Notes under the pieces: model-generated
The model's input: the letters and a program-made list of their open reading frames with translations, nothing else
The model's database searches: none
Told to the model about the DNA's origin: nothing
Shown: piece by piece, positions 1 through 64,000 of the stretch
How positions within the stretch are numbered: the stretch's first letter is position 1
How the letters are laid out: each line of letters opens with the position of its first letter
Assembly: GCF_963921235.1 (NCBI RefSeq)
Contig: NC_086110.1
Location: forward strand, 13,144,001-13,208,000
Origin: Mobula hypostoma
Lineage: Eukaryota
Direction: 5' to 3'
DNA length: 64,000 nucleotides
Position numbers and translations under genes: made by a program

Positions 1-3000
1 CAGAATGATGATACGGGTTCAACATATTAATGTGAACCAGCTGCGTGGCCTTCCTCTTATCAGGAGTTTCAATAACATAATTCAAAGAATCAATTTTCTT
101 CACTATGTGGTATGGCCCATGGAATTTTGCTTGGAGGAGACTGGTCACAAGAGAGAACAGCACCAGTACTTTGTTTCCAACTTCAAACACTTGGTCCCTC
201 GCTCCCGTATCAAACCACTGTTTCATTTTAATTTGGGAGTGCTGCAGATTCTACCTGGCAAGGTCGCAGGCCTTGTTAAGCCTTTCTCAGAATTTTAAAA
301 CACACACATCTGGGTTAGACCATTGCTCCCTAAACAGGGTCAAAGGTCCTTTGGGCCTATGGCCAAAAATGAGTTCGAACGGGCTGAACCCCAGGGACTC
401 TTGAATGGTGTCGGTCACAGCAAAAAGTAGTAAGTGTATCCCCTCATCCCAATCCTTATCATTCTCATGGCAGTAGGTCTTAATCATAGTTTTTAAAGTG
501 GAATGAAACCTCTCCAGAGCCCCTTGAGACGCGGGGTGGTAGGCAAATGACACAATCTGTTGAGCACCCAGCTCAGACACTACTTGCTGGAATATTTTTG
601 AAGTGAAGTTGCTGCCCTGGTCAGATTGAATTTATTTGGGTAACCCTACCAGCGCGAAATAATTGCTGAGTGCTATTACCACAGTCTTGGCCTGGATGCT
701 TCTGGGAGGCACAGCTTCCGGGAATCTAAAGGCATCACACATTATTGTTAACAAATACTGATGACCAGCTGCAGTCTTTGGCAAAGGGCCTACACAATCC
801 ACTATGACCCTGGAAAAAGGTTCACCAAAAGCAGGGATTGGGCTAAGTGGTGCTTTTGGAATGGCCTGGTTAGGTTTTCCCACTGCCTTACACATATGAC
901 ATCCTCTGCAGTAATTGACAATATCTCTCCTCATGTTAGGCCAATAAAACTCCCTCAGGATCCTGTGCACAGTCTTTTTTATTCCAAAATCTCCCCCTAA
1001 AGGCAACTTATGGGCCAGGTTTAAAATTTCAACCCTATAAACCTTTGGAACCACCACCTGGTGCACAATAGCCCAATCCTCACTCGCAGGCACAGTGGCT
1101 GGTCTCCACTTCCTCATTAACATCCCCTCCTTAATTAATACCCCACTGTTTCTTTCTGAATCTCCTCCTCAGGGAGAGCTGTCTCTTTTAAAGCCACAAC
1201 TTCTGGATCTTTATTCTGCTCCTCTATAAGCTCCTTCCTTGACAAGGACAGGTCTTTCCTCTCCTCCTTGCTCTCCTCAGCCTTACTACCCCCTAAATCC
1301 TGTTGATATAAGGACGGTAGGAAAGTCTCAGATAAATCAATATTAGCAGCAGCCTTTCTGGACATTGTTCGTGTCACTGCACATGCGGGATACACATCAG
1401 CATCTTTGGGCGGGTCCTCAGCAGCAGCAGGCTTGCTTGTCAGCTGAATTGCTGGGTAAACTTCCCCACCTGCAAGGTCATTACCGAGTAAGACATCAAC
1501 ATGGTCTATCGGTATCTCAGATCGGACCCCTATTATGACTGGTTTCGACACCAAGTCACATTTCAAGATTATCTTATGCAAGGGCACGTCCTCTGCTCCA
1601 TTTCCAATGCCATTAATGATGTTTACTTCTCGAGTGTCTGTCTCCGCACCAAATTCCAAAACATTCTTTAATATCAGTGACTGGAAAGCTCCATTATCTC
1701 TCCATATTTTAACTGGGACTGGGTTTGACCCCTCCTTCACAGACTCAAACCCTTCTAAAATAAACCTATCGAGTCCTTCCTGAACTCGATTCGACGCCTT
1801 TTTCCTCAGCGGTATTTTAGCCATCTGAACACAGCCAGTTGGGGTTTTCTCTTTCTCCTTTCCTTTCCCCCTTTTCGTAGCAAAACAATTCGACGCCACA
1901 TGGCCAGGTTTTCCACAAGAATAACACTTAAAACTGGGAAATTTTTCCCCCAACTGTTTCCCTTCCTCCTTACTTTTAACACTAATCCCTGGTTTACTTT
2001 CTGGTTTAGCCGGTGGATTATCTCTACTCCATTGTGGGTTACTCTTAGTTGGGAAAAAAATTACTTTATGAGTTAGGGATTATTCATCTGCTAACTTAGC
2101 AACTTCTGACAGTGTCGTCGCCCCTTTTATATTTAAGTGCGTCCCTATCTCAGCCGAGACGCAGTTTTTCAACTCTTCAATCAACATTAACTCTCTCATG
2201 TTGCCAACACTCTCAACCGCCCCTTACGAAGCCCACCACCGATCGAAGTGCACCTATTTCTCATGGGCAAACTCTACATACGTTTGGTTCCAGGACTTTC
2301 TCAAACCTCGAAACCTTTGTCTGCACGCCTCCGGGACTAACTCATAAGCCTTAAACACAGGATCCTTCACTTTATCATAATCATTTGCGTCTTTGAGAGA
2401 CAGGGCTGCATATGCTTGCTGGGCCTTTCCCTTTACAACACTCTGTAATAACACCTCCACTGGCCCCGCGGCCACTCCCGATTACGGGCCACTCTCTCGA
2501 AATGCAAGAAATGCCTATCAATTTCCGCTTCATCAAACGGAGGTACTAACTTAATTTCTCGACTGACACTAAACCCCACCTCACGGTTCACCATCTGAGC
2601 GTTCTGCTGCTATCTCTCCCTTTCAAATGCTCTCTGCCTCTCTGCCTTTTCTCTCTGTTTCTGTGCCTCCTCTCTCTGTTTCTCTGCCTGCTCTCTCTCT
2701 AATTTCAATCTCTCTATCTTTAATTGTTCCAGGTGGACCTCGACCTCCACTTTCACTACAGGAAACCTCTTTAACTCCCCCTCCTCAAATGTCCGTATGG
2801 AGGCATAATATTCAGCTATTTTTCTCTGAATTTCTGCTTTCGTCATACCTCTCTTTACCGCAACATTCACTTTCTTAGCAATGTCCCGCAACTCATATTT
2901 CCTGGCCTTCTTCAAGGACACGGGGTCTGGCGATTCCTGAAATCTCGCAACATCCATTTCTGCTGTTTTTCCACACAAACAAATCAAAAATGGATTTTCC

Positions 3001-3060
3001 CCCAATCAATTCAAACCAGCCTCCCGACCAACTTGATATCGCGAACGCAGGCCCCAATTT
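1..3060 (-). mobile_element. Gmr1-like Gypsy LTR retrotransposon internal region (gag-protease-integrase), frameshifted, running off the window start
   Basis: Minus-strand ORF pieces: gag 3005-2254, CCHC knuckle CYSCGKPGHVASNC and protease-like IWRDNGAFQSL (1953-1135), then directly integrase HHCC (AHKLPLGGDFG...CRGCHMC) and core (VIVDCVGPLP; YHPASQGALERFH) at 1123-287. Degenerate tRNA-Pro-like PBS at about 3037-3056. Confidence 0.9.
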
Positions 3061-3932
3061 TTTCACGTACCCCGTGACGGGGATAAAGAAACAGCGGAAA
3101 TAGAAACCACTTTGGAGTCTCGTATTGCTATAAACTAATAGTACTTATCAGTAACTACGCAATACAGTAATATAAAAGTAAATAAATTACACAGGTTAGC
3201 AATGATTATATATAAAAGTAAGTGTGGAATATATAGGTATGATAAAACCAAGCTTCCTTAAGTCTAGGGGTAAAAAGATACAGTCTTATGATGTTGAGTA
3301 AAGTTCAGTTCAGATCAGTTCGTGGTATTTAGTTGAATAGTGATGAAGAAAGAGAGGTCTTCTGTGGTGGAGCTATCACCCAGGCGAGGTAGACACATAG
3401 ACAACTCCCACCAGACAACCCCTTCTTAACCGGTGGAATAACAATTTGGATCAATCCGCATGATCAATCCTCCAAAACCCCCTTTCTCTGCGGGCACATC
3501 AATGCTCATTCAGTGTGCAGATCATGTGTCTGATGTCTGTTTCATCTGACTTATCATTTATTTCACCAGGCTGAGCATCAGCTGTCATTCAAAGACTCCC
3601 TCCTTCCTTTGTCTGTAAAGGAGTGCTCAAGCAGGCAACAAGTCCTTGAAGAAATATCAACAATCTGCCTTTGGTCACCATAGCAACCCTTTGAGCTGCT
3701 CAGTGTTGTATCCAACTGCAAACTCAGTAGAAATCCAAAGTTACTTCCAGTGCCTTAAAGAGATAGTCCAACCGTTAATCTAGGTCTCTCTCTTTCTCTC
3801 TCTCTCTCTCTCTTTTCAAAAGCAACATATCGGTGGTAAATAACTCTGTTTCTCTCTCCTTTCCAAACAAACCATCTATAATAAATGTCTCTCTCCAAAC
3901 AGTTTATAGCGGCACTCCTGGAACCCCTCACA
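3061..3932 (-). repeat. 5' LTR of the Gmr1-like element at 1-3060
   Basis: Begins TTTCACGTACCCCGTGAC, resembling TGTTACGTACCCCGTAAC at 25873, and ends ...CCCCTCACA at 3932. About 870 bp, similar in size to the 861-bp LTRs at 25873 and 29893, and adjacent to the PBS-like sequence. Confidence 0.7.
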
Positions 3933-6853
3933 GTACAAAGTTCATTTATGAATGTTATTCCTCTTCCCTATTCTGTCCTAGGTAGTGTGAATCTAAGTGC
4001 GTTCGAATGGACATTGTTTTTTTCTAAAATTTATAATTTTAATTCTTACTTTTCCTTGTAAATTTTCCAGATGGGCTTCGACCGAAAATGTTATGCCAGA
4101 AGAATACTTTAATGGGTATTATTATTAATATGATTAGTATTATATAAGTACCATAGTTGCCAGCTCATGCGGATATCCAGGTATCCCGTGCCGAGTGATC
4201 AGGGACAGTTCCTGCGAACAATTGACGTTGCCATTGCAGTACTCTTCAGCCTTTCTACTAACTGATCAATTATATTCCCCGTTGGCATCCGATTTTTATG
4301 TAAAATTCTTTTAAATCTTTGCCTGAACATTGCTGGAAAGCTTAGAGAAGGTTACTGTTGTTGGTCCTGCTTTTCCTAACCTCGTATCAGCAAATTTGCA
4401 CACCAATCTTCCATAAGTTAAGTACTCCCTTTCAAATAATCTATTTGCACGATGGTAGTTTGTCTGGATATTTTCACTTTCCAGATGCATCTTTTAAGCA
4501 AACTCCCGTTCTTGAAGTGTTCCTCATGATTTGATCGGAGGAACAGCAATTTTGGTAGCTGCAATATTAAGCTAAAATTCACAGCGGTAAGAATAGTACT
4601 CAGACTCCTCCTACTGGCATTGCATGGAGTAGACGGGTTACTCGAAGGGCTCCGGTTTTTTTTTAAATTACTGAATCCAATCTGCTTTGAAATACTTACT
4701 TTTGGAATATTATGATGTCTCGTGCTGAAACTTCAAAAATAAGAAGATCCCTCTGTGACTATGTAAACTATTGCGGAGTTAATTTGGAAAGCTCGGAACT
4801 CTTGTTTAGCTCTTTGGAATAATATTTAGTCTATCAACTCCAGAATTTTAAATGTTTATTTTTGCTTCATCTAACCTTGTTCCCTCAGTTTGACTAATTA
4901 ATTCGTTGCAATTGTGTAGTTTATTTGTTTATTACTTTTCTCTTTGAACAGTTCTTTTTCTCCGATATATTTTCATAAATAATTCTTCTTTTTCTTCTCT
5001 TTCTTATTTTTTCTGTTTAGGAAATTTATAGACTTAACTTCAGTAACTTTTCTTTGTAATTATTTTTTGCAAATATTATGATTTGATTTTTTTTGGTTCT
5101 TTTGAAGGTTGCTTGCCTTGGTCACATTTTTAACCGTCCTATTAATATACTGTCGCATCTGTGAATACCAGTAAAAGTCTTGTTTTTCTGATAAGTGTTT
5201 CTCTTTGAGCATTTGAAAACGGAACAGTGTTCTTTCTTTCATTATATTGTAAATAGCTGTTATTCCTTTAGCTGTACGGACCTTAAATCGAGAATCCAGT
5301 TTATTCGGTGTAAAATCGGAGTCATATGCACACTTATAAGATCTGCAATGTCTCTCTTTAGTTTATATTCTTTTTTAATAGTTTTCCATATTTTAAGAGT
5401 CAATTTCACCTACGGGTTGTCAATATTATCCATGCAACCTTGTAGGTTATTATCAGCCAAAATTGCCTGTATGAGGATGGAAAGTATCCTCTACTCAATG
5501 TTTTTCCATTGAGCGTCATATGTTGGGTTGCACCAGCATATCACAGCTCTCAACTGTGCTGCAAAATAATAATCTTTAAGAGAGGGTAAGCCCCATATCC
5601 TCTCTTCCTTGGCTAATTGCAAAGTTTTGAGACGAACTCTAAGCCTTTTACATTGCCATATATATTTTGATAGCATCTTGGCCCATTCATTGAATTGATT
5701 TTGTTAATCTCTATTCGCAGGGTCTGAAGCAGATATAGTAGTCTGGGCAGTATATTAATTTTAATAGATTCAATCCTTCAACTGAGACCAAGAAAAGGAA
5801 TTAGTTTCCATCCTGTAAAACCTTCCTTTTATATATATATATATATAGATCAAAATGTCATTTGCATAACAGGCCAATTTAAGCTCTGTCTGTTTAATTG
5901 TGATTCCCCTGATATCTTCACTTTGTCTGATGGTTCCCGATATAATGCGAAGAGTAGCGGTGACCATGTACAACACTGTCTCGTGCCCCTTTCTAGGTTA
6001 ACACTATTCGATAAATATCCGTCGATTTTAATCCTGGCGTTAGGATTGTCGTATAGTGCCTGTGTAGTTTTAATAACTGTGTCATGTAGACAAAATGCAT
6101 GTAAAACTCTGTAAAGAAAATTCCAATTAATTGAATCAAATGCCTTTTCAGCATCCAGGCTTATCACTATTGCTTCAATTTCATTTTTTTTATATGATCC
6201 ATAATGTGAAGGGCCCTTCGTATTTTGTCTTGTGCTTGGCATTGTTGTATAAAACCTGACTGATCATTATGTATCAGTGTGGGTAGGAACTCTTCTTATC
6301 GTTTGGCCAGGATGGAGGTAAATATTCTATAATCCACATTAAGAACAGACATTGGTCTAAATGACTCATTTTCCATTTTATACTTGCCTTCTTTCGGTAT
6401 AGCTGAGATTATCACCACCTTCAAGCTGGGTAGCATTTGCGCCTTTCTTAGGGCCACGTTCAGTGTGGGGAGTAAAACAGGAATTAATTAACCTTTAAAC
6501 CCTTTATTCCAGTCTGTCGTATATCCATCTGATCCTGGTGACTTGCTTAATTTAAGCCTTCTAATTGTAGTTCTCAGTTCAGCTTCAGTTATGTCAGCAG
6601 TCATCGTTCTATTTTGTTCTTTGCTTAAAGTGGGTAACTCAAAAGAATCCAGAAAGGTGTAATTTTGGGTTATGCTTCCCCCTGGAGCTTTGGAATATGG
6701 AGTTTCGTAAAACATTTCAAATCTTCTTGTATTTAATTTAGCTTACTTTTTTTTTATCATATTTGTTCTTGGATCCCTAATTCATTGAATTGTATTTTCT
6801 GCTATCATTTGCTTTCAGTTTCCGCGCCAGTATTTTCATAGATTTAGATCCAC
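3933..6853 (-). mobile_element. L1-clade LINE fragments (ORF2 RT and downstream part 6853-5040; a 5'/ORF1-type piece about 4620-3940)
   Basis: Translations ISLDAEKAFDSINW, RGTRQCCTWSPLLFAL, LACYANDILI, LPSLKDYYFAAQL. The sequence is the reverse complement of parts of the L1 copy at 42200-49137 (e.g. 4561-4595 vs 42221-42260). Many stops and frameshifts. Confidence 0.85.
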
Positions 6854-9800
6854 TGTCATGGTTCGGTCCATGATGTCTGCATTTCGGTTCACGGTCCGGT
6901 CCGTGGACTCAGGACTCCGTGTCTTCCAGCTGTCCCTTGTTTTGGTTGAGTTAAGCATAGGCACCTGATTCCCATCTTGAGGCTTGGGATATAAGTAGCC
7001 TTGGGGTCGAGTGCGGGCTGTCGGTTTGTCTTGTCAAGATTTCCTGGGAGCAACCTACCGGCTTGGGTGGCCACTTGCCATCTTTGGGCGGCACTGGAGA
7101 ACTATCGCTTCATAGAGCCTTGCTGTCGGTAGTTGCATATGTCTTTGCGGTATAGATTCGGCAGTTTCCCGGGCCAGCTGAGTGGCCCTCAGCCACTCCG
7201 AGCCAGGTAGGGATCCGGCTGTTTCCGTAGCTAGCCGAGGTTACTGTCCGTAACTGCGACTCGGAGCAACCCCGATGCGGAAATGGAACTGCCTGTCGTT
7301 CTTAGATGTTTGTCTGCTCTTGTCCTTGCCTCCGTGGTGTAAGCCAGGCCGTTCTGCCGTCGCCCTGCGGGGTATCTGTCTTGTCTTGTCCTTGCCTCCG
7401 TGGGGTATGTCAGGCCGTTCTGCCGGTGTCCTGTGGTGGGATCCGTCTTGTCTTCTCTTTGCCTCTGTTGCGTAAGTCAGACCGTTCTGCCGTTACCCGA
7501 ACGAGGGACCTTTCCCACCTTGGTGTGGAGTTGAAGTTGAGTCCCTGCTTGTCTAAGTATAAGTCCTGGCTCTATGTCTATTTTCTGTCCAGTATCATGT
7601 TGGTGTCGTGTTAAAGATGACTCCCGGCTTTTCGAAGGATAAGTCCCTGCTCTATGTTGATGTACAGTTCCCAGCCTGACTTCAAGCTCAAGCCTCGAGA
7701 CCCCAGAGAGTCTCCAAGCTCAAGCCTCAAGACCCCAGCCTGCCTCCAGGCTCAAGCCTCGAGACCCCAGACTGTCTCTAAGTTCAAGCCTCGAGACCCC
7801 AGCCTGCCTCCAGGCTCAAGCCTCGAGACCCCAGACTGTCTCTAAGTTCAAGCCTCGAGACCGCAGCCTGCCTGCAGGCTCAAGCCTCGAGTCCCCAGCC
7901 TGCCTGCAGGCTCAAGCCTCGAGACCCCAGCCTGCCTCAAGGCTCAAGCCTCGAGACCCCAGCCTGCCTGCAGGCTCAAGCCTCGAGACTCCAGCCTGCC
8001 TGCAGGCTCAAGCCTCGAGACCCCAGCCTGCCTCCAGGCTCAAGCCACGAGACCCCAGCCTGCCTGCAGGCTCAAGCATCGAGACTCAAGCCTGCCTGCA
8101 GGCTCAAGGCTCGAGACCCCAGACTGCCTGCAGGCTCAAGCCTCGAGACCCCAGCCTGCCTGCAGGCTCAAGCCTCGAGACCCCAGCCTGCCTCAAGGCT
8201 CAAGCCTCGAGACCCCAGCCTGCCTGCAGGCTCAGGCCTCGAGACTCCAGCCTGCCTGCAGGCTCAAGCCTCGAGACCCCAGCCTGCCTCCAGGCTCAAG
8301 CCTCGAGGCCCCAGCCTGCCCCCAGGCTCAAGCCTCGAGACCCCAGCCTGCCCGCAGGCTCAAGCCTCGAGACCCCAGCCTGCCTGCAGGCTCAAGCCTC
8401 GAGACCCCAGCCTGCCTGCAGGCTCAAGCCTCGAGACCCCAGCCTGCCTGCAGGCTCAAGCCTCGAGACCCCAGCCTGCCTGCAGGCTCAAGGCTCGAGA
8501 CCCCAGCCTGCCTGCAGGCTCAAGCCTCGAGACCCCAGCCTGCCTGCAGGCTCAAGCCTCGAGACCACAGCCTGCCTGCAGGCTCAAGACTCGAGACCAC
8601 AGCCTGCCTCCAGGCTCAGACCTCGAGACCGCAGCCTGCCTCCAGGCTCAAGCCTCGAGACCCCAGCCTGCCTCCAGGCTCAAGCCTCGAGACCCCAGCC
8701 TGCATCCAGGCTCAGGCCTCGAGTTCCCAGCCTGCCTCCAGGCTGAGGCCTCGAGACCCCAGCCTGCCTCCAGGCTCAAGCCTCGAGAACCCAGCCTGCC
8801 TCTGGGCTGAAGCCTCGACACCCCAGCCTGCCTCTAAGTTCAAGCCTGGAGACCGCAGCCTTCCTGCAGGCTCAAGCCTCGAGTCCCCAGCCTGCCTGCA
8901 GGCTCAGGCCTCGAGGCCCCAGCCTGCCTCCAGGCTAAAGCCTCGAGTCCACAGCCTGCCTGCAGGCTCAAGCCTCCAGACCCTAGCCTGCCTCCAGGCT
9001 CAAGCCTCGAGACCCCAGCCTTCCTGCAGGCTCAAGCCTCGAGACTCCAGCCTGCCTCCAGGCTCAAGCCTCGAGACCCAAGCCTGCCTGCATGCTCAAG
9101 CCTCGAGACCCCAGCCTGCCTGCAGGATCAAGCCTCGAGACCCCAGCCTGCCTGCAGGCTCAAGCCTCGAGACCCCAGCCTGCCTGCAGGCTCAAGCCTC
9201 GAGACCCCAGCCTGCCTGCAGGCTCAAGCCTCGAGACCCCAGCCTGCCTGCAGGCTCAAGCCTCGAGATCCCAGCCTGCCTGCAGGCTCAAGCCTCGAGA
9301 CCCCAGCCTGCCTGCAGGCTCAAGCCTCGAGACCCCAGCCTGCCTGCAGGCTCAAGCCTCGAGACCCCAGCCTGCCTCCAGGCTCAAGCCTCGTGACCCC
9401 AGCCTGCCTGCAGGCTCAAGCCTCGAGAACCCAGCCTGCCTCGAGGCTCAAGCCTCGAGACCCCAGCCTGCCTCCAGGCTCAGGCCTCGAGACCCCTGCC
9501 TGCCTCCAGGCTCATGCCTCGAGACCCCAGCCTGCCTGCAGACTCAAGCCTCGAGACCCCAGCCTGCCTCCAGGCTCAAGCCTCGAGACCCCAGCCTGCC
9601 TGCAGGCTCAAGGCTCGAGACCCCAGCCTGCCTGCAGGCTCAAGCCTCGAGACCCCAGCCTGCCTCCAGGCTCAAGCCTCGAGGCCCCAGCCTGCCCCCA
9701 GGCTCAAGCCTCGAGACCCCAGCCTGCCTGCAGGCTCAAGCCTCGAGACCCCAGCCTGCCTGCAGGCTCAAGCCTCGAGACCCCAGCCTGCCTGCAGGCT

Positions 9801-12800
9801 CAAGCCTCGAGACCCCAGCCTGCCTGCAGGCTCAAGCCTCGAGACCCCAGCCTGCCTGCAGGCTCAAGCCTCGAGACCCCAGCCTGCCTCCAGGCTCAGG
9901 CGTCGAGACCCCAGCCTGCCTCCAGGCTCAAGCCTCGAGACCACAGCCTGCCTCCAAGCTCAGGCCTCGAGACCGCAGCCTGCCTCCAAGCTCAGGCCTC
10001 GAGACCGCAGCCTTCCTCCAGGCTCAAGCCTCGAGACCCCAGCCTGCCTCCAGGCTCAGGCCTCGAGACGCCAGCCTGCCTCCAGGCTCAAGCCTCGAGA
10101 CCCCAGCCTGCATCCAGGCTCAGGCCTTTCCCAGCCTGCCTCCAGGCTGAGGCCTCGAGACCCCAGTCTGCCTCCAGGCTCAAGCCTCGAGAACCCAGCC
10201 TGCCTCTGGGCTGAAGCCTCGAGAACCCAGCCTGCCTCTAAGTTCAATCCTCGAGACCGCAGCCTTCCTGCAGGCTCAAGCCTCGAGTCCCCAGCCTGCC
10301 TGCATGCTCAAGCCTCGAGTCCCCAGCCTGCCTCCAGGCTAAAGCCTCGAGTCCCCAGCCTGCCTGCAGGCTCAAGCCTCGAGACCACAGCCTGCCTCCA
10401 GGCTCAGACCTCGAGACCGCAGCCTGCCTCCAGGCTCAGGCCTCGAGACCCCAGCCTGCCTCCAGGCTCAAGCCTCGAGACCCCAGCCTGCATCCAGGCT
10501 CAGGCCTCGAGTTCCCAGCCTGCCTCCAGGCTGAGGCCTCGAGACCCCAGCCTGCCTCCAGGCTCAAGCCTCGAGAACCCAGCCTGCCTCTGGGCTGAAG
10601 CCTCGAGACCCCAGCCTGCCTCTAAGTTCAAGCCTCGAGACCGCAGCCTTCCTGCAGGCTCAAGCCTCGAGTCCCCAGCCTGCCTGCAGGCTCAAGCCTC
10701 GAGTCCCCAGCCTGCCTCCAGGCTAAAGCCTCGAGTCCCCAGCCTGCCTGCAGGCTCAAGCCTCGAGACCCTAGCCTGCCTCCAGGCTCAAGCCTCGAGA
10801 CCCCAGCCTTCCTGCAGGCTCAAGCCTCGAGACTCCAGCCTGCCTCCAGGCTCAAGCCTCGAGACCCCAGCCTGCCTGCATGCTCAAGCCTCGAGACCCC
10901 AGCCTGCCTGCAGGATCAAGCCTCGAGACCCCAGCCTGCCTGCAGGCTCAAGCCTCGAGACCCCAGCCTGCCTGCAGGCTCAAGCCTCGAGACCCCAGCC
11001 TGCCTGCAGGCTCAAGCCTCGAGACCCCAGCCTGCCTGCAGGCTCAAGCCTCGAGACCCCAGCCTGCCTGCAGGCTCAAGCCTCGAGACCCCAGCCTGCC
11101 TGCAGGCTCAAGCCTCGAGACCCCAGCCTGCCTGCAGGCTCAAGCCTCGAGACCCCAGCCTGCCTCCAGGCTCAAGCCTCGTGACCCCAGCCTGCCTGCA
11201 GGCTCAAGCCTCGAGACCCCAGCCTGCCTCGAGGCTCAAGCCTCGAGTCCCCAGCCTGCCTCCAGGCTCAGGCCTCGAGACCCCTGCCTGCCTCCAGGCT
11301 CATGCCTCGAGACCCCAGCCTGCCTGCAGACTCAAGCCTCGAGACCCCAGCCTGCCTCCAGGCTCAAGCCTCGAGACCCCAGCCTGCCTGCAGGCTCAAG
11401 CCTCGAGACCCCAGCCTGCCTCCAGGCTCAAGCCTCGAGACCCCAGCCTGCCTCCAGGCTCAAGCCTCGAGACCCCAGCCTGCCTGCAGGCTCAAGCCTC
11501 GAGACCCCAGCCTGCCTGCAGGCTCAAGCCTCGAGACCCCAGCCTGCCTGCAGGCTCAAGCCTCGAGACCCCAGCCTGCCTGCAGGCTCAAGCCTCGAGA
11601 CCCCAGCCTGCCTGCAGGCTCAAGCCTCGAGACCCCAGCCTGCCTCCAGGCTCAAGCCTCGAGACCCCAGCCTGCCTCCAGGCTCAAGCCTCGAGACCCC
11701 AGCCTGCCTCCAGGCTCAAGCCTCGAGACCCCAGCCTGCCTGCAGGCTCAAGCCTCGAGACCCCAGCCTGCCTCCAGGCTCAAGCCTCGAGACCCCAGCC
11801 TGCCTCCAGGCTCAAGCCTCGAGACCCCAGCCTGCCTCCAGGCTCAGGCCTCGAGACCCCAGCCTGCCTCCAGGCTCAAGCCTCGAGACCCCAGCCTGCC
11901 TCCAGGCTCAAGCCTCGAGACCCCAGCCTGCCTGCAGGCTCAAGCCTCGAGTCCCCAGCCTGCCTGCAGGCTCAAGCCTCGAGACCCCAGCCTGCCTCCA
12001 GGCTCAAGCCTCGAGACCCCAGCCTGCCTGCAGGCTCAAGCCTCGAGACCCCAGCCTGCCTGCAGGCTCAAGCCTCGAGACCCCAGCCTGCCTGCAGGCT
12101 CAAGCCTCGAGACCCCAGCCTGCCTCAGGCTCAAGCCTCGAGACCCCAGCCTGCCTGCAGGCTCAAGCCTCGAGACCCCAGCCTGCCTGCAGCTCAAGCC
12201 CTCCAGCCTGCCTCCAGGCTCAAGCCTCGAGACCCCAGCCTGCCTGCAGGCTCAAGCCTCGAGACCCCAGCCTGCCTCCAGGCTCAAGCCTCGAGACCCC
12301 AGCCTGCCTGCAGGCTCAAGCCTCGAGACCCCAGCCTGCCTCCAGGCTCAAGCCTCGAGACCCCAGCCTGCCTCCAGGCTCAGGCCTCGAGACCCCAGCC
12401 TGCCTCCAGGCTCAAGCCTCGAGACCCCAGCCTGCCTCCAGGCTCAGGCCTCGAGACCCCAGCCTGCCTCCAGGCTCAAGCCTCGAGACCCCAGCCTGCC
12501 TCCAGGCTCAGGCCTCGAGACCCCAGCCTGCCTCCAGGCTCAAGCCTCGAGACCCCAGCCTGCCTGCAGGCTCAAGCCTCGAGACCCCAGCCTGCCTGCA
12601 GGCTCAAGCCTCGAGACCCCAGCCTGCCTGCAGGCTCAAGCCTCGAGACCCCAGCCTGCCTGCAGGCTCAAGCCTCGAGACCCCAGCCTGCCTCCAGGCT
12701 CAAGCCTCGAGACCCCAGCCTGCCTGCAGGCTCAAGCCTCGAGACCCCAGCCTGCCTCCAGGCTCAGGCCTCGAGACCCCAGCCTGCCTCCAGGCTCAGG

Positions 12801-15800
12801 CCTCGAGTCCCCAGTCTGCCTCCAGGCTCAGTCCTCGAGACCCCAGCCTGTCTCCAGGCTCACGCCTCGAGACCCCAGCCTGCCTCCAGGCTCAGTCCTC
12901 GAGACCCCAGCCTGCCTCCAGGCTCAAGCCTCGAGACCCCAGCCTGCCTGCAGGCTCAAGCCTCGAGACCCCAGCCTGCCTGCAGGCTCAAGCCTCGAGA
13001 CCCCAGCCTGCCTGCAGGCTCAAGCCTCGAGACCCCAGCCTGCCTCCAGGCTCAAGCCTCGAGACCCCAGCCTGCCTGCAGGCTCAAGCCTCGAGACCCC
13101 AGCCTGCCTGCAGGCTCAAGCCTCGAGACCCCAGCCTGCCTCCAGGCTCAAGCCTCGAGACCCCAGCCTGCCTGCAGGCTCAAGCCTCGAGACCACAGCC
13201 TGCCTCCAGGCTCAAGCCTCGGACCCCAGCCTGCCTCCGGCTCAGCCTGCCAGGCTCAAGCCTCGAGCCTCACCCCAGCAGCCTGCCTCAGCTAGCCTCG
13301 AGCCCCAGCCTGCCTCAGGCTCAGGCCTCGAGACCCCAGCCTGCCTCCAGCTCAAGCCTCGAGACCCCAGCCTGCCTCCAGGCTCAAGCCTCGAGACCCC
13401 AGCCTGCCTCCAGGCTCAGGCCTCGAGCCCCAGCCTGCCTCCAGGCTCAGGCCCCCGAGACCCCAGCCTCCCTCCAGGCTCAAGCCTCGAGAGTCCTCAG
13501 AGACTCGAACCCAGCCTGCCTGCAGGCTCAAGCCTCGAGACCCCAGCCTGCCTGCAGGCTCAAGCCTCGAGACCCCAGCCTGCCTCCAGGCTCAAGCCTC
13601 GAGACCCCAGCCTGCCTGCAGGCTCAAGCCTCGAGACCCCAGCCTGCCTCCAGGCTCAGGCCTCGAGACCCCAGCCTGCCTGCAGGCTCAAGCCTCGAGA
13701 CCCCAGCCTGCCTCCAGGCTCAGGCCTCGAGACCCCAGCCTGCCTCCAGGCTCAGGCCTCGAGACCCCAGCCTGCCTCCAGGCTCAAGCCTCGAGACCCC
13801 AGCCTGCCTCCAGGCTCAAGCCTCGAGACCCCAGCCTGCCTCCAGGCTCAAGCCTCGAGACCCCAGCCTGCCTCCAGGCTCAAGCCTCGAGACCCCAGCC
13901 TGCCTCCAGGCTCAAGCCTCGAGACCCCAGCCTGCCTCCAGGCTCACGCCTCGAGACCCCAGCCTGCCTGCAGGCTCAAGCCTCGAGACCACAGCCTGCC
14001 TCCAGGCTCAAGCCTCGAGCCCCAGCCTGCCTCCAGGCTCAAGCCTCGAGTCCCCAGCCTGCCTCCAGGCTCAAGCCTCGAGACCCCAGCCTGCCTCCAG
14101 GCTCAGCCTCGAGACCCCAGCCTGCCTCCAGGCTCAAGCCTCGAGACCCCAGCCTGCCTCCAGGCTCAAGCCTCGAGACCCCAGCCTGCCTCCAGGCTCA
14201 AGCCTCGAGACCCCAGCCTGCCTCCAGGCTCAAGCCTCGAGACCCCAGCCTGCCTGCAGGCTCAAGCCTCGAGACCCCAGCCTGCCTGCAGGCTCAAGCC
14301 TCGAGACCCCAGCCTGCCTGCAGGCTCAAGCCTCGAGACCCCAGCCTGCCTGCAGGCTCAAGCCTCGAGACCCCAGCCTGCCTGCAGGCTCAAGCCTCGA
14401 GACCCCAGCCTGCCTGCAGGCTCAAGCCTCGAGACCCCAGCCTGCCTCCAGGCTCAAGCCTCGAGACCCCAGCCTGCCTGCAGGCTCAAGCCTCGAGACC
14501 CCAGCCTGCCTCCAGGCTCAAGCCTCGAGACCCCAGCCTGCCTCCAGGCTCAAGCCTCGAGACCCCAGCCTGCCTCCAGGCTCAAGCCTCGAGACCCCAG
14601 CCTGCCTCCAGGCTCAGGCCTCGAGACCCCAGCCTGCCTCCAGGCTCAGGCCTCGAGACCCCAGCCTGCCTCCAGGCTCAAGCCTCGAGACCCCAGCCTG
14701 CCTCCAGGCTCAAGCCTCGAGACCCCAGCCTGCCTGCAGGCTCAAGCCTCGAGACCCCAGCCTGCCACAAGGCTCAAGCCTCGAGACCCCAGCCTGCCTG
14801 CAGGCTCAAGCCTCGATACCCCAGCCTGCCTCTAGGCTCAGGCCTTGAGACCCCAGCCTGCCTGCAGGCTCAAGCCTCGAGTCCCCAGCCTGCCTCTAGG
14901 CTCAGGCCTCGAGACCCCAGCCTGCCTGCAGGCTCAAGCCTCGAGTCCCCAGCCTGCCTCCAGGCTCAGGCCTCGAGACCCCAGCCTGCCTCCAGGCTCA
15001 AGCCTCGAGACCCCAGCCTGCCTCCAGGCTCAAGCCTCGAGACCCCAGCCTGCCTCCAGGCTCAAGCCTCGAGACCCCAGCCTGCCTCCAGGCTCAAGCC
15101 TCGAGACCCCAGCCTGCCTCCAGGCTCAGCCTCGAGACCCCAGCCTGCCTCCAGGCTCAAGCCTCGAGACCCCAGCCTGCCTGCAGGCTCAAGCCTCGAG
15201 ACCCCAGCCTGCCTGCAGGCTCAAGCCTCGAGACCCCAGCCTGCCTGCAGGCTCAAGCCTCGAGACCCCAGCCTGCCTGCAGGCTCAAGCCTCGAGACCC
15301 CAGCCTGCCTGCAGGCTCAAGCCTCGAGACCCCAGCCTGCCTCCAGGCTCAAGCCTCGAGACCCCAGCCTGCCTCCAGGCTCAGGCCTCGAGACCCCAGC
15401 CTGCCTCCAGGCTCAAGCCTCGAGACCCCAGCCTGCCTCCAGGCTCAAGCCTCGAGACCCCAGCCTGCCTCCAGGCTCAAGCCTCGAGACCCCAGCCTGC
15501 CTCCAGGCTCAAGCCTCGAGACCCCAGCCTGCCTCCAGGCTCAAGCCTCGAGACCCCAGCCTGCCTCCAGGCTCAAGCCTCGAGACCCCAGCCTGCCTCC
15601 AGGCTCAAGCCTCGAGACCCCAGCCTGCCTCCAGGCTCAAGCCTCGAGACCCCAGCCTGCCTGCAGGCTCAAGCCTCGAGACCCCAGCCTGCCTCCAGGC
15701 TCAAGCCTCGAGACCCCAGCCTGCCTCCAGGCTCAAGCCTCGAGACCCCAGCCTGCCTCCAGGCTCAAGCCTCGAGACCCCAGCCTGCCTCCAGGCTCAG

Positions 15801-17574
15801 CCTCGAGACCCCAGCCTGCCTCCAGGCTCAAGCCTCGAGACCCCAGCCTGCCTGCAGGCTCAAGCCTCGAGACCCCAGCCTGCCTCCAGGCTCAAGCCTC
15901 GAGACCCCAGCCTGCCTGCAGGCTCAAGCCTCGAGACCCCAGCCTGCCTCAAGCCTCGAGACCCCAGCCTGCCTGCAGGCTCAAGCCTCGAGAGCCTGCC
16001 CCAGCCTGCCTCCAGGCTCAAGCCTCGAGACCCCAGCCTGCCTGCAGGCTCAAGCCTCGAGACCCCAGCCTGCCTCCAGGCTCAAGCCTCGAGACCCCAG
16101 CCTGCCTGCAGGCTCAAGCCTCGAGACCCCAGCCTGCCTCCAGGCTCAAGCCTCGAGACCCCAGCCTGCCTCCAGGCTCAAGCCTCGAGACCCCAGCCTG
16201 CCTCCAGGCTCAAGCCTCGAGACCCCAGCCTGCCTGCAGGCTCAAGCCTCGAGACCCCAGCCTGCCTGCAGGCTCAAGCCTCGAGACCCCAGCCTGCCTC
16301 CAGGCTAAGCCTCGAGACCCCAGCCTGCCTGCAGGCTCAAGCCTCGAGACCCCAGCCTGCCTCCAGGCTCAAGCCTCGAGACCCCAGCCTGCCTCCAGGC
16401 TCAAGCCTCGAGACCCAGCCGCCCAGGCTCAAGCCTCGAGACCCCAGCCTGCCTGCAGGCTCAAGCCTCGAGACCCCAGCCTGCCTGCAGGCTCAAGCCT
16501 CGAGACCCCAGCCTGCCTGCAGGCTCAAGCCTCGAGACCCCAGCCTGCCTGCAGGCTCAAGCCTCGAGACCCCAGCCTGCCTGCAGGCTCAAGCCTCGAG
16601 ACCCCAGCCTGCCTCCAGGCTCAAGCCTCGAGACCCCAGCCTGCCTCCAGGCTCAAGCCTCGAGACCCCAGCCTGCCTCCAGGCTCAGCCTCGAGACCCC
16701 AGCCTGCCTCCAGGCTCAAGCCTCGAGACCCCAGCCTGCCTCCAGGCTCAAGCCTCGAGACCCCAGCCTGCCTCCAGGCTCAAGCCTCGAGACCCCAGCC
16801 TGCCTCCAGGCTCAAGCCTCGAGACCCCAGCCTGCCTCCAGGCTCAAGCCTCGAGACCCCAGCCTGCCTCCAGGCTCAAGCCTCGAGACCCCAGCCTGCC
16901 TGCAGGCTCAAGCCTCGAGACCCCAGCCTGCCTGCAGGCTCAAGCCTCGAGACCCCAGCCTGCCTGCAGGCTCAAGCCTCGAGACCCCAGCCTGCCTGCA
17001 GGCTCAAGCCTCGAAACCCCAGCCTGCCTCCAGGCTCAAGCCTCGAGACCCCAGCCTGCCTCCAGGCTCAAGCCTCGAGACCCCAGCCTGCCTGCAGGCT
17101 CAAGCCTCGAGACCCCAGCCTGCCTCAAGGCTCAGGCCTCGAGACCCCAGCCTGCCTCCAGGCTCAAGCCTCGAGACCCCAGCCTGCCTCCAGGCTCAAG
17201 CCTCGAGACCCCAGCCTGCCTCTCAAGCCTCGAGACCCCAGCCTGCCTCCAGGCTCAAGCCTCGAGACCCCAGCCTGCCTGCAGGCTCAAGCCTCGAGAC
17301 CCCAGCCTGCCTCAAGGCTCAGGCCTCAAACCCCAGCCTCCAGTCCTTTAGTCATGTTATGTCCTTGCCTGGTTCTGGGACCCGAGCACAAGGCAAGACC
17401 CAGGTTCAGGGTCCTTGTCCAGTCTCTGGCTCGGGGTCCAGGCCCAACTCTGCGTTCTTGTCCCTGCTCCTTGTCTGTATTCTGTCACGTCACTACTCTA
17501 GTCAAGTCATGTTCCCTGTACTTCAGTGTCTGTGTCTTGAATTTGGGTCCGCTACCAGAGCCTCCATTGTGACA
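6854..17574 (+). mobile_element. Solo LTR-like insertion (about 1.05 kb of LTR sequence plus an internal 9.7-kb tandem array) with a 5-bp target-site duplication
   Basis: Starts TGTCATGG (6854) and ends TTGTGACA (17574). TCCAC lies immediately outside both ends (6849-6853 and 17575-17579). Removing the block rejoins the L1 ORF2 reading ...KQRYYESGSKSMKI..., matching 44900-44950 in the other L1 copy. Confidence 0.88.
7669..17340. repeat. 32-bp tandem repeat (satellite/large minisatellite), about 300 copies; consensus CCCCAGCCTGCCT(G/C)CAGGCTCAAGCCTCGAGA
   Basis: Directly visible. The period of 32 gives the 32-aa (96-bp) periodicity in all three + frames of the ORF track. Edge units are degenerate (7669-7860, 17310-17340). 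Confidence 0.98.
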
Positions 17575-18395
17575 TCCACTTTCATAGTATCTCTGTTTCA
17601 GAAACATTATTTTTATTCTAATGACTTGTGTAACCAAACTATTAACTTTATTCCTAATTTTTAAAATTTCCTGTGGTGTATCCTCTGCCAAACTCAATTC
17701 GTGTTTTTTACTAGTTCCATCAGCTTATTTTGTAATTCCTCTAATGTTTTATTTTTTTTTCTTAGATGAAGATAACGCTATAATTTTCCCTCTTAAGATA
17801 GCCTTTAGAATATCCCATAGAATGGGAGGTGAAACATCTCCATTATCATCGAATTCTAAGTAAAGACCGATCTCTTTTTTTAATTTGTTCCTTAAAATAT
17901 GAATCTTTGAGTTGACTTGAATTTAGTTTCCAAATAATATTCTTTGGTTGTAGGTCAAAATCAGCATACAAATATATAGGTGCATGGTCACTTACATCTA
18001 TTGTCCCAATTCCACAGGTGACTATTTTCACTCTATTTTTTCCAAACGTTATGAAATAGCCTGTTCTTTTATATACGGAATGGGGGGCAATGGGGGGAAT
18101 GGGGGGAATGAGTCTAATCCCTTCTGTCGGGAATAAGGTCCCTCCATATATCAATTAGACTAACATCCTCAAAAACAGTGTTAACTTTCTTATGTAAGGA
18201 TTTTGTGTCATAAGGTTTTAGATTGGAAGAGTCCAACTTTGGTTGAAATTGTAAATTTAAGTCTCCCCCACATATCACGAGGCCTTCTGTTTCTGTTACA
18301 ATAACATTAGTAATTTTCTGGAAGAAACTAATATCACTTCCTGGGGGTGCGAGTATATTCAATAAAATAACTGGATTTCCATCTATATTCCGATG
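17575..18395 (-). mobile_element. L1-clade ORF2 endonuclease region, continuation of the L1 interrupted by the 6854-17574 insertion
   Basis: Translations GNPVILLNILAPPGSDISFFQKI, LVICGGDLN, IDVSDHAPI, IWKLNSSQLKD. Homologous to 44130-44930. Confidence 0.88.
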
Positions 18396-18399
18396 GTAG

Positions 18400-20367
18400 T
18401 GACAGGTTTTGCACTGATTACAGAAAGGTGAATGCGAGAACAAAAACAGGTGGTTATTCCATCCGTAAAGTGGATGATTGTGTAGACAAGGTTGGAAAAA
18501 TGAGTTTCTTACAAAGATCGATCTGTTAAAAGGGTATTGATATTTTCTATTAACGGATAGAGGTAAAAACATTTCTGCATTTGTAACGCCTTCTGGGTTG
18601 TATAAATACAATGTTCTGCCATTTGGAATGAAAAATGTTCCGGGAAAGTGCCTATATTGATGATTTTGTCACAGGCAATGATACCTGGGAAGCCTATGTC
18701 TCTGCAGTGGAAAAGCTGTTTGACAGGCTCTCAAAGGCTAACCTTACAGTCAACGTAGCTAAGAGTGAATTTGGCCATGCCACTGTGACCTATCTTGCTT
18801 ATGTTGTAGGTCGAGACAGGTTGGCTCCCGTTCAGGCAAAAGTTCAGGCAATTTCTGAGGTTCCCATTCCAACCGGTAAAAAAAGTTATTAGAAGATTCC
18901 TGGGAATGGTCGGATATTATTGGAAGTTCTGTTAGAACCATGCTGATATTGCTCCCCCATTGATTAATCTCCTGAAGAAGGGTGAAAAGTTTGTTTGGAC
19001 AGAGCCTTGTCAGGAGGCATTTGATAAATTGAAAGCCATCTTCTGTCACCAAACTGGACTCTGGTCACCTGACATAGCCGTAGATGCCAGTGATGAAGCT
19101 ATAGGAGCAGTGTTACTGCAAAGGGATGATTATGATGATGTTGACCATCCTGTGGCTTACTTTTCAAAGAAATTCAATTAGCATCTAATAAATTATTCTA
19201 CCATCGAGAGGGAATTATTATCACTTATTTTAGCTTTGTAGCATTTTGATGTGTATGTTTGCCCAGCTCAGAGACCACGTGTGGTTTATACAGATCATAA
19301 TCCATTGGTGTTCTTGAGTAAGGTGAAAAACAAAAATAGACGGTTGTTGAATTGGAGTTTGATTTTGCAGGAGTATGACCTCCTGATAACTCACATTAAA
19401 GGCAAGGATAATATAAATGCCGATTGTCTTTCCAGATGTTAAGTTTGCGATGTACTTTTAATAGTGGAGTGGATTTACTATTTGTATACGCTTCTGTAAT
19501 ATGTTATATTAATCTGTAGTATGCTATATGGTAACCGTGAATGTGTTTCACATATTGTAGTTTCCCTTTTTGGCAGCAGGTATTACGTGCCCACGGTTTT
19601 CTTTTACTGTGGGTGTCACTTTAAAACGCCTAGATGAGGCGGGACTATGACGTTAGTACAACAAGCTGCGACAGACCGCTGGGACTTCCGGAAAGAAGGA
19701 AGGAGAGAGACAGAGAGAGAGTGGTAGCTTTGCACAGCAAGCTGCCCGCAGCCGCTTACTGCAACAATGGGTAAAGTCTGATACTTTCCCATGCTCAGAG
19801 GATTGGGTTGATCAGCGGCACACAGTACACATTGGATGTGTGACTGTCACTTCGAATGATCCATACGTGGAATTTGTTGGAGTACACTGTGGCGACCACG
19901 ATGTTAGCCCTTACCTGGTTTCGGGCATGTTATGTGGTAACCACTCGTGCCAGGGAATATTCCGTGACTGTCACCTTGTGATATTTCTACGTGGATTTCG
20001 GGACGACTTGAAGGATAAGATCTTCGGCGACTGTTACTTCGTTTTCCCGGCGTGGAACCTGTGGAATTCTTCGTGATTGCCTCCTCTCAACACTTTAATG
20101 TGGATATCAAAGTTTCTCCCTTCATTTATTCCGTGGATTACTGGACCTTTCTAGTTTACCATCTTAAGAATTTCAGAACTGTTCCCAAGCCTGACAGTTT
20201 GGGAGCCACACATGCAGATAACACTGTTAACTGCTGTTTATTTCGTTAATTTTCTATGTTTTTAGTAGATACTAATAAATATAGTGGTTCTAACATTAAA
20301 ACCTGACTCAATTTGTGTTCTAATGCTGCTGGTAGGTAACACATTCGCAGAGTTTCATGCAGCGACA
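18400..20367 (+). mobile_element. Gypsy (Gmr1-type) RT-RNase H fragment with 3' LTR (about 19581-20367)
   Basis: Fragments FCTDYRKVN, KIDLLKG, LPFGMKN, AYIDDF, DASDEAIGAVLLQ, YTDHNPL, IKGKDNINADCLSRC*. RNase H is the last domain before the LTR. LTR-like segment runs TATTACG...GCAGCGACA. No 5' half is present. Confidence 0.8.
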
Positions 20368-20960
20368 AACCACTTCTTTGACAATGTCGATAAAAACAGG
20401 AACTTTTAATAGCATTTCAACGAGGGCCGGTGGGGACCCATTACCCTAACTCCCACATGACACTATCGACTCAAATTTGTAAATATGTCACAGTTCCCGT
20501 ATTGACGTACAGTTACTGGAAGTCCGAGCCAACAGGATAGCCAAATGCTATCTTCTCAGTCGAACACGACGGAAGTATTAAATTTTGCCTCATGAGGTAC
20601 TAACTTTATTTGTTGTTATTTGACTTAAGTTACATACTGCATTACCATGAAACTTTACACTGAATTCAATACCCCTATTATCGGTTTCCCTGTGGGTTGG
20701 AGCACAATTCAGTGAGTGTTTATTAGATGCCAATATCACTTATTTGTTGTTTTCTTTTTATATTACCATCGAGCCACCGAATTATTTGGCCGGAAATAAA
20801 AAGAAGCTGCTCGATGAATGCAATGGGCCATACAATGTGTGTGAATTGTCAACGATTTGCGATCGAGACTCGGGATTAGAGTGTAGAGGCAAGATACTCA
20901 ATAAATACATGAGAGAAGGAGGTGCGTGACCGAAGCTGTCCGTTGATGGCGGGCCCAAAT

Positions 20961-23510
20961 GTAAGACACAGACACTGAAGGACAGGACTTGACTAGATTA
21001 GGGACGTGACAGGATACAGACAAGGAGCAGGGACAAGAACGCAGACTTGGGCAAGGACATGGACAAGACAGGGAACCCGGACAAGGAACTCTGTAATCCT
21101 AAATGGAGAAGGAATGAGCATATCTGGTGTATTGATCCGTGATGACCAAGACATTTGCAGTGTTACTGGAATCAGGCTCTATGGAGAGGAATTCCATATA
21201 CACGAAGTCAAATGGTCCAGTTCTTTGTAAATGAGATAGTGGCAACGTCTAATAGACGTCTATTAGGCAGCATCTTCCTCCGAATACATTGGATGCACGA
21301 CGTCAGGCTTCACTCGTGTCCAATAAAACCGATCTTCGACCAATCCGTAGTTCTTGTGAAATCCCAAATGACCTGAAGTGACTTCAGTACAATCTTCGGA
21401 TACTTTTTTCAGGGAACGCCGAAGTCTATCTGGGGGAGATGGAAAACTGCGTGAATCTTTGTTCCTCAACTCCAGTTTTTCATAATTCTTCATGGGTAGG
21501 GGTATGGCAGGGTATTTTGTCTTCAAAAATGGGTTCATAACCGCTCTGACAACAGATGACCAGATGGCACCTTTACAAGGATCGACTTCCTGAGCTGCTA
21601 CCAATTCCGAAGTACCCAAGTAGGCAGCGTCTTCGTATTTTGCGCGGTGAAGTTGCAATATGCTTGGGGAATGGCATGGCCCGAAGTTGGCAAATAATCA
21701 ACAGCTCTGTCAGGCTAACGTCTGTGCTCTGATTTCCCAGCTGTGGAAAACTAGCGTATTGCTTTAACACCAGAGGCAGGAACGTCCTCCCACTCTCAGT
21801 CTGTTGCCGGCACTTCAGGAGAACTTCGTGACAACGCACCCGCATCATTGCTCACTTCCAGGCCGATATGCAAGGGAAAAATCATAAGCAGACAACGCCG
21901 CCAACCAGCGATGACCTGTAGCATCCAATTTCGCCGAAGTGAGAATATAAATCATTGGATTATTGTTGGTCATCACCTAGGATTTGGCACCAGATAGTAA
22001 CTTAATTTACCCACCACTTCCCACTTCAATGTCAGAAACTCCAATTTGTGTGCAGGGTAGTTTCGTTCGTTTGGTGTCAGACAGCAGCTAACGAAACCGA
22101 AAGCCCGTTTATCTTGCTATGGAACACTGCCTAATCCATCACGGCTGGCGTCTGTGTGCAACAAATACGGTAACTGCTGCTTTGCAAAGGCAGGCAAGGG
22201 TGATTTAGTCAATAACTCTACAGTGGCTAAAATGCCTCTTCACACTTTGCATCCCATCTTTCCTCCAAAGGCTCCGAATAGCGAAGATAAACCTTGCCTT
22301 CTCTGCCTTTGTTCCATACCTTCTTCACTCAGGGAGGGTATCCACACAGAAGTTCATTCAGTTGATGGATTGCTCTGGAGTGGCCCTTCAGAAATCTCCG
22401 GTAGTACCCACAGAATCCAAGGAATGAACGTACGGCCCTCATATTCTTGGGCCTTGGCCATGTGGTTCCCGCCTGGACCTCCGACGAATCCGTAGCCGCT
22501 CCATCCGAGGCGACTATGTGAATGCCATTGTTAACTGTCATCTTAAGAACAGGAACTTGTCCAGTGAGAGTGTTTACCCTTCCGCTTTCAGGCGGTCTGA
22601 CACATAAATCGTCACGTCTCATGCTGCTCCAATGTTGATCCAAACAAGATGAGATTATGCAAGTAAACCAGTGCATCAAGCAGCATTCATGTCCCCGTGA
22701 CACGTTATAAAGTAGCCGATGCTCCTGATACCATTTTATCTTTCCACTGCACTCATGGGTATTTGAGAATGCCCGCTTGTTGGATCCAACACACTGAACT
22801 GTTTGGCTCCACTAAGGCAGACGAGAGTAACCTCGATCCGTGGAACAGGACGGCTGTTCAGTGTTTGATAATCAACACATATTCGTACTTTCCCATTCTT
22901 CCTCCTCACCGCCACCATAGACGACGCATATGGAAAGTTCGAATGTTCGGTCTGAGGGAACGGAAATTATGGAGAATGCTGTATCAATACTGCCCTATCC
23001 AAATTTATTGTTCGCCAGGAAATAACAGACCTTCCACCGGCATAAAATTAAAGTGGCAGCATATTTGCAGATATTTCAACATTGACGAACAGTTACTAGA
23101 AAGATAAAGAAAAGGGGCCCAATTACATTGAAACTAGACAAAACGTGAGCTGGAGCTCATTTCTGGATAGTCGGTACTCACAGCGCTAAACCCACGTCCC
23201 CAGCCACAGTTCGGACTTCCCTTGAAGACTTTTACAAACGAACTGGCAAACTCAGAAGCATTTCCACTTCCTCCCTGGACCCATTCGTTTCCTTGAGCGT
23301 TTTCCCTTGTGCTCCTCTGTGCACCTTCTTCCACTTCCCACATCTACCAGCAAACCGAAAAATAACCCATTGTCCCTCAGAAATCCGATCGCACCCAGCT
23401 CTCTCGAATGTTCCGAGGCATCCCACTAAGCCAAATCTGTCTGGATGACGCAACATTCCTAAACCAACCAAACGGCCCCTTATTTTAGCAGACACCAAAA
23501 CACTGCTCTA
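20961..23510 (-). mobile_element. Heavily degenerate Gypsy LTR retrotransposon of a second lineage (RT, then integrase)
   Basis: Minus ORF fragments VAVRRKNGKVRICVDYQTLN (RT), RAVRSFLGFCGYYRRF (RT/RH junction), GHLGFHKNYGLVEDRFYW (integrase zinc finger), in canonical Gypsy order. LTR-like piece at about 20961-21095. Confidence 0.75.
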
Positions 23511-23523
23511 TGAAGCTCATTTC

Positions 23524-23990
23524 TTTTTTCTTTCTTTTTTTTTTTAATTTTATTTTTATTTGGATAAGGAGTTCACAATTATCATGTACTTTTTTCACAC
23601 ATATAAACTTTTCCATTTTTTTATATGTATAAAACTACAATTATTTATACATTCTTAAGTACACATTGAGATGATATAAAAGCAAAATAAACATTTAAAT
23701 AGATAATTATGTACTGTGGTAAATCTAACCTATTAGGCTAAGTAATGAAATTAGTTGTTAAGAAAAATGGTAATAATAGTTTCCATACAACCCTTCTGGA
23801 CCATTTCCACTGGTCCAAAATGTTGTATACAAGCCTATATACCAACCATTGTAGGTGTTTATATCCCAATTTGTTCGTGCTTGTTCCTGCCCGCAGACAT
23901 AATTATCCAATCCCTATGTACTTATTTACTTAATTTTTTCTTTTTTTTTATCCCTTTCCCAATTTTTTCCCTTTACTTCAGAGAATACCT
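23524..23990 (-). mobile_element. Probable LINE 3' end with poly(A) tail
   Basis: T-rich run at 23522-23560 on + (A-tail on minus), followed by AT-rich 3'UTR-like sequence resembling the L1 3' end at 48920-49137. The family assignment is weak. Confidence 0.45.
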
Positions 23991-24984
23991 GCGCTTTGCA
24001 GAAAAGCTGATGAAATAAAATACCTAACAGCATGGAAGTTTGAATGCAATAGAGCATGTTCTTAACCAGGGCATTACACTACGCTGGTTTAAAATTTGTG
24101 TTACTATTTGCTTTGCACTTTTGTAAAAAAAAATGGAAACCAGGTTCTTTTCATCGTTTCGTCCATGTTCGATATTACTTTCAAGACTAGTTGCTTAATT
24201 TGTTCGACCTTTGAAACTACCATCCAAAAATTTTATGCCTTTATTCCTACAGCCCGAAACTCACCCCAACACCCCGACTATAGCTATTCAGAGCTATTCA
24301 TCACCCTGTCCCAATTCCGTGAAAAATCGGCGGGTAGGATATTCACTCAACTTCTAGACGCATCGTTTCATTAGAGCCAGCTATTAAGGGATTGGAAGCT
24401 GCAGAACAGTTGTATTGAAGCACAAGTCACACGCATCTAACTGAACGCGAAACATGATCGAGGTTAAACGATATCCTCGTGTTCTTCGGCCTTCTTTCAG
24501 ACAAGCACACCTGCCCGTATTTTAGCGATGTCGGTTATTTAGCAAGTTGTTTAAATACCTAGCTACCAATATTTATAACTGATGAATATCGCTTGCACTG
24601 CCAAGCTCTAGAAGAACTTTTAGGGAAAGGGGAAAATGCGTACGCAACATTTCAATAAATTCACGGAATATGTTGTCCTTCGATCTAAAACCTTCTGTGG
24701 CCCAAAGACGAACAAAGTCACTTCACTGATGTCAATTATGCGACGTATGAGTGGAATCTATACAAATGAGAAACACGGCTTGATCTATGTGCTGCTCCAC
24801 AGTATCGATACAATTGAAGCCAGCACAGTTGTGCAGATTCACTGCCACTGATTTTGCGTCAATACAAAATGAACCTCTGAAAGGGCAGAGATGTTGATGA
24901 AATGGCCAGTTTAAAGGAGATATAACGGCTACTGTCCATTCTAACAGGCGCGAAATCGTCCAGGTCCATTCCAAATAGTCCCGC

Positions 24985-25445
24985 GTTCCCCGCCTGTCAG
25001 AATACTTTCTGAATGAGCCTCACATGGGGAACCTTATCAAATGCCTTACTGAAATCAGTATCTACTACATCCACTGCTATACTTCATCAATGTGTTTTGT
25101 TACATCCTCAAAGGACTCAATCAAGCTCGAAAGGTACAATCTTCCCTTGACAAACCCATACTGACTATCCCTAATCAGATTATGCCTCTCTAAATTCTCT
25201 TAAATCTTGCTTTTCAGGATCTTCTCCAACAAATTTCCCACTACTGAATTAATACTCACTTGTCTATAAATTCCTGGGTTGTCTCTTCTCCCTTTCCTCA
25301 ACAAGGGAACAACATTTGCAATCCTCCAATTATCCAGGACGTCTCTTACCCCTATTGATGATGCAAGGATCATTATCAGAGGCTCAGCAATCTCGTCCCT
25401 TACTTCCCACGGTAACCTGGGCTATATCTCATCTCGTCCCGGTGT
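24985..25445 (-). mobile_element. CR1 LINE RT fragment
   Basis: Reverse complement contains typical CR1 RT DNA: ...GATTTCAGTAAGGCATTTGATAAGGTTCCCCATGTGAGGCTC... (DFSKAFDKVPH). Confidence 0.75.
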
Positions 25446-25872
25446 TCAGACGGAGATATCGGTGAAGTCTACTTTTACATAGATTTGCAATCATCTTCCG
25501 CTTAATAGCGTCATATTAATGACCAAAACATACAGAAAATAATATGAGGAAATGACTTCCACTGAAATCTCTAAATCTTTGAGTGTTTCATGTTAATAGC
25601 TAACCTTCAGTTCCATTAGAAAGCTACAGTTTAGCGGATTGCAGGTTTCCCGGCATTGATTCCAGGGATGTTATGTACTAAGCTGAGAAGCCAGTACTCT
25701 TTGTAGGATATAGATCAATTTTACATGAGCCGCAACTGGTACAGTCATTGCTCCCCATTTACCTAAATATGGTTGCCAATCATCATTAAGTGAACAGGTA
25801 TTAAATCTTTATTGGTACAGTATTTATTGATGTTTTGTTGTGTTCTATATTTTGAATTTTGTGTTTGGACAG

Positions 25873-26733
25873 TGTTACGTACCCCGTAACTGGGTTGCCA
25901 AACCAGCAGAAATGGATCACTCGGTTGGAGTCTGGTTTACTAGAACTAAGAAAGTTTTATTAAAGAAACAAGCAACACAGTAATCGAAAGGATAATAAAT
26001 GCAACAGTTCAGTAATGATAAATACACATGTGCACAGAATTAAGATAACAGCATCAATCAAGCTCTATCGTTGTCCAGGGATAATGACCAATTTCAAAGT
26101 GACACAAAGTTCAGTCCAATTTAGTAGTTCAGTTCGCAGTAATCGTTGCCATGGCAATGGACAACGTGGGGGGAGAGAGAGAGGGAACAGGAACAACTGA
26201 TCATTCAGACACGGCTTCACTCACAGACCGGCGATAAGGCTCACAAGCAGCTTTTGGGCAGGTCCTTGGTGATGTCACCTGAGGTCACCAACTGTGACCC
26301 CTCCTCCAGATGCGGTCGATCCTCTGCAGTGAACCCGGCACCCAGGCAAGGGCGGACACACACCGGGTTCCCGCTGATCGTACCTTTCCACCCTGGCTGT
26401 TGTCTGGTACTGCCCACCGACTCGTGAGAGGCGTACCGCTTCCAGGGTCTCTTTACCTCGGGTGGCGTGTGTGTGTCCTGCCTTAGCGAACCGGTCCCTT
26501 TTTATCCCCCTGCTGGGGTATCGCCTGTCCATCACTTCAAACAGTTCAAGGTTCAAAGGGGGGAGCCGCTCCAGACAGCTCTCTCTCCCCCGTCCCTTCA
26601 TTACAGATCTCCAGACGCTGCTCCATTGTTCCTTATCTCTCCTTCCCCTGGGGACAGGTGGCAGACCACTTGCTGATGTCACTGATGCTAACCCAGGCCA
26701 GCAAACATCTTAATTTTATGTGTATTCGTCACA
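25873..26733 (-). repeat. 3' LTR (861 bp)
   Basis: Near-identical direct repeat of 29893-30753 with scattered substitutions; preceded on the minus strand by the polypurine tract. Confidence 0.95.
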
Positions 26734-27859
26734 CTTCCCCCCTTTAAGGATTTTTACCGGGAGGTAAAAATTACAAACATGAATACATTATTTGATACAC
26801 GCACAATTATACGTTTTTATCAGCTATTTGGCTAACACAGCGAGTTTGAAGTTGTCAACACCTTGACAGACAGTCATCGCATTTTCTGTTCCTTTTACAC
26901 GTGTTATTAATAATCCCTTAGACCAGGCTCCAACTCAGCAAACTTCATAGTGGCCAAAAACACTGATGAATTGCGACCAATGTAACCTCTCATTTGGTTT
27001 TGTCCCGGACCACAATAACAAGGGTCGTCCCATTCCGACTCAGTTTTCTCGTGCAAGGGCTTAATAGGAGGGTGACGGGTATTGACTGCAGAGTTATTGC
27101 AAAACTTCCTGCGGTACCCCACCATCTCCAAGAGCCTTCTGAGGGCCCTCTTGTCTGTCGGGGTTGGGAGGTCAGCGATAGCCTGCACTGTAGCTTGCAT
27201 CGCTGCCAGCTGCCCCTGTGTCACCACAATTCCCAGGTAAGTGACCCTCGTGTGGCCGAATTCATTTTTTTCAAGGTTCACTGTCAAGCTGGCTTCAGAC
27301 AGCCGTATTAAATTGCCAATACACACCTCTATGTTCATCAGCCCTTCAGTCACTGAATTACTCATTATATATGACTGTTGTTTACTAGGCTACGCCTATT
27401 GTAACAGACATCACCCAACGTCCCAGTTCTTTGCATTGCCTCGGGACAATCAAACACACGGGTGCGAGTCGTTTCATTACTTCTTCTAAAGATTCGCTTT
27501 GTTCGGGGATTAAGGGAGCGACCTTATCAGTAGACCTGGCCAAAACAGTAGCCTTCTCCCATCTGATCGAACCCATACTAATCTTTTCAAAATGTTTTTT
27601 TTCTCTTATCAGGGGGCCCCTAGCGTCATTGATTTCCACGCTAACACCGACTGGGTTTGTTAGCATATCAAAAGCCTGTGACCGTCTCAGTTCGCGTCGG
27701 TCATGATCAATAACATTCTTCCCCCTGGGCAGCCGGTACATCTCTTTCATGATTCCACCAACTGTTTCCTCCAGCACCGCAAAATGTCCACCGGGGGGTA
27801 CCTCGTGGGCCATGTGAAGAACCTCATCCCCATAACTCTTTTGCACCACCCCCCACTCC

Positions 27860-29793
27860 TCATCTGCGGGTACTGTACTTCATTTCCCTTTTTTTCCTTA
27901 GCACTTCGTCCTCCGCACAATAGCCTACTAGTTCCCTTGTTAAAGGTGTGTCAGAGAGAGCTGTCTCTGCCGAAACCCTCAGCCCCTCGTCTCGCTGCTG
28001 CGTCTGCACAAATTCTTTCCTGGCTACTGCTACGTCTGTCCCAGCTCCCTCACTGCCTCTTGTCTCACTACCCTCTTTCTTTCCATTTTCTACCCTCTTC
28101 TTGTACAAGGCTGGCAGAAATGTCTTTGCTAAATTTACTACTGCGGTCCCGTGATGAACCTGTGAGTCCATGGGCGGGGCCTCACTGCTGGCAGGCTGAC
28201 CTTTCAAACTCACGACAGGGTTCACGATTCCCACGGCGATGTCATTATCGAGCAAGACTTCCACGCCTTTCATCGGTAATTCGGACCTCACCCCGATCTT
28301 GACTAGTCCAGAGACCAGGTTGCTTTGTAAGTGTATCTGGTGCAAAGGGACTGACTCTGTCCCTTCCCCAACACCTTTGACCTCTACCTCCCCAGTCTGG
28401 GTCTCTGAGCTAAACTCTAATACACTCTTCAGTATTAGTGACTGACACGCTCCTGTGTCTCTCCAGATCCGCACTGGAACTGGTTTTAACCCCTCCTTCA
28501 CTGACACCAGTCCGGCCGAGATAAACCTCTCGCGCCCTTCCTGGACTTTTTCAGACCTGTCCTTCCCTAGCGGTTCGCTTAACAGCTCGATACAGCCATT
28601 CAAAATTTCCGCTTTTCCTTTCCCCGTCTCCTTCCTTGGGGCAAAGCACCTGGACGCAAAGTGTCCGGCTTTCCCACAATTATAACAGACGACCCCAGGA
28701 GACTTCCTACCAGACTGCTCCCGGTCTACCTTATCCTTTTCACTAGTCCCCGGCTTACTTTCTGACTTTTCCGGCGGACTCTCCCCGCCGTCCTGACTAC
28801 CCTTCTGGTAGCCTTTACTCGGGGCAAACTTCATTTTATGCGTCAACGCATACTCATCCGCTAACTTAGCAGTTGCGGCTAACGTGGCTGCCTCTTTCTC
28901 ATCGAGGTAGGGTCTCATACCCTCAGGGACACAACCTTTAAACTGCTCAATCAGGATCAGTTGTAGCAGTCTGTCATAATCCCCCTCTACCCCCTTCGAG
29001 GCGCACCAACGCTCACAATATGTCTGCATCTCACGGGCAAACTCCAAATACGTGCGGTCCCACTGTTTCCTCGCATTCCGGAACCTCTGCCGGTATGCCT
29101 CCGGGACCAACTCATAAATCCTGAGGATGGCCTCTTTCACCACCTCATACCTCTGGGCATTTCCGCGGACAAAGCGGAGTAAGCTTCTTGGGCTTTCCCT
29201 TTCAGTACACTCTGAAGTAACACAGCCCACTTGTCCCTCGGCCATTCCTGACTTACAGCCACTTTTTCGAAGTGGAGAAAGTACCGATCCACGTCGGTAT
29301 CGTCAAATGGGGGAACCAGCCTAACCTCCTGGGTCGCCCGGAACCCTCCACCTTGGTTCAGCACGAGCCCCTGCTCGGCCCTTATCCTTAACTTCTCCAG
29401 CTCAAATTCCCTTTTCCTCTGTTTCTCCTCTCTCTCCAACTGTCTTTCTCTCTCTTGCCTTTCTACCTATTTCTCTCTCTCCTGCCTTTCTAACTGCTTC
29501 TCTTCGTGGTCTAACTGCCGTACCCGGAACTCGTGCTCGAGTCTCAGTTTGAGAAGCTGTACCTGTACCGCGTCTCCAGCAGGTTTTTCAATAGACACCA
29601 CCCCCAGCTCACCTTGGGCAAACACACCTTTAGATACATAGTGCTCTACAATAGCTCTGTGTATCTCCTCTCTCCTCATTGTCGACTTCACCTTAGCAAG
29701 ATTCAACCGTTTGGCCACAGCTATCAATTCCGATTTCCTGGCATCCTCTAATGCCTCCAAGGTCGGCGCCTTTATAAATTCCTCAGCCTCCAT
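27860..29793 (-). pseudogene. Retrotransposon gag-protease ORF, frameshifted into three pieces
   Basis: ORFs 29793-29467, 29439-29137 and 29245-27860 join to FDDTDVDRYFLHFEKVA...LLQSVLKGKAQEAY...YELVPEAYRQRFR...LILIEQFKGCVP, then the zinc knuckle and protease. Confidence 0.85.
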
Positions 29794-29861
29794 TTCTGCT
29801 GTTTGTCTTTTTTTTCTTTCGGGAATTTTAACCCAATCAATTTACTCCGTCCCAAATTTAG

Positions 29862-29890
29862 CGTTCAAAATCCCGGACGAGAAGCCCACT
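29862..29890 (-). promoter_or_regulatory. tRNA-Pro-type primer-binding site (slightly altered)
   Basis: The + strand reads GTTCAAAATCCCGGACGAGAAGCCCA, close to the vertebrate tRNA-Pro 3' end (GTTCAAATCCCGGACGAGCCCCCA), and sits 2-4 nt from the 5' LTR. Confidence 0.75.
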
Positions 29891-29892
29891 TA

Positions 29893-30753
29893 TGTTACGT
29901 ACCCCGTAACTGGGTTGCCAAACCAGCAGAAATGGATCACTCAGTTGGAGTCTAGTTTACTAGAACTAAGAAAGTTTTATTAAAGAAACAAGCAACACAG
30001 TAATCGAAAGGATAATAAATGCCACAGTTCAGTAATGATAAACAAACATGTGCACAGAATTAAGATAACAGCATCAATCAAGCTCTATCGTTGTCCAGGG
30101 ATAAATGACCAATTTCAAAGTGACACAAAGTTCAGTCAAATTTAGTAGTTCAGTTCGCAGTAATCGTTGCCATGGCAATGGACAACGTGGGGGGAGAGAG
30201 AGAGGGAACAGGAACAACTGATCATTCAGACACGGCTTCACCACCTTGCGGCGATATGGCTCACAAGCAGCTTTTGGGCAGGTCCTTGGTGATGTCACCT
30301 GAGGTCACCGACTGTGACCCCTCCTCCAGATGCGGTCGATCTTCTGCAGTGAACCCGGCACTCAGGCAAGGGCGGACACACACCGGGTTCCCGCTGATCG
30401 TACCTTTCCACCCTGGCCGTTGTCTGATACTTCCCACCGACTCGTGAGAGGAGTACCGCTTCCAGGGTCTCGTTACCTCCGGTGGCGTGTGTGTGTCCTG
30501 CCTTAGCGAACCGGTCCCTTTTTATCCCCCTGCTGGGGTATCGCCTGTTCATCACTTCAAACAGTTCAAGGTTCAAAGGGGGGAGCCGCTCCAGACAGCT
30601 GTCTCTCCCCCATCCCTTCATTACACATCTCCAGATGCTGCTCTATTGTTCCTTATCTCTCCTTCCCCTGGGGACAGGTGGCAGACCATTTGCTGATGTC
30701 ACTGATGCTAACCCAGGCCAGCAAACATCTTAATTTTATGTGCATTCGTCACA
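29893..30753 (-). repeat. 5' LTR (861 bp)
   Basis: Direct repeat of 25873-26733; followed on the minus strand by the PBS. Confidence 0.95.
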
Positions 30754-31069
30754 ACAGAAACCCCTGCAGTAAAAAAATCTTGTTAGATTTATTTTTGATT
30801 GGATTTTATTTTCGGTAAACCAGAATCCAACAGCATCATCTATAATTTAAGAACGAGGGTTCAGGATTTTATATTGAGCTAAGATTAAAAACTGAAGTTG
30901 CAGATATCTAGAATGGCGATGGGAACCAGTCAGCAAATATAGGTGTTAAAACTAACCAGTGACATCGCATAATAATACTACTCACAAGTCAACTTCAGCT
31001 TGGTGATTGGATCCAATGGGCAAAACATGATGGGAAATGGAAGCGAGTTGATACTGAATTGCTACTATT

Positions 31070-31400
31070 ATACCGCGCTGAGCATTCTAACAGGCAACTT
31101 CACTGTCTGGTAAGGAGTTGGTCTACTGCACAGGATCAAAAGAATCGACAGAAAGTTGTAAAAGTAGTCAGCTCCATGATTGATGCTAGCTTCCGTACTA
31201 TCCAAGACATCTTCAAGAACGGTGCCTCAGAAAGTTGTCATCAATTATTAAGGATCTCCATCATCCAAAACATGGCCTCTTCTCATTATTACCATCTGGA
31301 AGAAGGGAAAAAATACTGATTGGACACACTCAGTGATTCAGGAACAGCTTCTTCCTTCCCCTCCGCCACCAGATTTCGAAATGGAAATTGAACCCATAAA
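31070..31400 (+). mobile_element. Rex1/Babar-like LINE 3' fragment
   Basis: Degenerate C-terminal pattern (...KVVKVVSSMI...IIKDLHHPKHGLFSLLPSGRR...RNSFF...) recognisable across frameshifts. Confidence 0.6.
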
Positions 31401-31419
31401 CACTACCCCACTTTTTATT

Positions 31420-31451
31420 ATTTCTCTTCTTTCATTGTTTTTAATTTAACT

Positions 31452-31507
<56 letters not shown>

Positions 31508-32670
31508 GGCAGGTATCACAGCTTCTAAACGCTTTCTGTAGCCAGCTAAGAGTCTTTCAATTTTTGTTTGGGAGTTTTTTCCCCATTCTTCCTTGCAAAA
31601 AAAGCTTCTAGTCCTATTACATGATTGGGCCGTCTTGCATGCACTGCTCTTTTGAGGGCTATCCACAGATTTTCGATGATATTTAGGTCGGGGGACTGTG
31701 AGGGCCATGGCAAAACCGTCAGCTTACTCCTCTTGAGGTAGTCCATTGTGGATTTTGAGGTGTGTTTATCCTGTTGAAGAAGCCATCCTCCATCATCTTA
31801 AGCTTTTTTACAGACGGTGTGATGTTTACTTCCAGAATTTGCTGGTATTTAATTGAATTCATTCTTCCCTCTACCAGTGAAATGTTCCCCGTGCCACTGG
31901 CTGCAACAGAAGCCAGTGGCATGATCGAACCACCCTCATGCTTAACAATTGTAGAAGTGTTCTTTTCATGAAATTCTTCACCCTTTTGTCTCCAAACATA
32001 CCTTTGCTCAATGCAGCCAACACGTTCTTTTTTTTTAACTTTATCAGTCCACAGGACTTGTTTCCAAATTGCATAAGGCATGCTTAGATGTTCCTTTGCA
32101 AACTTCTGACGCTGAATTTTGTGGTGAGGACGAAGGTAAAGTTTTCTTCGAAGACTGTTCCACTAAGGTCATATTTGTGCAGGTGTAGCTCCATTGTCTG
32201 CTAATTCTTCCTGAAGGCCTTCCGCAGTCAAAAGGGGGTTTTCAGTTGCTTTTCAAGCAATCTCACGAGCAGATCTCTTTGAAAGTTTTCTTGGTCCTCC
32301 AGACCTCAACTTGACTTCCACTGGTCCTGTTAACTGCCATTTCTTAATTACATTAGGAAGTGAGGAAACGGCTACCCGAAAAGACTTTGCTATCTTCTTA
32401 TAGACTTCTGCTGCTTTGTGGGCATCATTTAGTTTAATTTTCAGAGTGCCTGGCAGCTGCGTAGAGGAGCCTATGGCCGCTGATCGTTGGGACAAGGTTT
32501 GAGGAGTCGGGGTATTTATAAAGCTTCGAAATTTGCTTCGTCTGGCCTTTCCTAACGAGGATTCTCAACAGGCCATGGCCCTAAAAAGCTAATTAAGGTC
32601 TGAGACCTTGGTAAAAGTTATCTGAGTGATCAAATCTTTTGGGGTGCTTAAACATTTGCATGGCGTTCTA
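31420..32670 (-). mobile_element. Tc1/mariner DNA transposon remnant (transposase pseudogene)
   Basis: Minus ORF pieces LKIKLNDAHKA...IAKSF...SGGPRKLS (HTH), WKQVLWTD, VKHEGGSIM, WPSQSPDLNIIENLW (DD34E-family signature). TIR-like GGGGTGCTTAAACATTTGCA at 32641-32660; the other TIR is not evident. Confidence 0.88.
31455..31502. repeat. (AC)24 microsatellite
   Basis: Directly visible. Confidence 0.97.
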
Positions 32671-32716
32671 TCACTGTCCTGATCGGTTATTCTCCGGGTA
32701 CCTTCAAATTTACTTG

Positions 32717-33549
32717 TGTCACGATCAGGACTGTTGACTCCTTGTTTCCCTTAATTCATTCTTTCTCCGTGTTTCTTGGGCTCTGTAATTAAAAGCACTT
32801 GCGTCTCAGCTGAACGAGCAGTATTTAGTGTCGGGCTCATAGCTACTCGGTGCTAGATCGTCATCGGACGTCACGGAAGCAAATGCGAGCATGTCACCCT
32901 GCCGGAACGAGCCAAGTTACATCGCTGGAGCTACTCAAGTCTTTTCCCGGCAGCGAGTGCCTGTAAGTCGCCTCTCCTCGCCGGAACCAGCCTGTTAAGC
33001 TACCTTGCCTGATCGAGCCGATATGCTACCTCGCCGGAGCGGGTCCCTTGAGTTAAACCGCCGGAGTGAGACTACAGCCTCTGTCCAAGGGCCGCGTCAA
33101 GGGCTGGCTACTACTTGGAGTTATTTCGTGTCAAGGTATGAAGTGTCTATCGTTGTGTGGTACCGTCTCTTCACCTCCTCGTCTCCACTGAGTAGTTCCG
33201 GCCAATTGCGGCTACTCTGAGTTGGAGATTCCTGTCTCTGTTTTCTGCGTCCTGTGTCTAAAGAAGAGTTCCGGCTCCATGTCTTGTGTCCAAGGACACA
33301 TCCCGGCTGAGTGATCCGTGCCCTGTGTCTGAAAAGGAATCCCGCCTCTATGTCCTGTACCCAAGGAAGAGCCCCAGCTCAGTGTTCTGTGTCCTGTGTC
33401 TAAGAAAGGTCCGCGTCTCTGGTGCTCCGAGCTCCCAGTCCGCGTCTCTGGTGCTCCGAGCTCCCAGTCCGCGTCTCTGGTGCTCCGAGCTCCCAGTCCG
33501 CGTCTCTGGTGCTCCGAGGTCGGCCTTCGGGAAGAAAAGAGGGGAGACA
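32717..33549 (+). mobile_element. Solo-LTR-like element with internal short tandem repeats (29-bp unit, about 3.7 copies at 33411-33518)
   Basis: Starts TGTCACG and ends GAGACA, with GC-rich LTR-like composition. Unit CCGCGTCTCTGGTGCTCCGAGCTCCCAGT starts at 33411, 33440, 33469 and 33498. No matching TSD found, so the ends are uncertain. Confidence 0.55.
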
Positions 33550-33589
33550 TAGGACTGGTTTGAAGCGAGCTCAAGTCAGCTTACCGCTG

Positions 33590-35760
33590 TCACTGAGGTG
33601 AAGCGTGTTGCACTACTAGAGCAAAACGTCACCGCACCCAGGCAACACTACAAGCGCTAAGGACAGCAAGAAGCAAGGCCCAGGAAACAGCCAGACCCTG
33701 TGCAAATGACTACTGGCTACAACTATGCGTAAGGATTCAGTCATCAGTTGACACAGGTAACGTCCGTGGAATGTACAAGGGTATCAAGAAAACCATCGGG
33801 CCAACCCAGAGCAAGGCAGCACCATTTAGAACCTTAACAGGCAAGACCATCTATGACAAAGGCAAGCAAATGGAGAGAAAGGTGGAGCATTACTCTGAAC
33901 TCTTCTCCGGAGAAAGCAGCATCTCCGACAACGCGCTAGACGACGTGGAATGCCTGCCTGTCATGAGGAACTTGATGCATTGCCGACTGCCGAAGAGCTG
34001 AGTAAAGCTATTGACAACCTTCCCACTGGGAAGGCACCAAGTTTGGATGGCAGTCCACCAGATGCCATCAAATAGGCAAAGGTCATCCTGCTAAATCACC
34101 TGCACCAACCACTGTGCCAGTGCTGGATAGAGGGAGCAGTGCCAGAAGACATGAGAGACTGCAACATTGTGATGATATATAAGAACAAAAGGGATAGAAG
34201 CGACTGCGATAACTTCAGGGGGATCTCCTTGCTGAGCATTGTTGGGACGATCTTCGCCCGCGTGCTCCTGTACAGACTGCAGAAAATAGCCGTAAGGGTA
34301 TATCCCGAGTCTCAGTGCGATTTCAGGTGAGAACGCTCCACAATCGATATGATCTTCTCCCTTCGACAGCTACAAGAGAAATGCAGAGAGCAAAGACTCT
34401 ACGTCGCTTTCATTGACCTTACGAAGGCCTTCGACCGGTGAACAGAGACGGCTTGCTGAAAATCCTCGCCAGGATTGGTTATCCTCCGCGGCTCCTCAGG
34501 ATAGTTAAGTCATTCCGCATGGTCATGAAGGGCGTCGTTCTGTTCGACGGCTCTTCTTCGGAGGCCTTCAACATCCGCAGCAGTGTGAAGCAGGGCTGTG
34601 TGCTTGCCCCCACCTTGTTCGGCATCTTCTTCGTAGTAATCCTGAAGCACGCCTTTTTTGGAACATCAACTGCTGGTGTCTACCTCCACACCAGTTCGGA
34701 TAGGAGGCTGTTCACTCTGTCTCGTGCTGAGGGCGAAAACCAAGTTTCGAGAAGTACTCATCAGGGACATGTTGTTGGCAGACGACATGGCACTGGCGAC
34801 GCACTCTGAAGGGCAACTGCAACGCCTCATGGACAGCTTCTCAAGAGCCTGCCAGGATATCCGCTTGACCATCAGCCTGAAGAAGACCAACGTGTTGGGC
34901 CAGGGCGTTGAGCAACCCCCTGTCATTACCATCAACAACTACGAGCTGGAGGTAGTTCACGAGTTTACGTACCCTGGCTCCACGATCACGGACATCCTCC
35001 CTAGACCCCGAGACCAACAGACCTATCGGACGAGCAGCCTCAACATTCGCCAGGCTCACAAAAAGAGTATTGGAGAATAGAAAGCTGACGACGCACACCA
35101 AGGTTGCAATTTACCGGGCCTGCTTCCTCAGTACACTGCTTTACGGCACTGAACTCCATACAAGAGTGGCGTCTCAATGCCTTCCACCTTCGCAGCCTGA
35201 GACGCATCCTCGACATTAAGTGGCTTGACCGAGTTACCAACAATGTGGTCCTGGCCCGCACCCAGATACCCAGCCTCTTCATCCTGCTCCAAAAACACCG
35301 TCTCCGCTGGCTGGGTCACGTACACCGCATGTCAGACAGGAGGATCCCGAAAGATCTGCTGTACGGGGAACTGGCATCCGGCAAAAGAGCACAAGGGCGG
35401 ACCCATCTTCGTTTGAAGGATGTCTGCAAGAGAGACATGAAGTCACTGAACATGAACCTCGAGAGGTGGGAGGACATTGCAAGCGATCGATCTGGCTGGA
35501 AGCTGGAACTACGCAGAGGTCTAAAAAGAGGAGAAGAGAAGCTTAAGCTTGCTGCTGAAGAAAAGTGGACTCATCGCGAAAAAACAGCACCAAGACAACA
35601 CTGGAGGACAGCGCCTTCAAGTGCAGTCGCTGCAGCCGAGACCGTCACTCGCGTGTGGGCCTCTACAGCCACAACAAACGCTGCTCAATCAACACAGTCT
35701 CAAGCAAGGCTCTCCAGGCGCAGATCCATGCTCTCGCGAGACTAATGGATACCACAACAT
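33590..35760 (+). mobile_element. RTE-clade LINE, 5'-truncated, frameshifted
   Basis: Fragments IYKNKRDRSDCDNFRGISLLSIVG, VYPESQCDFR, KQGCVLAPTLF, LLADDMAL, LRWLGHVHRM and the C-terminal CSRCSR...GLYSHNKRC zinc finger. Confidence 0.9.
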
Positions 35761-35838
35761 CTTCCTGTTATATGAATGGTTGAAAAGTTTAAAGCTCAAA
35801 AGTTCGAAGTTAGAATTAATTTTATTTTCAAAGTATGC

Positions 35839-38800
35839 TGTGACGCTTAACCAAGCTATTGGACCATTGATGCTAATGAGAGAGATAAGAGAGACAATGG
35901 AGAAACATTCAAAATGTTAATAAGAGAGCAGAGACGGATGAACGGAAAAGAAACACAATTCAGAATTTTGACAGACCAGTTGCTTTGAAGTTTGATGGAC
36001 AGGTGATACCCCAGCAAGGAGATAAAAACAGCACGTTCGCTGAGGCACGGGACACCACGAGACCACGAGACAACGAGACCCTGGAAAGAGCGGTGTGCCC
36101 CGACAAGTGGTGCGATTTTGGAGGTCCGGTTCGCGTAAACCGACCATAGACTCACAGTGTGTAAACGTACGATCGGTGGTACCCTGGTGTGTGTGTCCGC
36201 CCTTGCCTGGGTGCCGGGTTCACTCAGTGGGAATTATGACAGACTGCTGCAGCTAATACAGATTAAGCAATTAAAGGTTGTGTCCCTGAAGGTATGAAGC
36301 CCTATCTAGATGAGAAAGAGGCAGAAACCTTAGCCGCAACTGTTAACACACAAAGCAGAATTTACCCCGAGTAAAAACTACCAGAAGGGTAGTCGAGAGG
36401 GCGAAGAGAGTTCGCCGGAAAAACCAAAAAGTAAGCCGGGGACTAGTGAGAAGGATAAGGAAGACAGGAAGCTGTTTGGTAGGAAGTCTCATGGAGTCGT
36501 ATGCTATAATTGTGGGAAAGCCGATCACTCTGCGTCCAGCTGCTTTGCCCCAAAGAAGGAGACGGGGAAAGGAAAATCATCGGTTCCGACTGGCTGTATT
36601 GAGCCGGCAAACAAACCGCTAGGGGAGAAGAGGTCTCATAGAGTTCAGGAAGGGCGCGAGAATTCATTTCGGCCGGATTGGTGTCGGTGAAGGAGGAGTC
36701 AAAACCAGTTCCCGTACCGATCTGGAGAGACACTGGGGCTTGTCAGTCATTGATCTTAAGGAGTGTGTTAGCCTTCAGTTCAGAGACCGAGACTGGGGAG
36801 GTCAGTGTGATAAAAGGCATTTTGAAAAGGACTGAAGCAGCACCTTTGCACCAGATACAGCTAAAAAGCGACTTGGTCTCCGGACCGGTCACGATAGGGG
36901 TGAGGCCCGAACTACCGATCGAAGACGTGGAGGTCTTACTCGGTAATGACCTTGCAGGCGGAGAGGTGTACCCAGCCGTAAAGCTGACAAGCAAGCCTGC
37001 CAGGATTTAGACCCGCCCATGGGCTCACAGGTTTATCCCGTTTGCGCAGTAACTCAGCGCATGTCCACAAAGGCTGCCGAAGCGAATATAGATTTAGCTG
37101 AGATGTTTTTACCAGCCTTGTACCAAGAGGGGTTAGAAAGTGAGAAGAAGGAGTATAGTGGAGCGGAATGAAGTGAGGGAGTTGAGGTAGACTTATCATT
37201 AGCAAGGGAAGAATTTATACAGGCACATGAACGAGACGAGGAGCTGATGGTTTTGATGGAGACAGCTCTCTCCGAAGCAGAATTTAAAAAAGAGCCAGTG
37301 GGCTATTATGTGAAGGAGGGAGTACTAATGAGGAAATGGAGACCAAGTACCGTGCCCGCAGATTAGGAATGGGGGGTGGTGCACCCGGTGGTAGTGCCGA
37401 AAATTTATAGGGACGGGATTTTTAACCTGACCAACAAGATACCCCTCGGTGGACATTTTGGGGTGAGGAAGACAGTCGATAGAATTATGAAAGAGATTTA
37501 CTGGGCGAGCATGAGGGAGGATATTATTGAGTATTGCAGACGTGAGCCGACACAGTTAGAGCCTATTTATATGTTAACAGCTTACCACGATAAGAAAGCA
37601 GACCTCGTCAGTGTTATCACGAAAATTAATGAGGCTACGGTGCCACCTGATAAGGGGAAAACCCATCTTGAAATGATAAATATGGTGCCGACCAGATTGG
37701 AGAACTCTATTGTTTTGGCCAACTTTGCTGATAAGGTCTCTCACTTAACCCCCGAACAGAGCGAGCAGCTGTTAAAGCTAATTAACCGACACGCAGACGT
37801 ATATCTAGATGTCCCGAGGCGAATCAAGGGGACGGGACATGATGTTGTTGTCACATTAGGTCAGCCTAGTAAGTAAAACCCCTATAGGATGATTAATTCA
37901 GTGATAAAAGGAATAAAGAACGCAGAAGCGTATATTGAAGACTTAGTGGTCTGGAGTGACACGTGGGAGGAGCACATTTTGACAGTAGAGGAACTGTTTA
38001 AACGGCTGTCTGAAGCCAACCTGACGGTGAACCTCACAAAAAGTGAATTCGGCCACGCGAAGGTCACTTATCTGGGATTTGTAGTCGGACCTGGCACCGA
38101 TGCAGGCTAAGGCGCAGGCTATCTCTGAAGTCCCTATCCCGACAGACAAGAGACCCCTTAGAAGGTTCTTGGGGATGGTGGGGTACTATCAGAAGTTTTG
38201 CACAATCTTTCCGGATATTACCCTCCCTCTTACTAAGCTCTTGCCAAAGAGGGCGCCGTTTGTGTGGGACAAGCTTTGTCAACAGGCCTTCGAAAGTCTG
38301 AAGGCGATTCTGTGTCACCATCCTGTGCTGAATGCGTCTGACTTTTCAAAACCCTTCTCCCTAGCAACAGATGCTAGCGACGAAGCAACTGGGGCGGTGC
38401 TGTTGCAGACGGACAAAGAGGAGATTGACCACGCAGTGGCTTATTTTTCTAAGAAATTTAATGTCCATCAGAGAAATTATTCCACTGTAGAGAAGGGATT
38501 ACTGGCAATCATACTAGCATTGCAATATTTTGAGGTTTATATTTGTCCGGCACGAAAACCACTGATAATTTACACTGATCACAACCCATTAGTGTTTTTG
38601 GCCATTACGAAGGATAAAAACAAAAGGTTACTAAGCTGCAGCCTGGTCGTACAGGAATTTGATGTTAAAATAAAACATATAAAAGGAACGGACAATGTGA
38701 TTTCTGACTGTCTGTCAAGGTGTTGAAACTTAAAGTTCTCTGTATTAGCAGAATAGCTGATGACTACCTGTATATTAGATTGTATCTAATAAGGGCATTC

Positions 38801-39651
38801 ATGCCCATGATTTTTACCCCGGTAAAAATACTTTGAACGGTAGGGGCGTGACGCCAAACCCAGCCAACGGACGATTGATGCTAATGAGAGAGATAAGAGA
38901 GACAATGGAGAAACATACAAAATTCTAATAAGAGAGGAGAGAGGGATTAACGGAAAAGAAACACAATTCAGAATATTGACAGAACGGTTGCTTTGAACCT
39001 GCACTGTTTGAAGTTTGATGGACAGGTGATACCCCAGCAGGGGGATAAAAACAGCAGGTTCGCTAAGGCACGGGACACCACGAGACCACGAGACAACGAG
39101 ACCCTGGAAAGAGCGGTGTACCCCCACAAGTGGTGATATTTTGGAGGTCCGGTTCGCGGAAACCGACCATTGGCTCACAGGGTGTAAAGGTACGATCGGT
39201 GGGAACCTGGTGTGTGTGTCCGCCCTTGCCTGGGTGCCGGGATCGCCGCGGAAGAACGATCGTATACGGAACGGAGGGGTCACAGTCGGTGACCACAGCG
39301 GGATAGAAGACATCAAAGGTCGGCCGGAACCAAATTGCATCCCCCCTACCCCCCACCTCCAACGGTATAACAGCAATTACTGCGAGCTGCACTAAGCTGA
39401 AATAAACTCTTCGTCACTGTAAGACTGAGCATTTTACCCCTAGACTGCGATAGAGCTTGGCTGATTCCTATTACCCTAGTTCTGTGTATATGTGTGTATT
39501 CTCATTGCTAACCTGTCACATTTATATCCTTACGATTAGAGTACTGTATTACTTATTTCTTTAATAAATCTTTATTAGTACCTAGTACTGCAGACTCCAA
39601 CGAGTGTTCCATTTCTGTTAATTTGGCAACCCCGTTACGGGGTACGTAACA
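35839..39651 (+). mobile_element. Gmr1-like Gypsy deletion derivative with TSD; 5' LTR truncated
   Basis: Starts TGTGACG (35839) and ends ...GGGGTACGTAACA (39651), with ATGC on both flanks (35835-35838, 39652-39655). 3' LTR at about 38847-39651. The 5' LTR is fused at about 36224 to mid-gag (YDRLLQL). Protease IWRDTGA, integrase HHCC start, and RT-end/RNase H ORF 38100-38726 are present. Confidence 0.92.
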
Positions 39652-40094
39652 ATGCATATAATCACGGTATACAACCGTGAGGTTCATTTCCTTGCAGACA
39701 TTCACAGTAGAACAGAGAAGTACAATAGAATCAATGTAAATCTGTAGAAAATATTGACAAACAACCAATGTGCAACAAAATACAATTAAAATTAAAAATA
39801 AATAAATGGTAAACGAATTGCTAAATAGACTCCATTTGAAGCTACATATGCGTGCATTTGAATAGTTTAACTGACTTTAGGGAGAGCAGTGCTCAAATAC
39901 AGAAGAGAAAAAGAAGTGAATCATTTTGGATACATTCCATTTTGAGCAATCTACAAAAGAGAAATAAAATTCCAGTCGTTGACATTTGATCCAACAAATT
40001 TTTTACGCCTTACTATAATCCCTTCAAAGGCTTTTCATAAGAAAGGTTAATCAGTTTAATAACACTTTAAGAGTTCTTCAGTGACTCTAAGACT

Positions 40095-40805
40095 ATGAGA
40101 ACAGGAGCAGAATTAGGAAATTTAGCTCACCCATTGGGCTCTGCCATTGAATCGAGGATATGGCAGCGAATTCTACAGTTTCAGCAGCCTCTGCCGGAAA
40201 ATATTCTTGCTAATTCCAAGGAATATCCCTTCAACGTACATCTGCAACCTTTGATCTTAGGCTCTGCTACAACAGGGAAACACCTCTCCACGTCTACTCC
40301 CCATGGGCATCTCAGTATCCGGCATGTTTCATTGAGATCACTCATGCCATTCCCCACCCTCATATGAAGAGCGTTTGATGGCTGTCGGGCTACATTAACT
40401 AGAATTTAAAAGAATGAGGGGTAACTTTATTGAAACCTCTCAGATAGTGAAAGGTCTTGATAGATTGTATACGGAGAAAATGTCTCCTATGTTGGGAGAG
40501 TCTGCGACGAGAGGACGCAGCCTCAGAACAGAGGGGCATTCTTTTAGAGAGGAGATGAGGAGACATTTCTACAACCAGACAGTGGTGAATCTGGAGAAAC
40601 ATTCACAACAGACAGCTATGAAGGCGAAGTCTTTATATATATTTTAAATAGAGGTTGATAGATCCTTAATTGGTCAGGTCGTGAGGGGATACGGGGTGAA
40701 GGCAGGATATTGGAACTCAGAGAAAAATTGAATGATCCGATGAAACGGCAAAGCAGGCTTAATGGGACAAATGGCCTAATTCAGCTCCTATCTCTTATGG
40801 TCTTA
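40095..40805. mobile_element. Two CR1 3'-end fragments in opposite orientations (about 40095-40375 minus; about 40376-40805 plus)
   Basis: EFKRMRGNFIETSQIVKGLDRL...GHSFREEMRRHFY and the tail AATGGCCTAATTCAGCTCCTATCTCTTATGGTCTT. Minus piece ORF DLNETCRILR...VDVERCFP. Confidence 0.75.
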
Positions 40806-41419
40806 ACATCTGACGCCTGCGCTGTTAATCGTTTTATGTCAGGGATCATGTTCATGAAACTCCTGTGGACATTCTCCAGGCCCAGGACATCTTTCCTTCC
40901 ATACCAAACAACATAACTCACAATATTTCAAAAGTGTACTGATCTACACCTTATAAGGCGTCAGCAGTGAACTTGCATGCAACAGGCTACATTGTTAATT
41001 TAAAATTTTAGGTAAGGCATCATAATCACTAAATGAAGGGGGAGATACTTGGATAGCAAATAGAAAGAATTGGGAAGATATTATCTTCGATATGAAGAAA
41101 TGTATTAAAACTATTGTAGCCAAGAATTAATAGTATTTCTCGAGCTGAAGGCTATGGTGCACACCATTTGTAATTTGATTAAAGATTATCCACATGAGTT
41201 CAAATTCAGAGGCAGACTGGCTTATACAGCATGCAATTCATATTAAATTCCTGTAAAACATCCTCTTGAAATTCGATAAACTCCAGCAGAGAGAACATCC
41301 GGTGAATACCAGTCACCATGTTGTAAGTCACAGATCACGTGCAAATATAGCTGAAAGAAAATTATGTAAAAAAAAAACGACTTATTTTGAGACAAATTAG
41401 TGTGATTTCGAAATTGTGG

Positions 41420-41690
41420 GCGCCAGGGCAGGTTAGCGCGACACTGTCACATTTCAGGGCGTTGCGGAGTTTGGAGTTCAATTCTGTCGCCATTTTTAAA
41501 GGAATTTGTAATTTCTCCCCGTGAATTGCGCGTGTTCCCTCCGTGTCTCCGGTTTTCTCCGACAGTTTGAAGACGTGCCGGTTAGTAGATGCATCCGTCA
41601 TTGTAAATTCTACTGTGATTAGACTGGATTTAAGTAATATGTGGCTAGCTGGGCTGCTTATTGGACCGGAGGGCTCTGTTCTGTGCTGAA
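41420..41690 (+). mobile_element. tRNA-derived V-SINE (HE1-like) copy, diverged
   Basis: tRNA-like head (GGTTAGCGCGACACT...GAGTTCAATTCTG) followed by a V-domain-like core TTCTCCCCGTG...CTCCGGTTTTCTCCGACA...AAGACGTGCCGGTTAGT. Recognised from general family knowledge only. Confidence 0.6.
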
Positions 41691-44600
41691 TCTTTCAGCA
41701 AATAATTTGAATACAGAACAAATATCCTTCTTCTGCCTTTATAATGGTGCAAAAGGTATTTATGGAGAAAATATGCTGTTACATGTTTTACGCCAACCAA
41801 GTGGCTAATATTTATAAATCAATCCGACGTATCGGGGGAGGAGGCAGAAATAAAACATTAGCAACAGAATTGCTGTGTAATCCACACTTCGCAAAAAGTA
41901 ATACAAAGGAAAATGTGAGCAGGTAAATTAACAATCTCGGAGCAATCTGTCTGATGTCATTCCACTGCACATTGTTTTTGATTTCATATTATCAAACTGG
42001 ATGTGTCTTCTATAAACTTGCTCCCGTATGAAAATATATTTCCAGGATTATGTACCTCAAATTAAACTTTAGATGATTTACGTCTCTGTTTAATTGTTGA
42101 TGCTAAAATATTGGTAATTGTTAATGTGGACAATTCTGTCAATGTTAATAACTATTACACAGTTACCTTTAATTTAAAAGGTTCTTCGGAAGATATTAAT
42201 TCAGGTTTTGTTGAGAAATATTCTTACCGCTGTGAATTTTAGCTTAATATTGCTGCTACCAAAATTACAGTTCCTCTGATCAAATCAGACGGAACAATTC
42301 AAGAACGGGAGTTTGCTTAAAAAAGATGAATCTCGAACGTGAAAAAAATCCAGACAAACTATCATCGTGCAAAATGGACTATTTGAAAGGGAGCACTTAA
42401 CTTATAGAAGATGGGGGTGCAAAATTACCTGATACCAGGTTTGGAGGAGCAGTACCAAGAACAGTAAGATTATGCAAGCTTTCCAGCGATGTTCAAGCAA
42501 AAGTGACTGGATGCTAACGGGGAATAAAATTGAACAGTCAGCAGAAAGGCCGCGGAGTACTGCAATGGTAACATTAATTATTCGAAGGACCCATCTCTGA
42601 TCACTTGTCGAGCGATCTCTGGCTACCCACATGAGGTGGCAACTATGGTACTTATACAATACTAATAATAGTAATAATAATACAGATTAACGTATTCTTC
42701 TGGCATTATAACTTGGGTCGAAGCCCATCTGGAAAATTTACAAGGAAACGAAAAATTTAAAATAAATTTTGGAAAGCACAACGTACATTCCATCGCGCTT
42801 AGATTAATACTACCCCTATGGAGATTGAAATTGAGAGGGCGCACAGTTCGCTCGTTCCGCGGCTCTACGGAGGCAGAGAAAGTAAACGGCGCTCAATAGT
42901 ACTTAAATTCCTTCGAGTCAAGAACAAGACGGATATTCTACGGAGGGCCTGGGGTAAGAAGAGGGTTTTTTGGAACGGAAAGTCAATATACTTCGATCAT
43001 GATTAGCACCCGGCGGTCCTACAGAAACGGAAAGATTATTCCGAAGCAAAACGACTATTAAAGCAAGAAAAGATGAAATTCCAAATCCCATACCCTGCTA
43101 AACTGAGGGTATTTTACCAAGAAGGGATACGACTATACCAGACTGTGGAAGAGGCGACTACAGACATGAACAACAGAGGACTGTCCATTATCGCGGTCAA
43201 ACCAAGGGAAAGTCTGGCTGAGCAATTATCCCGAACTACTTGGGAAATAGTAAGAGAACCTAGAAAACAGGGGACGGGAGCAGGACGAGAGAAGGATATT
43301 AGGAAGAGACTGTCAGTTCTCCTAGGGCAGCCCTCACCTCCTCCAGAGAGCCATAAGCTTTGGCTAACTTTAAAAGTGCTGATAACATAAACGGAAGCAA
43401 AAATAGACGGTGATATACCTATCTTGAGAAATACATGTTATAATGTGGATTTTATATTACTTCATTTTTTAAAAATCATTTATTCATTCATTTTTCCCCC
43501 ACCTAAATGAGAATATATATGCATGGGAGGAATACACAGGGAAATTATTTCTGTGTAATGGACATGGGTTTTTTTTTACTTACGTTTATAGGTACTGCAA
43601 CGGGGGCCCTCAACCCACAGGTAGGTGGGGCTATTCCTCACGGCTAGACATTTCTTCTAGCCCAACCCAGGGTCATCCAGAGAACCCAGCCTTGGAATCA
43701 CATCTTCGTTACCTTTTTTTTTTATTATTCGAGTTTCTTGCTCTTATTTGTTCAGGGAGTAGATCGATTAAGTTATATTCTGCAAATTTCAATGATATAC
43801 TAACAGATGAATACACATGGTAAGGACAAAGTAAAATTCATTTCTTTTAATGTCAATGCACTGTTGATTCCAGCCAGGCGCAGTAAAATTCTATCAAAAA
43901 TGAAAAAAAAGAACAAGCCCCTGTAGATAATTTACAGGAAACTCGCTTAAGTGATAATGAGCATGGAAAATTAAAGAGAATGGGCTTCACTAATTTGTTT
44001 TTCTCCTCATATAGATCAGGACATTGAAGAGGAATTGCTATTCTCATCTCAAATACGCTAAATTTAGAAAAAAAGTATTCGAAATGGGAGATAAGGAGGG
44101 TAGATATATTCTGGTAAGGGGGAATATCGATGGAAATCCCGTTACTTTATTGAATATACACGCACCCCAAAGAAGTGATAATAGTTTCTTCCAGAAAGTT
44201 ACTGATATTATGGTAACGGGAAACAGAGGTCCCTTGATATGTGTGTGTGTGTGTGGGAGGGGGGAATAAAATTGACAATTGCAACCAAAGTTAGACTATT
44301 CCAATAGAAAAACTTATGGAACAAAGTCCTTACATAAGGAAGTTGACAGACTTTTTGAGGATGTTGGTCTAATTGATATATGGAGGGATCCTTTCCCCGA
44401 CAGAAGGGATTACACTTATTATTCCGCATATACAAGAATAGACTATTTCATAACATTTATAAAAGATAGAGACAAAATAATCACCTGTGGAAATGAGACA
44501 ATAGATGTAAGTGACCATGCATCTCAACGTGTATTTGTTGATTTTGACCTACAATTAAAGAATACTATTTGGAAAGTAAATTCAAGTCTACCCAATGATC

Positions 44601-45338
44601 CCTATTTTAAGGAATAAAGTAAAAAAAGAAATTGGTCTTTACTTAGAATTCAGTGATAATGGAGAAGTTCCACCTTCCATTCTATGGGATACACGGAAGG
44701 CTCTCTTAAGAGGGAAAGTTACAGCGATATCTTTATATCAGAAAAAAAAAGAAATAGAACATTAGAGGAATTACAGAATAAGCTGAAGGAACCAGAAGAA
44801 AAGCGCAAATTCAGTTTGGCACAGGATACACAAGAGGAAATTAAAAAATTAGGAATGAAATTAATAGTTTGGCGACGCAAGAAGTTAGAAAGAAAATTAA
44901 TGTTTCTGAAAAAGAGATACTATGAAAGTAGATCTAAATCTATGAAAATACTGGTGTGGAAACTGGAAAAAAAGATATCAGAAAATGCAATTCACAGAAT
45001 AAGGGATCCAAGAACAAAAGTGATAAAAAAAATAAGCTGAGTGAAATTCAAGAAGCTTCTGAAATGTTTTACAAAACCCTATATTCTAAAGTCCCAGGGG
45101 GAAGCATACCCAAATTGACACCGTCCTGAATTCTCTAGAGTTACCCATTTTATGCAAAGAACAAAATAGAACGTTGACTGCTGACATAACTGAAGCTGAA
45201 CTAAAAACTGCAATTAGTAGGCTTAAAGCAAGCAAGTCATCAGGATCAGATGGATATACGGCAGAGTGGTATAAAGAGTTTAGAAGTGAGTTAATTTATA
45301 TTTCACTTCCCTCACTGAAATAGACCCTAAGAAAGGCG

Positions 45339-46474
45339 TAATGGTATTGGGGGTAAGGTATTGGTGTGGGTGGAGAATTGGTTAGCAGACAGGAAACAAA
45401 GTGTGGGAATAAACGGGACCTTTTCAGAATGGCAGGCGGTGACTAGTGGGGTACCGCAACGCTGAGTGCTGGGACCCCAGTTGTTTACAATATATGTTAA
45501 TGACTTGGATGAGGGAATTAAATGCAGCATCTCCAAGTTTGCGGATGACACGAAGCTGGGTGGCAGTGTTAGCAGTGAGGAGGATGCTAAGAGGATGCAG
45601 GGTGACTTGGATAGGTTGGGTGAGTGGGCAAACTCATGGCAGATGCAATTTAATGTGGATAAATGTGAAGTTATCCACTTTGGTGGCAAAAATAGGAAAA
45701 CAGATTATTATCTGAATGGTGGCCGATTAGGAAAAGGGGAGGTGCAACGAGACCTGGGTGTCATTATACACCAGTCATTCAAAGTGGGCATGCAGGTACA
45801 GCAGGCGGTGAAAAAGGCGAATGGTATGCTGGCATTTATAGCGAGAGGATTCGAGTACAGGAGCAGGGAGGTACTACTGCAGTTGTACAAGGCCTTGGTG
45901 AGACCACACCTGGAGTATTGTGTGCAGTTTTGGTCCCCTAATCTGAGGAAAGACATCCTTGCCATAGAGGGAGTACAAAGAAGGTTCACCAGATTGATTC
46001 CTGGGATGGCAGGACTTTCATATGAAGAAAGACTGGATGAACTGGGCTTGTACTCGTTGGAATTTAGAAGATTGAGGGGGGATCTGATTGAAACGTATAA
46101 GATCCTAAAGGGATTGGACAGGCTAGATGCAGGAAGATTGTTCCCGATGTTGGGGAAGTCCAGAACGAGGGGTCACAGTTTGAGGATAGAGGGGAAGCCT
46201 TTTAGGACCGAGATTAGGAAAAACTTCTTCACACAGAGAGTGGTGAATCTGTGAAATTCTCTGCCACAGGAAACTGTTGAGGCCAGTTCATTGACTATGT
46301 TTAAGAGGGAGTTAGATATGGCCTTGTGGCTACAGGGGTCAAGGGGTATGGAGGGAAGGCTGGGGCGGGGTTCTGAGTTGGATGATCAGCCATGATCATA
46401 ATAAATGGCGGTGCAGGCTCGAAGTGCCGAATGGCCTACTCCTGCACCTATTTTCTATGTTTCTATGTTTCTAT
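45339..46474 (+). mobile_element. CR1 (elasmobranch HER1-like) LINE, 5'-truncated, nested in the L1
   Basis: ORF 45466-46254 (LGPQLFTIYVNDLD...KFADDTKLGG...RPHLEYCVQFWSP) and the 3' tail AATGGCCTACTCCTGCACCTATTTTCTATG(TTTCTATG)n. Confidence 0.93.
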
Positions 46475-46591
46475 ACCGAAAGAAGGCAAGGATAAAATGG
46501 AATTTGCGTCATTTGGACCAATATCTTTCCTTAATGTGGATTACAGAATATTTTCCTCCGTCATGGCCAAACGATTAGAAGAGTTTCTACC

Positions 46592-46775
46592 AGTTCATTG
46601 GCTATATTTAAGAGGGAGTTAGATATGGCCCTTGTGGCTAAAGGGATCAGGTGGTATGGAGCGAAGGCAGGGACAGGGTTCTGAGTTGGATGATCAGATA
46701 TGATCATGCTGAATGGCGGTGCAGGCTCGAAAGCCCGAATGGCCTATTCATGCACCTATTTTCTATGTTTCTACC
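46592..46775 (+). mobile_element. Short CR1 3'-end insertion in the L1 RT, flanked by an 8-bp duplication
   Basis: Similar to 46283-46474. TTTCTACC at 46584-46591 and 46768-46775. The L1 reading (LEEFLP|TLINNDQTGFI) resumes after it. Confidence 0.85.
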
Positions 46776-49337
46776 CACACTGATAAATAATGATCAGACA
46801 GGCTTTATACAACAAAGCCAAACACAAGACAATATACGAAGGACACTTCACATTATGCATTAACGTAAAACAATGAAATTGAAGCAATACTGATAAGCGT
46901 GGACGGTGAAACGGCATTTGATTTAGTTAATTGGAATTTTCTTCACAGAGTTTGACATAGATTTGGTCTACATGACACAATTATTAAAACTGTAAAGGCA
47001 CTACACGGCAATCCCACTGCCAGGATTAAAATCAATGGATATTTATCTAATAGTTTTATCTTAGAAAAGGGCATGAGACAGGGTTGTGCATGGTCATCGC
47101 TACTCTTCGTATTATATCTGGAACCATTAGCTCAATACATCAGACAGAATGCAGCTATCAGGGGATTTACTATTAAAGGGGCAGAGCATAAATTGACCTG
47201 TTACGTGGATGACATTTCAATTTGTCTAGGGCAACTAACATACTCTTTACCTAAATTAATGCAATCCTTTGAAAAATATGGCCAATTATCAGGATACAAG
47301 ATCAACGTAGATAAAATCCAACTACCTTCATATAACTATAGCCCACCAAGAGAAATTGAAAGTCAACATGCTTCGGCATGGCAAACAGAGTCTGTCAAAA
47401 ATTTTTGGACATCATTATGCCAAAAGATTTGGCAAAATTATCAGAATGCAATTATCAGCCTATATATAAAAAATTAAGGAAGATATAAAAAGATGGAACC
47501 TAATTCCTTTCCTTGGTCTCAGTTCAAGGTTTGAATCTTTTAAAATGCATATACTACCCAGGCTACTAATTCTCTTTCAGACCCTGGCAATAAAGATTAA
47601 CAAAAATCAATGCAATGAATGGAACAAGATGCTATGAATTATATATATGGCAAGGTAAAAAGGCCTAGGGTTCGTCTCAAAACTTTTCAATTAGCCAAGG
47701 AAAAGGGGGAATGGGGCCTACCTTCTCTTAAAGATTATTATTTTGCAGCACAGTTGAGAACTGTGATATGCTGGTGCAACCCATCATATGGTGCTCAATG
47801 GAAAAACATTCAGGAGAGGATACTTTCCATCCCCATACAGGCTATTTTGGCTGATAATAACCTATAAAGTTACATATATAATATTGACAACCCGTGGGTG
47901 AAATAGACTCTTAAAACATGGAAAACTATTATAAAAGAATGTAAACTAGAGAGAGGCATTGCAATTCTTAAATGGTGTGCATATGACTGGGATTTTATAC
48001 CGAATAAACTGGATGCTAGATTTAGAGACTGGACAGCTAAAAGAATAACAGCGATTTTGCAATATAATGAAATAAGGAACACTGTTCAGTTTTGAAATGC
48101 TCATAGAGAAACACTTATTAGAAAAACAAGACTTTTCCCGGTATTTGCAAATGCGACAGTATGTTAATAGGAAAGGTAAAAATGTATCCAAGCCAAGTAC
48201 GTGTCTGATAGAGCTATTTAGAAAAGCGTATAATTCAGACAACGGCAGTAGAATAATTTCAAGCGTTTATATGGGTTTGTTAAATCTTAAAACGCATTCG
48301 ACTTCATACATAAAAACAAAATGGGAGAAGGAAGGAGCGATAATAATATATGAGGAAGACTGGGCAATAATATGGAGGTATCAATGGAAGTATACCAGTT
48401 CACAGAAATGGAGTGAGTTCGGGTAGAAAAACTTGATAAGATATTTTATTACACCCTCTCAGAAATCCCATTTTGATAGTAACCCCCCTGCATGCTGGAG
48501 AAATTGTGAAAATCAAAATGCAATCTATTATCATATTTTCTGGTAATGCCCCGTTATCAAAGACTATTGGAGTGGGATACATAATGCCTTACAAGTCATC
48601 TTTAAAAGTGAAATACCCTTAGATAGTAAGACCATTTCTTTTGAGTAGATACCTCAAGAATGGTTGAAAGGAGATAAATATTTAATGAATGTGCTTGTGC
48701 TGCTGGTGGTTGGTAAAAAGACCCTTACCAGGAAATGGTTATTTCAGCAGAATACAACTTTAAATGTATGGAAGAAATTTACAATGGGCGTTTATAAAAT
48801 GGAGAAGATAACAACATCTGTTAATCAAAAGTTGGAACAATGTTATTCATACTGGAGAAAATGGTTTAACTACATAACACCTCATAGGCCTGATTTTATT
48901 CTCACAAAACAATGAATATGTTGTAAAAAAAATCACTCCCTACTCTGCACATAGTTTTCTTCCTTCGATTGTTCTTTTTTTCCTCTCCTTTCTATAAGTG
49001 TATACCTCAGATAAATATTATGTGGAGATTTGTGATACTTATGATTATATGATATATATCTACAGTATCTGAAATACATCTTATGGAAATGTTTGTTTGA
49101 TGATGAAATTCATTAAAAAATAAATTACAAAAAAAAGATTAATACTACCTAGGACAGAAGGGGTAAGAGGAATACGATTCATAAAAAAACTTTGTACAAC
49201 ATTCAGATAACAGTTCTAAGGATATACCTCCATCAACGAAAACAGGTTTCAGCGTTCCAGGCGAGCAGGTGCAATTCTGATATGAAGAACACACCAATAA
49301 ACTGAATTTAAAGCGCAAACCAGAAAAATGAAGAAAT

Positions 49338-50733
49338 TAGCTTGACATCGGTGGTTGGCATGTTGTTGGAGTCGATTGCGTAGGATGATGTTACAGAGTA
49401 CCTGGAGGCATATGACAGAATAGGCAGAACTCAGCATAGATTCCCTAAAGGAAAATCCTGCCTGACAAACCTATTGCAATTTTTTGAGGAAATCACTATT
49501 AGGCTAGACAAGGGAGATGCAGTGGATGTTGTATATTTGGATTTTCAGAAGGCCTTTGACAAGGTGCCACACATGAGGCTACTTAACAAGTTAAGAGCCC
49601 ATGGAATTACGGGAAAGTTACATACGTGGATAGAGCGTTGGCTGATTGGCAGGAAACAGAGAGTGGGAATAAAGGGATCCTATTCTGGTTGGCTACGGGT
49701 TACCAGTGGTGTTCCACAGGGGTCCATGTTGGGGCCGTTTCTTTTTACATTGTACATCAACCATTTGGGTTATGGGATAGATGGCTTTGTGGCTAAGTTT
49801 GCTGACGATACGAAGATAGGTGGAGGGGCTGGTAGTGCTAAGGATACGGAGAGTCTGCAGAGAGACTTGGATAGATTTGAAGAATGTGCAGAGAAGTGGC
49901 AAATGAAGTACAATGCTGGAAAGTGTATGGTTCTGCACTTTGGCAGAAAAAAATAAACGGGCAGACTATTACTTAAATGGGGAAAGAATTCAAAGTTAGG
50001 AGATGCACGGGACTTGGGAGTCCTGGTACAGGATACCCTTAAAGCTAACCTCCAGGTTCAGTTAGTAGTGAAGAAGGCGAATGCAATGTTGGCAGTCATT
50101 TCTAAAGGAATGGAGTATAGGAGCAGAGATGTGATGTTGAGGCTCTATAAGGCGCTGGTAAGACCTTACTTGGAGTACTGTGGGCAGTTTTGGTCTCCTT
50201 ATTTAAGAAAGGCTGTGCTAACGTTGGAGAGGGTACAGAGAAGATTCACTGGAATGATTCCGGGAATGAGAGGGTTAACATATGAGGAACGGTTGTCCGC
50301 TCTTGGACTGTATTGCTTGGAGTTTAGAAGAATGAGGGGAGACCTCATAGAAACATTTCGAATGTTGAAAGGCATGGACAGAGTGGATGTGGCTAAGTTA
50401 TTTCGCATGATGGGGGAGTCTTGTACGAGAGCGCATGACATAAGGATTGAAGGGCGCCCATTCAGAACAGAAATGCGAAGAAATTTTTCTAGTCAGAGGG
50501 TGGTGAATCTATGGAATTTCTTGCCACGGGCAGCAGTGGAGGCCAATTCATTGGGTGTATTTAAGGCAGAGATTGATAGGTATCTGAGCAGCCAGGGCAT
50601 CAAAGGTTATGGTAAGAAGGCGGGGGAGTGGGACTGAATGGGAGAATGGATCAGCTCATGATAAAATGGTGGAGCACACTCGATGGGCCGAATGACCGAC
50701 TTCTGCTCCTTTGTCTTATGGTCTTATGGTCTT
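49338..50733 (+). mobile_element. CR1 LINE of a second subfamily, 5'-truncated
   Basis: ORFs 49474-49956 (YLDFQKAFDKVPH...KFADDTKIGG) and 50014-50637; 3' tail (CTTATGGT)n. Confidence 0.92.
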
Positions 50734-50739
50734 ATTATC

Positions 50740-51578
50740 ACTCTAGAAGAAAGAAAAACTTAACCAGTGGAAGAATATGACTGCCCTTGGAGACATTCCC
50801 AGGATCTGGGCAGATCAGATGTCATCAATGACAGACCTCTTCTCAGAACAAAGAGGTTCCTCGTGACAATACATGACTCGGTGGTTAACACAAAAAGTAC
50901 CAAAAATACAGAATAAGAAAATCAACAAAGGTAAGACTATTCATGTAGAAAATTCCAAGTGAAACCAGAAACAATCCAACATATTATAGGATCTTGCAGC
51001 AGTTGAAGTCAGTCCGATTACTTGCACGGGATAACGAAGCGGAAAACATTCTTTACCGGCATCTTGCTTTAAATTTCAAACTCAGAAGTGTAACCGTACT
51101 TACGATAAATACAAGTCTGGTTCAGTTTTATAGTCAGAGTCGCACAACCTATATTACCACTAATCCATTATTACCGATGGGACAATTTATAATAACCTTC
51201 CACGTGTAAATATTACAGGATAAACAAACAAAAATAACTAACTTAATAGATATAACCAGTCCAAACACACACAATATACAGAAATCAATGACTAAAAATC
51301 ACCTGAAATTAAAAGAGAAAATTAAAAGACCTTGGAACATGAACAGGGTATACCTTGTCCCAATAGTAATATCTACAACTGATATCATCCCAAAGTCCTT
51401 ACACAAAAGCATTAAATAATTAGTTCGACAGAGCAGTATTTACAGAAATCTCCAGAAAGCCACAATACTAAACATCAGTCTGAAATTTGCTAACAGTTGA
51501 GAAATAAGCTTGCTTGGCTATGCTCATACTTCAGGCTTTAGCAGCTCGAAAGAATAATAATAATAATAATAATAATAA
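50740..51578 (+). mobile_element. R4/Dong-clade non-LTR retrotransposon 3' remnant (zinc knuckle plus restriction-like endonuclease) ending in (TAA)n
   Basis: Manual translation across stops: SCRKFQVKPETIQHIIGSC; LIDITSPNTHN; WNMNRVYLVPIVISTTDIIPKSLH; RNLQKATIL. These match the CCHC and RLE pattern of R4/Dong. Short 3'UTR, then (AAT)n at 51553-51578. Confidence 0.75.
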
Positions 51579-52765
51579 AGGGCTTTTGACAAGGTCCCAC
51601 ACAGGAGATTAGTGTGCAAACTTAAAGCATACGGTATTGGGGGTAAGGTATTGGTGTGGGTGGAGAATTGGTTAGCAGACAGGAAGCAAAGAGTGGGAAT
51701 AAACGGGACCTTTTCAGAATGGCAGGTGGTGACTAGTGGGGTACCGCAAGGCTCAGTGCTGGGACCCCAGTTGTTTACAATATATATTAATGACTTGGAT
51801 GAGGGAATTAAATGCAGCATCTCCAAGTTTGCGGATGACACGAAGCTGGGTGGCAGTGTTAGCAGTGAGGAGGATGCTAAGAGGATGCAGGGTGACTTGG
51901 ATAGGTTGGGTGAGTGGGCAAACTCGTGGCAGATGCAATTTAATGTGGATAAATGTGAAGTTATCCACATTGGTGGCAAAAATAGGAAAACAGATTATTA
52001 TCTGAATGGTGGCCGATTAGGAAAAGGGGAGGTGCAACGAGACCTGGGTGTCATTATACACCAGTCATTGAAAGTGGGCATGCAGGTACAGCAGGCGGTT
52101 AAAAAGGCGAACGGTATGCTGGCATTTATAGCGAGAGGATTCGAGTACAGGAGCAGGGAGGTACTACTGCAGTTGTACAAGGCCTTGGTGAGACCACACC
52201 TGGAGTATTGTGTGCAGTTTTGGTCCCCTAATCTGAGGAAAGACATCTTTGCCATAGAGGGAGTACAAAGAAGGTTCACCAGATTGATTCCTGGGATGGC
52301 AGGTCTTTCATATGAAGAAAGACTGGATGAACTGGGCTTGTACTCGTTGGAATTTAGAAGATTGAGGGGGGATTTGATTGAAACGTATAAGATCCTAAAG
52401 GGATTGGACAGGCTAGATGCGGGAAGATTGTTCCCGATGTTGGTGAGGTCCAGAACGAGGGGTCACAGTTTGAGGATAGAGGGGAAGCCTTTTAGGACCG
52501 AGATTAGGAAAAACTTCTTCACACAGAGAGTGGTGAATCTGTGGAATTCTCTGCCGCAGCAAACTGTTGAGGCCAGTTCATTAGCTATGTTTAAAAGGAA
52601 GTTAGATATGGCCCTTGTGGCTACAGGGGTCGGGGGTATGGAGGGAAGGCTGGGGCGGGGTTCTGAGTTGGATGATCAGCCATGATCATAATAAATGGCG
52701 GTGCAGGCTCGAAGGGCCGAATGGCCTACTCCTGCACCTATTTTCTATGTTTCTATGTTTCTATG
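51579..52765 (+). mobile_element. CR1 (HER1-like) LINE, 5'-truncated, young; partial RT ORF still open (51612-52685, 357 aa)
   Basis: Uninterrupted RT C-terminal ORF and (TTTCTATG)3 tail. Near-identical to 45339-46474 and flanked on both sides by TAA repeats. Confidence 0.95.
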
Positions 52766-52781
52766 TAATAATATAATAATA

Positions 52782-52846
<65 letters not shown>
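52766..52846. repeat. (TAA)n microsatellite with TATAA interruptions
   Basis: Directly visible. Confidence 0.96.
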
Positions 52847-52849
<3 letters not shown>

Positions 52850-54384
52850 TGCGATTGTAACTTTCAAGCACTGGGGCACCTGAATGAAGGTAGGTCCTGA
52901 GCCCTGGACGATAGGTCACGAGGACATGCCCCATACGACACCACGTAGTTTTGGACGAACGTAAGTTAATGCAAGATGAGTGAAACAGTGTATAGTCAAC
53001 AATGGATGCATTAGTATGAACATGGTAATGTTACAGAAATCTAGATGTGTGGACATGCTGTGTCCTAGCAAATAAAGTGCTTTGATAATTCAGAAAATTT
53101 CGGGTCACTGTCACTAATGTGCGATGATTAGTCGACGTTCCTTGCTATTGTTCTGGGAAAGCAATCCGATGGAACAGTTTCAAGCAGAGTATTGCAGTCC
53201 GAGTAGATAGAAAAGAAATGTCTGCTTTTGTGCTTCCTTGTGCACTCCTGGGCGTGAGGAAATTACTGGGGGACTATATATGCGTGCCAATGTGGATGAC
53301 TAAATCTAACAGTTGGCCTACATCACTGCGTGACTGGTTATGATTTGTGTATGCGACCCGCTTATCTGAAATCCACACGCTCACCGACCAACTCTTCCGT
53401 TTAGTGAAACAGTAAACGGATTTAATAATTGTCATCAATCCTTCCAAATCTCTCTGTGCTTTTGTGCCTCCAGATTCTAACCCCTTTTTCAGGCCCACCC
53501 CAGAGCTATAAGTATACCTCGGCTGATTTGCCGTATACCCCATGCACCCCATGCTCTAACCCGCAATGATCCTCTCTTTTCCACAATGAACAATGCCGAA
53601 CCTTAACCATGGAATTCAGTGTTTTTCTTCTCTTTTGTATTCCTTTTGCTAACCTAACTCTTTTGTTTGTTTAACAGCTCACTCACGAGTCATATTATCT
53701 GAAGTGCTCAGAAACAGAGCTTGTTTAAAATGATTCTTTTTGCTGTGCTCCATCAAGATATGGTAACGATTTTGAAACTGTATCTAAATAGACGTTCATG
53801 CCGCATGTATAGAACCTATTGTGTGCGTGTGTGTGTGTGTGCAGTTGTGTTTTCCATTGTTCTGATTTGATGGAAGTGTAAATCCTTTGTCGAAAGAGGC
53901 ACATATTCTGCATGTGAAACGCGATTTTACATCCTCAAGTGCGAACTTTTCTACATTTGCAATGACAAGATGCAACCAGTGCAGATGTATTTGCTAAACG
54001 AGACAGCACACACAGCAAAGTAACTGCACTCGCGGTTATCTAGTTTCATCATGGAAACTCCATGCGGTCAGAAGTTTCACCGCCTCCGGCGAGTAATTTG
54101 CAGATGATCACGTTATCGTGTTTAACGCTTAAATGTAAAGTAAGAAAGTTAATTTAAGCAAATTACGTCTAAAGCTATTTCTGAAAAGTATGTGTTTCTG
54201 TACTCACGATATGTCATTCAAAAAGAACAAACATTCATCAATCATTTTATATCAGTTAAAAACCTGTTTCAAATATTCAAATATTTTTCTGAGAACATGG
54301 GTTAATTGCAATGTGTGATCCTAGGCATGATAAAGTGTATAAACAGACTATATTCTGCTTATTCGGAGAATCCAGAGATACAGT

Positions 54385-54470
54385 ACACCAAATATTGAAG
54401 CAACTCAGTACGTTAGGCAGCATCTATGGAAATGAATAAACAGTCGACGTTTCAGGACGAGACCGTTCTT
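54385..54470 (+). repeat. Short interspersed repeat (possibly Penelope-derived); related copies at about 55915-56015 (-), 62130-62215 (+), 63845-63960 (-)
   Basis: Shared core AACTCAG..GGCAGCATC..GTCGACGTTTC.GG.CGAGAC appears in four places in the window. The origin label is from recollection and is not verified. Confidence 0.5.
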
Positions 54471-57400
54471 CAGAACACGAATAGACAAAATAAAGTCAGT
54501 ATCAGAAGAAAAAATCTCTTTTAATCCGCCGAACAATTGTATCCTGAAAACTTCCAGTTGGAAAAATTGTCGATTACTTTTAGCTGAAGCAGTTGCCTCT
54601 CGAAATTTAGGTGATAACACTTAAGGTTTAGTTAAGATATTGAGAAGGACAAATTGCCTTGTACGAATCTAAGCACAAATCCTAAAAAAAATGCTGGGGA
54701 AGCATTGTTTATATGTACAAAGTGTTTTCTGTCCTTTCCGTTCTCAGATTGCTGAATGGCGAATTAAATATGATTTACCGTGTTGTCATGTGCGTACTAA
54801 CAAGAGCAGAGATCTGGAACGAATACGAAAGTTTTGAAATATTTCGCTTTAAATACGGAAGAAATACTTGCAATCTCAGTTTAAAGAAAGGCTCTATTGA
54901 AATCGTGGACATTGACATTTTATGATGGTACATTTATTTAATATACCATTGTCAAAGCGTATCAGAAATGTTCCACAGCAGAGTCGATTAACAAAATGAG
55001 AATTGAAGATAATTTTTTGAGTTGTATGTTGAAACGGTTCGAGCATGAAGGCTGGGAAGATGCGATTTGGGGGGAAAAATTACTCACATTGTACTAATGG
55101 GCTAATTGGCGACAATTTGAAGTTTGTTCTAGGATCACGAAGTTTCATTATTATATTAATAAATGACAAATACAAAGAAACAAGGCAGCAAATAAGCTGG
55201 GTAGTATTTGGTGTGCGTGAGTTGAGTATGGATGGAAGCAAACGCCCTAGATGTTGTAAATTTAGAGTCCACACCAACTCAGGAAGCAACTGCGGAAAAT
55301 GCTAGATTAAGATTTTTTCGAGTTTATTGCGTTGTGAAAGCTCTCCAGCCTACCTTTCTCTCCACAGAAGGTGCCAAGCTAATCGGATATTTCCAAAACC
55401 TACTACACTTACTTTTCTTTCATGTTGTTCAATTTGTGTTAATATGTGGTGAGTCGTAACCCAGTAGAACCCATTAGTAATCTTGGGAAGATATCAGAAC
55501 AATATTATCTGTAGCAACTCTCCGTAATCGAGATCATGGAAATATTTTGGAAGTCCTACAGGATGAGGCCATGTACGTTATAAGAGTTTACCATTCCATT
55601 TTAGGACGATATCTAGGGGGTCGAGGTGTATAATTGACCCGCACATATAAAACGGAGAACTAACTTGAGAGACAATTTCTGCTCTTCACCAGATTGACAA
55701 AATGTTTCTTCTTGAAGTATTTAAATAATCTTTAAAATTTCAAGTATGCAAATATGAATGATTTAAATAATAAAAAAATAAAACCTTTAAAATTATCTCA
55801 AATTTTCAACAGTTACAGAAACGGAAAGGAGAAGGCCAGGGATGAATATTAGAAAGTTTAATTTCGCTGATCCTCACTATCTAATATCCCGGCGCGGCTA
55901 GACAATGAAGTGCAGATGAAGAGCCTCGGCCCCAGCCGTCGACTGTCTGTTTCCTTCCCATGATGCTGCCAGGCACCCTGAGTTCCGCCAACACTTATTA
56001 TGTTGCTCGATGTTCCACCGTCGGAACTCCCTTATTTCCATTTTATTGCCAAATGAGTCATCCTTGGAAAGTACTTTCCTGCTATTTACTTAATGTTTTG
56101 TGTTCAGCCAACCCCAATTAGTGTAGTTGTCAAACTATCTTGATGTTTGCGGGAATTCAAATGCTGTGCTTACTATTTCACAACGACAGATTTTTAAAAA
56201 TCATTTGAAAGATCAGTAAATTATTCATATTTTATTGCCATATCGGCCTATATACAAGCATTTAAAACAGGGTTAATAATCACAATACTTCGGTTCACAA
56301 ATAAAAACAATCGCTGTTCCAATACAGAAACTCACGAGGGCAGTTACTTATTTTCTATCTCCCTTCAATTTTTGACCATTTCCATAGAGCTGACTTTTCA
56401 AATTCTTCGTCTTTTCGCAAATATCAAAAGAGGAAACTGTATAGTTTTCTTATCATTATGAAGAAAAATGATTTTCAGTTCTTCGATACGGAGGCTTGAA
56501 GATAATGCATGCTTTCTCAGTTGCCTGTAATTTTATTCAGAAGTATTGCTTCTTTTGAGATATGAGTGAGGAATAAATTGCCAACGGGAAATATCACCTT
56601 GGATACACACAGTATTCCGGAGGTTCACCAGAGTTCACATGTGAACAGAAGAGAAGCAAGTAGAACAGAAATTATCTGGCAAGTAGCTGAAAAACATAGA
56701 GAGAAATAAGGAAAAAAAGAGATTAGCCTAATGCGAAAAAGTCATATCGCTTTGTATTCGGCTCATATCCAGTTCGATCATTAATTGGAAAGCAGGGTAA
56801 TTAATGGACATGAGGATTGCGGATGTTTGCAATCCAAAATTAAGCAGAAGACATCGGGAACCTTTTATGAAAAGGGGAAAATACAACTCATTTCTCTTCA
56901 TGGCCTGGTGAAAAATTATCAACTTGAAGTGTTCACACTATTTATCTCAGGAGATGTTGCCTGGCTTGCTGGATTTTTTCCTATGACTTCCACAGAATAT
57001 TATCAAACAGTAGCTTTAATTTTGCAGTCAACTAACTTCAATTCAGCTCCCTATTATCTAATAAAGAAGAATCAACATTCAGTTGAAACATTTATCCTAA
57101 AATAACCCTGTCAAAAGCATTTCTGAATATGTTTGTAATGAAAGCAGAGACGTTTAAAGGTGCGACATTATCCGGTGGACAAAATTGTCTCACAATTTAG
57201 AAACCCAGATTTACAGTCAGTCCTATGGCCAAACCAGAGCTGTGCTTGACACTGAAAAACGTATTCATCTTTCTGAGATCGTCATGTATTCAAGCACTTG
57301 AAATCGAAAAAACAATAAATTGAATACTTAGAAACAGAACAAAATGTCTTCTGTGCTTTTCCGCCCCAGTTAACGCTGAACAAACTTATGCTGGTGAAAA

Positions 57401-57545
57401 CATAGAGATGTAGGATTTGTCTCTAAAGTATTTAAAACTGAAAATGTATCGGCAGTCTTATTCAATTGGCAGCTAAGAGCTACCACGACAATCCCAACCG
57501 TGCACAAACAAAGCCAATTTTTATCAGTCAATTTGTTTTAAGTGT

Positions 57546-57969
57546 TTAGTAATTGGTCCGAGTTACTGCTGTATTATTTCGCACCATGAAGAATGGACTA
57601 ATGGAGAACAGAGATAGTTTCACGGGGAACTAATCACAGTACTCTCATCTTTGGTATTTAGGTGTCGAGAAAAAGGAATATTTGAAGATCAAGGCAGAAA
57701 TTCCGACAGAAAACTTACCTTCTGGAAATAATGGTTTCTGCCGCAGACACATTTTTGTATTCGGCATCACAAGTTACCTGTAACGTAAAACTAAGCTGTC
57801 CCTCGTTAGGATTGTCTCTTACGATTCATCAGATCCACAGCAGGATAAGGTTCACAACGTCCATATCCACTCCCGGATAAACTCCTCAACAAACATACCT
57901 CAATTACATGCCGTGGGATCGAATAGACAAAATTTGTTTTACCTATGAACACCTTTACGCCCCAAGCAG
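57546..57969 (-). other. Candidate three-exon coding chain of an unidentified gene (57969-57899, 57777-57719, 57597-57546)
   Basis: Donors GAG|GTATGT and AAG|GTAAGT; acceptors TTTTACGTTACAG| and TCTCTGTTCTCCATTAG|. Two 121-bp introns. The spliced frame is open to TAA. No recognised homology. Confidence 0.3.
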
Positions 57970-59663
57970 CTACATAATTTCAGAACAGAGAAGACAGGAG
58001 ATACAATTTAATAATGGTGACAAAGTTTCTTATGAAAAAGGCATAACATCCCCACCGCTTCGTGGAAATTCGGAAACATAACTGCTCAAACTGGCGAGGT
58101 GTTTGACATGGTAATCAGGATCTTAACTCCGTTCTTAGGAAGCACATGGAAGCTCAGCATTGTTTCATTGCCAACCAAGATGCTTTTGACTACTTAGTGT
58201 TGTCATTTTATAAATGGATAACAATTTATGCCCTGCCAGTTTAGACTCAAGTGTGCGTGCTAACCTTTTTTTTCTGTATCGGGTTAAAATGTTTGCTCGA
58301 TTGACTTTCCTGTTGTCTCCCGTTTACTTTGTGGAACTGTAGGAGATATTTGAAATAGCAGCATTTCCCCAATGGAACTGCTCGTGTTTATTAGATTTGA
58401 AATGGAGCCTCGGAACTGCAATCAATGATCTGAGGCTTCCTCGTTGCGTCCTTTATGGATTTTATCGCAGTACCTTTTGAATCTCTGTTATCATTAAACT
58501 GAATAAATTGCTGTTTGAAGTCTAAGCTCTCTCCTTATGTGATCAACATCCTATATGCAGAATCTATTTCTATCACAGACAGCATTTGCTGCTGCTTTTC
58601 AGTGAGTTCTACGTGCGAACTGGTCACAGCAGCGAGTAGGAAACCTGAGTACTATGCGGCCTACTTGTGAGAAAACAGACTGAAATCTGTCGATGGAATT
58701 AATTTATGAATGTTTCACGTTATATGCTTTTGTTTCATGAAACTTAAGCATTTAAATTACATGAAAATTGCTTGAAGTTCGACTCTCTCTTTATAAAGCT
58801 CCTTACTGGGAGCAATAAAATATTTCTTGATAATTTATTTAATCTTGTCAAACAGCATAAATATTTCATTATTAATTCGTTTTTGCATACGCGACCATAT
58901 GTCGTTTCTCTTTATCATCAATGCTTAGAATCCAAAATCATACATTGTGTAGGAGATATGTGCATTTCGACGTCCGGGGCAGTGTACTTGCTGTTCAAAC
59001 CAGGCTCGTTCATCATTTCCTTAATGTTTTGCAATCCAGACATTAAGCAGTGGTTCATTAGTCGAACCGTTATAAACAAACCCTGAAGGAAATTATCAAG
59101 AGAAGCAAATTTTTTATTTATGTAACACCGTCCCCACCCGTCGCATCTTAAAGTCTTTTGGCCGCATGAGCGCAACTACCCTATTGGTAGAAACCAATAG
59201 GGTGCTACTTGACCGAAGGTATATGATTCAAATGGAGCAAAACTGCAAAGGTAAATTGGAATGAAAAAATATTGTTACTATTTTTGTCCGCCTATCTTAT
59301 TAGACTTTTTTTTAACTCTTAAGCAGATTTCCATCGTTAACATCAAAATGTGCAGAGTACAGATTTGAATTTATATCTCAATAAAGATTTGGATAATTCC
59401 TGTATTCAGCAAGAGGGCAAGATTTCCAACATAATCACGAAAGCACTAGGTAGGCCATGTAAAAATTAGAATTGTAAGAGTTCTTATTTTCGTCCCAGCC
59501 GATACAGGGTTTAAATCTGACCTACATTATTCTGTCTTGCGGTAGCGTCATCCTGCGTCATGTTTACATAATTAATACATTTCCTCACGAAGTCCTTTTC
59601 CTTCAGCAAATTGTTTAAAATACCACATGTATTGCAAGAATTGGTCGATTTGGTTTCTGTAAA

Positions 59664-59718
59664 ATGGCGGAGAAGTTTACGGTTTCGTACATGGTACTTC
59701 TGGCTATTACTTGGCTAA
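59664..59718 (+). CDS. Leader (signal peptide) exon of an Ig-superfamily V-C1 gene
   Basis: AAAATGG start context; encodes MAEKFTVSYMVLLAITWL; phase-1 donor A|GTATGC at 59719; 203-bp intron to the V exon. Spliced leader reads ...WLIVKVTA/NEVSQFP. Confidence 0.8.
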
Positions 59719-59921
59719 GTATGCTGATTTATACACGCCGTTTCCGAATTGAATATTCTATTTAATAATATTTAACCCTGGGTGCCTGCAGCATATTCGG
59801 TTACCGTTTCTCGTCTATTCGGCCGTTTTTCGCTCTTAGATGTCCAGTGACTTACGTCATCAGTTTTTGTTAATTCACTGTGTTTAACTGTTATTAATAC
59901 TCTTGCTTACTTTTCCGGCAG

Positions 59922-60226
59922 TCGTCAAAGTAACTGCGAACGAAGTATCTCAATTCCCTCGGGACTTGGATGTCCTGGGTGGTGCGAATGTTACCATGTT
60001 CTGCAAATTTCCACTAACACAAGATACCGTTGACGTTCGTTGGTGGAGGGAAGGCGAGAAGTCATTTTAGAAAGGAACAGCAGAAGACAATTTACTGTAG
60101 AAAGGGGAAGAGGAACGCTTGTACTCTGGAATGTCAAATTCAACGACTCTGGACTGTACTACTGTGAAGTAAAGTTTCAGGAGCAATCTTTCGGGAGAAG
60201 CTGTAGCACCAAGCTCACTGTGTTCG
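59922..60226 (+). CDS. Ig V-set exon with joined J-like G strand; frameshifted as given (T4 at 60065-60068, TAG at 60068-60070)
   Basis: Acceptor TTTTCCGGCAG| and donor G|GTAAGT (phase 1). The 5' frame gives VSQFP...VTMFC...VRWWR; the 3' frame gives LVLWNVKFNDSGLYYC...STKLTVF. Adding one T joins them into a complete V domain. Confidence 0.88.
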
Positions 60227-60959
60227 GTAAGTGTGGCTGTTTGGAGATTTTCGGCTCTGTGCATTTTACATCAAACTTAGTGATGAGGACAAAACAAAAT
60301 GTTTCTACTTGATAATACAAACGGCGAAAATGCATTTGTTTCCCGCGTTAAAATATACCCCAGTCCAGGGATTCTAAATTCAGAATTGCAAAGAACAGAA
60401 AAACTTCATGTAGCAACTATTAGGCGCATACTGGAGTTCATTCTGTTTATCGTATCGTACTTCCTCGGCTCTTTCTTACTGCTGTTTGTCCAGCCTGGTT
60501 CATCAGCTATCTCCCAGTTAAACCTAATGATTAAGGTCAGTGATACCTTAGGACTTTACCGTCATTATCGCGAAGGTACTGTGAATACAACCAATGACTT
60601 TTCAAGCAAGGTTAGGATTGTTTTGCAAGCAAGGGGCTGAACTAATATCAATATTAATATGAATGGCTGGCGTTGGATAACTCGATTCCGCATCACAGAG
60701 GACGCAAAATATTAATACTTAAATAGAGTAATCTCTATCAAAGGATCTGCCTGTAGCAGCACAATGCTCCATTTCCCCATCAACAAGTAGACAGGAATAA
60801 TACCCAGCTCCAAATGAGTTAATTCCAACATCAAGTAACAATTTATCGCCTGCACTGCAAATTGTCATCCCAACTTTTTTCATGCAGGATTAGCAAAATC
60901 TAAACTTCTTTCACCATACAAAATGGGGAGTAATAGAGACCTCTCGAGTTCGAGGTGAA

Positions 60960-62110
60960 TATTGCTGGGTTAGATCGTAAAGGGTTGAAAGTCCAGCGCA
61001 AACCCACATTCAACATGTCCGCTGGCAGCTCATTCCACAATAGCAATACCGTCTGAGTGAAAACGTTTCCGCTGATGTTCGCCTTTAATACTTCTCATTT
61101 TACGCTTAAGCTATGACTTCTAATTACATTCTCACCCAACCTCAGTGGATGAAGCAGGCTTACATGCATCAGATCTACATCCCTCATAATTTTGTATACC
61201 TCTATTAAATGTTTGCTTGTTCTGTTACGAATCGTGGGCAAAAATCCTAACCTGTTAAACCTTTGCTCGTCATTGATGTCCTCAAATTCATGCCACATCT
61301 GTGTAAGTTTTCTTTGTATTTATTCAATCGTATTTAAACTTTACTGAAGATAGGTAACCAGAATTGCGAACAATACTCCAGATTTGTTCTGAATAACGTC
61401 TAATACAACTTCAGCATGGCATCCCAACTTCTACACTCAATACTCTCATATATGGAGGCCGATATGACAAAGGTTATCTTTATGATACCATCCGCCTTTG
61501 ACTCCATTTTCAATGAATTATCAATCTATATTCCAAGATAACTTTTTACCACACTTCCTAATGCGAGTCTCGTACATCCCAGATTGGTTTGTCTTCCCAA
61601 AGTAACAGCATACAATTACCTTCATTAAATTATATCTGCCATTTTCAGTCCACCTGGTCTATAACCTGCTGCAAGCTTTGATAGGCATGCGGCCCAGCAC
61701 TAGTCAAAGGCCTTCGTTCAAAGAACAACCATCTACTACCATACTCTGGCTGCTCCCGCGAAGCCTACGTTAGACACAACTTACTCTTTCATCCTGAATG
61801 CGAAGCGAACGTACTTGATTAGCCACCCCACCCCCATGCAGAACTTTTCTAAAGTAATTGCTAAAATCCATGTTGACTATATCCACTGTTATCCTTCATC
61901 AAGATCAATGGTAACCGGCTCGAAGAGCTCATTAAGATTGGTTTTACACAGTCTGCCTTGCAAAAAACATGTTGTGTAATCAAAATCAAGCCCAGTCTAT
62001 TTATTTCTCCTATTGTTTAGAATATCTTCTAATACATTACCCAGTTATCTGTAATACCAACTAGTCCATAATATCTCGGCTTATTCCGAGAGTCCATCTT
62101 GAACAACGGC
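60960..62110 (-). mobile_element. Old CR1 fragment in the V-C1 intron (antisense)
   Basis: Reverse complement shows CR1 3' RT features (e.g. LIEVYKIMR...LGENVIRSHSL). Confidence 0.7.
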
Positions 62111-62229
62111 AAACTAGATACAAAATTGGAGCAACACACATAAAAATTGCTGGTGAACGCAGCAGGCCAGGCAGCATCAACAGGAAGAGGTACGGTCAGC
62201 GTTTCCGGCCGAGACCAATTGGAAAGCAA

Positions 62230-63290
62230 GTTCATGGGAAACTGAAAGATCTGAGGGTAAGTAATTCACCTGGATCAGATGATGAACATCCCAGGATTCT
62301 GAAAAATGTTGCTCATAAGATTGTGGATGTTTTAATAAGGTCTTTCAATAATAACTAAATTCTTGAGTGGTTTCGATAGACAAGAAAATTGTAAATGTCA
62401 CTCCACTCTTCAAGAAGCCTGAAGGCGGAAAAGGGAAACTGTAGGCCAGTCAGTCTGACCTCACTGGTTGACAAGATGTTGGAGTCCATCATTAAGGATC
62501 AGGTCTTAGGTTAGCTGGAGACACATAATAAAACACGCACTATTCAGCATAATTTCCTGAAAGGAAACTCTCGCCAGACAAATCTGATTGAATTATTTGA
62601 AGGAATAAAAAGTAGGATAGATAACGATAGGCAGAATCGGTTGTTGTGCACTTGGATTTTCAGAAGGCCTTTGACAAGGTACCACACACAATGCTGTTAA
62701 ACAAGCTACGAGCCCAAAGTATTACAAGAAAGATATAGGGTGGATAAAGCAGTGGCTGGTTGGTAAGTGACAAAGAATGGGAATAAAGTGAGCATTTTCT
62801 GGTTGGCTGCCCGTGACTAACGGAGTTCCACAGGGATCTGCGCCGTGACCGATTCGTTCAATGTTATCTGTCAATGATATGGATGGTGGAATTGATGGCT
62901 TTGTTGCAAAGTTTGCAGACGATATGAAGAGAGGTGGAGAGGCAGGTAGTTTTAGGAAATAGAGAGGCTACAGAAGGACTGAGACAGATTAGGAGGGCAG
63001 GCAAAGAAACGGCAGATGGAATGCAGTGTCGAGAAGTGTGTGAGCATGCAGTTTGGTGGAGGGTGTGAACGGTTTGTATATTTTCTAACTGGAGAGAAAA
63101 CACAAAAAGAAACATTCAGGTGGAAAGGGACTTGGGAGTCCGTGTGCTGTATTCCATACAGGTTAATTTGCAGGTTGGGTCTGTGGTCAGGAAGGCAAAT
63201 CCAATGATCGCATTCATTGCAAAAGGACTAGAATATAAGGGCAAGGATGTAATGTTCAGACTTCATAAAGCACTGGTGAGGCGTGAGGTG
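62230..63290 (+). mobile_element. Old CR1 fragment in the V-C1 intron (sense)
   Basis: DNA for RPVSLTSLV, LDFQKAFDKVPH, KFADD and VRKANPMIAFIAKGLEYK, with many lesions. Confidence 0.75.
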
Positions 63291-63527
63291 TCACGGCGTA
63301 TTTCGCATCTTGGCCCCCGAAGAACAATGTTTCTATTCGAAGTGTGTGTGTATGGTTGAGCAACAATAAACAGAACATGAAACTGAAAGGATTTATTAAA
63401 TACTGGTTAATACTGGCGGGTAACTAATTTGATAGTTGAACGTCATGCTAGTTGGAGGGGAGATAAGGGAAGTTACCTGTACTGATATGGATTGAAAATA
63501 CTCAATATAACTATGATTTTACTCAAG

Positions 63528-63821
63528 CTCCTCCAACTCCATTGGAAATTGTTCCTGTTGGAGGGTTTTCGTTTCCTCGAAAGCTCCTTTGTAAAACGGC
63601 TGCCTTCTACCCGGAGGAACTAGAAATCGTTTGGCAAAGAAATAACAAGCAAATTCGCACTGGAATAGAGAGTGTGAAAAACCGAAGCGTGGATGGCTTG
63701 TTCGAAGCTTTTCGTTTATTGGAATTCACGCAGTCTACTTGGGAAAAAGATGTTTACACCTGCCTGGTGTCGCATGGCTCCCTCACGGTGCCTGCCAGTT
63801 TCCGCTTCGTCCAGGACCAAG
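63528..63821 (+). CDS. Ig C1-set exon (intact) of the V-C1 gene; downstream exons lie outside the window
   Basis: Acceptor TTTTACTCAAG| and donor CAAG|GTAAGA; 294 bp, phase 1-1. Encodes APPTPLEI...LLCKTAAFYPEELEIVW...SVDGLF...W...YTCLVSHGSL, the C1-set signature (C-x4-FYP, W, YxCxVxH). Confidence 0.92.
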
Positions 63822-64000
63822 GTAAGATAGTGTCTTGATGAAGTCATGATGTTGGATCTCGGCCTTAAACGTCGACATTTTAGATCTGCCTGATCGGCTG
63901 AATTCCTCCATTTTATGTGTTATTCTGAATTTCAGCATGTCCAGAATCTTCTGTGCTCAATGTAAATGGAAGTCTTTACAAGTCATAGTTTGTGGGTTAA

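What the first reader, a model, noticed from the sequence alone, without database searches (positions are those of the whole stretch)
6854..17574. A 9.7-kb satellite array grown inside a solo LTR that is itself inserted in an L1 ORF2
Seen: TG...CA ends, exact TCCAC duplication on both sides, the L1 frame resuming after removal, and about 300 copies of a 32-bp unit occupying 90% of the block with degenerate units at both edges. Inference: a short tandem repeat native to this LTR family expanded in place after insertion. That would give a dated, bounded example of satellite birth from a TE, with the pre-insertion state recoverable from sister L1 copies.
Basis: partly seen in the sequence, partly recalled or inferred. 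Interest (0 to 1): 0.75.

Follow-up and report, generated by a model that had tools for sequence, protein, structure and literature searches.

The report
Minisatellite blown up inside a solo LTR
One copy of a common 1-kb LTR-type mobile element, inserted into a dead L1 in a ray genome, has grown to 10.7 kb because its own short 32-base repeat multiplied to about 300 copies in place; this is a clean example of an already known process.

Summary
A TG...CA element (6854-17574) with a 5-bp duplication (TCCAC) splits a decayed minus-strand L1 ORF2. A sister L1 in the same window and sister-L1 contigs from four public runs read straight through the empty site. About 303 copies of a 32-bp unit (7670-17339) make up 90% of the insert.

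- The 5' part of the element is a high-copy dispersed family in at least three coded organisms. Its 5' end falls exactly at 6854.
- Family contigs run on into the first four 32-bp units, so the repeat is native to the family.
- Words of the homogenised array are 100 to 1000 times rarer than LTR words, so long arrays are not the family norm.
- The array grew in phases. It has a variant-rich 5' third containing a 1.79-kb tandem block duplication (97.8% identical). Its 3' two-thirds are almost uniform.

Not shown: that the element is an LTR of a full-length retroelement, the family's 3' end, or the assembled array length. No run demonstrably covers this locus.

The scan has already found the same kind of event elsewhere in this genome (s1-141961, s1-142412). 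The process is known from plants (PMC7004042) and reviews (PMC12628747). This is a new member of a known kind, of modest interest.

The parts
5112..6853 (-). Left part of the host L1: ORF2 reverse-transcriptase region and downstream, decayed with many stops
   Evidence: RVT_1 hit at 5853-6263(-), E 3.3e-10. The best solved-structure matches are human LINE-1 ORF2p, E about 1e-12. It is 82-86% identical to the sister L1 at 44919-48197.
6849..6853 (.). Target-site duplication, left copy (TCCAC)
   Evidence: The sister L1 carries this 5-mer once.
6854..7669 (+). 5' part of the LTR-type element. It starts TGTCA and holds a 66-bp repeat x2.7 (7311-7493) and an 80-bp-spaced duplicate (7520-7577 / 7600-7657).
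   Evidence: In each of four runs, 34-69 contigs with unrelated flanks end exactly at 6854, and word depth over this part is 10^4-10^5.
7670..7797 (+). Four native, mutually divergent 32-bp units shared with the family. Unit 3 (7734-7765) already has the canonical sequence.
   Evidence: Family-level contig depth continues through 7811.
7798..7861 (+). Exact 64-bp (two-unit) duplicate of 7734-7797, the first visible step of growth
7670..17339 (+). The whole 32-bp tandem array, about 303 units. Two main variants differ at one base: ..CCTGCAGG in 85 units and ..CCTCCAGG in 80.
8354..10130 (+). First copy of a 1788-bp (56-unit) tandem block duplication inside the array
   Evidence: At an offset of 1788 there are 35 mismatches in 1586 nt, i.e. 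97.8% identity.
10142..11918 (+). Second copy of the 1788-bp block
11919..17300 (+). Young, nearly uniform part of the array, with 0-0.4 differences per unit from the consensus apart from the C/G variant site
   Evidence: The two variants are clustered: 96 runs against 123 +/- 8 expected.
17340..17574 (+). 3' part of the LTR-type element, ending TGACA
   Evidence: Part of it (17436-17552) recurs at 85% identity at 21058-20949.
17575..17579 (.). Target-site duplication, right copy (TCCAC)
17575..18668 (-). Right part of the host L1: the stretch between endonuclease and RT, and the endonuclease region of ORF2
   Evidence: 80% identical to the sister L1 at 44121-44933. The translation is continuous with the left part.

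Best explanation
An old L1 was hit, between the endonuclease and reverse-transcriptase parts of ORF2, by an integrase-type insertion of an LTR-type element about 1.05-1.25 kb long. What remains has no internal region or second repeat and is most simply read as a solo LTR.

The family natively carries a short, variable run of about four to six 32-bp units, next to other internal repeats of 66 bp and about 80 bp. At this one copy the run expanded to about 300 units through repeated out-of-register DNA events: replication slippage and unequal sister-chromatid or homologue exchange.

Growth was stepwise. First came a two-unit (64-bp) duplication. Then an array built up that diversified and underwent a 1.79-kb block duplication. 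Last came a recent amplification or homogenisation that produced the near-uniform 3' two-thirds.

Shown: the insertion structure, the empty site, the dispersed family, the native units, the rarity of the homogenised array, and the internal duplications. Inferred: the molecular mechanism of growth, the LTR identity, and neutrality (no function).
For: - Termini, TSD and frame continuity.
- Empty site in a sister L1 in the window. Sister-L1 contigs also read through the site; the loose end at 6859 matches window 17586 onward at 28 of 30 letters.
- L1 identity.
- Family: 34-69 contigs per run have unrelated flanks abutting 6854. Depth is 10^4-10^5 over 6888-7811 in organisms A and B and lower in C. 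Most laid contigs are 90-95% like this copy.
- Rarity of the array: depth is 0-1192 beyond 7812, although canonical 31-mers occur 90-172 times in this array alone.
- Variable unit number among family copies: 'goes back' joints at 7734-7737.
- Stepwise growth.
- Clustering of variants: p about 0.0002.
- Dyad symmetry in the unit: folding z-scores of -2.2 to -3.3, a modest aid to slippage.
Against: - No full-length element with two such LTRs, a PBS or a PPT was seen.
- There is no canonical AATAAA signal, only TATAAG at 6990 and 7558.
- The family's 3' end and the sequence that follows the native units in ordinary copies were not observed, because only one reads call was allowed.
- The runs may be of related species rather than the window's own. 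Many private L1 letters of this locus have no support in them. The rarity of the array is therefore shown for relatives' genomes, not directly for this assembly.
- Contig depths are rough. X1 and X2 come from the same sample yet differ up to ten-fold in array bins.
- The array length rests on the assembly alone.
Confidence: 0.78

Rival explanations
1. The array was already long in the source element and was inserted as a 10.7-kb LTR, so expansion predates insertion.
For: Nothing direct. Family copies do vary in unit number (joints).
Against: Words of the homogenised array are 100 to 1000 times rarer than LTR words in all four runs. The array shows its own local history after the native units: a 64-bp duplicate, a 1.79-kb block duplicate, and a young homogeneous part. 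A retroelement with two 10-kb LTRs would be extraordinary (general knowledge).
Confidence: 0.04
2. The array was imported into the LTR's short repeat from another locus of the same satellite. The route could be ectopic recombination, gene conversion, or re-insertion of a rolling-circle-amplified extrachromosomal circle.
For: The homogeneous 3' two-thirds contrast sharply with the older 5' third. In run X1 canonical-word depth reaches 1192, so at least one array of similar size exists in that organism.
Against: - The canonical unit is already one of the native units, at 7734-7765.
- Phase runs on from the native units into the array without a break, and the same unit continues to the 3' edge despite scattered odd-length units inside.
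- There is no higher-order periodicity of the kind rolling-circle copying of a multi-unit circle would leave.
- Total depth of canonical words is no more than about one array's worth.
Confidence: 0.07
3. The array is real, but its length or internal layout, such as the 1.79-kb block duplicate, is an assembly artefact.
For: No run demonstrably covers the locus, and no spanning read was available. Tandem arrays are prone to mis-assembly.
Against: The window has no N. The two 1.79-kb blocks differ at 35 positions. There are 49 distinct unit variants in a non-periodic order. These features are typical of a resolved long-read assembly, not of a collapsed or stuttered one.
Confidence: 0.12
4. The element is not an LTR but another kind of dispersed non-autonomous element that happens to end in TG..CA. 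The expansion story is otherwise unchanged.
For: No paired copy, PBS, PPT or polyadenylation signal was seen. The flanks before 6854 in family copies show no common purine tract; consensus agreement is only about 0.35.
Against: TG..CA ends with a 5-nt terminal inverted repeat, an exact 5-bp TSD, a length of about 1 kb and several internal direct repeats fit integrase-made LTR insertions (general knowledge). A 110-bp relative of the 3' part lies beside an integrase fragment, in the same orientation.
Confidence: 0.15

Closest known systems
Satellites born from short tandem arrays inside plant LTR retrotransposons (Ogre/Tat elements of Lathyrus and pea; Vondrak et al. 2020, PMC7004042; Macas et al. 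2009, as cited in PMC12628747)
   Same: A short repeat native to a dispersed LTR-element family occasionally expands at single copies into long arrays still embedded in element sequence.
   Different: There the repeat lies in the 3' untranslated internal region of full-length elements, and expansions cluster in centromeric regions and reach high genomic abundance. Here the repeat lies inside the terminal repeat itself, in what looks like a solo copy. The host is a cartilaginous fish, and only about one array's worth exists.
[quoted passage not shown]
   Same: The proposed mechanism is the same: internal tandem motifs of a TE serve as substrate for unequal exchange.
   Different: None in principle. 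This locus adds exact boundaries (TSD, empty site) and visible intermediate steps.
Variable tandem repeats in primate retroelements (the SVA VNTR; U3 repeats of HERV-9/LTR12). Recalled from general knowledge, not checked here.
   Same: Unit number of an internal repeat varies between copies of one family.
   Different: Those usually range over tens of units. A 300-unit, 9.7-kb array within one copy is at the extreme end.
Other TE-born arrays noted by this scan in the same genome (s1-141961, LTR-like element swollen to 19.6 kb; s1-142412, 35-bp array from an LTR-like element's repeat)
   Same: Same genome and the same kind of event: an LTR-like element of about 1 kb whose repeat of about 32-37 bp has grown into a 10-20 kb array.
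   Different: Unit lengths differ: 32 bp here against about 35-37 bp there. I could not test whether the families are related.

Membership tests
Solo LTR of an LTR retrotransposon or endogenous retrovirus | 5'-TG...CA-3' termini with a short terminal inverted repeat | tested here: met
   TGTCA at 6854-6858 and TGACA at 17570-17574.
Solo LTR of an LTR retrotransposon or endogenous retrovirus | Target-site duplication of 4-6 bp with an intact empty site in paralogues | tested here: met
   TCCAC on both sides. A sister L1 and sister-L1 contigs show the 5-mer once, with continuous sequence.
Solo LTR of an LTR retrotransposon or endogenous retrovirus | Many dispersed copies sharing the same termini | tested here: met
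   5' end: 34-69 contigs per run with unrelated flanks end at 6854, and depth is 10^4-10^5.
Solo LTR of an LTR retrotransposon or endogenous retrovirus | Full-length relatives with two such repeats flanking a PBS, gag-pol and a PPT | not testable with these tools
   The window holds only a 110-bp relative of the 3' part, beside an integrase fragment. The rest of the genome could not be searched.
Solo LTR of an LTR retrotransposon or endogenous retrovirus | Promoter and polyadenylation signals (U3-R-U5 layout) | tested here: inconclusive
   TATAAG at 6990 and 7558. No AATAAA, ATTAAA or AGTAAA.
TE-derived satellite formed by expansion of a TE-internal short array | A short array of the same unit is native to the TE family | tested here: met
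   Family contigs cover 7644-7811 at family-level depth, and joints show unit-number variation between copies.
TE-derived satellite formed by expansion of a TE-internal short array | The expanded array is flanked on both sides by sequence of the same TE copy | tested here: met
   6854-7669 and 17340-17574 lie within a single TSD-bounded insert.
TE-derived satellite formed by expansion of a TE-internal short array | Expansion occurs at a minority of copies | tested here: met
   Array-word depth is 0-1192 against LTR depth of 10^4-10^5. These are rough figures from contigs of possibly related species.
Satellite DNA in the strict sense | High genomic abundance, with arrays at several loci | tested here: not met
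   Canonical-word depth corresponds to about one array of this size or less in X1, and far less in X2, X5 and X9. The locus is better called an expanded minisatellite.
L1 (LINE-1) ORF2 as host sequence | Reverse-transcriptase domain most similar to LINE-1 ORF2p, with the endonuclease region upstream on the same strand | tested here: met
   RVT_1 hit, E 3.3e-10. Human LINE-1 ORF2p structures are the top hits. The endonuclease-like translation at 18117-18668(-) was read by eye and gave no Pfam hit.

The most novel reading that the evidence does not exclude
This ray genome may have a lineage-wide propensity for 26-61-bp repeats inside dead mobile elements to blow up into 10-55-kb arrays. The scan has noted at least eight such cases. 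That would point to a peculiar replication, repair or recombination regime, or to a sequence-specific factor acting on GC-rich, dyad-symmetric units. With its exact boundaries, its visible growth steps and a growth front apparently at one end, this locus would then be a datable probe of that process rather than an isolated accident.
Probability: 0.15. Interest if true: 0.6.

Novelty: new member of a known kind. Interest (0 to 1): 0.3.

Why it matters
The locus shows a satellite-like array at birth, with every boundary known:
- the target site in L1, with the empty state preserved in paralogues;
- the element's two ends;
- the family's native four units;
- the first 64-bp duplication;
- a later 1.79-kb block duplication;
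- a young homogeneous front.

That makes it a good teaching or calibration case for models of array growth, and the first steps are datable if the orthologous site is compared across ray species. It changes no concept. The process is documented in plants and reviewed generally, and this scan has already found the same thing elsewhere in this genome.

Tried and rejected
- Word search of the protein collection with the LTR-internal ORF 7306-7611, meant to reach other family copies: 9 candidates, none significant. I did not repeat it with array or junction ORFs. The runs' contigs average about 95 bases, too short to yield comparable ORFs, so a blank would say nothing.
- Exact scans of metagenome contigs with the 32-mer and with a 21-mer from the best-conserved LTR stretch: 0 hits each. 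This was expected and is uninformative.
- Earlier-findings look-ups by sequence with the LTR and with the array: blank.
- Rfam on 6700-7900: only a chance mir-345 match, 22 bits against a threshold of 65.
- A coding reading of the array was rejected. The + strand is stop-free in all three frames, giving ORFs of up to 1322 aa, simply because the unit holds no stop codon. The frames change at indels, and the array lies inside a mobile element inside a dead L1.
- LTR-pair reading (5' part versus 3' part as two LTRs of a small element): no similarity between them.
- High-identity long offsets in the young part (2582-3697 bp) are within what chance gives for a two-state variant pattern. I do not count them as duplications.
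- Copy number of the array in run X1: 1192 divided by a single-copy depth of about 7 gives about 170, against 172 in the window. This is suggestive only, because X2, from the same sample, gives a tenth of that.
Full report
**What is in the sequence.** The block 6854-17574 begins TGTCA and ends TGACA. It is flanked by TCCAC at 6849-6853 and at 17575-17579. Tandem Repeats Finder reports one array at 7670-17339: period 32, 303.2 copies, 93% matches. That is 90% of the block. The unit, allowing up to 3 mismatches, is found 275 times in the window, against none in 100 shuffles. Every listed match lies inside the array on the + strand. The window contains no N.

**The host sequence.** With the block and one copy of the 5-mer removed, the minus strand translates without a break across the join...KIMFLKQRYYESGSKSMKILARKLK....
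- The piece 5853-6263(-) matches Pfam RVT_1 at E 3.3e-10. Its best solved-structure relatives are human LINE-1 ORF2p entries at E about 1e-12.
- The host is therefore a decayed L1 with many stops. The insertion lies between the endonuclease and reverse-transcriptase parts of ORF2.
- A second, + strand copy of the same L1 family lies at 44121-48197, 80-86% identical to the host. In the alignment it reads ...ATGAAAGTAGATCTAAAT... across the site. The host reads ...ATGAAAGTGGA[insert]GTGGATCTAAAT... on that strand.
- In all four public runs, sister-L1 contigs also continue from the site into the sequence that follows 17585 in the window (loose ends at 6859).

The pre-insertion state is thus recovered twice over.

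**The inserted element is a member of a large dispersed family.** I laid Logan contigs of four runs on 6300-8800 at 85% likeness. The runs represent three coded organisms: X1 and X2 are organism A, X5 is B and X9 is C.
- Between 2685 and 7048 contigs lie on the stretch per run.
- In each run, 34-69 contigs with mutually unrelated flanks (consensus agreement about 0.35) end exactly at 6854. That is the behaviour of the terminus of a mobile element.
- Summed word depth over 6888-7811 is 10^4-10^5 in A and B, and roughly ten times lower in C.
- Most laid contigs are 90-95% like this copy.
- At nine listed positions of the 816-bp 5' part, nearly all family contigs differ from the window. In the 554-bp L1 flank the figure is about 26 positions. 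Both are lower bounds, but they fit the nesting order of L1 first, LTR later.
- Joints in the 66-bp repeat region (7311-7493) show that this other internal repeat also varies between copies.

**The 32-bp repeat is native, but the long array is not.** Family-level depth continues across the boundary at 7669 and through the bin 7728-7811.
- The units there are mutually divergent: 7670, 7702, 7734 and 7766. The third already has the canonical sequence.
- 'Goes back' joints at 7734-7737 show family copies with other unit numbers.
- Beyond 7812, depth falls to 0-1192 in X1, at most 248 in X2, at most 263 in X5 and at most 129 in X9.
- Yet the canonical 31-mers occur 90-172 times in this one array.

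If typical copies of a family with thousands of members carried long homogenised arrays, these words would be the deepest of all. They are 100 to 1000 times rarer than LTR words. One caveat concerns where the depth falls. Because 7798-7861 is an exact duplicate of 7734-7797, contigs that fit both may have been placed on the first. The family's collinearity is therefore secure only to 7797.

**How the array is built.** Among 245 cleanly phased units there are 49 variants. Two dominate and differ at one base..CCTGCAGG in 85 units and ..CCTCCAGG in 80.
- After the four native units comes an exact two-unit duplicate.
- The stretch up to about 11900 averages 1.2-1.5 differences per unit in its first 3 kb and then falls off. 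It contains a tandem duplication of a 1788-bp block (8354-10130 and the same at +1788). The two blocks differ at 35 of 1586 positions.
- From about 11900 to the 3' edge, units differ from the consensus by 0-0.4 positions, apart from the C/G site.
- The two variants are clustered: 96 runs against 123 +/- 8 expected, p about 0.0002. Adjacent units are more alike than random pairs, 1.28 against 1.53 differences.
- No higher-order period is visible.
- Only the last 1.5 units or so before 17340 are degenerate.

This pattern is what repeated local out-of-register duplication produces. The events ranged from one or two units to 56 units, spread over a long time, with the most recent activity towards the 3' side.

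**Mechanism.** What follows is inference. The unit has two dyad centres, CTCGAG and AGCCTG..CAGGCT. Three-unit stretches fold as single-stranded DNA somewhat better than shuffles, with z-scores of -2.2 to -3.3. This could favour slippage, but the support is modest. The unit's single CpG is intact in 243 of 245 units, which fits recent homogenisation or low methylation. I see no sign of function. The long + strand ORFs exist only because the unit holds no stop codon. Rfam gives only a chance hit.

**What is not shown.**
- LTR identity. The TG..CA ends, the 5-bp duplication, the length of about 1 kb, the several internal direct repeats and the dispersed family all fit a solo LTR. But no full-length element, PBS, PPT or polyadenylation signal was found. 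The only link to a retroelement is a 110-bp relative of the 3' part at 21058-20949, next to an integrase zinc-finger fragment in the same orientation.
- The family's 3' end. Neither it nor what follows the native units in ordinary copies could be examined, because only one reads call was allowed.
- Coverage of this locus. No run holds more than 0.17 of the sampled words, and many private L1 letters of this locus have no support in the runs. The runs may be of related species. Nothing here verifies the assembled array length, and the rarity of the array is shown in relatives' genomes rather than in this assembly itself.
- Depth figures. Contig depths are rough. X1 and X2 come from one sample yet differ up to ten-fold in array bins.

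**Comparison with what is known.** Expansion of short arrays inside LTR retrotransposons into satellite arrays is documented in Lathyrus, where nine of eleven major satellites arose this way (PMC7004042). A recent review lists it as a general route (PMC12628747). Earlier notes of this scan describe the same kind of event elsewhere in this genome: s1-141961 is a 19.6-kb case and s1-142412 an 11-kb case. Several further TE-born arrays are noted, and one note names the genome as the devil ray Mobula hypostoma. I did not test those notes. By abundance this locus is an expanded minisatellite rather than a satellite in the strict sense.

**Verdict.** This is a new member of a known kind. Its interest is modest and lies mainly in how cleanly it is bounded and how many growth steps remain visible.

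Noticed in passing
window 20949-21058 (-), with 21100-21697 (-): A patch of about 110-150 bp, 85% like the 3' part of the LTR-type element (17436-17552). It sits inside a decayed integrase reading frame, after the H2C2 zinc-finger and the start of the core and before an NGQ-like motif. It seems to replace part of the core. It may be a recombinant or template-switch product.
   Followed up: partly
window 44121-48197 (+): Sister copy of the host L1, 80-86% identical. It is itself interrupted at about 45342-46766 by a LINE reverse-transcriptase fragment. A 97.5% identical twin of that fragment lies at 51633-52764.
   Followed up: partly
window 25873-26733 and 29893-30753: An 862-bp direct repeat pair, 96.5% identical. 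It flanks a minus-strand ORF with a SCAN domain and a CCHC zinc knuckle (27863-29302). This is probably a short Gypsy-type LTR element with both LTRs, of a different family from the one studied.
   Followed up: partly
window 63467-63835 (+): A stop-free stretch with an immunoglobulin C1-set domain (Pfam E 1.2e-12). It may be an exon of an MHC or Ig-type gene at the edge of this otherwise TE-filled window.
   Followed up: no
window 7311-7493: The 66-bp repeat (x2.7) in the same element also varies in copy number among family members. Contig joints skip or repeat 58-136 bases here, so the element carries several unstable internal repeats, of which only one blew up at this locus.
   Followed up: partly
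window 7056-7061: Many family contigs carry about 13-17 extra bases here, and the bin 7056-7139 has ten-fold lower depth. This copy either has a private deletion or belongs to a minor subfamily.
   Followed up: no
window 9092-17569 (+): The array is stop-free in all three + frames, giving mechanical ORFs of up to 1322 aa (10880-14848). A gene caller could mis-annotate these as a proline/serine-rich protein.
   Followed up: yes

Follow-up and report, generated by a model that had tools for sequence, protein, structure and literature searches.

Which kind of gene is formed by a leader, a V-type, and a C1-set exon that lie joined in the germline of the devil ray Mobula hypostoma, and does it still encode a protein? 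Non-rearranging V(J)-C1 genes serve reasoning on antigen receptors as they were before the RAG transposon split the V exon, and beyond Ig, TCR, and MHC, C1 domains are seldom found. We analyzed such a locus at the end of a 64,000-nucleotide stretch of DNA (hereafter, the window). The explanation that best accounts for the evidence overall, and that we hold to be probable, is that the gene belongs to a V-C1 receptor family of cartilaginous fish, is orthologous to Mobula birostris XP_072135415.1, and had its V exon inactivated by the loss of one T.

Table 1. Gene model and defect site (positions are those of the window)
Feature	Positions	Strand	Details
Leader exon	59664..59718	+	ATG at 59664; 18 codons + 1 base, MAEKFTVSYMVLLAITWL; donor GT at 59719, phase 1
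Intron 1	59719..59921	+	203 bp, GT..AG, phase 1
V(J-like) exon	59922..60226	+	305 bp; acceptor AG 59920-21, donor GT 60227-28; last residues ...TKLTVF; broken by 1-base loss
Defect site	60062..60070	+	TCA TTT TAG; A-F-L in intact orthologue; T-run 60065-68 one T short
Intron 2	60227..63527	+	3301 bp, GT..AG, phase 1; repeat debris throughout
C1-set exon	63528..63821	+	intact; 294 bp; phase 1 at both ends
Intron 3, start	63822..64000	+	donor GTAAGA; transmembrane and cytoplasmic exons past window end

Splice sites of the three exons were GT/AG throughout. Every intron was in phase 1, as the preliminary description of this locus had stated. The exon that it had called a bona fide C1-set was confirmed by a Pfam C1-set match (49 bits, E 7e-13), and the C-terminal half of the V exon matched Pfam V-set with 29 bits. 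Its claim that a properly spaced RSS is missing also held: heptamer-spacer-nonamer candidates numbered 0 on both strands of 59600-64000, versus 0.36 expected by chance. The V exon reads straight through a J-like strand; a rearranging V gene would need a 3' RSS (12/23 spacer). The repeat debris of intron 2 included reverse-transcriptase fragments at ~62100-63300 (RVT_1 match at 62646-62738), and contig depth within this intron rose to 10^4-10^6 at 62099-63274. A C1-like tblastn match at 51603-51776 was considered as a further Ig exon and rejected; it was weak and lay inside a reverse-transcriptase ORF.

The two V cysteines were only 53 residues apart, and the AlphaFold model of the domain was without a C'' strand. 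The domain is of a short V/I type with a J-like G strand and not a full-length antigen-receptor V. The J-like motif was degenerate in the window gene (S-C-S-TKLTV versus G-x-G-(T/S)-x-L-x-V in the family): as in XP_072135415.1, both J-motif glycines were replaced and a cysteine was gained, with TKLTV kept. We read this as a putative derived state of a sub-branch, not as exclusion from the family.

The V exon holds no single open frame, its 305 bp not being divisible by 3. Strands A-C are read in frame 59924+3n and run into a TAG at 60068-70 (...VRWWREGEKSF, then stop), and strands C'-G lie in frame 59923+3n. In XP_072135415.1 the frame stays open over the T-run (GEKAFLER); the codon before it reads A there and S in the window copy. 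With one T lost from the T-run, translation would end 67 residues past the start codon, behind the C strand. An ORF through all exons, as in family members, was absent from the window gene, and because of the frameshift and premature stop in the V exon, probably no protein is made from this copy. Thus, the view that a single exon encodes the whole V domain including the G strand was right as to where the exon ends, but not as to an unbroken frame. Likewise, of the proposed non-rearranging leader-V(J)-C1 antigen-receptor-like gene, the non-rearranging and J-like character stood; the V domain, however, was short, the J motif degenerate, and the copy frameshifted.

The counterpart in M. birostris was XP_072135415.1, an intact protein of 300 amino acids, 96% identical and automatically named "NCR3LG1-like". 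Identity was 94% in the N-terminal and 98% in the C-terminal half of V, and 97% between the C1 exon and residues 121-218; 1 of the 18 leader residues differed. In total, 209/217 aligned residues were identical, and the J motif of the M. birostris protein was equally degenerate (FGRSCSTKLTVF). In the tree, the two were sisters (SH-aLRT 99) within a Mobula clade of 6, which in turn lay inside a clade formed by 17 models from stingrays and devil rays. Judged by sequence and tree position, the window gene is the orthologue of XP_072135415.1. Behind its C1, that protein has GADTK, followed by a membrane span and a tail (82 further residues in all), with a Lys in the membrane span and a TAYNSL motif.

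A profile search returned ~75 gene models, all chondrichthyan; the next matches were teleost JAM2 at 72 bits at most. Named members came from sharks, rays, or chimaera and lay, per species, almost always on one chromosome, that of Mobula measuring roughly 80-86 Mb. The V profile scored 88 to 148 bits on members (64 to 68 on two short fragments) versus at most 26 on anything else among the top matches, and the C1 profile 110 to 147 versus at most 55. A search restricted to the C1 region returned family members only. No germline-joined light chain and no characterised orthologue formed a group with either domain, profile scores on members lying far above those on all outsiders. The window gene carries the V pattern of the family (VxQxP...C.FP..QD..DV.WW+.GE..FLE.DSR...DSGxYYC) and its C1 pattern (one C1-set starting with PPTPL and containing CKTAAFYPE...YTCLVSH). 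Family members consist of a short V with J-like G strand, one C1, and a transmembrane segment, the membrane span following directly after the only C1 in the orthologue and in almost every model. The locus would accordingly be the 5' half of a gene that, in the devil ray, represents a multigene family of type I membrane receptors specific to cartilaginous fish. The parts of such a receptor would be a split leader, a V/I-type domain encoded without rearrangement, and a C1-set domain, followed by a membrane span and a signalling tail. Long-tailed members had an ITIM (LTYAAL type) and an ITSM-like motif, short-tailed members an arginine in the membrane span. Going by these motif patterns, the former would recruit SH2 phosphatases and the latter would pair with an ITAM adaptor; we infer that the family looks like a paired inhibitory/activating receptor system.

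Of the options first offered for family identity, a lineage-specific elasmobranch receptor family came closest: the family was confined to chondrichthyans, and the gene falls outside the known Ig, TCR, and MHC genes. That it is uncharacterised is true of the literature, as full-text searches found no description of the family, but RefSeq models of the orthologue and dozens of paralogues exist. The gene is thus already represented in RefSeq under wrong names; the automatic names contradict each other across the family (half a dozen), many being SIRP-alpha-like or SIRP-beta-like.

Because the broken form is found at single-copy depth in same-species DNA contigs, we regard the window copy as, most likely, a pseudogene inactivated recently or a null allele. 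In the same-species DNA run X1, the extra T was absent in ~14x of 23.8x, and this ~14x matched the depth of contigs that perfectly match the window intron (12.5-15.6x). X1 may be source data of the assembly, in which case it would not count as independent support for the short T-run; however, it was unlike the window at 59695, 62427, 62841, and 63829 and is probably no mere copy of the assembly. Reads were placed at a likeness of at least 85%, and paralogues were clearly mixed in, as exemplified by a 6-base deletion at 63812-63818 that is typical of the paralogue P0151. The gene might instead be functional, the missing T being a homopolymer slip of assembly or base calling, or a rare null allele assembled beside an intact one. 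We consider this unlikely. The defect is one base within a T-run, and the C1 exon and overall identity to the intact orthologue are preserved; beyond the frameshift, no strong decay signal was seen, with 8/217 residues differing from the orthologue, all splice sites intact, and the remainder of the gene nearly identical. Furthermore, contigs with G at 60062 and one extra T occurred in all four runs; in X1, such frame-restoring contigs reached 9.8x and could represent an intact allele instead of a paralogue. Yet the G at 60062 is shared with paralogues, the short form stood at single-copy depth in the same run, and among the M. hypostoma family models retrieved none was the window gene, which would fit an annotated pseudogene. 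A long branch was discarded as a sign of decay (0.027 for the window gene versus 0.005 for the orthologue), other M. hypostoma/M. birostris pairs being equally asymmetric.

None of the runs recorded as RNA contained the locus, and the possible same-species RNA runs X15-X17 held next to nothing of it. In X21, probably an RNA run of a related species, some contigs ended exactly at 59922, 63527/8, and 63821/2 and had extra unplaced letters, which indicates splicing. These contigs were assigned to paralogues and not to the window gene because they were 8-9% different from the window. Further X21 contigs extended into introns, and the V-to-C1 junction was not among the listed X21 joints, which were swamped by repeats.

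As for the family itself, we tentatively suggest that it may be an undescribed paired cluster of chimaera, sharks, and rays, separate from SIRP, NKp30, B7, and UrIg, a surviving relative of the precursor of rearranging receptors, and with a sub-branch marked by two oddities. One is the J motif without both bulge glycines and with a new cysteine, and the other is a charged residue at one membrane position (Lys in Mobula, Asp in Hypanus) together with tail tyrosine motifs.

That the family is instead the cartilaginous-fish co-orthologue of tetrapod SIRP receptors we judge improbable. The two share a common logic: like SIRP-alpha, -beta, and -gamma, the family joins a non-rearranging J-like V to a C1-set in a type I membrane protein, forms a multigene cluster, and includes both ITIM/ITSM inhibitory members and short-tailed ones that have a basic residue in the membrane. 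SIRP-derived names are frequent among its RefSeq models, and outside the family, the best protein on the two profiles was a coelacanth SIRP-beta-like model. That match was weak, however (26 bits for V, 53 bits for C1). SIRPs combine a full-length V with two C1-set domains, an architecture absent from the orthologue and from nearly all family models; the family, confined to cartilaginous fish, has just one C1 behind a short V without C''. In structure searches, SIRP (Z 13.9) ranked level with B7-H6, butyrophilins, PD-L2, light chains, and TAPBPR; identity was 14-24% overall and, for SIRP, 14-19% in structure alignments. SIRP, B7, and IgL appear as equally distant relatives of the family at 14-24% identity.

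The RefSeq name of the orthologue would make the family NKp30 (NCR3) or B7-H6 (NCR3LG1), which we consider very unlikely. NKp30 has a single VJ-type domain, a stalk, and a membrane span with Arg, and is not known to have a C domain, whereas here a C1-set exon follows the V exon. Its VJ-type domain does not rearrange either, and a multigene NCR3 family in sharks, cited in a passage of PMC12227049, also counts toward this identity. B7-H6 was the top VIA-align match (Z 16.7); Neph1, Rst, PD-L2, and butyrophilin, however, fell within 1 Z unit at 17-22% identity. The B7/butyrophilin group (B7-H6, B7-H3, PD-L1/L2, BTN) provided the best whole-ectodomain structures (Z 15-16.7, TM-score at most 0.75) and likewise has V and C exons in phase 1, but identity was ~20%. 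To our knowledge, B7 V domains are without a GxGTxLxV J-like motif, and B7 proteins are ligands without ITIM/ITSM pairs. Teleost NITRs have a non-rearranging V with a J-like motif, inhibitory ITIM forms and activating forms with a charged membrane residue, and large clusters. By this description they would resemble the family, but their second domain is I-type, not C1, and NITRs are known from bony fish only. A paper on the CD28 family covers single-V receptors only (PMC11599192).

A germline-joined Ig light-chain cluster or a UrIg/UrIg2 gene can hardly be meant, this identity being already contradicted by the exon structure as predicted here and by the architecture of the orthologue. Human lambda constant domain was the best single solved C1 match to the family profile (46 bits), and light chains led the Foldseek PDB list. 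However, in a germline-joined light chain, C would be the last coding exon and close with a stop, giving a secreted chain with a C-terminal Cys; here the C1 exon has no stop but a phase-1 GT donor at its end, the orthologue goes on to a membrane span and tail, and the short V has no WYQQKPG-type framework 2. UrIg2 (9dmx) headed the PDB list for the window C1 exon on summed score, but its per-domain scores of ~22-24 bits were level with those of IgE and IgM, and it reached Z 13.7 at rmsd 11; the family domains scored no better against UrIg2 than against IgM or IgE. UrIg and UrIg2, antibody-like genes of elasmobranchs that do not rearrange, encode between three and eleven C domains behind a full VJ domain; the main site of expression is liver for UrIg, and gill and liver for UrIg2, the latter having a TM/cytoplasmic domain (PMC12227049). 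They resemble the window gene in the split leader, the single-exon VJ-type domain followed by C1-type exons, and the restriction to cartilaginous fish (PMC12227049). In contrast to their typical VJ and at least 3 C domains (PMC12227049), XP_072135415.1 has a single C1, and the family combines one C1 with a TM segment and ITIM tails.

The preliminary description had linked the gene to the pre-RAG ancestor of antigen receptors. This link was not borne out, as nothing here singles the gene out in that respect and the tails point to a SIRP-like paired innate receptor. The value of the locus lies in the family rather than in the window copy, which would serve as a marker of recent gene death within it. 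The family still has to be named, placed in a curated tree, and examined for expression. Devil rays appear to carry a V-C1 gene cluster that evolves by duplication and loss, like the natural-killer-type paired receptors of mammals. If it is indeed an undescribed paired cluster, it would be another surviving relative of the gene type ancestral to rearranging antigen receptors.

Translation of the frames across 59000-64000 revealed three exons in the receptor gene, all on the forward strand. As proposed in the preliminary description, all three junctions are phase 1 and the third exon is a genuine C1-set exon (Pfam C1-set, 49 bits, E 7e-13). The reported lack of a recombination signal sequence likewise held: a search of 59600-64000 on both strands for a heptamer, a 12/23 spacer, and a nonamer found 0, with 0.36 expected in shuffles. 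On the second exon, Pfam V-set matched the C-terminal half only (29 bits).

Coordinates of features in the window
Feature	Position	Strand	Details
Leader exon	ATG 59664 to 59718	+	18 codons + 1 base, MAEKFTVSYMVLLAITWL; donor GT 59719
V-like exon	59922-60226	+	acceptor AG 59920-21; donor GT 60227-28
C1 exon	63528-63821	+	acceptor AG 63526-27; donor GT 63822-23
Retroelement debris	1-2100	-	
Retroelement debris	45466-46251, 49384-50634, 51579-52682	+	

Upstream of the receptor gene, the window showed no further cellular gene. Most of the window is retroelement debris; an LTR-element gag-pol/integrase (Integrase_H2C2, 67 bits) is present, as are several LINE reverse-transcriptase open reading frames (RVT_1, 71 bits). 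A 9.7-kb tandem array at 7670-17339 (32-bp unit, ∼303 copies, 93% matches, consensus CCCAGCCTGCCTCCAGGCTCAAGCCTCGAGAC) gives rise to very long artefactual open reading frames in several frames. Within intron 2, the segment 62099-63274 reached summed contig depths of 10^4 to 1.8x10^6 in each of the four runs used below, including the probable RNA run; it ranks with the commonest repeats of Mobula genomes.

The window gene is probably a recently broken copy of a V-C1 receptor family. The V domain had been described as lying whole in one exon, which overlooked that this exon is frame-broken: its length of 305 bp does not allow two phase-1 junctions to be joined in frame. The first half is read in frame 59924+3n (IVKVTANEVSQFPRDLDVLGGANVTMFCKFPLTQDTVDVRWWREGEKSF) and ends at a TAG stop (60068-70), and the second half continues in the neighbouring frame (...LERNSRRQFTVERGRGTLVLWNVKFNDSGLYYCEVKFQEQSFGRSCSTKLTVF). 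The break site reads TCA TTT TAG (60062-70). In XP_072135415.1 (P0154), the intact 300-aa orthologue from Mobula birostris, the reading frame is open across this T-run and encodes A-F-L-E-R, which needs five T's versus the four in the window.

Logan contigs from four runs were aligned to 59600-63999 at a likeness of at least 85%. In X1, a DNA run labelled as the same species, 9.8x of the 23.8x depth at the T-run carried G at 60062 and one extra T. The remainder (∼14x) agreed with the short form of the window, and this depth equals that of X1 contigs identical to the window intron (12.5-15.6x). All X1 contigs covering 59695, 62427, 62841, and 63829 differed uniformly from the window, so X1 is unlikely to be just the consensus of the assembly itself; these differences reflect variation between individuals or minor assembly errors, and the one at 59695 (T>C) would change leader residue V11 to A. 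Paralogues were clearly mixed among the aligned contigs, as a 6-base deletion at 63812-63818 agrees with P0151, a family model from M. hypostoma with a C1 end shorter by two residues. The extra-T contig may therefore stem from a paralogue and not from an intact allele. We therefore consider the short T-run to be probably genuine in this species, whether fixed or variable.

The window locus was absent from all runs on record as RNA. In X21, a probable RNA run from a related species, some contigs stopped exactly at 59922, 63527/8, and 63821/2 and continued with further unplaced letters. Since these contigs differ from the window by 8-9%, they represent paralogue transcripts, and they show that these exon borders are in use there.

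A HMMER scan with the window C1 exon against 1.84 billion representatives returned two kinds of matches: long multi-C1 proteins, and proteins of 200-490 aa with a single match at residues ∼120-220. Closest among the latter was P0002 from M. hypostoma (82% C1 identity), and a word-based search seeded with it recovered P0154. Window gene and P0154 are 94%, 98%, and 97% identical over the three coding pieces (209/217 residues) and have the unusual FGRSCSTKLTVF G strand in common. A maximum-likelihood tree of 39 family ectodomains, with a coelacanth SIRP-beta-like protein as root, placed the two as sisters (SH-aLRT 99) inside a Mobula clade of six (96), itself inside a clade of 17 stingray/devil-ray models (100).

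Judged by profile scores, the family is sharply bounded. Among the proteins collected, members scored 88-148 bits with the family V profile (two short fragments, 64-68) and others at most 26 bits; with the C1 profile, the ranges were 110-147 and at most 55 bits. A profile search of a 5.8-billion-protein set gave ∼75 members at 115-310 bits, followed by teleost JAM2 at ≤72 bits. All members with a named source were chondrichthyan, from Mobula, Hypanus, Hemitrygon, Pristis, Narcine, Leucoraja, Scyliorhinus, Mustelus, Stegostoma, Chiloscyllium, Heterodontus, Heptranchias, and Callorhinchus. Almost always, one chromosome per species holds the members, with eight models on an 80.6-Mb chromosome in M. 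hypostoma and seven on an 86.2-Mb chromosome in M. birostris.

In the family alignment, the V domain shows a Cys-Trp-Cys core that does not vary, its cysteines separated by only 53 residues, a DSGxYYC motif and, in the majority of members, the antigen-receptor J motif G-x-G-(T/S)-x-L-x-V. AlphaFold models the orthologue ectodomain (pLDDT 88) without a C'' strand. Past the C1 domain, there are two types of member: long-tailed ones with an ITIM (LTYAAL and variants) and ITSM-like motifs (TxYAxL, TLYADV), and short-tailed ones (P0158, P0162, P0167, P0173, P0056, and P0124) with an Arg close to the outer edge of the membrane span. This pattern reads as the signature of paired inhibitory/activating receptors, as in SIRP, KIR, LILR, and NITR, with signalling itself predicted from the motifs. 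The membrane span of P0154 (residues ∼225-245) contains a Lys (ILSYTLKGAAIL), where its relative P0178 from Hypanus sabinus has Asp and other members have Gly-Gly; both models stop short of the last tail exons. Opposite charges at one membrane site are unusual in tyrosine-motif receptors. In some gene models, C1 or V-C1 units are duplicated: P0037 carries two C1 domains that are nearly identical, and P0004 from Callorhinchus milii has the order C1-V-C1, which looks like a predictor fusion of neighbouring genes. In P0166, the M. birostris orthologue of P0151 (33.7-kb scaffold), the V domain is joined directly to the membrane span without a C1 exon, which could mean that the exon is skipped, has been lost, or falls in an assembly gap.

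In structure comparisons with known families, Foldseek and VIA-align tied B7-H6, B7-H3, PD-L1/L2, butyrophilins, Neph1, light chains, TAPBPR, SIRP, and UrIg2 at 14-24% identity. For the C1 domain alone, the best superposition was on the membrane-proximal domains of MHC class II (rmsd 1.4-1.5 Å). The V domain alone superposed on the V domain of a skate IgNAR and on CD79b; absence of a C'' strand is known from the V domain VNAR. Among solved structures, the family V profile matched generic I-set and V-set domains, TCR-alpha, light chains, and an amphioxus VJ-C2 protein. By function, as far as the motifs suggest, SIRP is the closest resemblance, and the window gene may be orthologous to it; SIRP has a two-C1 architecture that the window gene does not share. 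Against solved structures, the window C1 exon listed UrIg2 first, only because the scores of three domains add up; per domain it reached 22-24 bits, like IgE and IgM domains. UrIg and UrIg2 were rejected, as they have three or more C domains (PMC12227049). For the family C1 profile, the best single solved domain was the human lambda constant domain (46 bits); a light chain was rejected on account of the phase-1 donor of the C1 exon and the membrane span of the orthologue. NKp30, which has no C domain, was dismissed since the window gene has one.

Automatic names of the members are mutually contradictory (SIRP-alpha-like, SIRP-beta-like, NCR3LG1-like, TCR-beta-like, lambda light chain-like, PD-L1-like, CD276 homologue, MHC class II-like, and tapasin-related-like). 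Within the literature searchable to us, no description of the family was found; we provisionally regard it as undescribed, and it merits curation as a whole.
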